Shown here in pieces: positions 1 through 64,000 of a stretch of 64,000 nt of DNA. This DNA is from an uncultured Gammaproteobacteria bacterium (GTDB lineage Bacteria > Pseudomonadota > Gammaproteobacteria > Eutrophobiales > Eutrophobiaceae). The notes beneath the pieces were generated by a model. It ran no database searches. It saw nothing but the letters and a program-made list of their open reading frames with translations, and had not been told where the DNA came from. The stretch is from positions 32,549-96,548 of the forward strand of contig CALSOP010000006.1 in assembly GCA_943788005.1 (NCBI GenBank), in the 5' to 3' direction. Each line of letters opens with the position of its first letter. Within the stretch, counting starts at the first letter, position 1. Position numbers and translations under genes: made by a program.

Positions 1-1
1 T

Positions 2-1642
2 GCCCCTAAAGAAAAAAAATCCACAACAGAGTCAACGTCAGCACCTTTACCGGGCTTAGCTGTTAATGAAGTACACATTAAGAATGCAAATATTACTTAT
101 AAAGATGGTAAAACAGGTGAGACAACTAAATTACATATTGATGAAGTGACGGTTAACTCGGAGAGTTTTTCCGATCCCATGAGCCTTTTTGTAAAAGCCG
201 AGGTAAACGGTTCCCCATTAGTACTGAGAGGCAGTTTAGGCTCGATCAACAACCTTCTTGAGAACAAAGATTATCCAGTAAATATAAAAGGTGATATATC
301 TGGCGCTGAAATCACTATTGAAGGTAAGTTGAGACAACCCATGGATGCGAAAGGTATCGACTTACTTACATCATTAAACATAAAAGAATTAAGTAGCCTC
401 AATAAATTAGCTGGCTCAGAACTACCAGAAGTTGGCCCCATTATTTTTAGCGGGAAATTATCCGACACGAAGTCCGGTTATTCTGTTAAATCAATGGCTG
501 CTCAAGTAATGGAATACAAAGTGAATGGTGATGTAGAGATTGGTCTTGGTGGCCCGCGTCCTAAATTGATTGCAAATCTGTCAACTGACAGTCTCGATGT
601 AAGTCCTTTTCAACGCGCCTCAGAAGAAGCCATTAAAAAAGAAAAACTATTCCCGTCTGATCCACTACCGTTGAACGGTCTAAAATCTGCTGATATTGAT
701 CTAAAATTTGAAGCAAAAAAGCTGATTACTAAAGACTTAACAATCGATGATGTGAACCTGACTTTGACATTGAACAATGGCAAGTTGCAGATCACACAAA
801 ATGCGAAGGCAGTAGGTGGCACAATTTCAGCAGAGATTAATCTAGACGGCAGCAATGGAAAATCAGCGACACTTAGTAACAATATTGAATTAAAACAAAT
901 TGAGCTTGGTCAATTACCTGCCGTTAAAGAAAAAGAAATACTAACTGGCGGAAAAACAGATATATCGATTAAAGCAAATGGATCGGGCGCGAGTGTTAGT
1001 GCCATTATGGCAGGGTTAAATGGAAAACTGTTGGTAACTATTGGTTCCGGAAAAATTTCAAGCAAAGCAATGGAACTTGCAAGTGCAGACGCACTTATGG
1101 ACACCCTTTCCATGTTAAACCCAATGGCAGAAGGAAGTGATGGTAGTTTACTAGAGTGTGCCGTCGTCAATTTTGATATTAAAGATGGTATTGCTACTGC
1201 AGACAATGGCATTGCGATGTCTACAAACCAAATGAATATTCTTGGTGGCGGTACTATCAATTTAAAAACAGAGTCATTGGATATTGGCATAGCACCAAAA
1301 GCAAAAGAAGGAGTTGGGCTTAATGTTGCTCAACTTGCTGCATTGGTACGACTCGGGGGTAGTCTCGCTAACCCTACTCCAAAGGCAGATACCGAAGCCG
1401 CATTAAAGAAAGGCTTGGCAGCAGGCGCTGCGGTCGCCACTGGCGGCTTATCTTTACTTGCGGGAGAATTATTGGGTGGTTCTGGTGATGATGTTGGAAA
1501 CCCATGTGATATCGCACTAGGAAAAGCACCAAAGAAAACTGCTAAAAAACCATCAACAGAAAAAAGCACGGTGGAAAAGACTACTGACACTGTTAAAGAT
1601 GCTGCAAGTGCAGTGGGTGATAAGCTTAAGAGCCTATTTTAA
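2..1642 (+). CDS. AsmA family protein (5' end lies outside the window)
   Basis: Frame is open from position 2 through ORF 146..1642; beta-strand repeats and a C-terminal 'CAVVNFDIKDGIA...GGGTINLKTESLD...VRLGGSLANP' typical of AsmA-like proteins. Confidence 0.75.
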   Translation, partial: APKEKKSTTESTSAPLPGLAVNEVHIKNANITYKDGKTGETTKLHIDEVTVNSESFSDPMSLFVKAEVNGSPLVLRGSLGSINNLLENKDYPVNIKGDISGAEITIEGKLRQPMDAKGIDLLTSLNIKELSSLNKLAGSELPEVGPIIFSGKLSDTKSGYSVKSMAAQVMEYKVNGDVEIGLGGPRPKLIANLSTDSLDVSPFQRASEEAIKKEKLFPSDPLPLNGLKSADIDLKFEAKKLITKDLTIDDVNLTLTLNNGKLQITQNAKAVGGTISAEINLDGSNGKSATLSNNIELKQIELGQLPAVKEKEILTGGKTDISIKANGSGASVSAIMAGLNGKLLVTIGSGKISSKAMELASADALMDTLSMLNPMAEGSDGSLLECAVVNFDIKDGIATADNGIAMSTNQMNILGGGTINLKTESLDIGIAPKAKEGVGLNVAQLAALVRLGGSLANPTPKADTEAALKKGLAAGAAVATGGLSLLAGELLGGSGDDVGNPCDIALGKAPKKTAKKPSTEKSTVEKTTDTVKDAASAVGDKLKSLF

Positions 1643-1644
1643 AC

Positions 1645-2555
1645 CTAAGGCGTAATCGTAACTTCAAGAGATAACTCGTTTATCGAAATGCGAGATCTTG
1701 TAACCATGTTTCTGGAAGCTTTTTAATTACTTTTACTTCGGGTTGCAACGATGGTCGCTCAACGCCATAAAGCAACACGCCTTTCACAGGGATTTTTCGG
1801 CTGACTGTTGCCCTAAGCAAATTAATATAGGCATCTACCTCTGGTTTACTGGGTGGTTTATTCTTGTAACTAAATACACACGTCTGTATCCATGTTGGGC
1901 AAAGATCAACCGATACCTTTAATCGTTTGAGTGTTGATATATTCGATCCTTTAATTTGATTTATAGTTGCAATACCTCCGTTGGCGTGGCGCTATCTACC
2001 TTGAACCACACCTCCCCATTTATTTTCGCGAGCTTTCTTCAGGCCCTTTCTTTAACCTGGTCCCTGTTTAACCATGCTGCCCATTACTGATCAGCACACA
2101 TTTGATACTGTATTCAATAAGCCCTTATTCCTTTAATACCAGCTCTATCAGGTTAACCACCTGATCAAACTCATTGGCTGTGGTCGGCTCGCCGTTTCCT
2201 GAAATGGCTATATCTTTGATTACCCGATACTCATCCGGCACCTCTTCCCTGATCATAGAAATCCCCATGCACAACATCTGCCAGAAAGTTGCGCAGTTCA
2301 TGGCCCAAGCTTATCCAGATTGACGGCATGGCGCACTGCCTCGAATCAAATCGGGCACCTGGCAGTAGATGCAGCGCCAGTTACAGGCATTGTTAATATT
2401 CAGGTTGATCCCGATGGATAAGCCACCAGCCTGCGCGCCGCGAGAAGCACCGGGTAGACATAGGTCAGGCCAGCCTTGTCGCGGCTGTGGTCGGTGGTCG
2501 TTAAGCATTAATTAGTGTGTCGCTTCAGACAGTTGTAGAATTGATGAATTATCAT
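1645..2555 (-). CDS. Radical SAM protein, broken by several frameshifts (probably sequencing errors)
   Basis: 'GGLSIGINLNINNACNWRCIYCQVPDL' (CxxxCxxC) in ORF 2311..2508; downstream frame segments continue to LEVTITP-stop at 1645; start is approximate. Confidence 0.7.
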
Positions 2556-2598
2556 GTATACCTAAATCAACTATCACTAAGGTATGTGAACGAGATGC

Positions 2599-3273
2599 TT
2601 AAGCTGCAGCTTTAGCTATAACTGCATAAAGCGGATCAACCAGCTAGCTCGGGCTACAGTCCAGATAATTCGACATGTCGGTAAAAGACACCCGTGTCTC
2701 TTGCATACCATGTTCTTATCCAGATACTTTCGATCTTGTTCTGACAGAGAAAGCCAGGCTGTTGTTGCTTTCGTTTCAAAAAACGCGGTTTGAGTACGTG
2801 ATTATAAGCGAGAGCCCCATCCTTCTTTGAGTACTCGCCCTATTTCTGTCAGTACAGCCGACACCGGATCTGAATCAAATAATCAATTGACACGCATAAT
2901 AGTGCACGGCATCAAATTCATTTTCTCTGAAGTGTAATTCTGGCTGCAAATTTAAATCATGTACAAGCCACTCATCTAGCTGTTTATTCCTAGCAAGCTC
3001 CCTTGCATTCATGCCTAAACCGACGATACGTTGATAATTCACATCCTCTGGATAATGGCTTACCCAACTACTCATTAAATCCAGAACGACAGCATTAACG
3101 GGAATGTACTTCCTATAAAGATCCGTGACCGCGTCAATAGCACCAGCGTCTATATGTGTTACAAATCGGGGAATTTTATAAAAAATATCATCTGGGCTCT
3201 CATCTATACGACAGTGAGCATCCTCAGATAACTTAACAGCAATATTCTTCTCAAACGACATGTTGAATAACAA
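2599..3273 (-). CDS. SAM-dependent methyltransferase (type 11-like), frameshifted
   Basis: 'DESPDDIFYKIPRFVTHID...VLDLMSSWVSHYP...GLGMNARELARN'; the C-terminal 'DPLYAVIAKAAA*' is recovered in another frame, ending at 2599. Confidence 0.7.
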
Positions 3274-3325
3274 AAGAAATGAATATAGGAATTAAGCAAG
3301 GTCCCTTTGCTTAAATTCAACAACA

Positions 3326-3358
3326 GAAGTATTTTATTTCGATAATAAAATACTTCTC
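3326..3358. terminator. Perfect 14-bp hairpin downstream of the HU gene
   Basis: agaagtattttatt-tcgat-aataaaatacttct. Confidence 0.5.
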
Positions 3359-3375
3359 TTATTCAGCTAAATCGG

Positions 3376-3714
3376 CTAACTCGTTGCCATATCTTTACAA
3401 GCTTTTAAAGCGACCGCGCGCACGCTTGTAGATGCTTTTTTAGCTTTGAACATCATCGGTTCGCCAGTGAATGGGTTAATACCTTTACGTGCTTTTGTCG
3501 CAGGCTTTTTAACACGCTTTAGCTTAACACCTAGTTCAGGCACCATAAATTCACCACAACCACGTGCTTTAAGATGACGCTGCGCTTGATCTGACAATGA
3601 CGCTAATACTGCTTTTACATCTTTTTTTGATACTTCTGTAGCATCGGATATTTCTGCAATAACTTGTGCTTTCGTCATTCTATCTTTTACAGAGGTTAGT
3701 TTATTCGTGGCCAT
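3376..3714 (-). CDS. HU/IHF family histone-like DNA-binding protein
   Basis: 'MTKAQVIAEIS...KARKGINPFTGEPMMFKAK' HU arm motif; lysine-rich. Confidence 0.85.
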   Translation of the reverse strand: MATNKLTSVKDRMTKAQVIAEISDATEVSKKDVKAVLASLSDQAQRHLKARGCGEFMVPELGVKLKRVKKPATKARKGINPFTGEPMMFKAKKASTSVRAVALKACKDMATS

Positions 3715-3962
3715 GAGCGCTCCTTTTATGTTTTAAGTTAAATTTTGAATTCGATACGGATGCGTATTGTAACGCATTAATCAATTTTTCTATCTAGTTT
3801 TTTCTCGTAATTGCTAATACATAACGTGATTTTCAAGTTTGAAAATATTGAGCTAGAGATGATAATTTAAATATTCAGGTCATTGTCAAATTTATTATTA
3901 GCAAGGATTGCTAGAGAAGTATATGACCTAGGTTAAGAAATCGTTTTTTATCATCATGATAA

Positions 3963-4048
3963 TGGTGCCCGGGGCCGGAATCGAACCGGCACGGTGTTAC
4001 ACCGAGGGATTTTAAGTCCCTTGCGTCTACCAATTCCGCCACCCGGGC
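3963..4048 (-). tRNA. tRNA-Leu (TAA)
   Basis: GCCCGGGTGGCGGAATTGGTAGACGCAAGGGACTTAAAATCCC...GGTTCGATTCCGGCCCCGGGCACCA; long variable arm. Confidence 0.95.
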
Positions 4049-4069
4049 TAGACACTTGATATAGTAATT

Positions 4070-4143
4070 TGGAGGCTGAGCCCGGAATTGAACCGAGGTA
4101 CACGGTTTTGCAAACCGCTGCATAACCACTCTGCCACTCAGCC
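4070..4143 (-). tRNA. tRNA-Cys (GCA)
   Basis: GGCTGAGTGGCAGAGTGGTTATGCAGCGGTTTGCAAAACCGTG...GGTTCAATTCCGGGCTCAGCCTCCA. Confidence 0.95.
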
Positions 4144-4214
4144 AGGTTACTATTTTACTAATTTCTACGCCTGCAAAATACAAAACCCCGGAAATACCGG
4201 GGTTTCCATGAATT

Positions 4215-4289
4215 TGGAGCGGGAAACGAGATTCGAACTCGCGACCCCAACCTTGGCAAGGTTGTGCTCTACCACTGAGCTATTCCCGC
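4215..4289 (-). tRNA. tRNA-Gly (GCC)
   Basis: GCGGGAATAGCTCAGTGGTAGAGCACAACCTTGCCAAGGTTGGGGTCGCGAGTTCGAATCTCGTTTCCCGCTCCA. Confidence 0.95.
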
Positions 4290-4343
4290 AGAGGACGCTT
4301 ATTGTAGCTTCGGTCTTTTGAGGTGTCAATCAATATTACCAAT

Positions 4344-4897
4344 TTATTCTTTTAATTGTGGCCAAGCCGCCAATAAATACTGAATCATCGAGATCAGAGT
4401 TAAAATTGCGGCGATATAAAGCAGTACCAAGTCCTATTTCATACACCGGCATACCTAACAGAGGCATTCTGAAGATAAGAAAGCCTAGCGCGACCATTTG
4501 CGCTATTGTTTTTATCTTTACCCAAGACTGAAACAGCAACCTTACTGCGCGCGCCAATTTCGGCCATCCATTCACGCAATGCCGAAACAGTAATCTCACG
4601 CCCTATAATAATAGCTGCTGGTAATGCCAAGATAAATCACAGGGTTTTGCTGTACGAGTAATAACAAACGCCACTGCAACCATTAATTTATCTGCAACAG
4701 GGTCTAAAAATGCCCCTAATGATGAAGTTTGGTTTAGTTTTCTGGCCAGATAACCATCCAGACACATCAGTCACTGCTGCTACAGTAAAGACAAGGCAGG
4801 CAAAATAGTTGTTCCAACTCAATGGCAAGTAAAAAACCAGTACAAAAACAGGTATTAGTAGAATTCGGAGTAATGTTAATTGATTAGGTATGTTCAT
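4344..4897 (-). CDS. pgsA: CDP-diacylglycerol--glycerol-3-phosphate 3-phosphatidyltransferase, frameshifted in this assembly
   Basis: '[18 protein letters not shown]', '[20 protein letters not shown]' and '[11 protein letters not shown]' spread over three frames; conserved uvrC-pgsA-tRNA(Gly,Cys,Leu) order. Confidence 0.9.
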
Positions 4898-6731
4898 AAA
4901 TTATTATGGAATGTTTCATATATTTTCTGAGCAAGGTTTTTATTAATCCCCGGTACATTTGCCAAGTCATCTACTCCAGCCTTGGCAACTCCCTGTAACC
5001 CACCAAAATGTTTTATTAGGCTTTGTCGGCGCTTATTTCCTATTCCCTCTATATCTTCGAGCGTTGAACGATTACGAGTCTTTTTTCTTCTTTGTCGGTG
5101 CGCTGTGATTGCAAAACGATGCGCTTCATCTCGTATATGTTGTATTAGATGTAGTGCTGGAGATGAACTATCACAGTCTATCGTTTTATTTTCAAGTGCT
5201 AGAATCAGGTTTTCCAGCCCGGGCTTTCTTGAAGGCCCTTTCGCCACACCTAATATTGGAATATGCCTTATTTGCAACTCATCAAGTTCTTTTTTTGCCA
5301 CGCCAATTTGACCTTTACCACCATCAATTAAAATAAGGTCCGGTAGTTTTGCATCCTCTTTAACGAGCCGTGTGTAACGTCGTCTAATGACTTGGCTCAT
5401 AGCCGCGTAATCATCACCTTTCGTAATGTTATTTATATTAAATTGGCGGTATTGCGAGTTCATGGGTCCATCTGGTCCAAACACGACGCAAGACCCAACC
5501 GTCGATTCCCCTTGTGTATGGCTAATATCAAAGCATTCCATACGTTCAATGGGCTCTTTGAAAGAGAGCAATTCCTGCAAGGCATCAAAGCGTTTATGTT
5601 GGCTCTTATTGCTTGCCAATTTATGTTTTAGTGTCAAATCTGCGTTTTCTTGTGTCATGGTGAGCCACTTCGCACGCTCACCTCTCACCTTGAATTTTAG
5701 TTTTACTTTCCTGCCTGCTTTTTCCGAAATAACATCTTCTATCAGTTCAACACCATCAATATCGTGGTTTATCAATATTTCAGAGGGTATTTTTTGCTGT
5801 GTGTTTGGATTTAAATAAAATTGACTTAAAAATGCCTTAACTAAATCGGCTTCAGATTGTTCAGCAATATTTTGCGGATAATAACTGCGGCTACCTAAAT
5901 TCAATCCGGAGCGGATGATAACCAACTGTATGCAGGCATGATGCCCCCATGTATAGCGCAGGCAATAATATCAAGGTCGCCGCCGTCCGTACTGATATGC
6001 TGTTTTTCCTGAACATCGCGCAATGAACGTATTTGATCACGCAATCTTGCCGCAACTTCGAACTCCAGTGCATCTGATGCTCTTTGCATGGGTTCGGTTC
6101 AATGACTTTATAACCTCATCATTTTTCCCTTCAAGAAACAATGTCGCATGCTTGATGTCGCGTTCGATAATCTTCTTTTGCAATGATATCGACACAGGGC
6201 GCTGAGCAGCGTTTGATTTGGTATTGCAAACAGGGCCGGGAACGGTTGGCAAATACACTGTCTTCACAAGATCGAATCATGAATAACTTTTGCAATAAGA
6301 TTCAGTGTGCGTCTAACAGAACCAGCGCCAGGATAGGGACCAAAATACTTCCCCTTCCCTTTTAGCGCACCTCGATGATAGCGGAAATGCGGGTAATCAT
6401 GATCACGTTGATAAATAAAGATAGGGATAACTTTTGTCATCTCGAAACAAGATGTTGTAGCGAGGCTTGTAACTTTTTATTAGATTGTTTTCGAGAATCA
6501 ATGCCTCGTTTTCAGTATGTGTAACAGTCACCTCTACATTTTCAACCTGCTTGATCATCACCTGCGTCTTGGGCGAGTCTGCCTGGCTGCGATTAAAGTA
6601 GCTGGAAACCCGTTTCTTTAGATTTTTTGCTTTTCCGACATAGATTACCTTGTCCTTGAACATCCTGCATACAGTACACACCGGGCAGACTGGTTAATGT
6701 TTTAAGGTATGTCTTCGAATCAAACGGTCAT
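4894..6731 (-). CDS. uvrC: Excinuclease ABC subunit C, frameshifted in its 5' half
   Basis: GIY-YIG '[18 protein letters not shown]', 'ECFDISH', '[13 protein letters not shown]', '[10 protein letters not shown]' and C-terminal HhH motifs. Confidence 0.92.
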
Positions 6732-6737
6732 GTAAAA

Positions 6738-7390
6738 CTAGAGTCCAAGTTGTGCCTTGACCTGAATAAAGATATCACTAAACATTGCTGCCGTCAGCCG
6801 TCTGGTGTTGGTGTTGTAGCTGACTGCAATGATAAGAGTCAGTAATAGCTCGTCCATCATCAAGCAAATGAGCTTTCCGCCATGTTGAAAAGGGTAGTCT
6901 GATTGCTTTAATCCTAAGGCCTTTATCACCGCCTTATGTGATATCTGACCTAAACACAGAATCACCGCTTTTTTATCTATCCCCTTCAATTCTTCTACCA
7001 GGTATGAATTACAGGTATTAATCTCCTCACCTACTCGGCTTGTTCTCAGGCGGCAAGCATTTCACGGCGTTAGTAATTCGACAGTGCCTTAATTTCAAAC
7101 CATCTTCCAGATCAGTGAGAGGTCTGTTTATTACTGAAACCATGCTTATAAAGCATCTCATACAAGAATTATCCCGGCATGGTCACCCGTGAAAGGTCTG
7201 CCCGTCGCATTTGCACCGTGCATACCTGGCGCGAGACCGACGATAAGTAATTTTGGGGTTTCTAACGCCAAAAGGAGGTACCGGTCGTGCGTGATAGCCG
7301 GCATATTTTCTTCGAACCTCTGTTAGAAAGCCGACTTAGCCTTGGGCACGCTGTACAATTTAGATCAAACACAGATAAATTTTCTGACAT
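6738..7390 (-). CDS. Uracil-DNA glycosylase (family 5/UdgB-like, Fe-S), frameshifted
   Basis: Recovered segments 'CTACPRL', '[10 protein letters not shown]', '[26 protein letters not shown]' and 'YNTNTRRLT'. Confidence 0.8.
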
Positions 7391-7406
7391 TTTATGCAAT
7401 ATTACG

Positions 7407-8104
7407 TTACCAATCCAGATTTGTCGGTATCTCTGTCTTGTTTTTTTTGTGGCGGTAGCTTGAACTTGCTTGATACACTTTTTTCCTTATTCGATTTAAC
7501 TCACCTATTGGTCGATGATCATTCAGGCTATTCCAGGGAGAAAAGGATAGATTCTCACAGAATTCTCGCTGTTCTTGGCTAGTAAATACCTGACTGGGGA
7601 TCTTGATTTTTGCTAGTGATATGAATGACGAATCTGATTCTCGCCATTCAATACTTGGATCTTCAATTGGCATATACTTATTTGGATCCTGCAATTGCAC
7701 CAAAAAATCAAAACACCCTGCTCCTTTCGCGAGCTCTTCTCTCATCACTTCTTGCAAGAAATCGGGCCCCTTTTTTTCATAATTTGATACACCTTCTGCA
7801 ATAGAACAAGACCGTGCAGAATATTTTATATTATGTGGTCCAAGTTTATAGGCCGTGTTACTAAAGTATTGCGTTTTAAGCGGACTAATTGGAGGTGGTT
7901 TTAATGTATTTAAAGCATGAACCAATTCTCTTAAATGCCATTTGAACGGATTAACACCTTCGACAAAGTACAAAATCTTATCTTCGCTTTCAAGAAACTG
8001 ATTATAATCATTCACATTAGCTACAAAAAATACTGGGCTGTCATGCATTAAAAACTCTTGCGTTTCTGAGTCTTCTGCATTTATTTTTAAACCATTATCA
8101 TAAA
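7407..8104 (-). pseudogene. Catalase-family (catalase-related peroxidase) gene, 5'-truncated at an IS end
   Basis: 'QEFLMHDSPVFF', 'YFSNTAYKLG', 'FLVQLQDP..MPIEDPSIEW', 'LSFSPW..L.DHRPIGELNRIRKKVY..SS'; the N-terminal distal-His region is missing. Confidence 0.75.
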
Positions 8105-8240
8105 TGTACCCCGTCAGCACCATGTGGACCAACTAGCCTGATTGTCTAAGAGATAGTTTTAGTTCATCGTTAACCCAAGAGGAAACGATGATGACAAGTA
8201 AAAGAAGTGTAGAACATACTGTGCGCGATATTCGTCGACG
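8105..8240 (+). mobile_element. Truncated inverted copy of the IS left end (IRL plus first orfA codons)
   Basis: 136 bp equal to the reverse complement of 9606..9741 with one mismatch; begins TGTACCCCGTCAGCACC. Confidence 0.9.
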
Positions 8241-8300
8241 TGTACGTCGTCAAAACCTTTTGGACAGGTAGCGGTTTGATTTAAGAGACACATTAGTTCA

Positions 8301-9299
8301 TCAATAGGTTATGTGCTTCACTTGTTGTTTATCGTAATGCATTTGTCGTCTCATCGCTAACGTGTTTTGTTTGATTAGCTCTCGTTGACTTAGTATTTCT
8401 TCGCCACGCCCATAAAAGACATCAGCCGGTGTCAGGTTATCAAGTGATTCATGATAACGCTCATGGTTGTAATAACTCACAAAACGCTGCAACTGTTCCT
8501 CCAGTTCCCCGGGGAAATAATAGTGGTGAAGTAATATCTGATTCTTCATTGAACGATGCCAGCGCTCTATCTTGCCTTGTGTTTGTGGATGATAAGGTCG
8601 ACCTCGAGTGTGCGTCATACCGTTTTCTTCAAGGTAATCGGCTAATTCACCGGAGATATAACACGGGCCATTGTCACTGAGTAAACGCGGTTTATGATTT
8701 ACCTTTACTGTATCAAGTCCCGTAAAGCGTAAGGCGTCATCCAGCGTATCAGAGACATCACGGCTACTCATGCCCGTACATAAACGCCAGGCAATAATGT
8801 AACGTGAGTAATCATCTAATACCGTGGATAAGTAATACCAACCCCAACCGATAATCTTGAAATAGGTAAAATCCGTTTGCCACATCTCATTCACGCGCGT
8901 AGTGGGCTGTTGAAACTTATCACTGGCCTCCATCAGGATATAGGCCGGACTGGTAATTAAGTCTTGTTCTTTCAGCAGCCTGTACACCGTGGATTCTGAG
9001 ACGAAGTAAGCCTTGTTGTCAGTGTAATTTACGGCTAACTCTCGTGGAGACAAATCAGGCTTCTCTAAGGCTAACTCAATAACGGCTTCACAGTGGTCTT
9101 CGGTGATTTTATTCCATACCGCATGGGGAATCGGCTTCTTGTCTTCCAAGCCATCAACGCCATTCTCTTCATAACGTTTGAGCCAGTTGTAAAAAGTGGA
9201 CTTATGAATGTCCAGCCGAGTCAGCGTTTGTCGAACCGACAGATCTGAGTTCTGTACCAGTTGAATAATCTCGACTTTATCCGATGCTAAGTACCTCAT
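8301..9299 (-). CDS. IS transposase OrfB (integrase-core DDE)
   Basis: 'WQTDFTY', 'LLSDNGPCY', 'HPQTQGKIERWHRSMK'. Confidence 0.92.
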   Translation of the reverse strand: MRYLASDKVEIIQLVQNSDLSVRQTLTRLDIHKSTFYNWLKRYEENGVDGLEDKKPIPHAVWNKITEDHCEAVIELALEKPDLSPRELAVNYTDNKAYFVSESTVYRLLKEQDLITSPAYILMEASDKFQQPTTRVNEMWQTDFTYFKIIGWGWYYLSTVLDDYSRYIIAWRLCTGMSSRDVSDTLDDALRFTGLDTVKVNHKPRLLSDNGPCYISGELADYLEENGMTHTRGRPYHPQTQGKIERWHRSMKNQILLHHYYFPGELEEQLQRFVSYYNHERYHESLDNLTPADVFYGRGEEILSQRELIKQNTLAMRRQMHYDKQQVKHITY

Positions 9300-9658
9300 A
9301 TATCGTCCTCCCCATCCCCGAGCACGCTTTTTTTAAGCAGCCGATTCTCCATGACTACTTCGCCTAAGGTTTCTTTCAGCGCAGATGTTTCAGCACGCAG
9401 TTCTTTGACTTCATCTGAGGTCGCTTCACGTACGATATCGCCTGATAAACGTTTCTTACCTGCCTCCAGAAAGTCTTTCGACCAACGGTAGTAAACATTT
9501 GGGTTTAGTCCTTCCTTGCGACATAGCTCAGCGATGCTTTCTTCGCCACGTAAGCCTTCAAGTACGATACGAATTTTTTCTTCTGCTGAATATTTTTTAC
9601 GGGTGCGTCGACGAATATCGCGCACAGTATGTTCTACACTTCTTTTACTTGTCATCAT
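9296..9658 (-). CDS. IS transposase OrfA (HTH), likely fused to OrfB by -1 frameshifting
   Basis: 'YSAEEKIRIVLEGLRGEESIAELCRKEGLNPNVYYRW'; slippery AAAAAAAG at about 9327-9334 on the minus strand. Confidence 0.9.
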   Translation of the reverse strand: MMTSKRSVEHTVRDIRRRTRKKYSAEEKIRIVLEGLRGEESIAELCRKEGLNPNVYYRWSKDFLEAGKKRLSGDIVREATSDEVKELRAETSALKETLGEVVMENRLLKKSVLGDGEDDI

Positions 9659-9849
9659 CGTTTCCTCTTGGGTTAACGATGAACTAAAACTATCTCTTAG
9701 AGAATCAGGCTAGTTGGTCCACATGGTGCTGACGGGGTACAGCAACACAAGACGTGACAAAAAATACTTGGGTGTACATCAAGGTTATACATTAAGAGCA
9801 GCAGAATTAATGATTAAGAACCGTATAACATATCTATTAGAGCATGTAA

Positions 9850-9939
9850 TGGCGGAGAGGGTGGGATTCGAACCCACGGGACCGGTTAACGTTCGCTGGT
9901 TTTCAAGACCAGTGCATTCGACCACTCTGCCACCTCTCC
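9850..9939 (-). tRNA. tRNA-Ser (TGA)
   Basis: GGAGAGGTGGCAGAGTGGTCGAATGCACTGGTCTTGAAAACCAGC...GGTTCGAATCCCACCCTCTCCGCCA; long variable arm. Confidence 0.95.
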
Positions 9940-10101
9940 AGTGTCGCGCGATCAAGCAGCGAGAGGATACATGATCATTCGCCATCGGAAAAGCCGTATA
10001 AGACAATTGAATTTAATGAAAATTTATTGAAACAAAGCTTGATATTTTCCATGCCAAACCATTACATAATAGATATTGTTTTAATAACGAGGTGGAAATA
10101 A

Positions 10102-10773
10102 ATGAACGAAAGCCAATTTGCCGTAACTAGACCAGTAGAATCAATACTTGCCACAAATAAAGTATTAAAGAATACATACCTGCTGCTGTCTATGACATTA
10201 ATATTTAGTGCAGCTATGGGCGGGCTATCTATCTACATGAACTTCCCTCCCATGCATTGGATTATCCAGCTCGGTGGCATGTTTGGCTTATTAATGCTGA
10301 CAAATGTCTTTAAAAACAGTGCTCTTGGCTTGGTCTGCGTATTCGCATTTACTGGCTTTATGGGACTAACTGCAGGTCCAACCATTAATTTATACCTCAG
10401 CGCTTATGCTAATGGCGCAGAATTAGTGATGACTGCTGCAGGCGGAACAGGCGTAATTTTTCTTGGTTTGTCTGGATATGTACTGACTACACGTAAAGAT
10501 TTCAGCTTTATGGGTGGTTTTCTATTTATCGGCTTGATCGTAATAGTTCTGGCATCCTTAGCTAACCTCTTTTTTCAGGTAGCGGCTATTCAGTTGGCAT
10601 TATCAGCGATGTCTATCCTGCTGTTTTCAGGTTACATTCTGTATGACACCAGCAAGATTATACATGGTGGTGAAACAAACTATGTCATGGCCACAGTCAC
10701 TTTATTCTTTGATATATACATCATCTTTATGAATCTTTTACAGCTACTCGGGATATTCGGTGGCGATGATTAA
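10102..10773 (+). CDS. yccA: Bax inhibitor-1/YccA family membrane protein
   Basis: 'NKVLKNTYLLLSMTL', 'ILYDTSKIIHGGETNYVMATVTL'; adjacent to tRNA-Ser as in other gammaproteobacteria. Confidence 0.9.
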   Translation: MNESQFAVTRPVESILATNKVLKNTYLLLSMTLIFSAAMGGLSIYMNFPPMHWIIQLGGMFGLLMLTNVFKNSALGLVCVFAFTGFMGLTAGPTINLYLSAYANGAELVMTAAGGTGVIFLGLSGYVLTTRKDFSFMGGFLFIGLIVIVLASLANLFFQVAAIQLALSAMSILLFSGYILYDTSKIIHGGETNYVMATVTLFFDIYIIFMNLLQLLGIFGGDD

Positions 10774-10803
10774 TACCAAAGATTAGACTTAAAAAATTAA
10801 AAA

Positions 10804-10828
10804 GAACCGGCTAAATGCCGGTTTTTTT
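10804..10828 (+). terminator. Rho-independent terminator of yccA
   Basis: gaaccggc-taaat-gccggtt followed by a T-tract. Confidence 0.8.
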
Positions 10829-10830
10829 AT

Positions 10831-10918
10831 GCCCACGGATCAGTAGTATGCCGAGAGAAGACACGTCTATATGGAAGGAGGAGTTAGAGTGAAGCAGGAA
10901 GCCAGAGCCGAGGAAGCC
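10831..10918 (+). repeat. GGA-rich intergenic element directly after a terminator; related to 49889..49952
   Basis: TTTTTTA-t-GCCCACGGATCAGTAGTATGCCGAGAG resembles TTTTTTA-c-GTCCATCGGATGGACCGTATGTCTCGAGAG; several GGA motifs. Confidence 0.4.
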
Positions 10919-11059
10919 TAAAGCGACCATTTACAGGGTCGTTTCGTGACGTGACGTCAAGCTATGACTTAAATTAATAATCGTGCTAGCATCAGTCGCG
11001 TTTTTATAATAATAAGTCACTATTAATCAATATAAATCCAAACGAGAGGTGGTCAAACG

Positions 11060-12598
11060 ATGAAGATCGGGGTGCCTAAGGAAACTTATGCAGGTGAAAA
11101 GCGTGTCGCTACAACACCTGAAGTCGTAAGTTGGTTACAAAAATTGGGGTATAGCGTCACCGTAGAGGCCGATGCTGGTACCGAAGCAAATTTTTCAAAT
11201 GAAGCCTATAGTGAAGCTGGCGCTGAGATAGCGACAGATACCAAAGCACTGTGGGATGCTTCAGATATCATATTCAAAGTCCGAGCTCCGGACGACAATG
11301 AAGTCGAATTATTGCATGACGGACAAACCTTAATCAGTTTTATCTGGCCAGCGCAAAATGAGGCTTTGATGCAAAAGCTCTCAGCCAAGAAGGTAAATAT
11401 TCTTGCAATGGACAGCGTGCCACGTATCTCGAGAGCTCAAAAGATGGATGCGCTTAGCTCCATGGCCAATATAGCCGGTTACCGCGCTATTGTTGAAGCA
11501 TCGCATAATTTTGGACGTTTTTTTACCGGCCAGATAACAGCTGCAGGAAAAGTACCTCCTGCTAAAGTATTGGTTATCGGGGCTGGAGTAGCCGGTCTTG
11601 CTGCCATTGGCGCCGCAAACAGCCTAGGCGCTATTGTTCGTTCATTCGATACTCGTCCTGAGGTTAAGGAACAAGTAGAAAGTATGGGCGCTGACTTCTT
11701 ATTACTTGAATTTGAAGAAGATGGCAGTGGCGAAGGTGGTTATGCCAAGACCATGAGTGATGAATTTATCGCCGCAGAAATGGCACTTTTTGCCGAACAA
11801 GCAAAAGAAGTCGACATTATTGTAACAACAGCCTTAATTCCTGGAAGACCCGCGCCGAAGTTAATCACAGAAGAAATGGTTAAATCCATGAAAAACGGCA
11901 GTGTTATTGTCGATTTGGCCGCTGAACAAGGTGGAAACTGCGAATTAACCGTGCCACATGAATTATCTGTCACTGAAAATGGCGTTACTATTATTGGTTA
12001 TAGCGATTTACCAAGCCGTTTACCCACACAATCCAGTCAACTCTACGCAACAAACTTGCGCCATTTATTGACCGATATGACCCCAGAGAAAGATGGTCAG
12101 ATGGTCATTGATATGGAAGATGAGGCTGTTCGCGGTGCAACGGTTATCAATGCCGGTGAAATTACCTGGCCACCACCCGCACCAAAACTATCTGCTGCAC
12201 CAGCAAAACGTGCTGAAGCACCAGCGGTTGTGGAAAAACCTGAACCGAAAAAAGCAGGCCCAATTAAGCAAATGCTACCTGTTGTTATCGGCGCTCTGGT
12301 TTTGTACGCTCTTGGATCAGTAGCTCCAGCCTCGTTTATGGCGCACTTTACAGTCTTTGTATTGGCCTGTTTTGTCGGTTATATGGTGATCTGGAATGTA
12401 TCCGCTTCACTACACACGCCACTGATGAGTGTTACCAACGCCGTTAGTAGTATTATCGTTATTGGTGCTCTGATACAGGTTTCCTCTTCAGGATTTCTGT
12501 TAGTCGGTCTTGCAGCCTTTGGCATCCTTATAACCAGCATCAACATCGCGGGTGGCTTTGCTGTTACCCATCGTATGTTACAGATGTTCAGAAAATAA
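11060..12598 (+). CDS. pntA: NAD(P) transhydrogenase subunit alpha
   Basis: '[22 protein letters not shown]', '[13 protein letters not shown]', C-terminal TM segments with '[11 protein letters not shown]'. Confidence 0.95.
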
Positions 12599-12608
12599 GG
12601 GGATTATC

Positions 12609-14016
12609 ATGTCAGAAGGTTTAGTAACAGTATCTTATATAGGCGCGACTATTTTATTCATCCTCACTTTAGGTGGATTAAGTAATCAGGAAACAGCTCG
12701 CAGAGGTAATCTCTACGGCATCATTGGTATGACGTTAGCTATCGTTGCCACCGTTTTTGGTCCAGAAGTTAGCGGCACGATGAGCTATATCCTCATTGCC
12801 GTGATGATGGGCATAGGTGGTGCAGTCGGCATAACACTAGCCAGAAAGGTTGAGATGACACAAATGCCAGAATTGGTTGCCATCCTGCACAGTCTTGTTG
12901 GTTTGGCTGCGGTATTGGTCGGCTACGTCAACTTTATGGATGAAACCATATCCTTGGTTGGTCCTGAAAAAGTCATTCATGAAGTTGAAATTTATGTCGG
13001 CATCTTAATCGGTGCAATTACGTTTTCAGGCTCAATTATTGCTTTTGGTAAACTCAGCGGCAAGATCGGTGGTAATCCACTCTTATTACCCGCACGTCAT
13101 TTCTTGAATTTGGGCTTATTGATTGCCACGATCTGGCTATGCACGGTCTTCGTCCATCAGGCGGAAACAGGTGGTGGAACCCTGCCCTTGTTGATAATGA
13201 CCTTGATAGCCCTCGCCTTTGGCGTCCATATGGTTATGGCCATCGGTGGTGCCGATATGCCCGTGGTCGTTTCGATGTTAAACAGCTACTCAGGTTGGGC
13301 AGCATCAGCAACAGGCTTCATGTTATCTAATGACCTGTTAATCGTTGTTGGCGCATTAGTAGGTAGTAGTGGTGCGATTCTGAGTTACATCATGTGTCGC
13401 GCAATGAATCGAAACTTCTTTTCAGTCATCGCGGGTGGCTTTGGTACGACTTCAGGCACAGCAGCTTCAGGTTCAGATGAAGATCAGGGTGAAGTGATAG
13501 CGATTGAGACACATGAAGTTGCAGAGCTTTTACTCGATGCCAAGGAAGTGATGATCATCCCGGGTTATGGCATGGCAGTAGCACAGGCGCAACATACCGT
13601 GCATGAAATTACCCAAACCTTACGTGATAAAAAAGATCAACGTTCGTTTTGGCATTCATCCCGTGGCCGGACGTATGCCTGGGCATATGAACGTACTACT
13701 GGCAGAAGCAAGAGTACCGTATGACATCGTCTATGAAATGGATGAGATTAACGATGATTTTCCAAACATTGATGTTTCCATCATTATCGGAGCAAATGAC
13801 ATTGTTAACCCTTCTGCTCAGGACGATCCTAATAGTCCAATAGCAGGCATGCCTGTAATGGAATGTTGGAAAGGTAAAACCACCATCGTTTTGAAGAGAG
13901 GCATGGCAACCGGTTATGCCGGTGTTCAAAATCCACTTTTCTTTAAAGAAAATACACGCATGTATTTTGGTGACGCTAAAGAAAGTCTGGATGCAGTTCT
14001 AAAAGAGATATTATAG
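12609..14016 (+). CDS. pntB: NAD(P) transhydrogenase subunit beta (one extra A at about 13630)
   Basis: '[15 protein letters not shown]', '[19 protein letters not shown]', '[11 protein letters not shown]', then '[19 protein letters not shown]' in the next frame. Confidence 0.93.
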
Positions 14017-14040
14017 GAATATTTCTGCTCTAAATAAGCT

Positions 14041-14067
14041 ATAAAGCGCCCATTTCGGGCGCTTTAT
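14041..14067. terminator. Hairpin terminator after pntB
   Basis: ataaagcgccc-atttc-gggcgctttat. Confidence 0.7.
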
Positions 14068-14154
14068 GGTTAGTATTACGTTATAAAATTCTTAAAGGGC
14101 GTATATATTGTCGCCGAAAAACATTTATTTAAATTAAACACGCAGGAGTTAAAA

Positions 14155-14481
14155 ATGGCAGAAGCAAAAGGATTGAGTAAACCAGTAAAGTTAAAGAGTG
14201 ATCTAGCAGGACTACTTGGTGAGACAGAACTTCCCCGCACAGAAATAACAAAGAAGTTATGGAATTATATCAAAGCGAATAAACTTCAAACTAAGACTGC
14301 AAATGGTAAAGCAGAAAATGCAGGTAAATTTATTGTCGCTGATGCAAATTTGCTACCTGTTTTTAAAAACACAAAATCAACCAGTAAATCAGGCAAGCTC
14401 ACCGATCTCACAAAAATGAAAGAAGGCGAAACAATCGACATGATGCAAATGGCGGCTGTTGTTGGTGCCAATATAGAATAA
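14155..14481 (+). CDS. SWIB/MDM2-domain protein
   Basis: 'LSKPVKLKSDLAGLLG..ELPRTEITKKLWNYIKANKLQ...IVADANLLPVF...DMMQMAAVV'; strong RBS GCAGGAG. Confidence 0.75.
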   Translation: MAEAKGLSKPVKLKSDLAGLLGETELPRTEITKKLWNYIKANKLQTKTANGKAENAGKFIVADANLLPVFKNTKSTSKSGKLTDLTKMKEGETIDMMQMAAVVGANIE

Positions 14482-14508
14482 GTTTTTTCTATTAAGATAT
14501 GAAAATAC

Positions 14509-14531
14509 AAACGCCCTACTCGGGCGTTTTT

Positions 14532-14533
<2 letters not shown>
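14509..14533. terminator. Terminator between the convergent SWIB gene and serS
   Basis: aaacgccc-tactc-gggcgttt plus T-tract. Confidence 0.75.
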
Positions 14534-15822
<1,289 letters not shown>

Positions 15823-16128
15823 TTACATATTTATTTTTGCCGGCCAATAGATAATATGTCCGGGTTTAATTCTATTGTTTAGTTCTTCGATAATAGACTT
15901 TGTTTTTTCAAGCTCATCAAAAAACTCAATAACAACTGGCAAATCAAGTGACATGTCTATCAATTTGGATGAGTGGTATTCACCTGACACGCCAAAACCA
16001 GTTATTCCTCTAAACACAGTTACACCACGTACTTTTTGATCGTCATGTAAATATTTTAATAATTCTTCCATTTGCGAATTAGCTTCATGTAAATAGAGTC
16101 GAACGACTAACACATCTGTATCACTCAT
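15823..16128 (-). CDS. DUF190 (PII-like) protein
   Basis: 'GVTVFRGITGFG...LIDMSLDLPVVIEFFD'; overlaps the crcB stop, a common pairing. Confidence 0.85.
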   Translation of the reverse strand: MSDTDVLVVRLYLHEANSQMEELLKYLHDDQKVRGVTVFRGITGFGVSGEYHSSKLIDMSLDLPVVIEFFDELEKTKSIIEELNNRIKPGHIIYWPAKINM

Positions 16129-16499
16129 AATTGTCTCCCAAGGGTCATACCCAACCAACAACCTGTTATACAGAGTGAAACACTCAATAATATATTCAAG
16201 CCGGCTTTTAAAGTGTCACCCGACTCAAGCAAGTTTAGTGTTTCAATTGAAAATGTTGAAAATGTTGTAAATGCACCGAGCAAACCTATCGTTATGCCTG
16301 CGCGCCATTCCGGACTAACATCCATTCGTTCAACCAAAGTGATGTATGCCGCACCCATTATGAATGAACCTAGTATATTGACAGCCAGCGTACCATATGG
16401 AAACCCGCGGCCAACTAAACTATATATGCCAGTAGACATACCATAGCGACATAAAGCCCCTACTGCACCACCAAAAGCTATTGAGATCATTTGCATCAT
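16125..16499 (-). CDS. crcB: Fluoride efflux channel CrcB/FluC
   Basis: 'GGAVGALCRY', 'FPYGTLAVNILGSF', 'GLLGAFTTFSTFS.E'. Confidence 0.93.
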   Translation of the reverse strand: MMQMISIAFGGAVGALCRYGMSTGIYSLVGRGFPYGTLAVNILGSFIMGAAYITLVERMDVSPEWRAGITIGLLGAFTTFSTFSIETLNLLESGDTLKAGLNILLSVSLCITGCWLGMTLGRQL

Positions 16500-16502
16500 T
16501 TT

Positions 16503-17809
16503 TTATTTTCTTGCTGCCTTATCTTGTTCTCTCAACATTGCCAGTTTTTCAGAAATCTTGATTTCTAATCCACGATTAACAGGATGATAATACGTTTTAT
16601 CTTCCATATCCTCAGGAAAATAATGTTCGCCTGCGGCATACGCATCTGTTTCATTATGCGCATAACGATAATCTTTACCATAATCAAGTGACTTCATTAA
16701 TTTCGTAGGTGCATTGCGTAGATGTAACGGGACTTCTTGTGAACCAGATTGTTTTGCATCCTGCATAGCGGTATTGAATGCAGCATAAACAGCATTACTT
16801 TTTGCCGCACAGGCAAGATAAATAATAGCTTGTGCTATAGCCAATTCACCTTCCGGCGAACCAAGACGTTCTTGTGTTTCCCACGCATCTAAAGCCAGTC
16901 GTAAACCCCTGGGATCAGCATTGCCGATATCTTCTGATGCCATTCGAACTACACGACGAGCAATGTAAAATGGGTCGCAGCCTCCGTCGACCATTCTGAC
17001 AAACCAATATAATGCAGCGTCTGGGTTGGAGCCGCGCACTGATTTATGTAAGGCAGAGATTTGATCATAAAAGGCTTCACCCCCTTTATCAAAACGACGT
17101 AAGGAACCATCGACCAACACTTCATTTAATAAGGTCTCGGTAACAACCCCCTCTTCCGCCAGATTCAGAGGCTATTTCAAGAAGATTTAATGCGCGTCTA
17201 GCATCACCATCTGCAACTTCTGCCAGTTTACTAATCGCTGTTTCATCAAAAGATAAGTCTAATTGTCCAAGACCTATCTCATCATTCTCCAGTGCTATCT
17301 GCAAAATATTTTTAATGCTATCTGTTGCCAGTGATTTTAAAACATAGACACGTACTCGAGACAACAATGCATTATTTAATTCAAATGAAGGATTCTCTGT
17401 AGTCGCGCCTATAAAGGTGACGGTACCGTCTTCAACATATGGCAGAAAGGCATCTTGTTGCGATTTATTAAACCGATGTACCCTCATCAACAAAAAGCAC
17501 GGTTTCTTTACCATAAACCTCTCTATATTGTTTTGCTTGTTCTATAGCAGCACGAATATCTTTTACGCCACTCAAAACAGCAGAGACAGACAGAAATTGG
17601 GCATCACAGGATTTAGTAATTAATCTGGCAAGTGTAGTTTTACCTGTACCCGGTGGGCCCCAGAAAACCATAGAATGTAAGCGCCCTTGTTCAATTGCTA
17701 AGCGCAATGGTTTGTTATTACCTAAAATGTGATCTTGTCCAATGTAGGAGTCGATCGTTGCAGGACGCATACGATCAGCAAGAGGTCGATAATCAGTGTC
17801 GTTCTTCAT
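16503..17809 (-). CDS. rarA: Replication-associated recombination protein A (two frameshifts)
   Basis: 'PLADRMRP', Walker A '[10 protein letters not shown]', '[12 protein letters not shown]', '[19 protein letters not shown]', '[10 protein letters not shown]'. Confidence 0.92.
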
Positions 17810-17874
17810 GACCTAATGAATATTTTATACAGGTAAGTTAAGCCGCGCTTGTGTTAAAGCACAAAGTATATCAT

Positions 17875-19075
17875 TTAAACTACGAGTTGTGGTTTCGGGT
17901 TTTTATCAAGCATTTCTTTCGTCCGAATAATATTTCTACCATCACTTTTTGCTTTATATAAGGCTTTGTCACTAGTATAAATAAGATCCATATGAGTATC
18001 GCCGTCAACAGGAACTGTAGATGCAAGACCAATACTAACAGTTAGATATTTGCTTACTTTTGAACTCGGATTAGGTATTTTTAAATCTCTAATACCTGAA
18101 TGAATTTTCTCTGCCAACTTTATTGCTCCAGTCATGTTTGTGTCTGGCATAATGATGCAAAATTCTTCGCCACCATAACGCGCAACAAAATCGGATGATC
18201 GACTTAGACTTTCTTTCATGAATTTAGCAATATATGTGAGACATTCGTCTCCTTTCTGATGACCAAACTCGTCATTGTATTCTTTGAAATAATCAATATC
18301 GAGTATCAACATAGAAAGTGGCACCTTCATACGTTGTGCGCGAAGCCATTCTTTCTCAAGTGTTTCATCTAGACTTCTACGATTTGCTACATTTATTAAA
18401 TCATCAATCACTGACAGCACTTCTAATCTCGAATTAACGATTTTCAACGACTCTAACAAATGTGCATTTTCAATTTTTAATCGTATCGCATTAGTTAAAG
18501 TATCGTAATTCCATATAAACAACTTCTTAACGACACACAGATAAATAATGCTACAAATACCAATATAAAAATATTCAAACTGACCTTGCAAAAATAGCCA
18601 GATAATTGGTGGAATTAGCAACGGATACACATACATGTCAAATGAAAGCTTGTCCGAAGAAAAAGACACAAGACCAGCAGGTGTCATAACAGCTATCAGC
18701 AATAAAAGATAAACTTGATTTAAAATTGGCAAGTAATTGAAAAAACAAACAATGCCAATACCGTAAATTGCACCGATCATCCCTGCAGAATACGAAAAAC
18801 GTTTATGAATGCCCTCAATATCAGTAATGTCATTTATGACTTTTTGTGTTGTATTGATGTCGACAAATCGATATACATTTATTCCAATTAATAATAATGC
18901 CCATGTAAAAATATACACGATGTTCACATGATTAATGACTACCGCCACTAATATTGATAATGAAATAAGATGTAGTGCGGGGCGTGTTGCAGATCTTGGA
19001 ATACAGCAATCTAATTTGCTCAGCGTATAACTTCTCGCCAATTTCTTTAGAATGCCCTGCGTTTTGACTCGCCAT
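17875..19075 (-). CDS. Membrane-bound diguanylate cyclase (GGDEF); probable frameshift near the 5' end
   Basis: About 6 TM segments, 'DIDYFKEYNDEFGHQKGD', I-site RSSD and 'RYGGEEF'; a plausible N-terminus MASQNAGHSKEIGEKLYAEQIRLLY starts at 19075. Confidence 0.85.
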
Positions 19076-19144
19076 TCTAATATAATAGTACTATATTTTT
19101 AAAAAAGCATACCTCAACAATCAAAATAGCTTAATTAATATAGA

Positions 19145-19798
19145 TTATTGCTCAGTTGTCTTTGCAGCTCGCCTTTCATCGATCACATCGACATCAGCAG
19201 GAACATCAAAGTTAAATAGTTCAGCAGATAATTTTGCATTCTTATTTACATCAGTAAAATCAATGCGCGTGGTTTGCCCCAGATTATCAGTAATGATCAT
19301 CATGCCCAAACGCTTGACATCAAAGCCAATACGAATATTTTTATATTGGGCTTCCAAATCACGCGGCGTCAATTCGACCCACTTAAACCCTTCAATGTTA
19401 CCTAGGTCAACCTGTATAAAATGTTGTTCCAATTTTGAATTTCCCAAAATAATCGCGGCAGGTGTTCTTTCAATCATATCGCTTTCAAAATTTCTGATAG
19501 TAAGTTGTTCCAGATCTTCATCATATATCCACAACACTTCGCCATTGGTTATTATTTTTTGAATGTAAGGTTCTTTATAGTGCCAATTGAACTTAGCCGG
19601 TTGTTGTAAATATAAAGTTCCTGTTGTTTTTTCAAGTTGCTCACCATCCTCACTTAATAATGTTTGGGTGAAGTCAGCTTGTAATGTTTTAAATTCTTTT
19701 AGAAATACTTTCAAGGGGTCAACTCGTTCCGCAGCAGATACGAACGGGCTACTTAAAACGCAAAAAATAATGACCGAGAGTAATTTGTAATTAGGCAT
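19145..19798 (-). CDS. lolA: Outer-membrane lipoprotein chaperone LolA
   Basis: Signal peptide, 'LQADFTQ', 'WIYDEDLEQLTI', 'FNFDVPADVDVID'; follows ftsK. Confidence 0.9.
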   Translation of the reverse strand: MPNYKLLSVIIFCVLSSPFVSAAERVDPLKVFLKEFKTLQADFTQTLLSEDGEQLEKTTGTLYLQQPAKFNWHYKEPYIQKIITNGEVLWIYDEDLEQLTIRNFESDMIERTPAAIILGNSKLEQHFIQVDLGNIEGFKWVELTPRDLEAQYKNIRIGFDVKRLGMMIITDNLGQTTRIDFTDVNKNAKLSAELFNFDVPADVDVIDERRAAKTTEQ

Positions 19799-19806
19799 AA
19801 TAGTAT

Positions 19807-22113
19807 TTAATCAATAGGTGGTGGTGGTGCAGCCAGTATTTCCCGACTACCGTTCGATTCTAATGGTCCAACTAGTCCACTGCTTTCCATTTCTTCTACC
19901 ATCCTTGCAGCACGGTTATAACCAACTTTCAATCTCCTTTGTATATACGATATTGAAGCCTTGCGTGTCTCTGTAACGATACGTACTGCTTCATCGTAAA
20001 GTGGGTCCATCTCGTCTCTTGGCGCATCCAGACCTGGTATAGCATCCGCACCACCTTCTGTCGGACCTCGTAAAATATCATCAATATATTCAGGTGTTCC
20101 TCTAGACTTAAGGTCATCAACAACTTTATGAACCTCCTCATCTGAGACAAACGCGCCATGAACTCGTTCAGGCAAACTTGTACCAGGAGGCAAATACAAC
20201 ATGTCACCGTGGCCTAATAATTGCTCAGCCCCCATTTGATCCAGGATTGTTCTCGAATCAATCTTTGAAGAAACCTGAAAGGCAATTCGTGTAGGAACAT
20301 TCGCTTTAATCAGACCAGTGATAACATCCACTGAAGGTCGTTGTGTGGCTAAGATTAAATGAACACCTGCCGCCCTAGCCTTCTGCGCGAGCCTGGCAAT
20401 GAGTTCTTCTACCTTCTTACCTACTGTCATCATCATGTCAGCTAATTCGTCAATAATGACAATGATGAAAGGTAGTTTTTCTAAATAGCGTATTTCATCA
20501 TCTTCGCTAATCGGTTTATACGTTGGATCTGGAATAGGGTTTCCACTGGCAATCGCATCACTGACTTTTTTGTTATACCCAGTGATGTTTCTGACACCAA
20601 GTGCTGACATCAGCTTATAACGTCGTTCCATTTCAGCAACACACCAACGCAACGCATTTGCTGCTTCTTTCATATCTGTGACGACTGGTGCAAGAAGGTT
20701 GGGGATGCCTTCGTAGACTGATAATTCGAGCATCTTGGGATCGATCATTATCAAGCGAACTTCCATTGCCGTCGCTTTATAGAGCAAACTCAAGATCATG
20801 GCATTCAAGGCAACTGATTTTCCTGATCCTGTTGTACCTGCCACTAATAGATGCGGCATTTTGCCCAAGTCTGTCACGACTGGTTTACCACTGATGTCTT
20901 TACCTAAAGCCAGTACCATCGGTGATTTAACAGACTCATATTCCTTTGTATTTAGAATCTCACCTAAAGTTACAAGCTCACGGTTTTCATTTGGAATTTC
21001 TAAGCCAATATAGGGTTTTCCGGGTATAACATCGACAACTCGGACACTAATAACGGCTAATGATCGTGCCAAATCTTTAGAAAGATTAATTATCTGACTG
21101 CCCTTTACGCCTGGCGCAGGATCTAATTCAAAACGAGTTATAACGGGTCCCGGATGAACAGCGACAACCTCAACCGTCACACCAAAATCTTTTAGCTTTA
21201 ATTCGACTTGTCTTGATATTGCCTCTAATGCTTCTTTTGAATATTGAGTTTTCTTAGGCGGCGGTTCATCAAGCAAACTTAATGGCGGCAATGCTGTTTC
21301 AGCAGGTGGTTCAAATAAGTTTTCTTGTTTTTCCTTTACAGCACGTATGCCCGGTTGAATCTCATGCCTGACAGGATCTATTTTTGGTGGTATTCTTTGC
21401 TCGACTATCTCTTGCTCCTGCTTAAAAAGATGCTCTCGATCCTTCTTTACTCTTCTTCCCTCTGCTTCATCTTTAAAAGAAGCTAATCTAGTTCGCAATG
21501 CTGCTATCGAATTTAAGGTAAAGCGTCCCGTTGAATCCATGACCAGAACCCAAGACAACCCTGTGTACAATGTTAATCCGATAATCAACATAGCCAACAT
21601 CAACAAAGTGCTGCCAATTTCGCCAGTTGCATTTAATAAAATTGAACCAATCGCTTCGCCCAAAATACCCCCAGCACCTCTGACTTCGTAAGGAAGAGCA
21701 TTTCCAGCATAAAAATGCATCCAGGCGATTCCACATCCTCCAAGAAGTCCAAAGACTATACCTACGGCTCGAATGGAAAGTAGCAGTTGATTGATGGGTT
21801 CTTTTTTGCGTTTTGATTGAAATAAACGCCAACCGCTAATCAATATCAATATAGGAAAGAGATAACCAAAATAGCCAAATACATAGAGCATGATATCTGA
21901 TATCCAGGCACCTACAGCCCCAGCACTATTATGTACTTCATGTGCCGTCACAGAATGCGACCATCCTGGATCATCAGGATGATAGGTAAACAACGCAAGA
22001 AATAGAAAAATAGCGATAATTAATGACGCGAAGACCAACACTTCTCTGACATTGCTAATAACATGGTCAGTGATAGGTTTGCTTTCTTTTTGTTTAACTG
22101 ATGCTTGTGACAC
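19807..22113 (-). CDS. ftsK: DNA translocase FtsK
   Basis: N-terminal TM domain, '[14 protein letters not shown]', 'IIDELADMM', '[12 protein letters not shown]', gamma domain '[13 protein letters not shown]'. Confidence 0.97.
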
Positions 22114-22268
22114 ATTAATCCTTTTTACTAGATAGTATCTCTAATTATATGTTTATAAAGGAACTATTTAAACTAAATAATTGGAATATATTGGCTTTTC
22201 TATTGTTCAGTTATTTTTGCTGATCATACTGCTTTAACGTACCATAACGCACTTTTAAACAGCACTGA

Positions 22269-23243
<975 letters not shown>

Positions 23244-23361
23244 TCCAAGAAACTGTTTCAGGAAGCTCTGTCTCAATCAGAGTTTCCTGAACTAATTTAG
23301 CTTGTGATGGAACGGCTAATATTGAACAATGTCTATTCAGTATTTATGGATGAACTATGCA

Positions 23362-23916
23362 ATGAATACTCAATTAGCTTCTTTTGTTTTTCTTTTCGCC
23401 CTAATAACAACACATAGCTCTTTTGCTGATCAAACAAGCACAGATCTAGACAAACTATTCAACGATTTAAAAACCGCTCAAAACTCCGAAGCCGCCCAGC
23501 CAATAGCGCAACAAATATGGTCAATATGGCTAGAATCAGAAGATCAGACTATTGATGATTTGATGGAACAAGGTCTGAATGAAGTGGGAAATGGTAATTT
23601 ATCTCGTGGGCGCGATATCTTTGAAGAAATCACCGAGCGTTCGCCAAAATTCGCGGAAGGCTGGAATAAACTTGCTACCGTCAATTATATGATGGGAGAT
23701 ATTGAGGCTTCTTTGAAGAACATCGATGAAACGCTTAAACTAGAACCACGCCACTTTGGTTCAATATCCGGACGTGGGCTATGTTATCTAAAGCAACGCC
23801 GGTGGCAGTCCGCCTTAATCGAATTTAAGGCCGCTCTTGATGTCCATCCATGGATGTTGGATGCAAGACGTAACTTAGAATTGTTAGAGGACAATCTGAA
23901 AAATCACTTCATATAA
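23362..23916 (+). CDS. Exported TPR-repeat protein
   Basis: Signal peptide; 'PKFAEGWNKLATVNY', 'LKLEPRHFG'. Confidence 0.75.
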   Translation: MNTQLASFVFLFALITTHSSFADQTSTDLDKLFNDLKTAQNSEAAQPIAQQIWSIWLESEDQTIDDLMEQGLNEVGNGNLSRGRDIFEEITERSPKFAEGWNKLATVNYMMGDIEASLKNIDETLKLEPRHFGSISGRGLCYLKQRRWQSALIEFKAALDVHPWMLDARRNLELLEDNLKNHFI

Positions 23917-23953
23917 CATAATTTCAATTTTCTAAGCCAAAACGATTTTTTAA

Positions 23954-24805
23954 ATGAGGTTGAAACCGATTATTCAACGAGCCTTCAAGGCTATTATTTT
24001 CATAATTATTTCTACATGGATTTTACTGGCGATATTTATTTATTTTTTCCAGCCTAAATTAATCTTTTTTCCACATAATGAAATTGAAGCAACGCCCGCA
24101 TTAATTTCGCTGCAATATGAAGATATAGCCCTAACAACAATTGATGGTGAAGTGTTGAGCGCCTGGTGGATTCCACACCCCGAGGCAAGAGCAACGATTC
24201 TTTTCCTACATGGTAACGCAGGGAATATTTCTCATCGACTCGATAGCATAAATATTTTTCACCAACTAGGGATGTCCGTTTTAATTATTGATTACCGTGG
24301 TTATGGAAAGAGTACCGGTAAACCGTCTGAACAAGGTACCTATATCGATGCAGAAACGGGCTGGAATTATTTGATTAATGAAAAAAACATTCAAAGCAAC
24401 GACATAATCATCTTTGGCCGTTCATTAGGTGGCGCAGTGGCTACGTGGCTTGCTGAAAAACATCCACCATCTGGATTGATTGTAGAATCAAGTTTCACAT
24501 CAGTAGCTGATGTTGGAAAACATTACTACCCTTATCTGCCAACCAGTTTATTGGCTCGTATTAAATATTCTTCAATAGATAGAATAGCAAAGATAAAAAC
24601 ACCAACATTGTTCATACATAGTAAAAATGATGAGGTAATTCCATACACGTATAGCAAGCAATTATTTAATGAAGCTTTAAAAGAAACGACAACAGCAAAA
24701 TCCTTTCTGGACATAACCGGAAGTCATAACAATGGCTTTTTGCTCACCGGCAAACAATATATCGATGGCCTAAATGGATTTATAACTGATATTGTTCACC
24801 AATGA
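23954..24805 (+). CDS. Alpha/beta hydrolase with N-terminal TM anchor (ABHD13/BEM46-like)
   Basis: 'FLHGNAGN', 'DYRGYGKS', nucleophile motif 'GRSLGGA', 'HSKNDEVIP', 'GSHN'. Confidence 0.85.
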   Translation: MRLKPIIQRAFKAIIFIIISTWILLAIFIYFFQPKLIFFPHNEIEATPALISLQYEDIALTTIDGEVLSAWWIPHPEARATILFLHGNAGNISHRLDSINIFHQLGMSVLIIDYRGYGKSTGKPSEQGTYIDAETGWNYLINEKNIQSNDIIIFGRSLGGAVATWLAEKHPPSGLIVESSFTSVADVGKHYYPYLPTSLLARIKYSSIDRIAKIKTPTLFIHSKNDEVIPYTYSKQLFNEALKETTTAKSFLDITGSHNNGFLLTGKQYIDGLNGFITDIVHQ

Positions 24806-26286
24806 AATTACTCTCGTTCATTGAAAAATCAGGGAACAAACTTCCCGATCCTGCCAGCCTTTTTGTCGTCGGCACGATAACTATTTTTATTCTTTCAACA
24901 CTTATTGCAAATTTGGGTTGGAGCGTTGTTGATCCTAAAGGCAATACGATTATCGCTTTTGATCTCTCATCCTCCGAAGGCGCTTGGTGGTTGTTATCAA
25001 CAATGGTAAAGAACTTCATTAGTTTTCCACCACTCGGCATTGTATTAGTCGGCATGTTAGGAATTGGCCTTGCGGAGAAAACAGGCTTCCTCCCTGCCTT
25101 ATTACATTTTTCAATAACGCATGTTCATCAACGTCTCTTAACACCAGCAACCATGTTTCTGGGCATCATCTCATCGATTGCCTTAGATGCGGGTTATGTT
25201 GTGCTTATCCCAATAGCCGCAGCACTTTACATTGCTGCAGGTCGTTCACCATTAACGGGAATCGCTGTTTCATTTGCAGGTGTTTCAGCAGGTTTTAGTG
25301 CAAACCTATTTATAACCGCGCTGGATCCACTATTAGCCGGATTTACACAAGCAGGCGCACAAATTATTGACGCAGACTATCAAGTTGCTGTCACTGGTAA
25401 CTGGTGGTTTATGATTGTCTCAACCATCATTCTTACTTGCGTAGGCTGTTTCGTAACAGAGCGCTTTGTAGAACCCGCAGTAAAAGGTGTTGCCGATCAA
25501 AATCTCGATGATAATTATAGTGAGCTTAATAAAGCAGAAAGACGAGCCCTACTCTATTCAGTGCTGTCAGTATTTTTATTGTTAATTGTTCTATTTTTCG
25601 CTATCACACTCAGCAATGGACCTCTCTTTGGAGAAGGCAAACGCTTCGACCGCTGGATAGAAGCAACCGTCCCATTGTTGTTTATTCTTTTCTTTATCCC
25701 CGGTTTAATCTACGGCTTGCTGGCAGGTACTGTTAAAAACGATCGTGATGTTGCCAACATGCTCGGTGAGGTTATGGCTCGACTAGGTCCCTATATCGTA
25801 CTGGCATTCTTTGCCGCTCAATTTATAGCCGCTTTTAACCAATCTGGACTTGGCCAAATGCTGGCCATCGCGGGCGGTCAGTTCCTACGTCAACTAATGG
25901 TGCAAGATGCACTGTTACTGAGCTGTTTTGTATTGATGGTCGTAATGATTAACCTTGTAATTGGTTCTTCTTCTGCGAAATACGCTTTTTTTGCCCCGGT
26001 GTTTGTGCCGATGCTGATGCAGATCGGCATAAGCCCCGAACTCACTCAAGCTGCCTATCGTGTCGGCGATTCTGTAAGTAATGTCATTACACCGATGAAC
26101 CCCTATATGATTATCATCATCATTGAGGTACGAAAATACGTCCGCGGTTCCGGACTCGGCACGGTAGTTGCGATGATGTTGCCCTATACCATCGCATTTT
26201 TAATCGTATGGTTAATATTACTGGTTGTATGGGTCAATACCGGTTTACCACTAGGTCCCGGCGGCGGTCTATTCTATAAACTCTAG
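24802..26286 (+). CDS. AbgT family transporter
   Basis: 'IEKSGNKLPDP', 'FPPLGIVLV', 'QAAYRVGDSVSNVITP', C-terminal 'GLPLGPG'. Confidence 0.9.
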   Translation: MKLLSFIEKSGNKLPDPASLFVVGTITIFILSTLIANLGWSVVDPKGNTIIAFDLSSSEGAWWLLSTMVKNFISFPPLGIVLVGMLGIGLAEKTGFLPALLHFSITHVHQRLLTPATMFLGIISSIALDAGYVVLIPIAAALYIAAGRSPLTGIAVSFAGVSAGFSANLFITALDPLLAGFTQAGAQIIDADYQVAVTGNWWFMIVSTIILTCVGCFVTERFVEPAVKGVADQNLDDNYSELNKAERRALLYSVLSVFLLLIVLFFAITLSNGPLFGEGKRFDRWIEATVPLLFILFFIPGLIYGLLAGTVKNDRDVANMLGEVMARLGPYIVLAFFAAQFIAAFNQSGLGQMLAIAGGQFLRQLMVQDALLLSCFVLMVVMINLVIGSSSAKYAFFAPVFVPMLMQIGISPELTQAAYRVGDSVSNVITPMNPYMIIIIIEVRKYVRGSGLGTVVAMMLPYTIAFLIVWLILLVVWVNTGLPLGPGGGLFYKL

Positions 26287-26362
26287 TGAAAACCATGAAT
26301 TATGCTATGATGCGCCCGCTTTCAAATCAGGCGTCCACTTAAAATAGGCTTATATATCAGAA

Positions 26363-26704
26363 ATGTCAGAAAATAATATCTACAAAGTCATCTTTCATAA
26401 TCAAGGCAAGGTATATGAGGTCTATGCTAAAAGCGTACATCACGATGCTATGTTCGGCTTTATTGAGATTGAAGAATTTATCTTTGGCGAAAAAACAACC
26501 GTTGTTGTTGATCCAACTGAAGAGAGTCTTAAAAGTGAATTTGAAGGTGTTGAACGGAGCTTTGTCCCGATGCATTCGATCATTCGTATCGATGAAGTAA
26601 AAAAACAAGGCACAGCAAAAATAACAGACGGTTCATCGACAGATGGAAATGTTATGCCTTTTCCGGTTTATACCAAAACCGGTGGTGATGGTGATTTGAA
26701 ATAA
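26363..26704 (+). CDS. DUF1820 family protein
   Basis: 'IYKVIFHNQGKVYEVYA', 'VVVDPTEESLKSEF', 'PMHSIIRIDEV'. Confidence 0.85.
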   Translation: MSENNIYKVIFHNQGKVYEVYAKSVHHDAMFGFIEIEEFIFGEKTTVVVDPTEESLKSEFEGVERSFVPMHSIIRIDEVKKQGTAKITDGSSTDGNVMPFPVYTKTGGDGDLK

Positions 26705-26773
26705 TCTGGTTTAGAAGACTTGCTGTCTAAGAGCACCATAAGCGACCATTTGTTAAATAGTTGGCATCCAGCT

Positions 26774-27000
26774 TCAGCCCCACTTTGTCGGAACCCACAG
26801 CTTCCTGCTTATATAAGCAAGTAGCGGAAGAACCGTCATCCATGCAACACCCCATCCCCATCCAAACCGTGATGACATCATAACTGCCGGTGCAACAAAA
26901 AACATCAATATAAAACCTACTCCTATCATATATAAGCACTGTAGATGAATGCTTTCTCTAGAAACTGTACTACAGTTCCAATTATTCTCATTATATCCAT
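26774..27000 (-). CDS. Small membrane protein absent from the ORF track (probably one indel at about 26930)
   Basis: 26774..26929 encodes MIGVGFILMFFVAPAVMMSSRFGWGWGVAWMTVLPLLAYISRKLWVPTKWG; an upstream ATG at 27000 with AGGT gives MDIMRIIGTVVQFLEKAFIYSAY in the adjacent frame. Confidence 0.45.
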
Positions 27001-27050
27001 GGGTAGTAACCTAATAGTCGTTTTTAGTCGTTATCTGATACAACATAACC

Positions 27051-28046
27051 CTAGTTCTTTCCCAATAGCGTCGATACGTGCGTTACAACTGCATCTGAAA
27101 TACCTTTCAAATTATAGCCACCTTCCAGTACAGATATTAAACGTCCATCGGCATATTTATCAGCTATCTGCATGACTGTTTTGGTCATTTTCTTGTATGC
27201 AACATCTGTAATATCAAAACATCCGAGTAGATCATGTTCACGGCTATCAAAGCCCGCAGAAACCAAAACCAAATCCGGTTCGAATTTTTCTGCAGCGGGT
27301 AATAAGATATTCTGGAACACCTCGGTTATCATTTTATCATTAGTGCCACAAGGTAAAGCGACGTTGATGTTATAACCTAAACCGGCCCCGCTGCCTTTTT
27401 TTCTTGGATCTCCAGTGCCTGGGTAGGCATTGAGATCATGCGTTGAGAAATAGAGAACACTTGGATCTTCATAGAACATGGCTTCAGTGGCATTACCATG
27501 ATGATAATCCCAATCGACTATCAATATTTTTTTCAATCCGTATTGCTTCTGTGCATAGCGCGCGGCGATAGCAACGTGATTGTAATAACAAAAGCCCTCC
27601 TCCTTGCCGGTATTCAATGCATGGTGCCCGGGTGGGCGAGTAGCGCAAAAAACGTTATTTAATTCATTAGTAGCGACTTTGTCGACAGCCGCTAAACATG
27701 CGCGAACACAGGCTTCTGCTACGCGATGGGCAGCTGGCGTATTTGTCTTTATTGATGCGATATGTGACTCTGTGTGTAACGTTTTAATCCAGTCGCCAAC
27801 ATCATCTTTTAAGCTTACAGTTGTAATTTGATCAAGTAAGCCTGAGTCCTGCATCTCTTTTTGGATGTATTTCAATCTATCTGGTCTTTCAGGATGATCT
27901 GGGGAAATATGATGATCTAAAAACAACGGTTCACTGATATAACCGGTTTTATTGAGTGTTTTTGTCTTATCAAGCGCCAGTAGACGCGATTGATATGACA
28001 ACAAAATTGTTGATAAAACACTCGAAATGAAAGTTCTGCGGTTCAT
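27051..28046 (-). CDS. Histone deacetylase-family amidohydrolase with a Tat-like signal
   Basis: 'HPERPDRL', 'RPPGHH', 'GFCYYN', 'VDWDYHHGN', 'SAGFD', 'LEGGY'; N-terminus MNRRTFISS. Confidence 0.9.
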   Translation of the reverse strand: MNRRTFISSVLSTILLSYQSRLLALDKTKTLNKTGYISEPLFLDHHISPDHPERPDRLKYIQKEMQDSGLLDQITTVSLKDDVGDWIKTLHTESHIASIKTNTPAAHRVAEACVRACLAAVDKVATNELNNVFCATRPPGHHALNTGKEEGFCYYNHVAIAARYAQKQYGLKKILIVDWDYHHGNATEAMFYEDPSVLYFSTHDLNAYPGTGDPRKKGSGAGLGYNINVALPCGTNDKMITEVFQNILLPAAEKFEPDLVLVSAGFDSREHDLLGCFDITDVAYKKMTKTVMQIADKYADGRLISVLEGGYNLKGISDAVVTHVSTLLGKN

Positions 28047-28121
28047 TTTTCCTAGAAAAATTGTTAATTTAGGGCATAGTCTGTATATAGTGCCTTAATA
28101 TAAACGATTTTTTAGTCTCAT

Positions 28122-28673
28122 ATGAATATTAATTTAAGCGTGAAGCTAGTGATAAATAGTCTCCAGAACAGCTCTCTGGCGCTTTTACTCGTGCTTATTT
28201 TACTACTTTCATCCTTTTCAGTATCAGCAGAATGGAAAGTAATCACTCATACAGACACAAATAACGAGACTCAAACTCAAGTTGCTTTTTCTGAGAATAA
28301 AGACGGCTATAGTCTTGAAATATACAAAGATAGCGTGGGAGCGATTCGCACACGATTCAGCTTGAATACTGAACTAGACATGTTTGCAAAGCGCACCTGC
28401 CCAACCTATCAGATTGACACCAGGTTGATTGATAACCGGTCAATTAATGATGCGCCTTGTTTGACTGATATGGTTTGGAGTGAATTTGTTTTGGGTTATG
28501 TTAATAACTTCAATGTCACTTCAGAAAAACTTAATGCATTAATGAACGGCAGCACAGTTACTTTCCGCTTTATGCTCGAAAATGGCAGCTACATGGAAAC
28601 ACAGTTTTCTCTAGCGGGTTCAAAAAGAGCAACTCTTAGCGTCCTCGGTAATAACATCACAATTACTCCCTGA
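28122..28673 (+). CDS. Exported hypothetical protein
   Basis: Hydrophobic signal ending SVSA-EW; two Cys; no family recognised. Confidence 0.6.
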   Translation: MNINLSVKLVINSLQNSSLALLLVLILLLSSFSVSAEWKVITHTDTNNETQTQVAFSENKDGYSLEIYKDSVGAIRTRFSLNTELDMFAKRTCPTYQIDTRLIDNRSINDAPCLTDMVWSEFVLGYVNNFNVTSEKLNALMNGSTVTFRFMLENGSYMETQFSLAGSKRATLSVLGNNITITP

Positions 28674-28686
28674 GTTATTTTAGAAG

Positions 28687-29820
28687 ATGTTCAATTGGCG
28701 TGTCGTCGATGACCTTGGCACTATCACTCCTGCTCAGTGGCAAGTATTAGATACTCAGGATAATCCATTCCTCTCATACGCCTTTCTATCCGGTCTTGAA
28801 AAATTTGATTGTTTAAAGAATCAAAACTGGCAGCCCTGTCATATTGTCATTGAAGAAAACAACGAACTACTTGGATTTATGCCCTTATATATCAAGGAAG
28901 ATTCGTATGGAGAATTTGTCTTTGATTGGGCTTGGGCCGATGCTTATCAGCAAGCAGGCAGAAATTACTATCCTAAACTCGTATCAGCAATTCCATTTAC
29001 ACCTGTTGGCGGCACAAGACTATTAATCAATAAATCACACGACAGTAAAACGATTAAACATGCACTATTAAATGCGGCATTAGGCTTGATGGATGAAAAG
29101 CTTTATTCGTCTCTGCATATATTATTCCCTGAGAAAGATGATCTAGTTGTGTTAACAGATAGCGCAGCATTAAAGCGAATTACCATTCAGTATCACTGGC
29201 TTAACAAAGGCTATCGTGATTTCCAGGATTTCACTGATTCTTTAACATCGAAAAAACGCAAAAAAATAATTAAAGAACGTCGCGATATCAAAAACTCAGG
29301 GGTTGAGATTGAACGTTTAAATGGCGATGAAATTAGCAGTGAACAATGGAATGCTTTTTATCAGTTTTACTGCCGGACATTTTATAGTAAATGGGGTGAG
29401 CCACGACTGACTCTGGATTTCTTCAAGTCCCTCGGCAAAGCCTTGTCAGAGCAAACATTATTGGTAATGGCCAAAAAGGATAATGATTATATTGCCGGTG
29501 CATTTGCCATGTCTGATCTAAATACGCTCTATGGTCGCCACTGGGGCTGTAGCCAGTACGTGCCCTATTTGCATTTTGAACTATGCTATTATCAGACAAT
29601 AGAATATACGATAGAAAGACAATTGGAACGTCTTGACGCAGGGGTACAGGGAGAACATAAATTAGCTCGCGGATTCCATCCGATTGCTATGCCCTCTGCT
29701 CATTGGGTTAGGGAAGAAGACTTTCGTAATGCTATAGCTAACTATCTCGACAGAGAGACGACTATGATGCAAGAGCACATTGAAATGCTCGAATCGCACC
29801 TGCCGTTTAAGTTGGAATAA
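28687..29820 (+). CDS. GNAT/FemAB-like protein (DUF482)
   Basis: 'SYGEFVFDWAWADAY', 'YYPKLVSAIPFTP', 'LYGRHWG', 'LHFELCYYQ', 'AGVQGEHKLARGF'. Confidence 0.88.
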   Translation: MFNWRVVDDLGTITPAQWQVLDTQDNPFLSYAFLSGLEKFDCLKNQNWQPCHIVIEENNELLGFMPLYIKEDSYGEFVFDWAWADAYQQAGRNYYPKLVSAIPFTPVGGTRLLINKSHDSKTIKHALLNAALGLMDEKLYSSLHILFPEKDDLVVLTDSAALKRITIQYHWLNKGYRDFQDFTDSLTSKKRKKIIKERRDIKNSGVEIERLNGDEISSEQWNAFYQFYCRTFYSKWGEPRLTLDFFKSLGKALSEQTLLVMAKKDNDYIAGAFAMSDLNTLYGRHWGCSQYVPYLHFELCYYQTIEYTIERQLERLDAGVQGEHKLARGFHPIAMPSAHWVREEDFRNAIANYLDRETTMMQEHIEMLESHLPFKLE

Positions 29821-29824
29821 CTGT

Positions 29825-30550
29825 ATGACAGTAACAAATAACCAAGAAGCTTCAAACAAACTTTATTGGGTAAAACAAAACCTTCTAGCAACAGGTTTCC
29901 CAGATGTTGAAGAAGCTCTCCGTGACCCTGATGGATTGATCGCGATTGGTGGTGATCTGACTGAAAAACGCTTACTTGACGCCTATCCTCGTGGTATTTT
30001 TCCCTGGTTTAATCAAGGTCAACCTATTTTGTGGTGGTCACCCGATCCGAGATGCATTTTAGAAATTAGTGAATTAAAAATCTCTCGTAGTTTGGCAAAA
30101 ACTCTGCGAAAGGGCCGATTCAAAGTCACCTTTAACACGGCATTTGTTGACGTGCTTGAAGGCTGCGCCGCCGCCCGTAATGGCGTGAGTGACACCTGGA
30201 TAACAAATGACATCAAGCTCGCTTATCTGAAGCTCTTTAAAATGGGCTACGCGCATTCAGTAGAATGCTGGCTCGACAAAAAACTTGTTGGTGGTTTATA
30301 TGGCCTTGCAATGGGCAAGGTTTTCTTTGGTGAATCCATGTTCAGCCGTGAATCAGATGCGTCTAAGGTTTCTTTGGTATATTTAGTGCATAATCTAGAA
30401 AGTATGAATTTTAGAATAATCGACTGTCAGGTACATTCGGTTCATCTACAGTCACTAGGTGCGAAACCGGTACCGAGGGCTCTATTTACCAATATCCTTG
30501 ACAATTATTGCAGTCATGAAAAAATAGATCGCTGGCAACCCAATATTTAA
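29825..30550 (+). CDS. aat: Leucyl/phenylalanyl-tRNA--protein transferase
   Basis: 'GLIAIGGDL', 'GIFPWF', 'WWSPDPR', 'AHSVECW', 'FFGESMFS'. Confidence 0.95.
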   Translation: MTVTNNQEASNKLYWVKQNLLATGFPDVEEALRDPDGLIAIGGDLTEKRLLDAYPRGIFPWFNQGQPILWWSPDPRCILEISELKISRSLAKTLRKGRFKVTFNTAFVDVLEGCAAARNGVSDTWITNDIKLAYLKLFKMGYAHSVECWLDKKLVGGLYGLAMGKVFFGESMFSRESDASKVSLVYLVHNLESMNFRIIDCQVHSVHLQSLGAKPVPRALFTNILDNYCSHEKIDRWQPNI

Positions 30551-30555
30551 TTCCC

Positions 30556-31302
30556 GTGGATGATCAATCACATAAACTCAGATTCTTTATAACTTCACCA
30601 CATTCCTGCAATTATCTGGATGATCGTGAAGCGACTAGCGTTTTTGCCGATCCTTATTTTCCAAAAGATAAAGCACTATATTCAAGGCTCGTTTCTAGCG
30701 GTTTCAGGCGCAGCGGCGAACACCTCTACAAACCACATTGTATGAATTGTTCAGAATGTGTTCCTGTTCGTATTCCTGTTGATGAATTCAAAATGCGACG
30801 CAACCAAAAGAGAACCTGGAAGATAAATCAGGATTTGAGCATAGAAAAATCCAAGGCCACGTTTAAAGAAGATCACTTTCTACTTTATCAAAAATATCAA
30901 TCGGAACGTCATCCCAATGGCGGCATGGATAATTCTAGCAGAGATGATTATATAGAATTCCTTCTGGCGACCTGGTCAGATAGTTATTTATATGAATTTC
31001 GACTTGGTGATAAGCTCGTTGCTGTTTCTGTGGTCGATGAATTGGAAGATGCCTATTCCGCTATATACACCTTTTTTGATACCGATTTACAGCAACGTAG
31101 TCTGGGTAAATTCGCTATCCTGGCTCTCATTGAGCAATCAAAACTAGATGGGTTTTCATCACTTTATTTAGGTTATTGGATTTCATCTTGTGACAAAATG
31201 AAATACAAGATCGATTATCAGCCTATAGAATGCCTAATTGATGAAGAATGGAAGAAATTCAACACTTTATCGCTTAATGACTTTGCAGTAGACCAAAATT
31301 AG
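30556..31302 (+). CDS. bpt: Arginyltransferase-like aspartate/glutamate leucyltransferase (Ate/Bpt)
   Basis: 'PHSCNYL', 'GFRRSG..LYKPHC..C..C', 'LYLGYWI..C.KMKYK'. Confidence 0.88.
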
Positions 31303-31337
31303 TGCAGAATTCGCCCTTTTTAATTAACGAGGGCTAT

Positions 31338-31556
31338 ATGGCAAAAGAAGACCAGATTGAGATGGAAGGCACTGTCGTTGAGACGTTACCTAACACCATG
31401 TTCCGAGTAGAGTTGGAAAACGGACACATAATTACCGCACATATCTCAGGAAAAATGCGCAAGCATTACATCCGTATCCTAACTGGCGATAAAGTTACAG
31501 TTGAAATGACGCCGTATGATTTGAGTAAAGGCCGAATTACCTACAGGGCCAGATAG
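31338..31556 (+). CDS. infA: Translation initiation factor IF-1
   Basis: [30 protein letters not shown]...GRITYRAR. Confidence 0.97.
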
Positions 31557-31563
31557 TCCAATC

Positions 31564-32298
31564 TTATTTTTTCGATCTAGCTAATTCCAGATCAGCTGCA
31601 GAATCAACCCCAATCCCTGTTTTATCTACTGCAATATCTACATGGATTTTCCCGCCGTTATAAAGAACGCGTAATTGTTCAAGCGCTTCGGCTTGCTCTA
31701 TTGCACAGGGTGCCAATTTAGTAAATTCCTGAAGATAACCTGCTCGATAGGCGTAAAGACCAATATGTCTGTATGCTTGCTCAGGTAGTCCTCCTGTTCG
31801 ATTCAAAGGTATCGGTGAACGACTGAAATAAATTGCCGTATTGCGTTTATCAAAAAGAACCTTGACCACATTCTGATCAATAAATTCATCCAAAGTATTA
31901 ATGCGCTCACATAACGTTGCCATTTGATTATCGGGATTGTCATATAAATTTGACGCGACCTGATCAATTAACGTAACCGGCAATCCAAATTCATCGCCCT
32001 GAAGATTGACGACAACATCATTGTCATCTAGCTCAAGTTCCCTTACTGCTTCGGCTATTCTATCCGTGCCAGATTCATGTTCATTTGAAGTCATAATCAC
32101 TGACGCGCCAAATGATTCAGCAGCGTCAGCTATCCTGCGGTCATCTGTTGCAATAGTGATGCTTTTTGCTTGTGCCTGCGTTGCAGTTTCGTACACATGT
32201 TGCAGTAATGGTTTGCCTTTAATTTCCAATAAAGGTTTGCCTGGTAATCGAGTCGAAGCGTATCGTGCGGGAATGATAATACTGAAAGGCTCTGACAT
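31564..32298 (-). CDS. kdsB: 3-deoxy-manno-octulosonate cytidylyltransferase
   Basis: 'IIIPARYASTRLPGKPL', 'HESGTDRIAE', 'VNLQGDE', 'EALEQLRVL'. Confidence 0.95.
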   Translation of the reverse strand: MSEPFSIIIPARYASTRLPGKPLLEIKGKPLLQHVYETATQAQAKSITIATDDRRIADAAESFGASVIMTSNEHESGTDRIAEAVRELELDDNDVVVNLQGDEFGLPVTLIDQVASNLYDNPDNQMATLCERINTLDEFIDQNVVKVLFDKRNTAIYFSRSPIPLNRTGGLPEQAYRHIGLYAYRAGYLQEFTKLAPCAIEQAEALEQLRVLYNGGKIHVDIAVDKTGIGVDSAADLELARSKK

Positions 32299-32309
32299 TG
32301 ACACTGGCA

Positions 32310-32498
32310 CTACTTCAACTTTCCCGCTTCTTCATCACTAATCATCCTGGCCTGATCTTCCAACATCACGGGTATGCCATCACGTATTGGATAAGCAAGT
32401 CGTGCAGATTTAGAAATCAATTCCTGATTTTCTTTATCATAATGCAACGGCCCTTTAGTTACCGGGCAAACAAGAATCTCAAGTAGTTTTTTGTCCAT
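32310..32498 (-). CDS. ycaR: Trm112-like protein (YcaR)
   Basis: '[14 protein letters not shown]', '[13 protein letters not shown]'. Confidence 0.9.
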
Positions 32499-33483
32499 CA
32501 ATAATATCCTTCATTAGGGCTTCAAGCCGATAAATAAATGAATCTGGTAATGTCGCCGAAATCGGCAAATACCAATGATTTTTTGTAGCGAAGTCACTAC
32601 ATTTTATAGCATCTTTCTCAGTCATAACCACTGGCAAACTATCATCAAAATTAACATCATTTTTTGTAAATGGATAATGATCAGGAAATTCGTGATTAAT
32701 AATATGTAATTTGTTATTCCTCAAATATGAATAATATCGATCTGGATTTCCAATGCCCGATATTGCATGGACACTCTGTCCATGCAAACTAGAAACAGGG
32801 ATAGTGTGTTCAGGATCTAATAATGACACTAGATCACCATATTTGTATTCCATCTTGTACTCATGGCGACCGGCAATGTATTTGCTGACCACAAGATCAA
32901 CGCTGTCTAATCGACTTATTGGCTCGCGCAATGGGCCTGCGGGCAAGCATCGCCCATTACCAAAACGGCGCTGGCCATCAATAACCGCAATCTCAATATC
33001 TCTGCCAAGTGAATAGTGTTGCATACCATCATCACAGAGAATTAAATCGCAATCACAATATTCAATCAATTCCTCTGCAGCTTTTCTCCTTTGTACTGCG
33101 ATAGCAACAGGGCAATTAGTTCTTTTGGCAATCAATACTGGTTCGTCACCGACTAATGCTGGATTGCTATCTGCTCTCACTTGTTGGCTCTTGCCCGAGA
33201 GTTTGCCACCATAGCCACGACTGATAATTCCGGGATTAAAACCTTTTTCCTTGAAATAATCTGCAAGCCAAATAACTAGCGGTGTCTTTCCTGTACCACC
33301 TACTGAAATATTACCGACAATGATGACAGGTACATCAATGTGATTGACGGCTATCAGACCTGATTGATAGCACAGCCGTCGCAGAATGATAATCAGACTA
33401 TAGAGCCAGCTTAAGGGTAAGAGGACAATACCAAGAGGATGTTTGGTGTACCAAATATTTTCTATAGATTCTTTCGTCAACAT
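32479..33483 (-). CDS. lpxK: Tetraacyldisaccharide 4'-kinase
   Basis: '[13 protein letters not shown]', 'ISRGYGG', 'GDEP', 'DDGMQH', 'MTEKDAIK'. Confidence 0.95.
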
Positions 33484-33541
33484 AGTTAGTTTGACGTTGT
33501 CAAAGTTGATTTAAAATAAACCACATCTTTTAAAGCGCCGT

Positions 33542-33961
33542 TTATTCATCCTGCAATTCTTGCGTTGCAAATGTAATCTTCACCAAACCTAATTGGCGAG
33601 CAGCATCCATTACCCTGACAACTGATTGATGAGTGGCATTTGAATCGGCACTGATAATAACGGGCGGCTCATTTAACCCAACCAAGGCATCTGACAATGC
33701 CGCTTTAATCGTCTCTAGCTGGGCATTTACCAGTGATCTATCATTGATATAGACATTACCTTGCGCATCCAAACCAACATTCACCGCATCAGGTTTTGCT
33801 TCTGTCACCTCTTTTGATGAACTAGGCAAAGTGATATTAATTTCCGAATTGTGTTCAAACGTAGTCGAGACCATAAAAAATATTAATAATAAAAACACCA
33901 CATCAATCAGTGGTGTGATATCCAGATCTACTTCATCGCGCCTTTCAGATCGAAAATTCAT
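33542..33961 (-). CDS. exbD: Biopolymer transporter ExbD/TolR family protein
   Basis: 'DITPLIDVVFLLLIFFMV'. Confidence 0.88.
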   Translation of the reverse strand: MNFRSERRDEVDLDITPLIDVVFLLLIFFMVSTTFEHNSEINITLPSSSKEVTEAKPDAVNVGLDAQGNVYINDRSLVNAQLETIKAALSDALVGLNEPPVIISADSNATHQSVVRVMDAARQLGLVKITFATQELQDE

Positions 33962-34593
33962 TCTTTAGATCCTGCTTCAATTTCGCTTTCGCGTATTCCA
34001 TGCATGACTTCAACCATTTTTAGTGCCTCTTGTTCCATGGTAATGATTAAACCGTCTATTTTTCCGCGAAAAAACCGATGAAACATCAAACTTGGTATTG
34101 CCACGGATAGGCCTGCTGCAGTTGTTATCAAGGCTTCAGAAATACCTTCAGATAAAATACTAGGATCACCAACTCCCAAAGATGTGATTACAGTAAATAC
34201 TTTAATCATGCCGATTACCGTTCCTAATAAACCCAATAAAGGGCTTATAGAGGCAATTGTTCCCAGTGTATTTAGAAATCGTTCCAGATCGTGAGCAACA
34301 TGGCGACCTGTTTCCTCTATACTCTCTTTCATGATTTCGCGTGAATGGTTTCGATTGACCAATCCCGCTGCCAAAACCATTCCTAAAGGAGAACTATTGC
34401 GTAAGTCCTGAATACGTTTCTTATCCAGATGCCCGACCTTTTGCCATTGCCAAACCTTGGCAACCAGGTTTTTTGGTACAATTTTTATTTCTCTAAGGGA
34501 CCAGAATCGCTCCCCAATAATGGCCATTGCTATGATTGAACACAATATGATCGGCCACATAAGTAGACCACCGGCCTTGATTAATTCAAGCAC
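33958..34593 (-). CDS. exbB: MotA/TolQ/ExbB proton channel family protein
   Basis: 'LGTIASISPLLGLLGTVIGMI', 'GISEALITTAAGL'. Confidence 0.88.
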   Translation of the reverse strand: MLELIKAGGLLMWPIILCSIIAMAIIGERFWSLREIKIVPKNLVAKVWQWQKVGHLDKKRIQDLRNSSPLGMVLAAGLVNRNHSREIMKESIEETGRHVAHDLERFLNTLGTIASISPLLGLLGTVIGMIKVFTVITSLGVGDPSILSEGISEALITTAAGLSVAIPSLMFHRFFRGKIDGLIITMEQEALKMVEVMHGIRESEIEAGSKE

Positions 34594-34659
34594 GTTATCT
34601 CACTCCAAATTTTTATTATTAATTGCGAACTCGATCAGATGAATCTGCATGGTATCACC

Positions 34660-36942
34660 TCAATGATGCCAAAAACGCCGATTTTTTGATCTAAATTGTT
34701 CAATTATCAAGCCCTCTGCACTAAATTTCATAGAAATCTCGCCAGATATATAAGTTACTAACGTTTCGACCCCATGGACTTCATAGCGAGTCATTATATC
34801 CTGTTTTGGGAAACCAAATCGATTTCTATATCCTGCGGAAATTACAGCATAATCAGGCGCTATCGTGGTAATGAATTCATTACTTGATGAAGTCTTGCTG
34901 CCATGATGAGGAGCCAACAATATATCAACTTTGATTTGTTCAGGCATGTTATTTATGAGCCTTTTCTCAGCCGATTGCTCGATATCACCGGTTAAAAGCA
35001 CTGATCCCTGCTGTGATGATATTTTGAGAACACATGATGCATTATTGCCAGTAAAATCACTTTCCAGAGACGGATGTAGCACTTCAAATACAATATCATC
35101 CCATAGCCATTTTTGACCGGCATGACAACGTTCAGCGTGACTAATCGATAGTTTTTCTGGAACACTGCTTAATATTCTACCGATTTTGAATTGTTCAATT
35201 AAAGCATATGCCCCGCCGATATGATCATTATCGCCGTGACTGATCATTAACATCGATAATTGCGTGATTCCCTTTTCTCGAAGATACGGTTTTATAACTG
35301 CATCACCAATATTAAAATGCTCTGAAAACTTCGCCCCAGCATCATAAACAAGCGTGTTTTGTCTCGTTTGTATGACAGCGGACAGCCCCTGCCCTACATC
35401 CAATAGACTAAATTTAAATTCACCTGATTTTAAATTGGTCGTTATTGGAAATAGCAATGGCATTAAAAACAAAAGTCCAAACCATCTGCCCGGCAGTCCT
35501 CTAGGCATCAACAAAATTATGATTCCAATGATTGCTATTATCAGTGAAAACTTATCAGGAGCGGCAACAGGAATAATTGCATTATTTTGTTGCGTCAAAA
35601 AATCAAGGTACGACCAATTAAGTTTGCTTATCTTATCGACAAAACCATAAACAAATTCTGCGCTACTAGGAAAGGACAATAACAAGATCATCGCCAGCAA
35701 CACCAATGGAACGACAATAAAACCAATAACGGGTATAACGATTAAATTAGCAAAAATACTAAATAGCGGAAACTGTTTAAACCAGAATATTAAAAACGGA
35801 GACAAGGCCAAACTTAGCAAACATTGTAATTGCAACCAGCGACGCAAAGGACTCTGATTACTATACCTATAACGCGTTATATACAGTATTAGTATTACTG
35901 CTGTGAACGAAAGCCAGAAATCAACTGCCAGTATTGAGAATGGATCTAATAACAATATCAAGACAACCGCGATACTAATGACATTAGAGACCAGTAGCCT
36001 TCTTGACGAGAGTAATCCCAGTAAAAAAACAGCAATCATGATCAATGCACGCTGTGTAGGCAGCGAAAACCCGGCTAGGGACGCATAAAAAAATGCGACC
36101 GCAAAGGCTAGTATTGAAGCAATTATCGGTGCTGGAATGATTTGCGTAGCAAAATAAAACTGACGCCATAACGTTAGTGTTAAAAAATAAATTACTCCGG
36201 CTATTAACCCCAGGTGCAAGCCAGATATTGCAATCAAATGATTTGTGCCCGTATTAGTTAATATCCTCCATTGATTTGGGTCGAGTTGACTACGGTCACC
36301 CAGACTCAATGCCAACACCAATCCAAGCAATGGTTTATCTATCTTATTTTTAATCTTTTGAGATAGTTCGTAACGTAATCTTTGAATGAAATATCCATTA
36401 CTCTCCTCCAGCATTTGATTCGTTTTATTATCCTTTACATAGCCTGTCGCTTTTATTCCTTGTCTCATCATCCATGTCTCATAATCGAAACCGCCTGAGT
36501 TCATAAAACTATAAGGACGCTTTAATTTTGCACTTAACAGCCATGTTTCACCCGGCGCGGGTACTATCTTGGTTTTATACCAATTCAAGCGAATCATTCC
36601 TGGTGATATAAAATGTTTTTTTTGGTTGTCGACGATATCACTCACATTAAACGTAAATTGAACATGGTCTTCATAAATTACTGGCAATGAAACCACACTG
36701 CCCGTTAACTGAACTACCTTGCTCTCAAGTTCAGGATTGAGTGAATGACTAACATCAATTCCTATATGCAATAATGCCCAGCTAAAACCAAGACAAAATA
36801 ACAAAATCAATCTGAATACTGAGAAATATCGATCAAGGAGAAATAATAGGGGTAAAATAAGAAGAACCCACAAACTGGGTATAGTTGAAAATTGCAACAG
36901 ACAATAAATACCTGAGGCAAATGCTAGCGTCCATGCAAGCAT
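34660..36942 (-). CDS. comEC: DNA internalisation competence protein ComEC/Rec2
   Basis: 'HLIAISGLH', 'LDVGQG', 'SHGDNDHIGG', 'PHHGSKTSS'. Confidence 0.93.
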   Translation of the reverse strand: MLAWTLAFASGIYCLLQFSTIPSLWVLLILPLLFLLDRYFSVFRLILLFCLGFSWALLHIGIDVSHSLNPELESKVVQLTGSVVSLPVIYEDHVQFTFNVSDIVDNQKKHFISPGMIRLNWYKTKIVPAPGETWLLSAKLKRPYSFMNSGGFDYETWMMRQGIKATGYVKDNKTNQMLEESNGYFIQRLRYELSQKIKNKIDKPLLGLVLALSLGDRSQLDPNQWRILTNTGTNHLIAISGLHLGLIAGVIYFLTLTLWRQFYFATQIIPAPIIASILAFAVAFFYASLAGFSLPTQRALIMIAVFLLGLLSSRRLLVSNVISIAVVLILLLDPFSILAVDFWLSFTAVILILYITRYRYSNQSPLRRWLQLQCLLSLALSPFLIFWFKQFPLFSIFANLIVIPVIGFIVVPLVLLAMILLLSFPSSAEFVYGFVDKISKLNWSYLDFLTQQNNAIIPVAAPDKFSLIIAIIGIIILLMPRGLPGRWFGLLFLMPLLFPITTNLKSGEFKFSLLDVGQGLSAVIQTRQNTLVYDAGAKFSEHFNIGDAVIKPYLREKGITQLSMLMISHGDNDHIGGAYALIEQFKIGRILSSVPEKLSISHAERCHAGQKWLWDDIVFEVLHPSLESDFTGNNASCVLKISSQQGSVLLTGDIEQSAEKRLINNMPEQIKVDILLAPHHGSKTSSSNEFITTIAPDYAVISAGYRNRFGFPKQDIMTRYEVHGVETLVTYISGEISMKFSAEGLIIEQFRSKNRRFWHH

Positions 36943-37017
36943 AAATATTAACTCCTTGTAATAAATATTGGGCTATAATAGCGCGCTTTTTTTGAGCATT
37001 ACAAAATATTAAGAAAA

Positions 37018-37533
37018 ATGAGCTTACGGAATTTTTTTAAACGCTATCTGCCGCAGAAGGACCACATCCACAAGCATGGGGGAATGCATCTATTTTCTGA
37101 TTACCTGCATGATCCCAATATTTGGCATCTACATCGTCGTTCATCGGCAGGTGGTGCTGCTATTGGCATGTTTTGCGCGTTTATTCCATTACCAATTCAA
37201 ACAATAGTCTCAGCTGCATTTGCAATTCTATTTAGAGTCAATCTACCTATGGCGGTCGTTTTTTCATTATTTAGCAACCCGATCACTATTCCACCACTAT
37301 TTTTCTTCGCTTATCAATTAGGCGCCATGTTATTAGGTTTAGAAGAAAAACATGTTGAATTTTCGTTCTCATGGGAATGGATAAGCACGACTCTTATACA
37401 TATATGGGAGCCATTGGCACTCGGTTGTTTTATATTGGGAGCAATAAGCTCGCTACTGACTTACATCATCATTCGATTGGTCTGGCGAATAAGTGCGATT
37501 AATAAATGGGAAAACAGGCGCCGAACAAAATAG
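37018..37533 (+). CDS. DUF2062 membrane protein
   Basis: 'PNIWHLHRRS', 'FSNPITIPP'; lies between comEC and lolD. Confidence 0.85.
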   Translation: MSLRNFFKRYLPQKDHIHKHGGMHLFSDYLHDPNIWHLHRRSSAGGAAIGMFCAFIPLPIQTIVSAAFAILFRVNLPMAVVFSLFSNPITIPPLFFFAYQLGAMLLGLEEKHVEFSFSWEWISTTLIHIWEPLALGCFILGAISSLLTYIIIRLVWRISAINKWENRRRTK

Positions 37534-37550
37534 CAACATAACAAAGGCTG

Positions 37551-38228
37551 CTAAGCTTGCAAGATCCCTTCTTTTAATTCTAAAACTCGATCCACACGCC
37601 GTGAAAGTTCCATGTTGTGCGTAACCATAATTAAACTTGTGCCTAGGCTTTGATTTAATTCAAGAATTAATTCAAAAACTTGATCTGCTGTTTTTTCATC
37701 CAAATTGCCCGTTGGCTCATCAGCTAATATACAAGCAGGCTCAGTGACTAATGCTCTGGCAATTGCTGCACGTTGCCGTTCTCCTCCTGATAATTCACCT
37801 GGTTTGTGTTGCACTCGTTCTGACAAACCTACCTTGTTCAACAAGTTCGCAGCCTTATCTAATGCTTCTTTTTTATTGCCACGTCTTATTAACAATGGCA
37901 TTGCTACATTTTCCAATGCAGTAAACTCCGGCAAGAGATGATGGAATTGATAAACAAAACCAAGGTGTTTATTTCGTAGATTACCACGTTGCTCATCGCT
38001 CAGTTTTCCCATGTCCTTATCATTAACAAGAACTTCACCTTTATCGGGTGTATCGAGACCACCTAACAAATGTAGCAAGGTACTTTTACCAGATCCTGAG
38101 GTACCAATGATCGCAACACTTTGGTTTGACTTAATACTGAAATCAACACCTTTCAGAACTTCAACACGAAGTTCGCCATCGTTAAAACATTTAGTGAGCT
38201 GTCGTGTTTCGATTAGAGCATCACTCAT
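37551..38228 (-). CDS. lolD: Lipoprotein-releasing ABC transporter ATPase
   Basis: 'GTSGSGKST', '[19 protein letters not shown]', 'LSGGERQR'. Confidence 0.93.
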
Positions 38229-39465
38229 AACGTAATGCCTCCGCAGGTTGTGTCTTCGCTGCGCGAAGAGCAGGATAGATCGTGGCTAATAAACAGAGCA
38301 CAAAAGCAACAATACTAATAGTAATAACATCATTCCAATGCATGTCTGAAGGAAGATCACTAATGTAATAAACATCTGCGGACAAGAATTTTTGACCTAT
38401 CATCGACTCTATCGCTGGTACGATTGTCTCTACATTGCTCGCTAACCAGACACCACCAATAACGCCCATGGCAATGCCGACAACGCCAATGATTGTGCCT
38501 TGAATCATAAATAACTTTAATATACTTCCTGGACTAGCGCCTAGTGTTCGCAACACAGCGATGTCTGATTGTTTGTCAGAGACCATCATCACCAACGTTG
38601 AGATTATATTAAATGCTGCAACTGCAACGATTAGTAGTAATATCACAAACATTACTGTTTTTTCAGTTTTTAATGCCCGGAAAAAATTAGCGTGTCGTTG
38701 TGTCCAGTCAACCACCCAATATCTACCGGGTAATTGAGCAACAATCTCACGACTAATGATTGGAGCTTTGAGAATATTGTTTGTTTTCAAGCGCAGTCCT
38801 GTAGGGCCTGTTTTTCGAAATAAACGAAAAGCATCATTCATATGGATTAACGCTAAGGCACTATCAAATTCATGCATGCCGACTTCAAATATACCTACTA
38901 ACGTAAAGCGTTTAAGTCTTGGTAAGATACCTGCGGGGGTGACATTCGCCTGTGGCGCAACTAAAGTCACTTTATCGCCGATCGCTACACCTAACTTTCG
39001 TGCAAGTTCTTTTCCCAGGACAATGTTAAAACCTCCCGCTTTTAGTTCACTAATATCACCCATAATCATGGTTTCTATGACTGTAGAGACTTTGGGTTCT
39101 TCGTCAGGCAAAATACCTCTGATTATTGTGCCATTAACACTTTTATCTTTAACTAACATGCCTTCGGCATGAAAATATGGTGCAACGCCAACAATATCAG
39201 GGTGATGCATAACCTCTTCTGCAATTGGTTGCCAATCATTCAAAGCGTCACCGTCTCCAATGACAGTTGCATGTGATGCCATACCTAAAATACGTTCTTT
39301 TAATTCTTTCTCAAATCCATTCATTACAGATAACACCGTAATCAAAGCCATTACACCTAAACCCACACCAAGCATCGATGTTAAGGAGATAAAGGAAATA
39401 AAATGGTTGCGGCGACGTGCGCGGACATAGCGCAAGCCAATCAGTGCTTCAAATGAATTAAACAT
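38221..39465 (-). CDS. Lipoprotein-releasing ABC transporter permease (single LolC/E, LolF-like)
   Basis: '[12 protein letters not shown]', 'VLSVMNGFE', 'VAAFNII', 'YYISDLPS', 'PAEALRYE'. Confidence 0.9.
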
Positions 39466-39565
39466 GGGTGTGGATTATAGAGTGCTTCGACAAAGCTTGA
39501 AACTAAATTAAGTATATCTTTTAAAATGACTTTTCAAAAAAGCTCATAAACATAACACTGAACTA

Positions 39566-42016
39566 CTATACGGGTGCAAATACTATTTCTTCTCCTTTTA
39601 GAAGAAAAATACCTGAGCTTCTCTCTTCTTTTACTTCGTAGACTTTATTCAAAATGCGAATTACAACGCCGGGATAAACTCTACTGCGTACGACAACACG
39701 GGCATCTTTTGAATCGTACAATAAAGTAGTTAGAGCTTCCTTTTCTTCAATCAACTCATCAAATTCATTATTTTTCTGTTCTAGCGTACCTGTCAGTTTT
39801 AGTAACAATGCATTTTGTTTTTTTTGTGCCTTAGGATTCTTGCAACAGTGTTCATGTAGTTTTTTTACATCAGAAATTGCTTTTTTAGCTCTAAGAATGT
39901 CATCCACCAATTCTCTCAATTTTATCTGTACATCATTACCAGCCCCAACTTCAACGGTAGTTTTATTAAAACTATCAGCCCCTAGAACAGCAACTTCGAC
40001 ACCTTTTATAGCCTGTGTTACAGCGCCAACTAATATGCTTTTTTTCGACTTACTATTCCCAACCTGCACTAAGCCCTGAGAGCTTGTATTGCAATTAACA
40101 AGACTATTCTCTATTAAAATATCACCTCCAGCATCGAGATTTGCATTCTCAGCAAATGAAGCAGCAATATTCTGCCCGGCGATAATTTTACTTTGCATGC
40201 CTCTGACACCCGATTTAATAATTACACTACCAACTGCCCTAACAGTCGCATTTTCAACATTTTTCTGGATGATGGCATCACCTTTTGATTCAAGAACAAA
40301 CCCTGCTCCAACATAACCTTTAACATTAACTGTCTTATCAGAATGAATATTACCTGTCTTTTGGCATACGTCACCATCAAGTTCCAGATTATCAGAAACT
40401 TTAAAATTAATACCATTAACTAATAAAATACCATCTTCTTTGATGCGCAATGTGCCGTCAGCTTCTTTTATTACACCTTCAAGTTCCGGTTCAGAATCCT
40501 TAACTTGATTTGCAATTAACTCTTCACCCAAAACATTCCGACCATCCTCTGAGCGTTGCCCCTGTATCAACCGGCCAATTACATCATTTATTTTTACATT
40601 CCATGGATAGGATTTTTCATGATAATCAATTTCTCCATTTGGCAAAACTTTCCCTCCAACGGTGAGTTCTTTGTCAAACTCTACCCTCGAATCAACACCA
40701 TCCTTAGCAGGGACACCTTCCGCAACGAGCAGATTAATCTTTGATTTTTTTTCTTTGTTTATATTTTCCAGAATTAATTTAATAGCATTATTTTTTATTC
40801 CATAGACAACATCATGTTGATTTAATGTTGCAATAACATGTTGTAACAAAATGTTTCCTTCACCGCTCGCCTCATTAGAACGTAACAAACTCATTGTTAC
40901 TTTTAATTTATCATCAGATATATTTATTCCTGATTTAACGCTCACTATATCAGATTCAAATTGGACAACGCCCAATCTCATAGACTTGTATTCACGAACC
41001 CCAGGATTCTTTATTTCTTCTATGCCAGTACCACATATGAGAGACACTTCGGTACCTTCTTCTCCTGGAACAATTTCACCGTATACATCAAGCCCTGCCG
41101 TATAGTGTAAATTTGATTTTATTCGTGCCACAGTTCTCCCAGGTAATACAGCTCGTTTATTGATATCTTCGGATTGGATATCCGTCATCCACTCAATTGT
41201 TTCATCATCGCCATTTATGGCAGCATCGCCTTTTGCAACAACCACCCTTTTAACGACATCTCCTAATGATTGAGCTTGTTTCAAAGCAGATTTAATTTGA
41301 TTGTGGTCTATACCATTTACAACACCTGCTGATTCAAGTGTTTTAAGTATATCTGCTTGTGTAACTTCTCTATTTAGACCAATAACCTTGCCGGCATGAA
41401 TATCCATACAGACTTGTAATTTGTCATCTGCTATATCAAGTCCTGATTCAACAGTGAGCACGCCAGATTTATAATGAAGTAAGCCTGCGTGACTACATTC
41501 ATAGACAACAATGCCATCAGTGTCCTGCGTATAAATAACACCCTTTTCATTATTTATTTGTTGGTCAAAGCCAGGCCGTGGGTTTTTGTCTTTACCAAAA
41601 ACATTTTTACCTTTCTGTCCTTGAGTCGATAATGTCTTTACAGCAATTTTTACCCCTGGCACCACCAGATATGATGAGCCTTCATCAATTATTCCTTCTA
41701 TACACCATTCAGTAGTTCCATTGCTGCCGTTCTCAACATCTGATTTCGCTATTACAACGGGTTCTTCTGGAATATTATCTTCATCAACCAAAGCAATTAA
41801 TTTGTCTATTGCATCTCGGTCAATGCCATAAACGACCTTCGACTGTTTTAGTTTATTCAGAATATCAATAGCTTTAACAGGTTTTCCATTACCCGTATGT
41901 CTGACTATCTTTTTGACACTGACAATTAGACCATCTTCAGGCACGGCAAGTTGGAACCATCCATTTACAGAAGGCTCTTCATCGCATCCTGATGTCTTTT
42001 GAGTTTGATTTCCCAT
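39566..42016 (-). CDS. FapA/DUF342 family protein with three tandem N-terminal modules
   Basis: Three 'S/A-DD-K-L...L....VVYGI' repeats, beta-helix 'DGDVCQKTGNI', coiled coil and 'VYPGVVIRI'. Confidence 0.8.
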   Translation of the reverse strand: MGNQTQKTSGCDEEPSVNGWFQLAVPEDGLIVSVKKIVRHTGNGKPVKAIDILNKLKQSKVVYGIDRDAIDKLIALVDEDNIPEEPVVIAKSDVENGSNGTTEWCIEGIIDEGSSYLVVPGVKIAVKTLSTQGQKGKNVFGKDKNPRPGFDQQINNEKGVIYTQDTDGIVVYECSHAGLLHYKSGVLTVESGLDIADDKLQVCMDIHAGKVIGLNREVTQADILKTLESAGVVNGIDHNQIKSALKQAQSLGDVVKRVVVAKGDAAINGDDETIEWMTDIQSEDINKRAVLPGRTVARIKSNLHYTAGLDVYGEIVPGEEGTEVSLICGTGIEEIKNPGVREYKSMRLGVVQFESDIVSVKSGINISDDKLKVTMSLLRSNEASGEGNILLQHVIATLNQHDVVYGIKNNAIKLILENINKEKKSKINLLVAEGVPAKDGVDSRVEFDKELTVGGKVLPNGEIDYHEKSYPWNVKINDVIGRLIQGQRSEDGRNVLGEELIANQVKDSEPELEGVIKEADGTLRIKEDGILLVNGINFKVSDNLELDGDVCQKTGNIHSDKTVNVKGYVGAGFVLESKGDAIIQKNVENATVRAVGSVIIKSGVRGMQSKIIAGQNIAASFAENANLDAGGDILIENSLVNCNTSSQGLVQVGNSKSKKSILVGAVTQAIKGVEVAVLGADSFNKTTVEVGAGNDVQIKLRELVDDILRAKKAISDVKKLHEHCCKNPKAQKKQNALLLKLTGTLEQKNNEFDELIEEKEALTTLLYDSKDARVVVRSRVYPGVVIRILNKVYEVKEERSSGIFLLKGEEIVFAPV

Positions 42017-42101
42017 TGTGTTCTATCAATCCATACATATCAGTCTAAAAGTGTTGTTTGTTTCTGTTAAAATTCGTGAAAATGTCTATATGTAATATTA
42101 A

Positions 42102-42128
42102 TTATCGACCCATAACTGCTGTACTTTA
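42102..42128 (-). promoter_or_regulatory. Sigma28 (FliA)-type promoter of the FapA gene
   Basis: Minus strand TAAA-gtacagcagttatgg(15 nt)-GTCGATAA versus consensus TAAA-N15-GCCGATAA, about 85 bp upstream of the ATG. Confidence 0.7.
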
Positions 42129-42438
42129 ATAAGAATGGTGTAAGTCATTGTTTTATAGTAGCTCAAAGATTGAAGACATTAGAATTTGTCTACTAAAGAC
42201 GACAACATTAGCTGATAAATATTATGAATATGTGAACCTGTTTTATACGTATTGCTTTAGATGCGAAATTTACAAATGTAAAATTATTCCTCGTTCAAAT
42301 ATTAAGTTTTTAATTTCGATTTTACATGAGATATTAGCCCATTAATTTAGAAGATTTTTTTTTCAACCTGATCAGTTCTCGTTGTATTTTAGAATAAATA
42401 ATTTATGACGATTAAAAGGAATTCTGCAGAAAATAATA

Positions 42439-43113
42439 ATGAAAATATTAGCCATTGAAACAGCCACAGAAGCATGTTCTGCAGCACTTGATATAGATGA
42501 TAGTTGCATTCATCGTTTTCAAATATCTCCAAGGAGACATACCGAATTAATCCTGCCAATGATCGACGAGCTACTTCGTGAGGCTGATATACAAACCAAA
42601 GATCTTGACGCCATTGCCTTTGGTCAAGGCCCTGGCGCATTTACAGGTGTACGTATTGCTGTTGGCGTTATACAAGGCCTTGCTTTTGCGCACGACACAC
42701 CCGTCATCCCAGTTTCATCATTGAATGCTCTGGCTCAACATTACGCTAACGAGCACTCCCAAGTTGCAGCAGCCATCGATGCACGCATGCAGGAGATTTA
42801 CTGGGGTCTTTTCAAGAAAAATGAATTGGGTCTGATGCAACAGATTACTGAAGAAAAAGTTTGTTCTCCAACTGATATTTCTAAACCATCACAAGGCGAG
42901 TGGTTCGGTGCAGGAACAGGATGGAATACCTATAGCGAAAATCTTAAAGCACAGTGTAACGAAAAATTGATCGGATTCAACGGTGATGTATTCCCATCAG
43001 CAAAAGACATCATGACTCTGGCAAAACCAGCCTACCTAGAAGGCAATGCAATTCCCGTTGAAGAAGCCACACCAGTATATTTAAGAAATAAAGTTGCTAA
43101 TAAATCACGATAA
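42439..43113 (+). CDS. tsaB: tRNA threonylcarbamoyladenosine biosynthesis protein TsaB
   Basis: 'MKILAIETATEACSAAL', 'GQGPGAFTGVRI', 'IDARMQEIY', 'PVYLR'. Confidence 0.95.
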   Translation: MKILAIETATEACSAALDIDDSCIHRFQISPRRHTELILPMIDELLREADIQTKDLDAIAFGQGPGAFTGVRIAVGVIQGLAFAHDTPVIPVSSLNALAQHYANEHSQVAAAIDARMQEIYWGLFKKNELGLMQQITEEKVCSPTDISKPSQGEWFGAGTGWNTYSENLKAQCNEKLIGFNGDVFPSAKDIMTLAKPAYLEGNAIPVEEATPVYLRNKVANKSR

Positions 43114-43115
43114 TT

Positions 43116-43874
43116 TCAATTATTCATATAAATAACACTTGAACTGATAGAACCATTCTTTTCAAGGGTCAATTTTCTGTAGGCCGGCGTTTTATCATCA
43201 ACAGCAAATTCAGTGCTGCCGGGTTTAAATTGTAAGCAAGTTGATGGTGTGCCAAGTAATTTCACATTAGCAATTTCATGTTCAAATTCCTGATGAATAT
43301 GCCCCCAAATGATACCGCGCACTTGTTTAAATTCATCAACAATTTTCAAAAAGTCTGTGGCGTTGACTAAAGACATGGCATCCATCCAGCTACTGTTTAT
43401 CGATACCGGATGATGATGAAGTGCTATCAAACAATGCGAATCAAGATTGTCTTCAAGGCTTGTCCGTAAAAACTCTAGTTCATTAGCAGATAATTCACCG
43501 CTATGCTCGCCTCTTACACAGGTATCTAAGAGTATGATTGACCAATCATCAAATTTGGTTAAATTACCCGTGTCATGCCCATTGGCACCCATGACATACC
43601 GCATTAATTCTGGAGCATCATGATTGCCCGGCAAGCTAAGAATAGGTGTTGTCAGTATTGACAAATGATCAGCCAACTTTTGATAAGACGTTTTGGTGGG
43701 TTCATGAACCAAATCACCCGTCAACAAAATCAAATCTGCATCAGATTCAGACTCTAAAATTTTATGTATTACGCGCATCAAACTAGCGGAGGTATCATAA
43801 TCGTTAAATGATGGCGCACCATCATCGAGTATGTGTGTGTCCGTGATCTGTATAATATTGATTCTGTCAGACAT
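43116..43874 (-). CDS. cpdA: 3',5'-cyclic-nucleotide phosphodiesterase
   Basis: 'QITDTH', 'TGDL', 'PGNHD', 'LHHHP', 'WGHIHQ', 'TPSTCLQFKP'. Confidence 0.88.
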   Translation of the reverse strand: MSDRINIIQITDTHILDDGAPSFNDYDTSASLMRVIHKILESESDADLILLTGDLVHEPTKTSYQKLADHLSILTTPILSLPGNHDAPELMRYVMGANGHDTGNLTKFDDWSIILLDTCVRGEHSGELSANELEFLRTSLEDNLDSHCLIALHHHPVSINSSWMDAMSLVNATDFLKIVDEFKQVRGIIWGHIHQEFEHEIANVKLLGTPSTCLQFKPGSTEFAVDDKTPAYRKLTLEKNGSISSSVIYMNN

Positions 43875-43953
43875 TTTAGTGTCTCGCTTAGTTGTCGTTT
43901 CAGTAGACTCAATCATGATATTCTTTAGTTAATAATTATTAGGCCAGTACCCT

Positions 43954-44616
43954 ATGTCTAGAAAAAGCATGCAGCTCGATGAACAAGTTTATAATTATCT
44001 CCTGTCAGTTTCATTACGAGAAGCACAAATACTTCAAGAATGTAGAGCAGAAACAGCAAAGCATCCCATGGCTAGGATGCAAATTGCTCCTGAACAAGGT
44101 CAATTCATATCATTCTTAATAAAATTATTACACGTCAAAAAAGCACTAGAAATAGGCGTGTTTACTGGATATAGCAGTCTTTCTATAGCAATGTCATTAC
44201 CTGAGGATGGACATCTAGACGCATGCGATAGTGATGCTGAAGCAACCAAAATTGCAAAAAGGTACTGGAACAAGGCCAATGTGGCAGAAAAAATTAATTT
44301 GCATATCGGTCCAGCAATAGAAACCTTGGATAGACTATTAGAAGAAAACCATAATGACACATATGACTTAGCCTTTATTGATGCTCACAAGCCTGAGTAC
44401 ATTGATTACTACGAACGAGCATTACAACTCATCAGTCCCGGCGGTATTATTCTCGTAGACAACGTATTATGGTCTGGCAATGTAGCTGATGAAAACATTC
44501 AAGATGAAGACACTGTTGCCATACGAAATTTTAATGAACATGTAAAAAATGATGATCGCATCATGATTAGTATGTTACCCGTAGCAGATGGAATCACATT
44601 GGCAATGAAAAACTAA
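43954..44616 (+). CDS. Caffeoyl-CoA-type O-methyltransferase
   Basis: 'MQIAPEQGQF', 'LEIGVFTGYSSL', 'FIDAHK', 'VDNVLWSG'. Confidence 0.9.
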   Translation: MSRKSMQLDEQVYNYLLSVSLREAQILQECRAETAKHPMARMQIAPEQGQFISFLIKLLHVKKALEIGVFTGYSSLSIAMSLPEDGHLDACDSDAEATKIAKRYWNKANVAEKINLHIGPAIETLDRLLEENHNDTYDLAFIDAHKPEYIDYYERALQLISPGGIILVDNVLWSGNVADENIQDEDTVAIRNFNEHVKNDDRIMISMLPVADGITLAMKN

Positions 44617-46517
44617 TTAAAAAAGTCTTTAACATCATCCAATTCATGTGTGATCGGCATCGGTGGTAATGCCTTGATGATGCGCTTACCATAGGCTTTT
44701 CTTATCACACGTTTATCGCAGATGACACAGACACCCCTGTCAGTTACATCACGAATTAACCGCCCCACTCCCTGTTTTAAACTTATAGCAGCTTGGGGAA
44801 CTTGATGATCCATAAATGGATTGCTGCCCTGTTTGCTAAAGTGATTCAACCGCGCTTGCAGTACCGGATCATCCGGACTGGCAAACGGCAACTTATCAAT
44901 AATAACTAATGATAAAGCCTCGCCTTTCACATCTACCCCTTCCCAAAAACTACTCGTGCCAAGCAACACGGCATGCTTTGTGTGTCGAAACTGATTTAGT
45001 AATTCTGATCGTGGTGCCGTCCCTTGAATAAAAATAGGATAATCAATCTCCTTAGATAAAATATCTGCTGATTTTTTCAATGCTTGATGGCTGGTAAATA
45101 AAACAAAGGCATGACCTTCACTATATGACAGTAACTTGATAGTTCTTTCTATGAATGCATCAAAAAATTCATATTGATTAGGTTCGGGCAGGTCAAGTGG
45201 CACATACAAACAGGTTTGTTTTTGATAATCGAAAGGACTATTCCAAACCTGCGTTTGACATTCTTCAAGACCAAGTTGGCGGCTGTAATAATTAAAATCG
45301 TCGTTTATTGCCAAGCTCGCCGAAGTGAATACACTTGTCGCATTATATTCACTCAATCGTTGTTGAAAAGTCTCAGAGATATTTACGGGGGTTTGGTTTA
45401 GATAAAGATGATGGCCGCGTATTTCTACCCAACGAATTGATTCTTCATTTTTCGTTTCGATATAGGTATCGATGTAATTATAATGCGCCTTCGCACGCTG
45501 CCAGCAATTATCTAATAACTTCCCGCGTCCACAAGCGGTTTCAAGTATATCGATGACACATTGAAAAGCGGCCAACATATTTGGAAGTGCCGTTGATAGT
45601 AATGATTTCTCCCAAACCTCTAACCAGTTCAACCGTTGATCTTCTCGACCAAAGACTAAACGCACATCACGTATCAATTTTTCAAATTTAGTTAATACCG
45701 CTGCTAATTCTTCTATATCACCCGCTTCTTCACGGTCGGCCGTTTTTATATCAGTAATCAATTCCAATAATTGACGAGTACTCAATGTTTGACTGAAATA
45801 AGTAGATGCCAACTCAGGCAATTGATGTGCTTCATCAAACACAATTACATCAGCTAATGGCAATACTTCACCAAAACCTTTTTCTCTCAAACTCATGTCA
45901 GACAACAATAAATGATGGTTAGTGATCACCAAATCTGACTCAAGTGCAGCCTTCCTGTTTTTAAAGACAAAGCAATCATCAAAGCTTGGGCACGCTTGGC
46001 CGAGACAATTTTCTGTTGTTGAGGTTATTCTAGATCGAATCACTGAGTTCTCTTCAATCATACCTAACTCATTAATATCACCTGTCTTTGTTGAAGAAGA
46101 CCATTGCACAACCTCCTGTAGATCGGACATATTTTGGTAACTCAAGTCTTTAGTATCATGAATGGCAGTATCCATATGCTCTAGACAAAGATAATTTGAA
46201 CGGCCTTTTAGCACCATTGTTGTAGCCGGTGACGCGAGTGCTTCAAGTACGAGAGGCAAATCTTTTTGATACAATTGGTCTTGCAGATGGCGAGTACCAG
46301 TTGAGATAATTACTTTTTGTCTCGACAATAAGGCCGGCACTAGATAGGCAACTGTTTTACCGGTACCTGTCCCCGCTTCGCACACCAAATTCTGACCTTC
46401 GGAGATAGCAGCGAATATCTTATGCGCCATATCTTCCTGTTCTGGTCGATGTTGATAATCATCAATCAAATTCGCTAATGATCCACCATCAGAAAAAACT
46501 TCTTTAACTGTTTTCAT
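44613..46517 (-). CDS. yoaA: ATP-dependent DNA helicase, DinG/YoaA family
   Basis: 'EAGTGTGKT', 'KGRSNYLC', Fe-S cysteines, 'FDEAHQL', 'SFWEGVD', 'QGVGRLIR'. Confidence 0.88.
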   Translation of the reverse strand: MKTVKEVFSDGGSLANLIDDYQHRPEQEDMAHKIFAAISEGQNLVCEAGTGTGKTVAYLVPALLSRQKVIISTGTRHLQDQLYQKDLPLVLEALASPATTMVLKGRSNYLCLEHMDTAIHDTKDLSYQNMSDLQEVVQWSSSTKTGDINELGMIEENSVIRSRITSTTENCLGQACPSFDDCFVFKNRKAALESDLVITNHHLLLSDMSLREKGFGEVLPLADVIVFDEAHQLPELASTYFSQTLSTRQLLELITDIKTADREEAGDIEELAAVLTKFEKLIRDVRLVFGREDQRLNWLEVWEKSLLSTALPNMLAAFQCVIDILETACGRGKLLDNCWQRAKAHYNYIDTYIETKNEESIRWVEIRGHHLYLNQTPVNISETFQQRLSEYNATSVFTSASLAINDDFNYYSRQLGLEECQTQVWNSPFDYQKQTCLYVPLDLPEPNQYEFFDAFIERTIKLLSYSEGHAFVLFTSHQALKKSADILSKEIDYPIFIQGTAPRSELLNQFRHTKHAVLLGTSSFWEGVDVKGEALSLVIIDKLPFASPDDPVLQARLNHFSKQGSNPFMDHQVPQAAISLKQGVGRLIRDVTDRGVCVICDKRVIRKAYGKRIIKALPPMPITHELDDVKDFFN

Positions 46518-46618
46518 AAATTACCAGAACGATCGACCATAAATACCGAAGAAAATGATGTATGAAATGAAGATAAATTATCGTGAACAACGATATATAA
46601 ATATTGTAATTTGTTTGA

Positions 46619-47098
46619 CTAAACTACGTCTTGCTCTAAACCATTCTGTTCTGTCCAGAGAAGTTCTGATATCAATTTAAACTGTGCAATAGTCATAGCA
46701 CCTTTCTTATTATTTTTTCTTTTTTCTTCTAGCACATCCATAATCTCGTCTCTTTTCGCCATATAAATTTCTTCAGGCATAAAATCAGCATTCATAATCA
46801 CTAATATAATCGCATCCCATTCCTGCTCGGTCTTTATTTGTCCAAGGCGATGTCCCTGTCGTTTCTCATTGAAGATAACTCTACCTTTAATTTGAATCTT
46901 TAATGATTCACCAGCAACTTCATAGGTTGCGTCATAGCCAGCGATATTTTCATCGTTTGGCGACATTCCAAGAATCGAAATGGCATCATTTATTGCGATC
47001 TCTGGTGTGACGGGTAGCGTTTTGCCGGTAGCAAGCCGATATTCTTTAGCAATGCGACGGGTCTCAGCAATCAACTTATTAACTGAATAAATACCCAT
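46619..47098 (-). CDS. Conserved hypothetical protein with a PD-(D/E)XK-like motif
   Basis: 'TGKTLPVTPEIA..DA', 'GYDA......QIKGR'; starts 3 nt after the epmA stop. Confidence 0.6.
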   Translation of the reverse strand: MGIYSVNKLIAETRRIAKEYRLATGKTLPVTPEIAINDAISILGMSPNDENIAGYDATYEVAGESLKIQIKGRVIFNEKRQGHRLGQIKTEQEWDAIILVIMNADFMPEEIYMAKRDEIMDVLEEKRKNNKKGAMTIAQFKLISELLWTEQNGLEQDVV

Positions 47099-47101
47099 AA
47101 A

Positions 47102-48058
47102 CTAATTAGATCCCAAAGTGAACGTACTGACTTCATTTATATCATCTTTTTTAGATAAAACCATCAATAAACGATCAATTCCAACTGCCACACCAGAACA
47201 TTCAGGCAATCCTGATCTCAATGCCGCCACAAAGTCTTTATCTATTGGCGGTTCTGCCAAGCCCTTATTGCTTCTCGTCGTCAATTCACTTTCAAATCGT
47301 TTCACTTGTTCATCTGCATCGATGAGTTCATTAAAGCCATTGGCTATTTCCATCCCAGAGATAAACAATTCAAAGCGTTCGCTAACAATAGGTTCGCTTT
47401 GCTTCAGTGTCGCCAAAGCCGACATACACTCTGGATAGTCGTAAATAAACAGTGGTTTACTCTGCTCAAGATTCTTTATAACCGCCTGAGAAAACAAAAA
47501 ATCGAGCAAGGCATGTCGATCATCTATAGCGTCATCCCAACCATGTTGTTTGCAAAGGGTCTGCAATTCACTTGTAGCTGCAGTATGCGGATTTAATTCT
47601 AGCGTTTGCTTAAATGCGTCTGCATAGGTCATCTTATCTGGTCTTTCTAGCCCAATATCGATCAATAACTCACCCACTTCATTCATGAGTTGATAATAAT
47701 CAAAACCCGCGTGATACCACTCCAACATGGTGAATTCTGTATTATGCCGTTTTCCTGATTCTTCATTACGGAATACATGCGCAATTTGATAGATGGAGCC
47801 CGAACCGGCGGCAAGCAATCGCTTCATACAAAATTCAGGAGACGACTGTAGATAGAGTAATGCATCACTTTCAGCCGCGCATGATGTTGTCATACTTTCA
47901 ATATACGGGTCACTGATACCGAAGTGACTGAGAATAGGCGTGTCGACCTCGATAATCTCACGTGTATTCATGAAAGACCGGATCTGCTTCAGTAAACTCG
48001 CTCGTTGTTTTATTACTTTTAGGCTAGCGCTGGGATGCCATGAAGTATCTGACGCCAT
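47102..48058 (-). CDS. epmA: EF-P lysine aminoacylase
   Basis: 'YLQSSPEFCMKRLLAAG', 'FRNEESG..HNTEFTMLEWY', 'ERFELF', 'GVAVGIDRL'; no anticodon-binding domain. Confidence 0.93.
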   Translation of the reverse strand: MASDTSWHPSASLKVIKQRASLLKQIRSFMNTREIIEVDTPILSHFGISDPYIESMTTSCAAESDALLYLQSSPEFCMKRLLAAGSGSIYQIAHVFRNEESGKRHNTEFTMLEWYHAGFDYYQLMNEVGELLIDIGLERPDKMTYADAFKQTLELNPHTAATSELQTLCKQHGWDDAIDDRHALLDFLFSQAVIKNLEQSKPLFIYDYPECMSALATLKQSEPIVSERFELFISGMEIANGFNELIDADEQVKRFESELTTRSNKGLAEPPIDKDFVAALRSGLPECSGVAVGIDRLLMVLSKKDDINEVSTFTLGSN

Positions 48059-48122
48059 AAGTGCCTACAATGTTGAAATTAGCACTTTCGACTGCTTAAT
48101 CACCATGAATACTGCTGTTTAT

Positions 48123-48692
48123 TTACTCTTTCGCACGACTGACGTATTCGCCGGTTCTGGTGTCTATCTTAAGTAAATCGCCATTTTCAACAAATAGCGG
48201 GACTTTCACGATTGCTCCAGTCTCAAGCGTTGCGGGTTTTGAGCCACCTTGTGCGGTATCTCCTTTCAGGCCTGGATCAGTATCCGTAACTTCCAATACA
48301 ACAAAATTTGGTGCTGCAACTGACAATGGCACATCATTCCACAAGGTAACCAGGCACATTTCCTCGCCTTTAATCCATTGTTTGGCGTCACTCACGGCAT
48401 TTGCATCGGCTTCACACTGTTCATAGCTATCTTTATTCATGAAATGCCACATCTCACCATCGTTATAGAGATATTGCAGATCAAGGTCGACCACATCGGC
48501 ACCTTCAACAGATTCACCAGACTTATAGGTCTTCTCAAGCACTCGGCCTGTCTTCAGGTTGCGCATCTTGACCCGGTTAAAGGCTTGGCCTTTGCCTGGT
48601 TTAACAAACTCATTCTCAATGATTGAGCATGGATCGTTTTCAATCATTATTTTAAGACCTGATTTGAATTCGTTTGTGCTATAAGTCGCCAT
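48123..48692 (-). CDS. efp: Elongation factor P (Lys34 type)
   Basis: '[10 protein letters not shown]', '[20 protein letters not shown]', '[11 protein letters not shown]'. Confidence 0.97.
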
Positions 48693-48776
48693 GATGTCCT
48701 CTTTCAAATATGATAATTCTGTTTTGAAGCTTGATAATATAAAAAAAGCGCAATAATACATGGAACTGAAGAAATA

Positions 48777-49774
48777 ATGCAGTCTTTATCATGGCAAGAA
48801 CAACTGGCACAGGCCATACGGAAACCCACTGATTTACTTGAATTTGCTGGATTAGAGGCCGATTCAATCGGTTATAGCCAACAAGCAATAAGGCAATTTC
48901 CTGTCAGGGTCCCCTATGCTTTCGCCAATCGTATCAAGAAGAACGATCCAAACGACCCTATCTTGCGACAGGTATTTCCGTATAAAGCAGAAGAAGATAA
49001 AGCTACTGGATTCATTAATGACCCACTAGCTGAATTAAATGTTCAACCAGTAAATGGCTTATTACAAAAATATAACAGTCGTGTCTTGTCGATAACCACC
49101 GGTGCCTGTGCGGTGCATTGTCGCTATTGCTTCAGACGGCATTACCCTTATCAGGAGTCATCCTCATCAAGCGAACATTGGCAAGCGTCGTTAGATCACA
49201 TAAAAAATGATTCAAGTATTGAAGAAGTGATACTCAGCGGCGGCGATCCGCTAACGCTGTCAGATCGTCGTTTACAAGAAATATGTTTATCACTTAAAAA
49301 CATCATACATATAAAACGCATACGCTTTCATACAAGATTACCTATCGTTTTACCCGCGCGCATTACGACAACACTACTCAAGCAAATAACAGATAACGAT
49401 AAATCTATCATCTTTGTTATACATACCAATCATGCCAATGAGACTTGATGAGTGCACGTGGCTAAATGCTATTAAACGCCTTTTGCAACGCATTTGGCGT
49501 ATTAGTTTTGAATCAATCGGTATCTACTGAAAGGTGTTAACGATTCTGTTGCGGCGTTAATCAATGCTATCGGAACGTCTTAGTCGAGAATAATGTTACG
49601 CCCTACTACCTGCATCTATTGGATCCCGTTGCTGGCGCAGCACACTACGATGTCCCAATACAACATGCACAACAGTTAATACAAGAAATGCAGGCTAGCG
49701 CCTCGGGCTATCTGGTTCCTAAATTAGTAAAGGAAGAAATTGGAACAACAAGTAAGACCTTAGTAGCTAATTAA
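48777..49774 (+). CDS. epmB: EF-P beta-lysylation lysine 2,3-aminomutase (3' part frameshifted)
   Basis: '[15 protein letters not shown]', 'ILSGGDPL', 'HTNHANE', later '[16 protein letters not shown]' and '[10 protein letters not shown]'; divergent from efp. Confidence 0.9.
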
Positions 49775-49777
49775 CAC

Positions 49778-49804
49778 TAAAGTTTTTATTAGTTATGTCG
49801 ATAA
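49778..49804 (+). promoter_or_regulatory. Sigma28 (FliA)-type promoter
   Basis: TAAAGTTT-ttattagttat(11 nt)-GTCGATAA; one mismatch to extended consensus TAAAGTTT-N11-GCCGATAA. Confidence 0.75.
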
Positions 49805-49810
49805 GGGTTC

Positions 49811-49886
49811 TAAGAACGGGTTTTCCCTCCTTCCCCAATTAATCCGTTCATAAATATCCCAGCCGGGCTTATGACCCGGCTTTTTT
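49811..49886 (+). ncRNA. Candidate small RNA with an anti-SD C-rich loop and intrinsic terminator
   Basis: Stem GAACGGGTT/AATCCGTTC closing loop TTCCCTCCTTCCCCAATT, then AGCCGGG-cttatga-CCCGGCT plus T-tract; no ORF; sits directly behind the sigma28 motif; 5' end is approximate. Confidence 0.6.
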
Positions 49887-49888
49887 AC

Positions 49889-49952
49889 GTCCATCGGATG
49901 GACCGTATGTCTCGAGAGGACAGGAGTCCGAAGAGACGATTTACATGGATGG
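49889..49952 (+). repeat. GGA-loop hairpin element after a terminator; related to 10831..10918
   Basis: GTCCATC-G-GATGGAC palindrome, GTCTC..GGAC-AGGA-GTCC..GAGAC hairpin, CATGGATG. Confidence 0.45.
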
Positions 49953-50001
49953 TCCTATTTTTAAATTAGTTGTAGCTCTTCAGCTTTCGGCCAGAAGCGG
50001 A

Positions 50002-50091
50002 CGTTAACGTTTGAACTCAGATGACCGGCAACACAGTGTGCAGCGAAACGAAGCTACATGTTGACTGGTTAGACGCTGTGGTTTGTTATGT
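50002..50091 (-). other. attC-like site at the end of the ferritin-like gene
   Basis: Minus strand ACATAAC (contains the stop codon) ... imperfect inverted repeat (CAACA/TGTTG, TGTAGC/GCTGCA) ... GTTAACG; 90 bp. Confidence 0.45.
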
Positions 50092-50373
50092 ATGTGCAAT
50101 TGGTTTATCTGTAAATAAATAATCCTTAAGTTCTTTATCAAATGTAGGATCTTTTCTTCTAATCCACTCAAGAACCATCGCAGCATGTTCTTTTTCTTCG
50201 TCTCTATTATGCGCAAGTATTGCTTCTAATTCTTTATCTTTACATGCATCAACTCTTTGGTTATACCAATCAACCGCCTCAAGCTCCTCCATTAGCGATG
50301 TGATTGCTCTATGCATATCTCTTGTTTCGTTTGTAAGTTCATCTATTGGTTCGTGATAGCCTTCATTTGACAT
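50086..50373 (-). CDS. Encapsulin-associated-type ferritin-like protein (no encapsulin gene in the window)
   Basis: 'GYHEP..EL', 'DMHRAITSLMEELEAVDWYNQR', 'HNRDEEKEHAAMVLEWIRR'. Confidence 0.9.
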   Translation of the reverse strand: MSNEGYHEPIDELTNETRDMHRAITSLMEELEAVDWYNQRVDACKDKELEAILAHNRDEEKEHAAMVLEWIRRKDPTFDKELKDYLFTDKPIAHT

Positions 50374-50582
50374 AATTTATCCTCGATTTAATATTATTTC
50401 CAATCATAAAGTAGACATATAAAAAAATATACGTAACTACAGTTTTGGGTCGTTAGCTGCATACTATCACCCTGAAAGATAACGAAAAGCAATCGCTCTA
50501 CAATAATGGGCCAATACTCTGAAACGAGTAGGTTAATCATATGCATTAGTACTCAAAATAGATGACGCACAACTCTCTCATT

Positions 50583-53259
50583 TCAATTTAACTCCAACCT
50601 CAAGCTTACAGTTTGTGGATCGTTATTATTTTCAACTTTAACAAAACCAAAACTTTTGGCGAGTTTTTGCATGGGGAAATTATTTGCTAGCGTATGGGCA
50701 AGTAATCGTTTAGTACCGTGCTCCCGACAATAATCAATTGTTTTACTCATCAGCTTATTACCCACACCTTGTTTCTGCATATCTGAACGCACAATGATCG
50801 CGAATTCAGCTTCAATATTGTCTGCGTCACTCACAACTCTCGTTACGGCTATCGTCTCATCGTTATCCTCTGTATTTTTCTTTATCGCAATAAAGGCCAT
50901 TTCTCGGTCGTAATCAATTTGCGTGAAGTGTGCCATCTGTGCATGCGAAAAATTATTCACTGCTCGAAAAAAAACGAAAATAGATATCTTCAGAATTGAT
51001 ATGCGAAAAGAATTCATGATGCGCCATTTCATCTTCCGGCTTTATAGGTCTAATAAGTAATTCAGCGCCTGATGCTAGTTTAGATAGTTCTTCTAACTCT
51101 TGTGGGTAGGGTCGAATCGCAAGATGGCTTGTGCCACCGGTCGCTACTGAACTTATTTTTATTCTGGCGTCCAGTGCAATAACACCATTATTATTTGCAA
51201 CAAGCGGATTAATATCGAGTTCTTGAAGTTCAGGGTGGTCAACTATAAGTTGTGAAATTTTTACTAATGTTACAAGGATTGCCTCCATATTTGCCGGTTT
51301 AACATCCCTATAACCCTTAAGAACTTTCGCAATTCGAGTACGTTGAACAAGATCATTGGCCAACTTCATATTTAGCGGCGGCAAGGCGACAGATTTATCA
51401 TTAACCACTTCTACAGATACACCTCCATGCCCGAACAAAATGACAGGCCCAAAGATAGAATCAGTAGTAACACCAATAATCAGTTCATAGTCGTTGGGAC
51501 AGTCCACCATTGCTTGAACCGTAAAGCCTTCGATTATTGCATCAGGATTACTTTTTTTAATACGCTCTAACATCCCTTCAGCCGATAATTGTAGTATCGA
51601 AGCAGATTCAATATTCAGTAATACACCACCAACATCAGACTTGTGACTAATATCTTTTGACAGGATTTTTAATGCTACTGGAAACCCTATTGATTTTGCC
51701 TGTTTGACGGCGTTATCAACATCACGCGCAATTAATGTCTTAACAATTGGGATTTGATAGGCATCCAGCACATCTTTTGCTTCAGGCTCGGTAAGTATGT
51801 TTCGTTTTTCAGTTAAAACCGATTCAATAATTGTACGTACTCTTTCTTTATCGGGTTTGAAATCTTCAGGTATAGATGGTGGCAATTCGATCAGGTTTTT
51901 TTGATTTTTGTTATATTCAACAGCTTGCAGGAAAGCACTAATTGCTGACTCTGGCGTTTCGTATTGGGGAATATTATTTTTCTCGAAGATTTCTCTTGAA
52001 TCTTGAACCGCATCTTCACCCATCCAACAGGTCAAGACAGGTTTGTGCGATTCATTTATAGCCTCTGTAATTGCACGTGCAACCTCGGCGTTGTCGATGA
52101 TGGCTACCGGAACCAGCATTACCAATATGGCATCATAATTAGGATCATCCAACAAGACCTTTAAAGCCTGAACATATCGCTTCGCATCACTGTCTCCGAT
52201 AATGTCGACCGGGTTGCTACCCGACCATGTGACGGGGAGAAATTCATCCAAGGCTTGAATTGTTTTCGGTGCAAGTTCAGCCAAGCGCCCACCACTGTCA
52301 ATCAAACTATCAGTTGCCAATACTCCAATACCACCACCATTAGTTAATATAATCAATCTATCGCCATTTATACCTGAAACATATGCCAGTGTTTCCACAG
52401 CATCAAATAGATTTTGAATAGAATAAACGCGCAACATCCCTGCCCGGCGTACCGCAGCATCAAACACATCGTCATTTCCGGCTAATGCACCTGTATGTGA
52501 TGCAGCAGCCTTCGCACCTTCTGCCATTCTCCCCGACTTAATAACAATTACTTTCTTGTTTCGCGCAGTCGCACGTGCTGCTGACATGAATTTACGAGCA
52601 AGTTTTATTGATTCTACATAGAGCAATATCCCTGTTGTGTGTTGATCAGTGCCGAGATAATCAAGTAAATCACCGAAATCAACATCTGAACTGTCACCTA
52701 GCGAAATAAAATACGAAAAACCAATGCCGCGTGATTTGGCCCAATCTAATATTGATGTGCAAATCGCGCCAGATTGTGAAATCACCGCAATATTACCTGG
52801 GAGAGAATCAGTATGAGCAAAACTCGCGTTTAAGCCGATACCGGGGATGAGTAAACCAACACAATTAGGTCCAAGGATACGAAAATCATAATGTCGTGCG
52901 ACATCAAGCATTTGTTGTTCTAAACCATTAGCGTCATCTACTGCATGGAAACCAGCGCTTATAACAACAGCTGCACGCGTTCCTTTCTCACCTAATTGCA
53001 TAATGATGTCAGGAACTGTATGAGCGGGCGTGCAAATTACAGCAAAGTCTGGCACTACTGGTAGATCGGCTATGCGCTTATAGGCATACACACCACAGAT
53101 GGTTTCGTACTTAGGATTAACGGGTAAGATTGGCCCATCAAAGCCACCACGCAAAAGGTTTTTCATAACCACATTACCGATCGATAGCGGTCTATCAGAT
53201 GCGCCGATTAAAACTACTGACTTCGGGTTCAACAATTTGTTTAGATTGATAACGCTCAT
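50583..53259 (-). CDS. Bifunctional NDP-forming acyl-CoA ligase-like/GNAT protein lysine acetyltransferase (Pat/Pka type); extra base at about 50970
   Basis: CoA-binding 'ILGPNCVG', 'SQSGA', 'SHTGALAG', ATP-grasp 'HKSDVGGV', linker 'LAIRPYP', GNAT 'TQIDYDREMAFIA...AEFAIIVRSDMQKQGVG'. Confidence 0.9.
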
Positions 53260-53409
53260 GCGAATGCCTTTAATTCTCCTAAATCAGATATAAAACAACG
53301 GTACATAAGACATATTAGCAAATTATTGCACTGCACAATAATTATCTGCCATATAGAGCTATTTTATTGATAAATCGATAACTTATTGTATTGAGGCTAA
53401 CAACTGATT

Positions 53410-53994
53410 TTATGGAAGGGCTAGTTTTCTTCTAAATTCGGTAAGTTGTTGATGGTAATTAGTCGCTTCTCCATAATCGATGAAATCCTGATAGCGAGCG
53501 TGCCTACCTATGACTTTTCTTGCATGTTTTATTGGACACCAATATTGCTCTGTCCGTGCGGCTATCTCTCTCGCATACGCAATAACACCATTACCGTACT
53601 CGCAATAAACACAATTAAAACGTTCGATGCTATTCAGATGTTTTAATTTGCGGCGATCGATTACAACATAGTGCGAGCGTTTAACTTTTCTGATGCGATA
53701 CAAGCTAAAACAAATCACCTGATAAAGTGTCATGCTAATATCAATAATTACAAAGGGGACTATCTTGCTATATATAAAAGGAGCGGAAAGCAGGTTTCTG
53801 AACTTACTATCCATGAAAAATCTGAATAGATTTTTTTTCAATTTTTTATGTGCGTCTTCAATACCCTCCTTGAATTGTACTTTTCCATCTTCATAAAAAT
53901 AGAGAATCTTCTCTTGTCGTTCATTAATTATTTTTTCTATTTCATCTTCAATATTGGTTATTTGAGCTAACAATTCTTTAACTTTTTCGTCCAT
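53410..53994 (-). CDS. Conserved hypothetical membrane-associated protein with Cys motifs
   Basis: 'YQVICF', 'FNCVYCEYGNG', 'ARTEQYWCPIKH'. Confidence 0.7.
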   Translation of the reverse strand: MDEKVKELLAQITNIEDEIEKIINERQEKILYFYEDGKVQFKEGIEDAHKKLKKNLFRFFMDSKFRNLLSAPFIYSKIVPFVIIDISMTLYQVICFSLYRIRKVKRSHYVVIDRRKLKHLNSIERFNCVYCEYGNGVIAYAREIAARTEQYWCPIKHARKVIGRHARYQDFIDYGEATNYHQQLTEFRRKLALP

Positions 53995-54123
53995 AATTAT
54001 TCCTTAATAATTTAAGTTTTATAATTAACTCACGACAGCAATATTAATTTATATTTACTATATAGATTAAAAATCAATCATCCTCACTTTAAATAGAATA
54101 TATATCGCTTATAGCTGTATACC

Positions 54124-54738
54124 TTACTCAAATACAAAAAACTGAGGCATTTCTTCTGGAGCATCATCCTCCAGTCCCCAGACATCACTCATCCTTACCG
54201 TCTCTGACGTATCTAAAATGCCACCCATATTAGTTGGGTGAAGGCCTTTCTTTTTAAGAACTGCCAGAGAATCTTTGGTGCCCCGTATGACACTTTTAAT
54301 GCTTTCAAAATCCAGAGTGTTCTCTAGTGTTTTATGCGCTAAGCGTATTCGGAAAAAAGCTAAAATTGCATCTGCCGGTTCAGCCGAAGGAACACCAAGT
54401 ATTTTTGCGACTTCAATTATTCGCCCGACGCCTTCTTCTATAACAGGCAACTCGACCTTAAGCCTATCTTCTGCTTTTTCAGGAAGCTCAAGTATTTTAT
54501 GAAAGTCGATATAGCCAAGTTCATAAAGATCACCCATATCTTTAAATGGATGAACATCAATAGATAAATAGCGCAACGAGCATCCCGTCTCCTCAATATC
54601 TGCTTGCACCATACAAAACTGTATTGCCTCTTGCACAAAATCAATAAACATTGAAACTTGTGCTTCTTCTTCACCTTTGATTGGTGCCCCGGCTACTTGC
54701 TCAAACTCAGCCTCTGAAAATGACGTCAATATGGTCAT
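54124..54738 (-). CDS. Hypothetical acidic protein
   Basis: 204-codon ORF with GAGG RBS; no family recognised. Confidence 0.6.
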   Translation of the reverse strand: MTILTSFSEAEFEQVAGAPIKGEEEAQVSMFIDFVQEAIQFCMVQADIEETGCSLRYLSIDVHPFKDMGDLYELGYIDFHKILELPEKAEDRLKVELPVIEEGVGRIIEVAKILGVPSAEPADAILAFFRIRLAHKTLENTLDFESIKSVIRGTKDSLAVLKKKGLHPTNMGGILDTSETVRMSDVWGLEDDAPEEMPQFFVFE

Positions 54739-54885
54739 GCTTATTTTAAAACCTCAAAATTATTAGTATTTTCAGCAGGATTCTAACGGTACTTGTGTAT
54801 TCAGTACAGTTTCGAGTGATTAGCAGAATATTTACCCATGCCAAACTCCATTCACTCAAGCCTAAAGCAAGCTTTTTCATAGCTA

Positions 54886-55350
54886 TTAACCACTCTTAGT
54901 ATTCCTGTCATACATCACAATACTACCGGTTACTGCTACATTTAAAGAATACGCTCCTGGGAGCTTTATCAAAGATTGGCATTGCTCCAGAACCTGCGGT
55001 GGTAAACCGCTTATTTCATTTCCCAGTAGATATACGGCTCTGTCTGGGTGCTCATACTCGCTTAATGCTATCGCATCTTTACCCATTTCTACCGCAACTA
55101 ATCTAGTTGAGTAAGGTAAATGATCTTTCAATTCGTCAAACGTCTTGAAGTGATACAACGGTATTCTAGTCCATGACTTTGTGACGTCGCTTCCCTGATG
55201 CTTATATTTTTTATCGACCGTAAAGATAAAGCTCGCTCCCAATAAATAAGCTGAACGCCAGAGTGTCCCTATATTTACTTCATCACTGTTATTCAGAATT
55301 CCAATTCCAAAAAAACCGTAATCGTCTTTAATTTCCTTTACTCGTGACAT
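54886..55350 (-). CDS. TrmH/SpoU family RNA methyltransferase
   Basis: 'NIGTLWRSA', 'YLLGNEISGL', 'SLNVAVTGSIVMYDR'. Confidence 0.88.
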   Translation of the reverse strand: MSRVKEIKDDYGFFGIGILNNSDEVNIGTLWRSAYLLGASFIFTVDKKYKHQGSDVTKSWTRIPLYHFKTFDELKDHLPYSTRLVAVEMGKDAIALSEYEHPDRAVYLLGNEISGLPPQVLEQCQSLIKLPGAYSLNVAVTGSIVMYDRNTKSG

Positions 55351-55389
55351 TTAGAATGTCTCACCCCTCTTTATCGTCATAATAAATGA

Positions 55390-56280
55390 TTAACCACAGA
55401 CAATGGCTATTCCAAGTAGTAATGGCGTTAATAATGCCGCTGCTACATTTGCTGCCAAATATTGCGGATGCAGCCCAATTCTTGCGCCGAATTTTATTGC
55501 TCCTAAAAGTGAAAACATCGAGAACAATATAGGAATGAGAGCGATGACACTCAAGCTTGGGATAGCCTCACTGAAAATAAAATAAATGATCAATGAATAT
55601 GCCGTCAGCATAAAAATGGTATACATGATATTACTGTTTTTTATGCCATAGGTAATTGGATAAGTATTTCTTCCAATAGTCGAATCAGCTTCTATATCTG
55701 GGTATTGATTCAATAAGAGTAGATTGTTGACCAGAAAAAAAGGCACGAGTGCGATCATCCACGCCTGATTCGAATGCCCACCGGTCAAGACAACATTAGC
55801 ACCAACAACCATAAGCATCCCAAAACCCAAACCTGGAGCAATAAGACATAAGAAAGGGGAGCGATTAATCCATTTTGTATACGCAGTTATAAGAACGACA
55901 CCAACTAAGCCAATCGGCATGATTTCCATGCCGTATTCAATCACAAGACTCACGCCGATTGTTATCGTCACCGCTAACGACACTAGTCCAAGAACTAGTA
56001 CTGATTTAGCCATCTCAGGGTTGTCAGGCAATGCACCACTACCACCGCTAAACGGTGTTTTCCTGGTAATGAGGTCCAATCCACTTTTAAAGTCATCGTA
56101 CTCATTAAGCGTGTTAACACTGATATGGGCAGCAATAGCACCGATAAATATGATGCTAAGTGTAGCCAGGTCAATTGACGGATGAACTACGTACGCGGTG
56201 CTAAAGCCTAAAAATATACAGACAGGTGTTAAAACGAGAAAGGGTGCACGAATTGTCTGAAGCAAGGTTTTAATTTGCAT
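55390..56280 (-). CDS. UbiA/MenA family prenyltransferase
   Basis: 'NTLNEYDDFKSGLD', 'TPFSGGSG', 'NQYPDIEAD...GR'; many TM segments. Confidence 0.85.
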   Translation of the reverse strand: MQIKTLLQTIRAPFLVLTPVCIFLGFSTAYVVHPSIDLATLSIIFIGAIAAHISVNTLNEYDDFKSGLDLITRKTPFSGGSGALPDNPEMAKSVLVLGLVSLAVTITIGVSLVIEYGMEIMPIGLVGVVLITAYTKWINRSPFLCLIAPGLGFGMLMVVGANVVLTGGHSNQAWMIALVPFFLVNNLLLLNQYPDIEADSTIGRNTYPITYGIKNSNIMYTIFMLTAYSLIIYFIFSEAIPSLSVIALIPILFSMFSLLGAIKFGARIGLHPQYLAANVAAALLTPLLLGIAIVCG

Positions 56281-56333
56281 CTTTTAATTATCTTTAGTTA
56301 GCAATTAAGACCAGAGTATAGGTTGATGCACAT

Positions 56334-57806
56334 TCATTTCCCAAACATTGATCCTAGTATTCCACGAATAATTTTTCGTCCCAAGGCACTCCCCATACTC
56401 CGCGCGACACTTTTCATCAACGCTTCACCAATACCCTGTCGGTTACTACCTCGCTTAGCGGGTTGTTTTGCATTTGTTGCTTGTTTTGCTTGAGCCTTCT
56501 CTACTTTTTGCACAGTTTTCTTAGCACGCTTTTGCAATATTTCATGCGCTGAATTCCTATCTAAAGATTCATTGTAACTATCACCAATAATTGACTTTTC
56601 AATAACCTCAGCGCGTTCCGTTGCTTTTAACGGTCCAATACGTGATTGTGGCGGTCTGATTAAAGTGCGCTCAACTGGTGTAGGACTACCCTTTTCATCG
56701 AGAACAGAAACCAATGCTTCGCCTGTGCCTAGCTCAGTAATAATTTGTTTACAATCAAAGCTTGGATTTTGACGAAATGTTTCAGCAACGGTCTTAACTA
56801 CTTTTTTATCTTTTGGAGTAAATGCACGCAAGGCATGCTGAATACGCAAGCCGAGTTGCCCTAATATATCTTCAGGTATATCAGTGGGATTTTGACTTAT
56901 AAAATATATACCCACACATTTAGATCTAATCAAGCGAACAACTTGTTCGATTTTGTCGACTAATGAACGCGGCGCTCGATCAAACAACAAATGTGCTTCA
57001 TCAAAAAAGAAGACTAATTTTGGTTTTTTAGCATCCCCTACTTCGGGTAGTTGTTCAAACAACTCTGATAGCAACCATAGTAGAAATGAAGCATAGAGTT
57101 TTGGTGACTGCGATGACAGTTTGGTCGCATCAAGTATATTAATAATGCCACGACCATCTTCATCTCTTTGCATTAGGTCGCGTAAGCCCAATGCAGGTTC
57201 GCCGAAAAAATTCTTTGCGCCTTGTTGATCAAGAACTAATAATCTTCGCTGAATCGCAGCGACACTGGCTTTAGATATATTGCCGTAATTTGAACTTAGC
57301 TCACTGGCATTTTCAGCCATCCAACTGAGCATCGACCGTAGATCTTTAAGATCTAGTAACAATAACCCTTCGTCATCCGCAATACTGAAACAAGCATAGA
57401 GAATACCGCTCTGAGTATCATTTAACTCTAGTAAATTCGATAACAATAATGGTCCCATTTCCGAGATAGTTGTTCGAATCGGATGTCCTTTTTTACCAAA
57501 CATATCCCAAAAAACAACCGGGTTAGCATTAAAGGCAAAATCTTTAATCGGTATCTCAGCAAGGCGTTCATCAATCTTGGGATGTGGCGCGCCTGCTTTT
57601 GCAAGGCCGGACAAATCACCTTTTATGTCTGCTACAAATACGGGCACGCCCAACTGGGAAAATCCTTCTGCCAAAATTTGCAACGTTACCGTTTTACCTG
57701 TGCCTGTAGCACCGGCAATCATGCCGTGACGATTACTTAATTTGGCTAGTTGGCTTATAAGCTTCCCGTTAGCACCACCGATCGTTAATTGCGTTTTATT
57801 ATTCAT
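56334..57806 (-). CDS. DUF853 HerA/FtsK-like ATPase (YjgR family)
   Basis: 'NRHGMIAGATGTGKTVTLQ', 'FFFDEAHLLF', 'QHALRAFTP'. Confidence 0.9.
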   Translation of the reverse strand: MNNKTQLTIGGANGKLISQLAKLSNRHGMIAGATGTGKTVTLQILAEGFSQLGVPVFVADIKGDLSGLAKAGAPHPKIDERLAEIPIKDFAFNANPVVFWDMFGKKGHPIRTTISEMGPLLLSNLLELNDTQSGILYACFSIADDEGLLLLDLKDLRSMLSWMAENASELSSNYGNISKASVAAIQRRLLVLDQQGAKNFFGEPALGLRDLMQRDEDGRGIINILDATKLSSQSPKLYASFLLWLLSELFEQLPEVGDAKKPKLVFFFDEAHLLFDRAPRSLVDKIEQVVRLIRSKCVGIYFISQNPTDIPEDILGQLGLRIQHALRAFTPKDKKVVKTVAETFRQNPSFDCKQIITELGTGEALVSVLDEKGSPTPVERTLIRPPQSRIGPLKATERAEVIEKSIIGDSYNESLDRNSAHEILQKRAKKTVQKVEKAQAKQATNAKQPAKRGSNRQGIGEALMKSVARSMGSALGRKIIRGILGSMFGK

Positions 57807-57834
57807 AGTTCTTTATATTAAATTCATGATAGTT

Positions 57835-58389
57835 TTATATTGCTTTACCTTTCTTCAACAGTTCTTTTATTAGTTCTTTTTCTTTCAGGCCACTACTATC
57901 ACCACCTATAAAAGTGCTAGAACCAGAAGAAAAACTGCTGCCAAAAGTGTCCACTAAATTGACTGTTTGTCCAAGCCCACTTAAAAAATCCTCATCGCTC
58001 AGCGTTGATAACGGGTGTATGTAAGCGCTCCATAATGTTTCCTTGGCTATGGCATAACGTGCATCTAAAGCACTATCAAAGTTTGCTTGCATGATTCGGT
58101 ACAGGTGCTTTTCTGTGAGTTCGGACGTCTCTGTAATGGGTATAACGATGCGCATCCGGTCCGCAGTCTCATCGGTAATAACAGTGACTGCATGGTTGCC
58201 TACTTTCAATTGCCACATGCCATTAGTGCCCTCAGGAGTCTTGTCTAATCGACGAATAATCTCTTCTAGTCGACTATTATTCATGGAGCATGTCTTAGCT
58301 TGCTCAGGTTCTATAGTTTCTGCAAAAGCTAAAAAAGAACTTAGAGAAAATAAAACAATAAAAAATAATTTAGATATTCGATCAGTCAT
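57835..58389 (-). CDS. Exported protein with a YbjN/T3SS-chaperone-like fold
   Basis: Signal peptide; 'ADRMRIVIPI', 'MQANFDSALDARYA', 'WSAYIHPL'. Confidence 0.6.
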   Translation of the reverse strand: MTDRISKLFFIVLFSLSSFLAFAETIEPEQAKTCSMNNSRLEEIIRRLDKTPEGTNGMWQLKVGNHAVTVITDETADRMRIVIPITETSELTEKHLYRIMQANFDSALDARYAIAKETLWSAYIHPLSTLSDEDFLSGLGQTVNLVDTFGSSFSSGSSTFIGGDSSGLKEKELIKELLKKGKAI

Positions 58390-58672
58390 CTTGATTCTCC
58401 TCTATCACGATTCAGGAGACCATGTATTTATGATTCCAATAAATGATTACTATATTTAGTATCACTGGAAGTCATTAAACAAAACAGGCCAATGTTAATA
58501 GTATGTGATATTCAGCCAAGAATCGAAGAAAAAATAATCTAGCAGTTCAGGCTTTTTACCCATGTTCCCAGATATGAATGCCTTAATTATGACTTTATGA
58601 GAAGTTGCTCAAAGGCATAAAAAAAATATTTAATGGGTAGAACGACGGGCTTTATACCTATTTTAAATCAAG

Positions 58673-59518
58673 CTAGACAGGGACATGGCTTGTCCAATTA
58701 GGGTGTTCATCAGCACGCTTTATCATCTCGCGTAGCACATCATGAGACCTTTTCAATTTCACATAAGGGTCTCCCCCCTCTTCCCATCCAAGATAACCGA
58801 ACATACCTTCGTAACCTTTATTTTTTAAGGCGCCAATGATGGCGAAGTTGTCTAATTCGCCCACATCCAATGGTTCAACTGTAGCAACACCTGCGAATCC
58901 CAGAGGACTTTGACGACTACCTGACAAATGTACCTTGCGTAGATGAGGATAAACCTCGTTGAGAACGCGGCTTGGGCTACCTCCTTCTAATGCATACCAA
59001 TGGAAGCTTGTGAACACAATCCCAAGATTAGGATGGTTGATTGCTCTGCATAAACGAACCGCGTCACTATGTCGTTCTAGCCAAAACTTTATGTGTGTAT
59101 ACAAAAGTATATCGATTCCACGACGCTCACATATTTCCAACGCCTGCTTAAGCCAATCACTGACAGGTTCATCTCCTTGCGTAGAAGACGGTGATATCCC
59201 TCTACCAGCACTGCGTATGGAAAGGTCTATTTGAGTACAGCCTTGAATATTTTCAAGTAGCGTTAGAATGCCACTATTATGAGGATGATCTGTCGGATAA
59301 TCTAAATCAAGAACAATATAAATGCCTGTGGCATCAAGACCATGCTTTTCTTTAACTGTAGCGAGGACATCTGCAGTTTGCCAACGCGTGCCATCCCAGA
59401 TGGAACGATGAATTCCATCGTAGCCAATCTCTTTAATCATTTCGCATTGTGCATCAAAATCGTAGACACCTTGGGTATTGTAAAAGGCGAAATCCATAGC
59501 ATAAATTTTATTGATCAT
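58673..59518 (-). CDS. Sugar-phosphate isomerase/epimerase (xylose isomerase-like TIM barrel)
   Basis: 'MIKEIGYDG', 'LYTHIKFWLE', 'HPNLGIVFTSFHWY', 'VHLSG', 'GYEG'. Confidence 0.7.
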   Translation of the reverse strand: MINKIYAMDFAFYNTQGVYDFDAQCEMIKEIGYDGIHRSIWDGTRWQTADVLATVKEKHGLDATGIYIVLDLDYPTDHPHNSGILTLLENIQGCTQIDLSIRSAGRGISPSSTQGDEPVSDWLKQALEICERRGIDILLYTHIKFWLERHSDAVRLCRAINHPNLGIVFTSFHWYALEGGSPSRVLNEVYPHLRKVHLSGSRQSPLGFAGVATVEPLDVGELDNFAIIGALKNKGYEGMFGYLGWEEGGDPYVKLKRSHDVLREMIKRADEHPNWTSHVPV

Positions 59519-59541
59519 CTCTTTTCTCGTCGTGTAACTGA

Positions 59542-60513
59542 TTAATTATTGATTTTAAAATTAGGCAGCACAGTCTCACCGATTTCAGCGATAACTTCTT
59601 CAGCGGGCCGTTTACCTATTTTAAGATTTAAGGCCACATGGTTTACCCCGATAAGCTGACATTGTTCCAAAAATTCAGTCAGTACCTTTGTACCACCCCT
59701 AAAACCAAGATGAATCGGCGTAGGTGCTTCGTCAGGATCTTCGCTTAAATCGATATAAAACGATTGCGCAAACGGTTTGAATTTTTCATTAGCATTTTTT
59801 TTCAATTCTTCACGCCATTGTTGAATAATCTTAGCTTGACTATCAAGCGGCCGAGGATAAGTAATCCAACCGTCTGCGTTAGCGGCTATCCAGCCTAAAC
59901 TCTGCTGGCTGTTTCCGGTAACCAGAAAGGGTAATTTACCAACCGGCTTGGGTATCGTGTCCGCCATCCCTTTTAATACCGATGATTGACACTGGATATG
60001 AGGAAAACTTTCTTCCAGGGCTTGTTTTATTACGTCGAAATGGTCTCTGAATCGTTCGCCTCTTGTTTCAATATCGACATTAAATGCGGGGAACTCTACA
60101 GGCCTATCTCCAGAGGCAACCCCTAATACTAATCTGCCATTTGATAATTGGTCTATAGACGCAGCAGCTTTCGCTGTATGCAGAGGGTGCCGGATCGGTA
60201 AAATAACTGAACCTGTAGCAAGTGTAATATCTTTGGTCTGAGCGGCTATCCAACTAAGATATACCCACACGTCAAAGATTTGTCCAACATCACCAAAACT
60301 GGGGTCGCGTAAAGGCACATCTCTAAACCAAAGCGCAGCATAACCCAACTCTTCGGTCAATTTAGCAAGACGTTCTTGATCTTGCATCGCAGGAACATCT
60401 CTTTCATATGATTCGAGTGGACAAAATATTCCCAGCGATAGCTTATTTTCAACAAACATACGTTTAAATCCGTTTCCAGACTCAATGGTTGCGGATGAAT
60501 TTACTTCAAGCAC
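59542..60513 (-). CDS. Luciferase-like (LLM class) flavin-dependent oxidoreductase
   Basis: 'ALWFRDVPLRDPSFGDVGQIFD', 'RHPLHTAKAAASIDQLSNGRLVLGVASGDRPVEFPAF'; GTG start at 60513 behind GGGAGG. Confidence 0.88.
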   Translation of the reverse strand: MLEVNSSATIESGNGFKRMFVENKLSLGIFCPLESYERDVPAMQDQERLAKLTEELGYAALWFRDVPLRDPSFGDVGQIFDVWVYLSWIAAQTKDITLATGSVILPIRHPLHTAKAAASIDQLSNGRLVLGVASGDRPVEFPAFNVDIETRGERFRDHFDVIKQALEESFPHIQCQSSVLKGMADTIPKPVGKLPFLVTGNSQQSLGWIAANADGWITYPRPLDSQAKIIQQWREELKKNANEKFKPFAQSFYIDLSEDPDEAPTPIHLGFRGGTKVLTEFLEQCQLIGVNHVALNLKIGKRPAEEVIAEIGETVLPNFKINN

Positions 60514-60793
60514 AGAGGCCTCCCAGTTGCGTTTTAGCGCGTCATTTTGTTTATAACAATTCTGACTCTTGAATTGGTGCAAAAAAAGTGATTGAACTGT
60601 ACAGCGAAATTTAGTTTTTACAAACGAATTAGCTTTATTTAAGTATTACATTCCTGTTCTATATAAATGCGCCTCATACACTTGAGTTTTGTGCCTCTAA
60701 AAAACCTTCAGGTTTGTAAATTAGTTCAGAGGTTATATGATGTGAAAATCGTAACAGTTTAATTTTGACTAAATTAACCAGGAGATCCTCTCG

Positions 60794-61780
60794 ATGCAAG
60801 CCGATGCAAAGAAGCAGAGCTGGATGTATGAAAATATGTTCAAAAGCCGTTATTACGAAGAATGCATGGAGGCTGCTTATCTAGAAGGCAAGCAACCCGT
60901 ATTTAACATGGCCAACGGCCCTGTTCCCGGCGAAATGCATCTGTCCAATGGGCAGGAACCCTGCGCTGTCGGTGTTTGTGCCCACCTCGATGCCGACGAT
61001 GCCGTTTTTGCTACACATCGGCCACACCACATTGCCATAGCCAAGGGCGTTGATTTAAAAGCCATGACTGCAGAGATATTTGGTAAAAAAACTGGTCTAT
61101 CTGGTGGTCGTGGTGGTCATATGCATTTATTTGATACCAAAGTAAATTTTGCCTGTAGCGGCATCATTGCTGAAGGCATGGGTCCCGCAGCCGGAGTAGC
61201 GCTAGCACGAAAACTCCGCAATGAACCCGGCGTCGCCGTAGCCTTTATTGGCGAGGGCGCTGCTAACCAAGGCGGCTTTCATGAAACCATGAATCTTGCC
61301 GCGGTCTGGAAACTCCCCTTTGTTTGCATCATTGAAGACAATGCTTGGGGTATTTCTGTCGCTAAAACAGATGCAACAGCAGTACCCAGAAACGATGTTC
61401 GTGCAGCTGCCTATGGAATTCCCGGAGAATATGTAGAAGGAAATGATCCTTTGGCTATATATGATGCGGCAGAACGTGCCATTAACAGAGCACGGGCAGG
61501 AGAAGGTCCCAGTCTGATAGAAATAGAAACATACCGTTTGGCTGGGCACTTTATGGGCGATGCTGAAGCCTATCGCCCCGAAGGCGAAAAAGACGGCCTT
61601 TTGGCGAAAGACCCTATCCCAGCATTTCGAAAACATCTATTAGACAGTGGTGTGATTAATGAAGCTGCCTTGAAGAATATTGAAGGTGCTATGCATGCCG
61701 AGGTCGATGAGGCCTTTGAATTTGCCCGAGCTGCAGCTGAGCCCGAACCCGCTGAAGCACTAGAAAAAGTCTTTGCCTAG
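60794..61780 (+). CDS. TPP-dependent dehydrogenase E1 alpha subunit (acetoin/2-oxoacid type)
   Basis: 'HLSNGQE', 'THRPHH', 'GRGGHMH', TPP motif 'GEGAANQG...EDN', 'TYRLAGH'. Confidence 0.92.
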   Translation: MQADAKKQSWMYENMFKSRYYEECMEAAYLEGKQPVFNMANGPVPGEMHLSNGQEPCAVGVCAHLDADDAVFATHRPHHIAIAKGVDLKAMTAEIFGKKTGLSGGRGGHMHLFDTKVNFACSGIIAEGMGPAAGVALARKLRNEPGVAVAFIGEGAANQGGFHETMNLAAVWKLPFVCIIEDNAWGISVAKTDATAVPRNDVRAAAYGIPGEYVEGNDPLAIYDAAERAINRARAGEGPSLIEIETYRLAGHFMGDAEAYRPEGEKDGLLAKDPIPAFRKHLLDSGVINEAALKNIEGAMHAEVDEAFEFARAAAEPEPAEALEKVFA

Positions 61781-61789
61781 GAGAAAATT

Positions 61790-62806
61790 ATGGCCACACC
61801 TAAACGTAAATTAACCACAGCAAAGGCAATCAGTGAAGCTATTTCTCAAGAAATGGAAGCTGATGAAAATGTTTTTGTCATGGGCGAAGATATCGCCAAA
61901 CTCGGCGGTGTCTTTGGCACAACCACTGGTCTATTAGATAAATTTGGTCCTGAACGCGTCCGCGATACCCCTATTTCAGAAACAGCCTTCATTGGTGCTG
62001 CTGTGGGTGCCGCTGCTGCAGGCATGCGTCCTATAGTAGAATTGATGTTTGTCGATTTTTTCGGCGTTTGCATGGATGCGATCTATAACCTTGCAGCTAA
62101 AAACTGTTATTTCTCAGGCGGCAATCAACCTATTCCCATGGTACTGATGACCTCGGTGGGTGGTGGTTATGGGGATGCCGGCCAACACAGCCAATGTTTA
62201 TATGGCACCTTTGCGCATTTGCCTGGAATGAAGGTAGTTGTTCCATCCAATGCTTATGATGCAAAAGGCCTGATGCATACCGCAGTTGCCGATGATAACC
62301 CGGTTATTTTCATGCTTCATAAAAACCTGCAAGGCATGGGCTGGCTAGGCACTGTTAAAAACTCAATCGTTGATGTGCCAAGAGAAACCTATGGTGTTCC
62401 CTTTGGTGAAGCTGCCATTGTTCGCGAAGGAAAAGACATTACGCTTGTTGGTCTGGGTGTTACAGTGCACATGGCACTTGATGCAGCAGAAGCCTTGGCT
62501 AAAGAAGGTGTTGAAGCTGAAGTGGTTGACCTTCGAACTTTAGTTCCACTTGACCGTGACACCGTATTTAACTCAGTTTCCAAGACTGGACGACTATTAG
62601 TAATTGACGATGATTACATTAGTTATGGTGTTAGCGGTGAAATTATTTCATCTGTTGCAGAACAAGACAGCAGTATTTTTAAAACATCTCCACAACGAAT
62701 TGCTTTCCCGGATATTCCAATACCCTTTACCCGACCGATGGAACAATTCGCTTTACCTAACAAAGATAAGATTTTTAATGCCGTCAAAGAAATGATGAAG
62801 GATTAA
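61790..62806 (+). CDS. TPP-dependent dehydrogenase E1 beta subunit
   Basis: 'GEDIAKLGGVFG', 'RVRDTPISE', 'ELMFVDF', 'GQHSQ', 'DLRTLVPLD'. Confidence 0.92.
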   Translation: MATPKRKLTTAKAISEAISQEMEADENVFVMGEDIAKLGGVFGTTTGLLDKFGPERVRDTPISETAFIGAAVGAAAAGMRPIVELMFVDFFGVCMDAIYNLAAKNCYFSGGNQPIPMVLMTSVGGGYGDAGQHSQCLYGTFAHLPGMKVVVPSNAYDAKGLMHTAVADDNPVIFMLHKNLQGMGWLGTVKNSIVDVPRETYGVPFGEAAIVREGKDITLVGLGVTVHMALDAAEALAKEGVEAEVVDLRTLVPLDRDTVFNSVSKTGRLLVIDDDYISYGVSGEIISSVAEQDSSIFKTSPQRIAFPDIPIPFTRPMEQFALPNKDKIFNAVKEMMKD

Positions 62807-62810
62807 TAAC

Positions 62811-63038
62811 ATGGATATAAAAATTACAAACGACATAGTGGAAGATGGTGCAGAAGCCGTCATCGTTACCTGGTACTTTGAAGATGGTGATGACGTAGAA
62901 AAGGATGCGGTACTAGCAGATATCATGATTGAAAAAGCATCGCTTGAATTTCCGGCGCCCTGCTCTGGAAAATTAACTATCAAGAAAGAATGTGAAGTGG
63001 TCTTACAAGAAGGCGATATTATTGCCACTATTGAATGA
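62811..63038 (+). CDS. Stand-alone lipoyl/biotinyl carrier domain
   Basis: 'WYFEDGDDVEKDAVLADIMIEKASLEFPAPCSG'; attachment Lys in EKA; 75 aa with no catalytic domain. Confidence 0.88.
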   Translation: MDIKITNDIVEDGAEAVIVTWYFEDGDDVEKDAVLADIMIEKASLEFPAPCSGKLTIKKECEVVLQEGDIIATIE

Positions 63039-63071
63039 TGAACGTGCCCAGAAAGATCTAAACGATTAATT

Positions 63072-63854
63072 TCACAAACTAGTTTCTTGATTAAACTTAT
63101 CAACGGCAATCTTCAACAGCTTATAGCCTTCAACGAGTCGCATAGAAGGACGACCCAAATACGCTTCCGGGATTGAAACTAGTCGTTGATTTCGAACAGC
63201 TGACACAGAACTCAGCAGTGGGTTGTCGCTTATCACCGATGGACGATATTTATCTTCTTTAACGCCACACCATGAGATGACAATAATGTCTGGATCCAAT
63301 TTGGCAAATTGTTCAAACTCAAGCGGCAAACTTGTCTCTTCAAATTCTTCCAAAGCATTTCGTCCACCAGCCAATTCGATCAGTTCATGAACCCAGCTTT
63401 TTCTTGCCGCAGCAATTACTGGCTTTGGCCACCACTGCACTGCAGTTGAAGGACGCTGTTTACCTGAGTCATCTACTGGTTTAATTTCCTGTTGCATGCC
63501 TTCAATCAATTGTGTTCCGCGAGCGGCAACACCTAACTGTTGTGCAATGTCATCAATGTCTTGGTAAACCGCTGCTAATGATTCTGGGGCAGATGCCCAA
63601 TAAGGTAATCCTGCAGTTTTCAAAGAATCGATAACCTTATCGTGACCTGGGACAGTTAATGAAGCCAATACTAGATCAGGTTGCAGTTGGGAAATTACTT
63701 CTGCATCAACTTGAAGATCAGGCCCTACTCTTGGCAAGCTGGAGACGACGTCTTTCGGGTAATCAGAGTGGTTATCAACACCGACTAAATATTGTGCGCA
63801 ACCTAGTGCACAAACAATCTCTGTATTGGAACAGGTAGTTGAGACAATACGCAT
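63072..63854 (-). CDS. Cobalamin-binding BtuF-like protein without a signal peptide
   Basis: 'MRIVSTTCSNTEIVCALG', 'LVGVDNHSDYP', 'LQPDLVLAS', 'LGRPSMRLVEG'. Confidence 0.8.
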   Translation of the reverse strand: MRIVSTTCSNTEIVCALGCAQYLVGVDNHSDYPKDVVSSLPRVGPDLQVDAEVISQLQPDLVLASLTVPGHDKVIDSLKTAGLPYWASAPESLAAVYQDIDDIAQQLGVAARGTQLIEGMQQEIKPVDDSGKQRPSTAVQWWPKPVIAAARKSWVHELIELAGGRNALEEFEETSLPLEFEQFAKLDPDIIVISWCGVKEDKYRPSVISDNPLLSSVSAVRNQRLVSIPEAYLGRPSMRLVEGYKLLKIAVDKFNQETSL

Positions 63855-63867
63855 TTAAAACTACGCC

Positions 63868-64000
63868 CTACATATTCCTGCGATATTGACCGCCGACTTC
63901 GAAGAATGCATTAGTAATTTGACCGAGTGAACAGTGCTCAACAGCATCCATTAAAACTGCGAAAACATTTTCATTGTTTTGTGCCGCTTTTTTCAGTTTC
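63868..64000 (-). CDS. icmF: 3' end of fused isobutyryl-CoA mutase/GTPase IcmF
   Basis: Translates to 'KLKKAAQNNENVFAVLMDAVEHCSLGQITNAFFEVGGQYRRNM*', the characteristic IcmF C-terminus. Confidence 0.85.
   Translation of the reverse strand, partial: KLKKAAQNNENVFAVLMDAVEHCSLGQITNAFFEVGGQYRRNM

Follow-up and report, generated by a model that had tools for sequence, protein, structure and literature searches.

The locus raises the question of what lies directly behind epmB. In the window (the whole stretch of 64,000 nucleotides of DNA that was analysed), positions 49778-49886 of the + strand read TAAAGTTT-N11-GTCGATAA, then a 9-bp stem with the 18-nt loop UUCCCUCCUUCCCCAAUU, then a GC hairpin with a T-run. 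Is this segment the tail of the epmB message, a leader of the gene that follows, or a gene for a small RNA of its own, transcribed with sigma28? To our knowledge, sigma28-dependent sRNAs have been worked out so far in E. coli and, in related form, in Campylobacter. Sigma28-dependent sRNAs derived from UTRs are described for E. coli in PMC10578931. The features of the segment are as follows.

49778-49785, + strand: -35 box TAAAGTTT of a sigma28-type promoter (sequence reading and motif scan)
49786-49796, + strand: 11-nt spacer, fixed in length and free in sequence
49797-49804, + strand: -10 box GTCGATAA (sequence; the consensus of 13 copies is GCCGATAA)
49812, + strand: predicted transcription start, an A, placed by known -10-to-start spacings, within a near-invariant TAAGAAC
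49814-49822, + strand: 5' arm of stem-loop 1, GAACGGGTT (sequence and folds)
49823-49840, + strand: loop of stem-loop 1, TTCCCTCCTTCCCCAATT, 18 nt, with the C/U tract UUCCCUCCUUCCCC (sequence and folds)
49841-49849, + strand: 3' arm of stem-loop 1, AATCCGTTC (sequence and folds)
49850-49860, + strand: single-stranded A/U-rich linker (fold; column identity 0.64)
49861-49886, + strand: intrinsic terminator, with the GC hairpin at 49861-49881 and the T-run at 49881-49886 (terminator scan, fold and alignment)

The first-pass annotation had described promoter-like boxes after the epmB stop, a stem-loop and a GC hairpin with a T-tract, with no ORF present, and all of this was borne out by the sequence, the fold and the terminator scan. 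Folding of 49810-49889 produced exactly stem-loop 1 and the terminator hairpin at -24.3 kcal/mol (z = -4.28), and none of 200 shuffled sequences was as stable. The 9 bp of stem 1 include one G-U pair, which is informative about the strand, while the terminator scan picked up the second hairpin (6 GC pairs) together with its run of 6-7 U. We found no ORF of at least 40 aa on the + strand between 49775 and 50900, and the predicted transcript, on reading, has no start codon accompanied by a ribosome site. A small ORF on either strand was considered and rejected, the purine-rich reverse complement having no start codon after it; a repeat or mobile-element reading of the sRNA was also rejected, as local repeats are absent and there is one copy per locus. 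In terms of what marks an sRNA gene, the locus has a sigma28-type promoter motif of its own, no ORF and an intrinsic terminator with a U tail.

The consensus of the 13 aligned promoters (the window and 12 related loci, see below) is TAAAGTTT-N11-GCCGATAA. When both strands of the 64 kb were scanned for this motif with at most one mismatch, the only match was the site after epmB, compared to a mean of 0.01 matches in shuffled sequences (1 of 100 shuffles had any match). The promoter of the window is identical to the consensus at 15 of 16 positions, which places it in the sigma28 class of promoter motifs. The -10 box GCCGATAA is given as the sigma28 -10 consensus in PMC12784957, where the -10 element of fliC in P. 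aeruginosa spans -15 to -8. According to PMC4203485, the TAAAGTTT-N11-GCCGATAA form is that of tar, tsr and yhjH, which are strong FliA promoters of E. coli, and the FliA sites of E. coli, fliC among them, include the GTCGATAA and GACGATAA variants. Transcription starts 18-23 bp downstream of the motif centre are reported for FliA in E. coli (bioRxiv 10.1101/188474).

A stricter scan, with the AAAG and CGAT cores required and at most three mismatches, over 283 kb and both strands, returned 12 of the 13 sRNA promoters, one site upstream of a FapA-domain gene and one intragenic site in L001. The latter, at 4276 on the - strand, was taken as chance; it lies inside the coding frame of a homologue of a 159-aa ORF. 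The site upstream of the FapA-domain gene is in the window.

42102-42128, - strand: second sigma28-like motif, TAAAGTAC-N11-GTCGATAA (motif scan), upstream of the FapA-domain gene
39566-42016, - strand: FapA-domain gene

The motif is situated 86 nt upstream of the ORF start at 42016, within a 420-nt divergent intergenic region, and the FapA-domain ORF was the sole flagellar-family gene seen in the sequence covered; no fliA was seen in the 64 kb of the window or in the 12-kb loci of the relatives. The recurrence of the same -10 variant before FapA had been offered earlier as support for the motif. The variant, GTCGATAA, is indeed present there; the site is weak as a motif, being a three-mismatch match, and is not significant alone, with 3 such matches found compared to 1.11 expected per window.

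The epmB gene itself is disrupted in the window.

48777-49774, + strand: disrupted epmB: an N-terminal ORF of 223 aa (48777-49448) and a C-terminal frame of 51 aa (49619-49774), the part between them being frameshifted; both fragments are hit by NCBIfam TIGR03821 (EpmB)

Compared to the relatives L001 and L002, the break consists of five insertions (+4, +4, +1, +1 and +1 nt) between 49445 and 49582; the epmB ORFs of relatives are mostly 326-351 aa long, that of L012 being 288 aa. Judged by its sequence, epmB is a pseudogene here, and the RNA gene behind it is intact. The stop codon TAA of the epmB frame occupies 49772-49774. The -35 box begins 3-8 nt past the epmB stop with no terminator between them, and the terminator of the sRNA is the only one for epmB, so that an epmB transcript would continue into the sRNA and stop at its terminator. 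For this reason, and contrary to what had been proposed, the ~75-nt sRNA is not strictly free-standing; it stands as a discrete non-coding gene, but one embedded in the 3' end of epmB and having its terminator in common with it. By analogy, the arrangement is of the UhpU/MicL type, and we read the segment as a new sigma28-type sRNA embedded in the epmB 3' end.

An EpmB-anchored scan of genome contigs gave 19 related loci, in which copies of the sRNA were sought within epmB synteny. In 12 of the 19 loci the full element was found directly after epmB, all of them in MAGs titled Thiotrichaceae or Gammaproteobacteria. Together with the window these loci (L002, L003, L004 and L008-L016) make the set of 13 copies, among which the identity of EpmB in the genomes compared varies from 63 to 95%. 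The covariance model R1 recovered the 13 copies at E <= 9e-15 with scores of 61-104 bits and found no further convincing copy or paralogue in the 282,694 bases searched; weak matches to R1 (the L001 remnant at E 0.089, L005 6613-6677 at E 0.16, and reverse-strand matches) were regarded as noise or decay. Some close relatives, namely L001 (EpmB 95% identical), L005, L006 and L007 (78%), lack the element or have it in decayed form, and it is therefore dispensable.

Both promoter boxes are ~90% conserved across the 13 copies. In the -35 box (mean column identity 0.90) AAAGT is invariant in all 13, and in the -10 box CGAT varies only at its A, and there only in L014. The spacer has 11 nt in every copy, with no gaps in alignment columns 1-32 and a mean column identity of 0.52, and the segment from the -10 box to TAAG has a column identity of 0.58.

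In the folded part of the alignment of 13 sequences, 94.6% of the paired cells can pair and 7 of 16 pairs are altered on both sides, a number reached in none of 500 shuffles; when the helix partner was shifted, pairing fell to 25-55%. For helix 1 the figures are 98.1% paired and 4 of 8 pairs altered on both sides. Six of the seven double-sided changes are owed to a single divergent genome, L016, so that few covariation events are independent; the rest consists of G-U, G-C and A-U at one pair. In L016 the stems are kept through complete replacement of the sequence. Folded singly, all five full-element homologues formed both hairpins and left the C/U loop open (z from -3.8 to -6.2), and the C/U tract is unpaired in all six single-sequence folds (the window and the five homologues), as would be seen for a conserved single-stranded seed. 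With respect to strand, stem 1 has a G-U pair in 6 of the 13 copies, and a T-run follows the hairpin on the + strand only. The terminator sequence is identical in most copies, including the loop of its hairpin, while L016 has a wholly different GC hairpin.

The expectation that promoter boxes and a covarying stem would be conserved in relatives was thus confirmed in the 12 of 19 loci, in the pattern of a promoter followed by a structured RNA. The anti-Shine-Dalgarno loop held up in part. An exposed C/U-rich loop is conserved, with 65-95% pyrimidines and 0-2 G in the 13 copies, but its register and exact sequence drift, and the exact CCUCC core is lost in L015 (CUUCCCCUUCCCCCC) and L016 (CUCCCCCCUUCCCC), which have a C/U tract only.

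Downstream genes vary by locus and are mostly convergent. The window has an encapsulin-associated ferritin-like gene at this place, and the other loci have LysR, HigBA, topoisomerase IV/gyrase A-like, amylase, SpoIIE, PII/DUF1538, C92 peptidase or Pta-AckA genes. The RNA gene is independent of the downstream gene and of the integrity of epmB. Across the 13 genomes, purifying selection has acted on both boxes, the spacer length, both helices, the composition of the loop and the terminator.

Searches of databases returned no known relative. With Rfam 15 at the gathering threshold, the window had four matches, all to tRNAs, and the loci of five relatives had none. At E <= 10, the region 49400-50700 had four weak matches, of which the best overlapping ones were Hrs12 (19.4 bits, gathering score 70) and SorX (14 bits, gathering score 46.6), and RsaE and 6C had no match even at this level. 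Search with blastn (word size 11) of 49778-49965 against 5,426 complete E. coli genomes found nothing at E <= 0.01, and in the same search there was no homology to MotR, FliX, FlgO or UhpU. In the literature on epmB-linked sRNAs, FliA-dependent sRNAs and sigma28 flagellar sRNAs, we found no description of this RNA.

We conclude that the ~75-nt non-coding gene after epmB is very likely a real regulatory RNA, undescribed so far. Our main reading, to which we give a probability of about 0.6, is that 49812-49886 (+ strand) is a sigma28-driven sRNA of ~75 nt at the epmB 3' end which pairs with Shine-Dalgarno-like sites and lowers translation. RNA polymerase with sigma28/FliA would start ~8 nt past the -10 box, in the near-invariant TAAGAAC, and the transcript would consist of the 9-bp stem exposing a pure C/U tract of 13-18 nt, the short A/U linker and the intrinsic terminator. 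The C/U tract includes CCUCCUU, the same letters as the anti-Shine-Dalgarno of 16S rRNA, and is the likely seed; the sRNA probably pairs with purine-rich, Shine-Dalgarno-like sites. Such a seed would pair with GGAGG-type stretches at or near the ribosome-binding sites of mRNAs from other parts of the genome, whose translation would be lowered once the late flagellar genes switch on. In this scheme we infer the FliA dependence, the exact ends, the base-pairing, the translational repression and the link to motility.

A target search was made with RNAduplex over the whole 64-kb window and its start sites, and it gave no credible ribosome-binding-site target for the loop within the window. The best duplex at a start site (-23.4 kcal/mol) was at the start of an IS3-family transposase ORF (9299, - strand), and the best duplex overall (-26.1 kcal/mol) was inside a coding region (58785, - strand); both were rejected, as neither is in a conserved gene and the sample is only 64 kb. 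The ribosome sites of efp, epmB and FapA, read by eye, had no match to the loop.

The lack of a target in the 64-kb window would also agree with a different function of the loop, namely that it is bound by a C/U-preferring protein (e.g., S1, a cold-shock-domain protein or Hfq) or mimics the 3' end of 16S rRNA. Such a decoy is thinkable because the conserved feature is a pyrimidine tract and not a fixed sequence: composition is kept while register and sequence drift, and the terminator hairpin with its loop is identical in most copies beyond the needs of termination. However, a seed that drifts inside a homopyrimidine tract still pairs with GGAGG-type sites, the target search spanned only 64 kb, and the order of a seed in a 5' stem-loop, an A/U linker and a U-tailed terminator is the architecture of base-pairing sRNAs. 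Moreover, C-rich loops are documented as pairing seeds for 6C (PMC6486639) and RoxS (PMC10433868). We hold the decoy function to be quite improbable.

It could be argued, further, that there is no separate gene at all, the hairpins being the 3' UTR and terminator of epmB and the boxes a weak or non-functional internal FliA site. The element does follow the epmB stop directly as its sole terminator, and many FliA sites in E. coli are reported to be intragenic, to give unstable RNAs and to lack conservation (bioRxiv 10.1101/188474). Against this, the boxes and the spacer length are conserved at EpmB identities of 63-95% while the spacer sequence and the flanks vary, mere termination does not call for another conserved stem that carries a conserved C/U loop, and the decay of epmB to a pseudogene in the window has left the element intact; we regard this explanation as very improbable. 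That the segment serves whatever lies downstream, whether as a 5' leader, an attenuator or a gene for a small protein, can hardly be true. L016 and L011 do have a same-strand ORF next, ~260 nt away, but the unrelated and mostly convergent downstream genes contradict this reading, and the + strand has neither an ORF of at least 40 aa nor a start codon with a ribosome site.

An unexpected observation was an array of CsrA-binding-like GGA hairpins directly behind the terminator in 5-6 genomes.

49889-49962, + strand: GGA-hairpin array, a possible read-through extension (GGA counts, folds, covariation)
49889-49903, + strand: array hairpin A
49909-49913 with 49933-49937, + strand: array helix GTCTC/GAGAC, around GGAC-AGGA-GTCC at 49918-49929
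49943-49952, + strand: ACATGGATGG, then a U-rich stretch

The array starts 1-3 nt past the T-run in the window, L008, L009, L012 and L013, is conserved with covariation in these four relatives, and has a reduced form in L002, L003 and L011. Its GGA density is 4-6 per 120 nt compared to a window mean of 0.91, the six in the window being the maximum of any 120-nt bin. The GGA are presented by hairpin loops that read CA(N)GGAUG. The array shares with CsrB/Rsm-type sponges the display of several GGA motifs in such loops. For hairpin A and helix P1, pairing is 96% and 5 of 10 pairs are altered on both sides, in five sequences only, which none of 500 shuffles reached. In L003 two of the array hairpins have GAA in place of GGA, and the array of the window has a 51-nt extra unit compared to L002; the array appears to grow by duplication. 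It is absent from 5 of the 13 sRNA copies (L004, L010, L014, L015 and L016), in which the sRNA is fully kept, and therefore the sRNA works without it. No separate promoter for the array was evident. The GacA box has the pattern TGTAAG-N6-CTTACA, and no GacA/UvrY-type box was found within three mismatches of it in 49067-50592; similar matches in the window were fewer than in shuffled sequences (22 compared to 31.6).

A composite RNA could be formed if partial read-through of the terminator extended the transcript of the sigma28 promoter to ~150 nt, giving, as the product that would matter biologically in the genomes with the array, a CsrB/Rsm-like RNA that titrates CsrA during late flagellar gene expression; the C/U loop may be a module apart, or may have the GGA/SD-type sites bound by CsrA as its own targets. 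This would fit the position of the array just behind the T-run in five genomes, the GGA enrichment, the covariation of hairpin A and helix P1, the lack of an evident promoter of its own or of a GacA-box-like site nearby, and the closeness of its loops to the CsrA SELEX consensus RUACARGGAUGU, in which GGA is preferably in hairpin loops (PMC4347634). On the other hand, the terminator is canonical and strong, five sRNA copies lack any array, L003 carries GAA in two hairpins, the CsrB/Rsm families of Rfam have no match, and csrA was not seen in the sequence covered. We consider the composite RNA unlikely, if worth attention. A long shot is a two-part flagellar checkpoint, in which the short C/U-loop RNA made from the sigma28 promoter would rival ribosomes and CsrA for GGAGG-type sites, and regulated read-through would give a longer form with a mini CsrA sponge. 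If this were true, completion of the flagellar basal body would reset SD-dependent translation together with the Csr network, and the GGA hairpin 1-3 nt behind the U-tract could set the level of read-through.

Returning to the sigma28-driven sRNA, its closest parallel in arrangement is UhpU, which as described in PMC10578931 also has a FliA-type promoter and shares a terminator with the gene at whose 3' end it lies, a non-flagellar one of housekeeping or metabolic function. Like UhpU, MotR, FliX and FlgO, the new RNA would add a post-transcriptional layer of control to the flagellar cascade. It has, however, no sequence similarity to the sigma28 sRNAs of E. coli, its promoter is after the stop codon and not inside the coding region, and its hosts are uncultured marine MAGs labelled Thiotrichaceae. 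Also, MotR and FliX are reported to pair inside coding sequences (PMC10578931), unlike the new RNA with its seed in a C/U-rich hairpin loop. The Campylobacter jejuni sRNAs CJnc230 (FlmE) and CJnc170 (FlmR) belong to a flagellar cascade as well (PMC11187230). According to the same source, the CJnc230 locus comes immediately after a conserved gene, and its single-stranded anti-SD CCUU seed binds the ribosome-binding sites of flgM and Cj1387c, repressing flgM; compared by description, it differs in being RpoN-dependent and processed, with a seed between two stem-loops, and in belonging to another phylum. Exposed C-rich loops serve as seeds against G-rich or SD regions also in RsaE/RoxS of Firmicutes and 6C of Actinobacteria (PMC6486639, PMC10433868). 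Those RNAs, in other phyla, have several C-rich motifs each and promoters that are not of the sigma28 type. The array, in turn, resembles CsrB and RsmX/Y/Z in its repeated hairpins with GGA in the loop (unit CA(N)GGAUG); unlike them it is much shorter (3-4 hairpins), lies behind an sRNA terminator, and has no promoter or GacA-type box of its own that we could find and no Rfam match.

The RNA would be an independent example of a sigma28 sRNA in an uncultured clade of marine gammaproteobacteria, found purely from sequence, and it gives RNA databases a clean new family. Since promoter, seed and terminator can all be read off, a heterologous host would allow direct tests of its FliA dependence, its ends and its targets. 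With a loop in the letters of the 16S anti-Shine-Dalgarno, it poses the question of how a target is picked among all SD-bearing mRNAs, and the GGA array suggests that the flagellar cascade may be tied to CsrA control by a route other than GacA-type regulation.

Directly past the stop codon of epmB lies an element that, judged from sequence comparison, very probably belongs to a real and undescribed family of sigma28-type small RNAs in uncultured marine gammaproteobacteria. Its parts, as read from the sequence, were as follows.

49772-49774 (+), stop codon of the epmB frame
49778-49785 (+), -35 box TAAAGTTT
between the -35 and -10 boxes (+), 11-nt spacer
49797-49804 (+), -10 box GTCGATAA
49814-49822 and 49841-49849 (+), 5' arm GAACGGGTT and 3' arm AATCCGTTC of a 9-bp stem
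49823-49840 (+), 18-nt loop TTCCCTCCTTCCCCAATT inside this stem
between stem-loop and terminator hairpin (+), A/T-rich linker
49861-49881 (+), GC hairpin running into TTTTTT that ends at 49886

The boxes, stem, loop, GC hairpin and T-tract, and the lack of an ORF among them, had been described in the first-pass annotation and were borne out by reading, folding, and terminator and ORF scans. The RNA 49810-49889 folded into the two hairpins at -24.3 kcal/mol (z = -4.28, with 0/200 shuffles as stable), the hairpin with its T-run was also picked up by a simple terminator scan, and no plus-strand ORF of at least 40 aa was found from 49775 to about 50900.

With at most one mismatch to TAAAGTTT-N11-GCCGATAA, the element was the sole site on both strands of the 64-kb window, compared to a mean of 0.01 sites in 100 dinucleotide-preserving shuffles. 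At three mismatches the window had 3 sites vs 1.11 expected, so only a near-perfect match is informative. The available part of PMC12784957 states GCCGATAA as the -10 consensus and has TAAAG within the -35 consensus. The E. coli FliA sites of tar, tsr and yhjH have precisely the layout of the element promoter, and GTCGATAA and GACGATAA appear as -10 variants among E. coli FliA sites, fliC included (PMC4203485 table). The -10 element of P. aeruginosa fliC spans -15 to -8 in the open complex (PMC12784957, excerpt), and E. coli transcripts start 18-23 bp 3' of the motif centre (bioRxiv 10.1101/188474, excerpt). By both spacings, +1 would fall near 49812, where a near-invariant TAAGAAC has its first A, and the predicted RNA (49812-49886) would therefore be about 75 nt long.

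A search of genome contigs anchored on the EpmB N-terminal ORF returned 19 loci, all in metagenome-assembled genomes whose titles read Thiotrichaceae bacterium or Gammaproteobacteria bacterium (two carry the depositor label Enterobacteriaceae), with EpmB identity to the window ranging from 95% down to 45%. NCBI places UBA973 under Thiotrichales. Conservation in related genomes, which had been proposed as a check, was found: in the DNA past the epmB stop, 12 of the 19 loci (L002, L003, L004, L008-L016) have the full element with promoter boxes, loop and stems kept. It had diverged beyond recognition in L005 (fold z = +0.39) and L006, and was absent from L007 and L017-L019. In L001 (6990-7100) the RNA gene has been lost naturally: the copy is decayed, its -10 box reading GCCTATAA and its 3' arm and terminator gone. 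L001 is the closest relative by EpmB (95%) and has a cupin ORF nearby on the opposite strand.

Across the 13 copies (window and 12 loci) aligned from the -35 box to the T-run, mean column identity was 0.90 in the -35 box, 0.52 in the spacer, 0.90 in the -10 box, 0.58 from there to TAAG, 0.93 in TAAG and the 5' arm, 0.91 in the 3' arm, 0.64 in the linker and 0.91 in the terminator. The majority consensus of the boxes was TAAAGTTT and GCCGATAA; AAAGT of the -35 box was invariant, as were C, G and T of CGAT in the -10 box, where A was altered in L014 alone. The spacer was free in sequence and measured 11 nt, with no indel, in all 13. EpmB protein identity fell to 63% across the genomes carrying the element, and the DNA past it was alignable among the closest relatives alone. 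Such a pattern is what marks a working promoter; mere drift of intergenic DNA is contradicted by conserved boxes around a spacer of fixed length and free sequence.

When all 283 kb were scanned more strictly, with the AAAG and CGAT cores required and at most three mismatches allowed, 14 sites came out: 12 of the 13 sRNA promoters (that of L014 was missed because of its CGTT), one coding-frame site in L001 and a site upstream of the FapA gene in the window. At the latter the same -10 variant had been claimed earlier, and it is present: the sigma28-like motif TAAAGTAC-N11-GTCGATAA is at 42102-42128 (-), 86 nt 5' of an 816-aa FapA_N/FapA-domain ORF. It sits in the divergent intergenic region between this ORF and a TsaD-family ORF, probably tsaB.

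The RNAalifold prediction for the 13 RNA sequences returned the two helices. In the specified structure 94.6% of 205 cells were paired and 7 of 16 pairs had changed on both sides; the covariation score was 0.173 vs 0.103 in shuffles, 0/500 of which reached 0.173, and sliding the partners by 1-3 columns reduced pairing to 25-55%. Independent covariation events are few, since six of the seven double-sided changes came from L016, whose two helices are both replaced (by GAGUAGAU/CUACUC and by a GC terminator of 12 bp) and whose loop is of unchanged type; the seventh was G-U/G-C/A-U variation at one pair. Single folds of L004, L010, L011, L015 and L016 likewise gave two hairpins and left the C/U tract unpaired (z from -3.8 to -6.2). 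A G-U pair in stem 1, seen in 6/13 copies, together with the position of the T-run fixes the plus strand.

Every loop had a C/U-only run of 13-18 nt, and whole loops were 65-95% pyrimidine with 0-2 G. Ten copies had CCUCC and L009 had CCCCUCC. The C/U tract proposed as an anti-SD loop is there in 13/13 copies, and the CCUCC core is not invariant: L015 and L016 have the tract alone (CUUCCCCUUCCCCCC and CUCCCCCCUUCCCC), which indicates that conservation is stricter for composition and exposure than for the precise anti-SD sequence.

The covariance model R1, built from the same 13 RNA sequences, scored them at 61-104 bits (E from 9e-15 to 2.5e-27). As these matches are the model's own training sequences, the scan is informative for its lack of paralogues: no further convincing copy was found on either strand of the 282,694 bases searched, and the L001 remnant scored 16.9 bits (E 0.089). 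The genes downstream vary by locus.

window, encapsulin-associated ferritin-like gene
L002, L004, L010, ORFs without family match
L003, LysR regulator
L008, HigB/HigA pair
L009, topoisomerase IV/gyrase A-type gene
L011, alpha-amylase
L013, SpoIIE phosphatase
L014, PII/DUF1538
L015, C92 peptidase
L016, pta-ackA, same strand

These genes differ and are convergent in most loci, which excludes a role as leader or attenuator. In the window the neighbourhood is arranged as follows.

44613-46517 (-), yoaA
between yoaA and epmA, 159-aa ORF without family match
47102-48058 (-), epmA
48123-48761 (-), efp
then (+), epmB, followed by the element
50086-50373 (-), encapsulin-associated ferritin-like ORF, convergent (95 aa, model positions 1-88 of 114)
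50583-53259 (-), acyl-CoA synthetase/GNAT protein acetyltransferase gene, split

The epmB copy in the window is broken. A 223-aa ORF (48777-49448) matches EpmB model positions 1-217 and a 51-aa frame (49619-49774) positions 273-320, with several frame changes between them. Relative to the intact L001 and L002 genes there are five insertions (+4, +4, +1, +1, +1 nt), all crowded into the 140 nt of 49445-49582 and none at a homopolymer run. The adjoining efp and epmA look intact. The epmB ORFs of the relatives have 326-351 aa, except that of L012 (288 aa; 2181-3047 on a short contig), which stops about 120 nt short of the sRNA promoter and points to a premature stop or C-terminal frameshift in that copy as well. 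Elsewhere in the window, pntB lies in two ORFs (12552-14016), rarA/mgsA in three pieces (16503-17809), uvrC as its C-terminal half alone (4894-5925), and the acetyltransferase gene as two overlapping ORFs, compared to a single 891-aa ORF in L001. An IS3-family transposase pair (HTH_Tnp_1 ORF and rve integrase ORF) occupies 8301-9658 (-). The split and truncated genes imply either a pseudogene-rich genome or a locally poor, indel-prone assembly; whichever the cause, the sRNA gene is undamaged beside the broken epmB.

The -35 box begins 3-8 nt past the epmB stop with no terminator in between, so epmB transcripts must end at the sRNA terminator. The sRNA, earlier called free-standing, is thus better described as embedded in the epmB 3' end, with its own promoter and a terminator common to both. 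UhpU, which is sigma28-driven and comes from a non-flagellar gene's 3' end (PMC10578931, excerpt), is the RNA closest in kind. A blastn search of 5,426 complete E. coli genomes gave no match; therefore the element is not a homologue of MotR, FliX, FlgO or UhpU. The suggested Rfam comparison assigned no Rfam 15 family at gathering threshold to the element in the window or in five loci; the best overlapping matches at E ≤ 10 were Hrs12 (19.4 bits, gathering 70) and SorX (14 bits, gathering 46.6). Literature searches on FliA-dependent sRNAs and on epmB brought up neither this RNA nor any sRNA at epmB.

In architecture the RNA is like a base-pairing sRNA, with its putative seed in the 5' stem-loop, then an A/U linker and a terminator ending in a U tail. 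C-rich loop seeds are known in 6C (PMC6486639, excerpt) and RoxS (PMC10433868, excerpt), and the available part of PMC11187230 describes CJnc230, whose anti-SD CCUU seed represses flgM at its RBS. By analogy with these RNAs, the element would most likely act by blocking ribosome-binding sites. The complement of the putative seed is GGGGAAGGAGGGAA. The best non-self duplex in the window was at 58785 (-), within a coding region (-26.1 kcal/mol), and the best start-site match was at 9299 (-), the start of the second IS3-family transposase ORF (-23.4 kcal/mol), against a background mean of -4.4 (SD 3.1). Neither is a persuasive target, and the latter is probably a coincidence with a G-rich stretch. 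At FapA, efp and epmB, the ribosome sites showed no match to the loop.

Starting 1-3 nt past the T-run is an array of 3-4 hairpins with GGA in their loops, at 49889-49962 (+) in the window.

49889-49903 (+), hairpin A GUCCAUCGGAUGGAC
past hairpin A (+), helix GUCUC/GAGAC around GGAC-AGGA-GUCC
past the GUCUC/GAGAC helix (+), ACAUGGAUGG

Six GGA in 120 nt make this the top 120-nt bin of the window (mean 0.91). In L008 (7103-7172), L009 (7101-7172), L012 (3281-3348) and L013 (7097-7166) the terminator is likewise followed by this array; that of L003 (about 7100-7290) is longer and partly degenerate, L002 has the first hairpin alone and L011 the first hairpin with GUA. A 51-nt unit flanked by near-identical repeats is present in the window and missing in L002. 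The next ~120 nt (49963-50085), up to the ferritin-like ORF, are unassigned and partly conserved with L002 and L003. The sRNA is independent of the array, as 5 of the 13 sRNA-bearing sequences (L004, L010, L014, L015, L016) are without it. In the five-sequence set GGA was invariant and two helices covaried: in hairpin A and helix P1, 96% of cells were paired and 5/10 pairs had changed on both sides (0/500 shuffles).

The array looks like a small, putative CsrA-binding RNA. It resembles CsrB/Rsm-type RNAs, although no Rfam Csr/Rsm family matched in the element region or in five loci. Its loops, CA(N)GGAUG, resemble the CsrA SELEX consensus RUACARGGAUGU, for which hairpin-loop GGA is preferred (PMC4347634, excerpt), with a 12-of-12 match in no copy. 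No GacA-box-like site was seen near the array. As no promoter of its own was visible, transcription from the sigma28-type promoter may extend into it by read-through. The comparative data put the interpretation of the element well above a guess, and new findings are most likely to come from the GGA array beside the sRNA.
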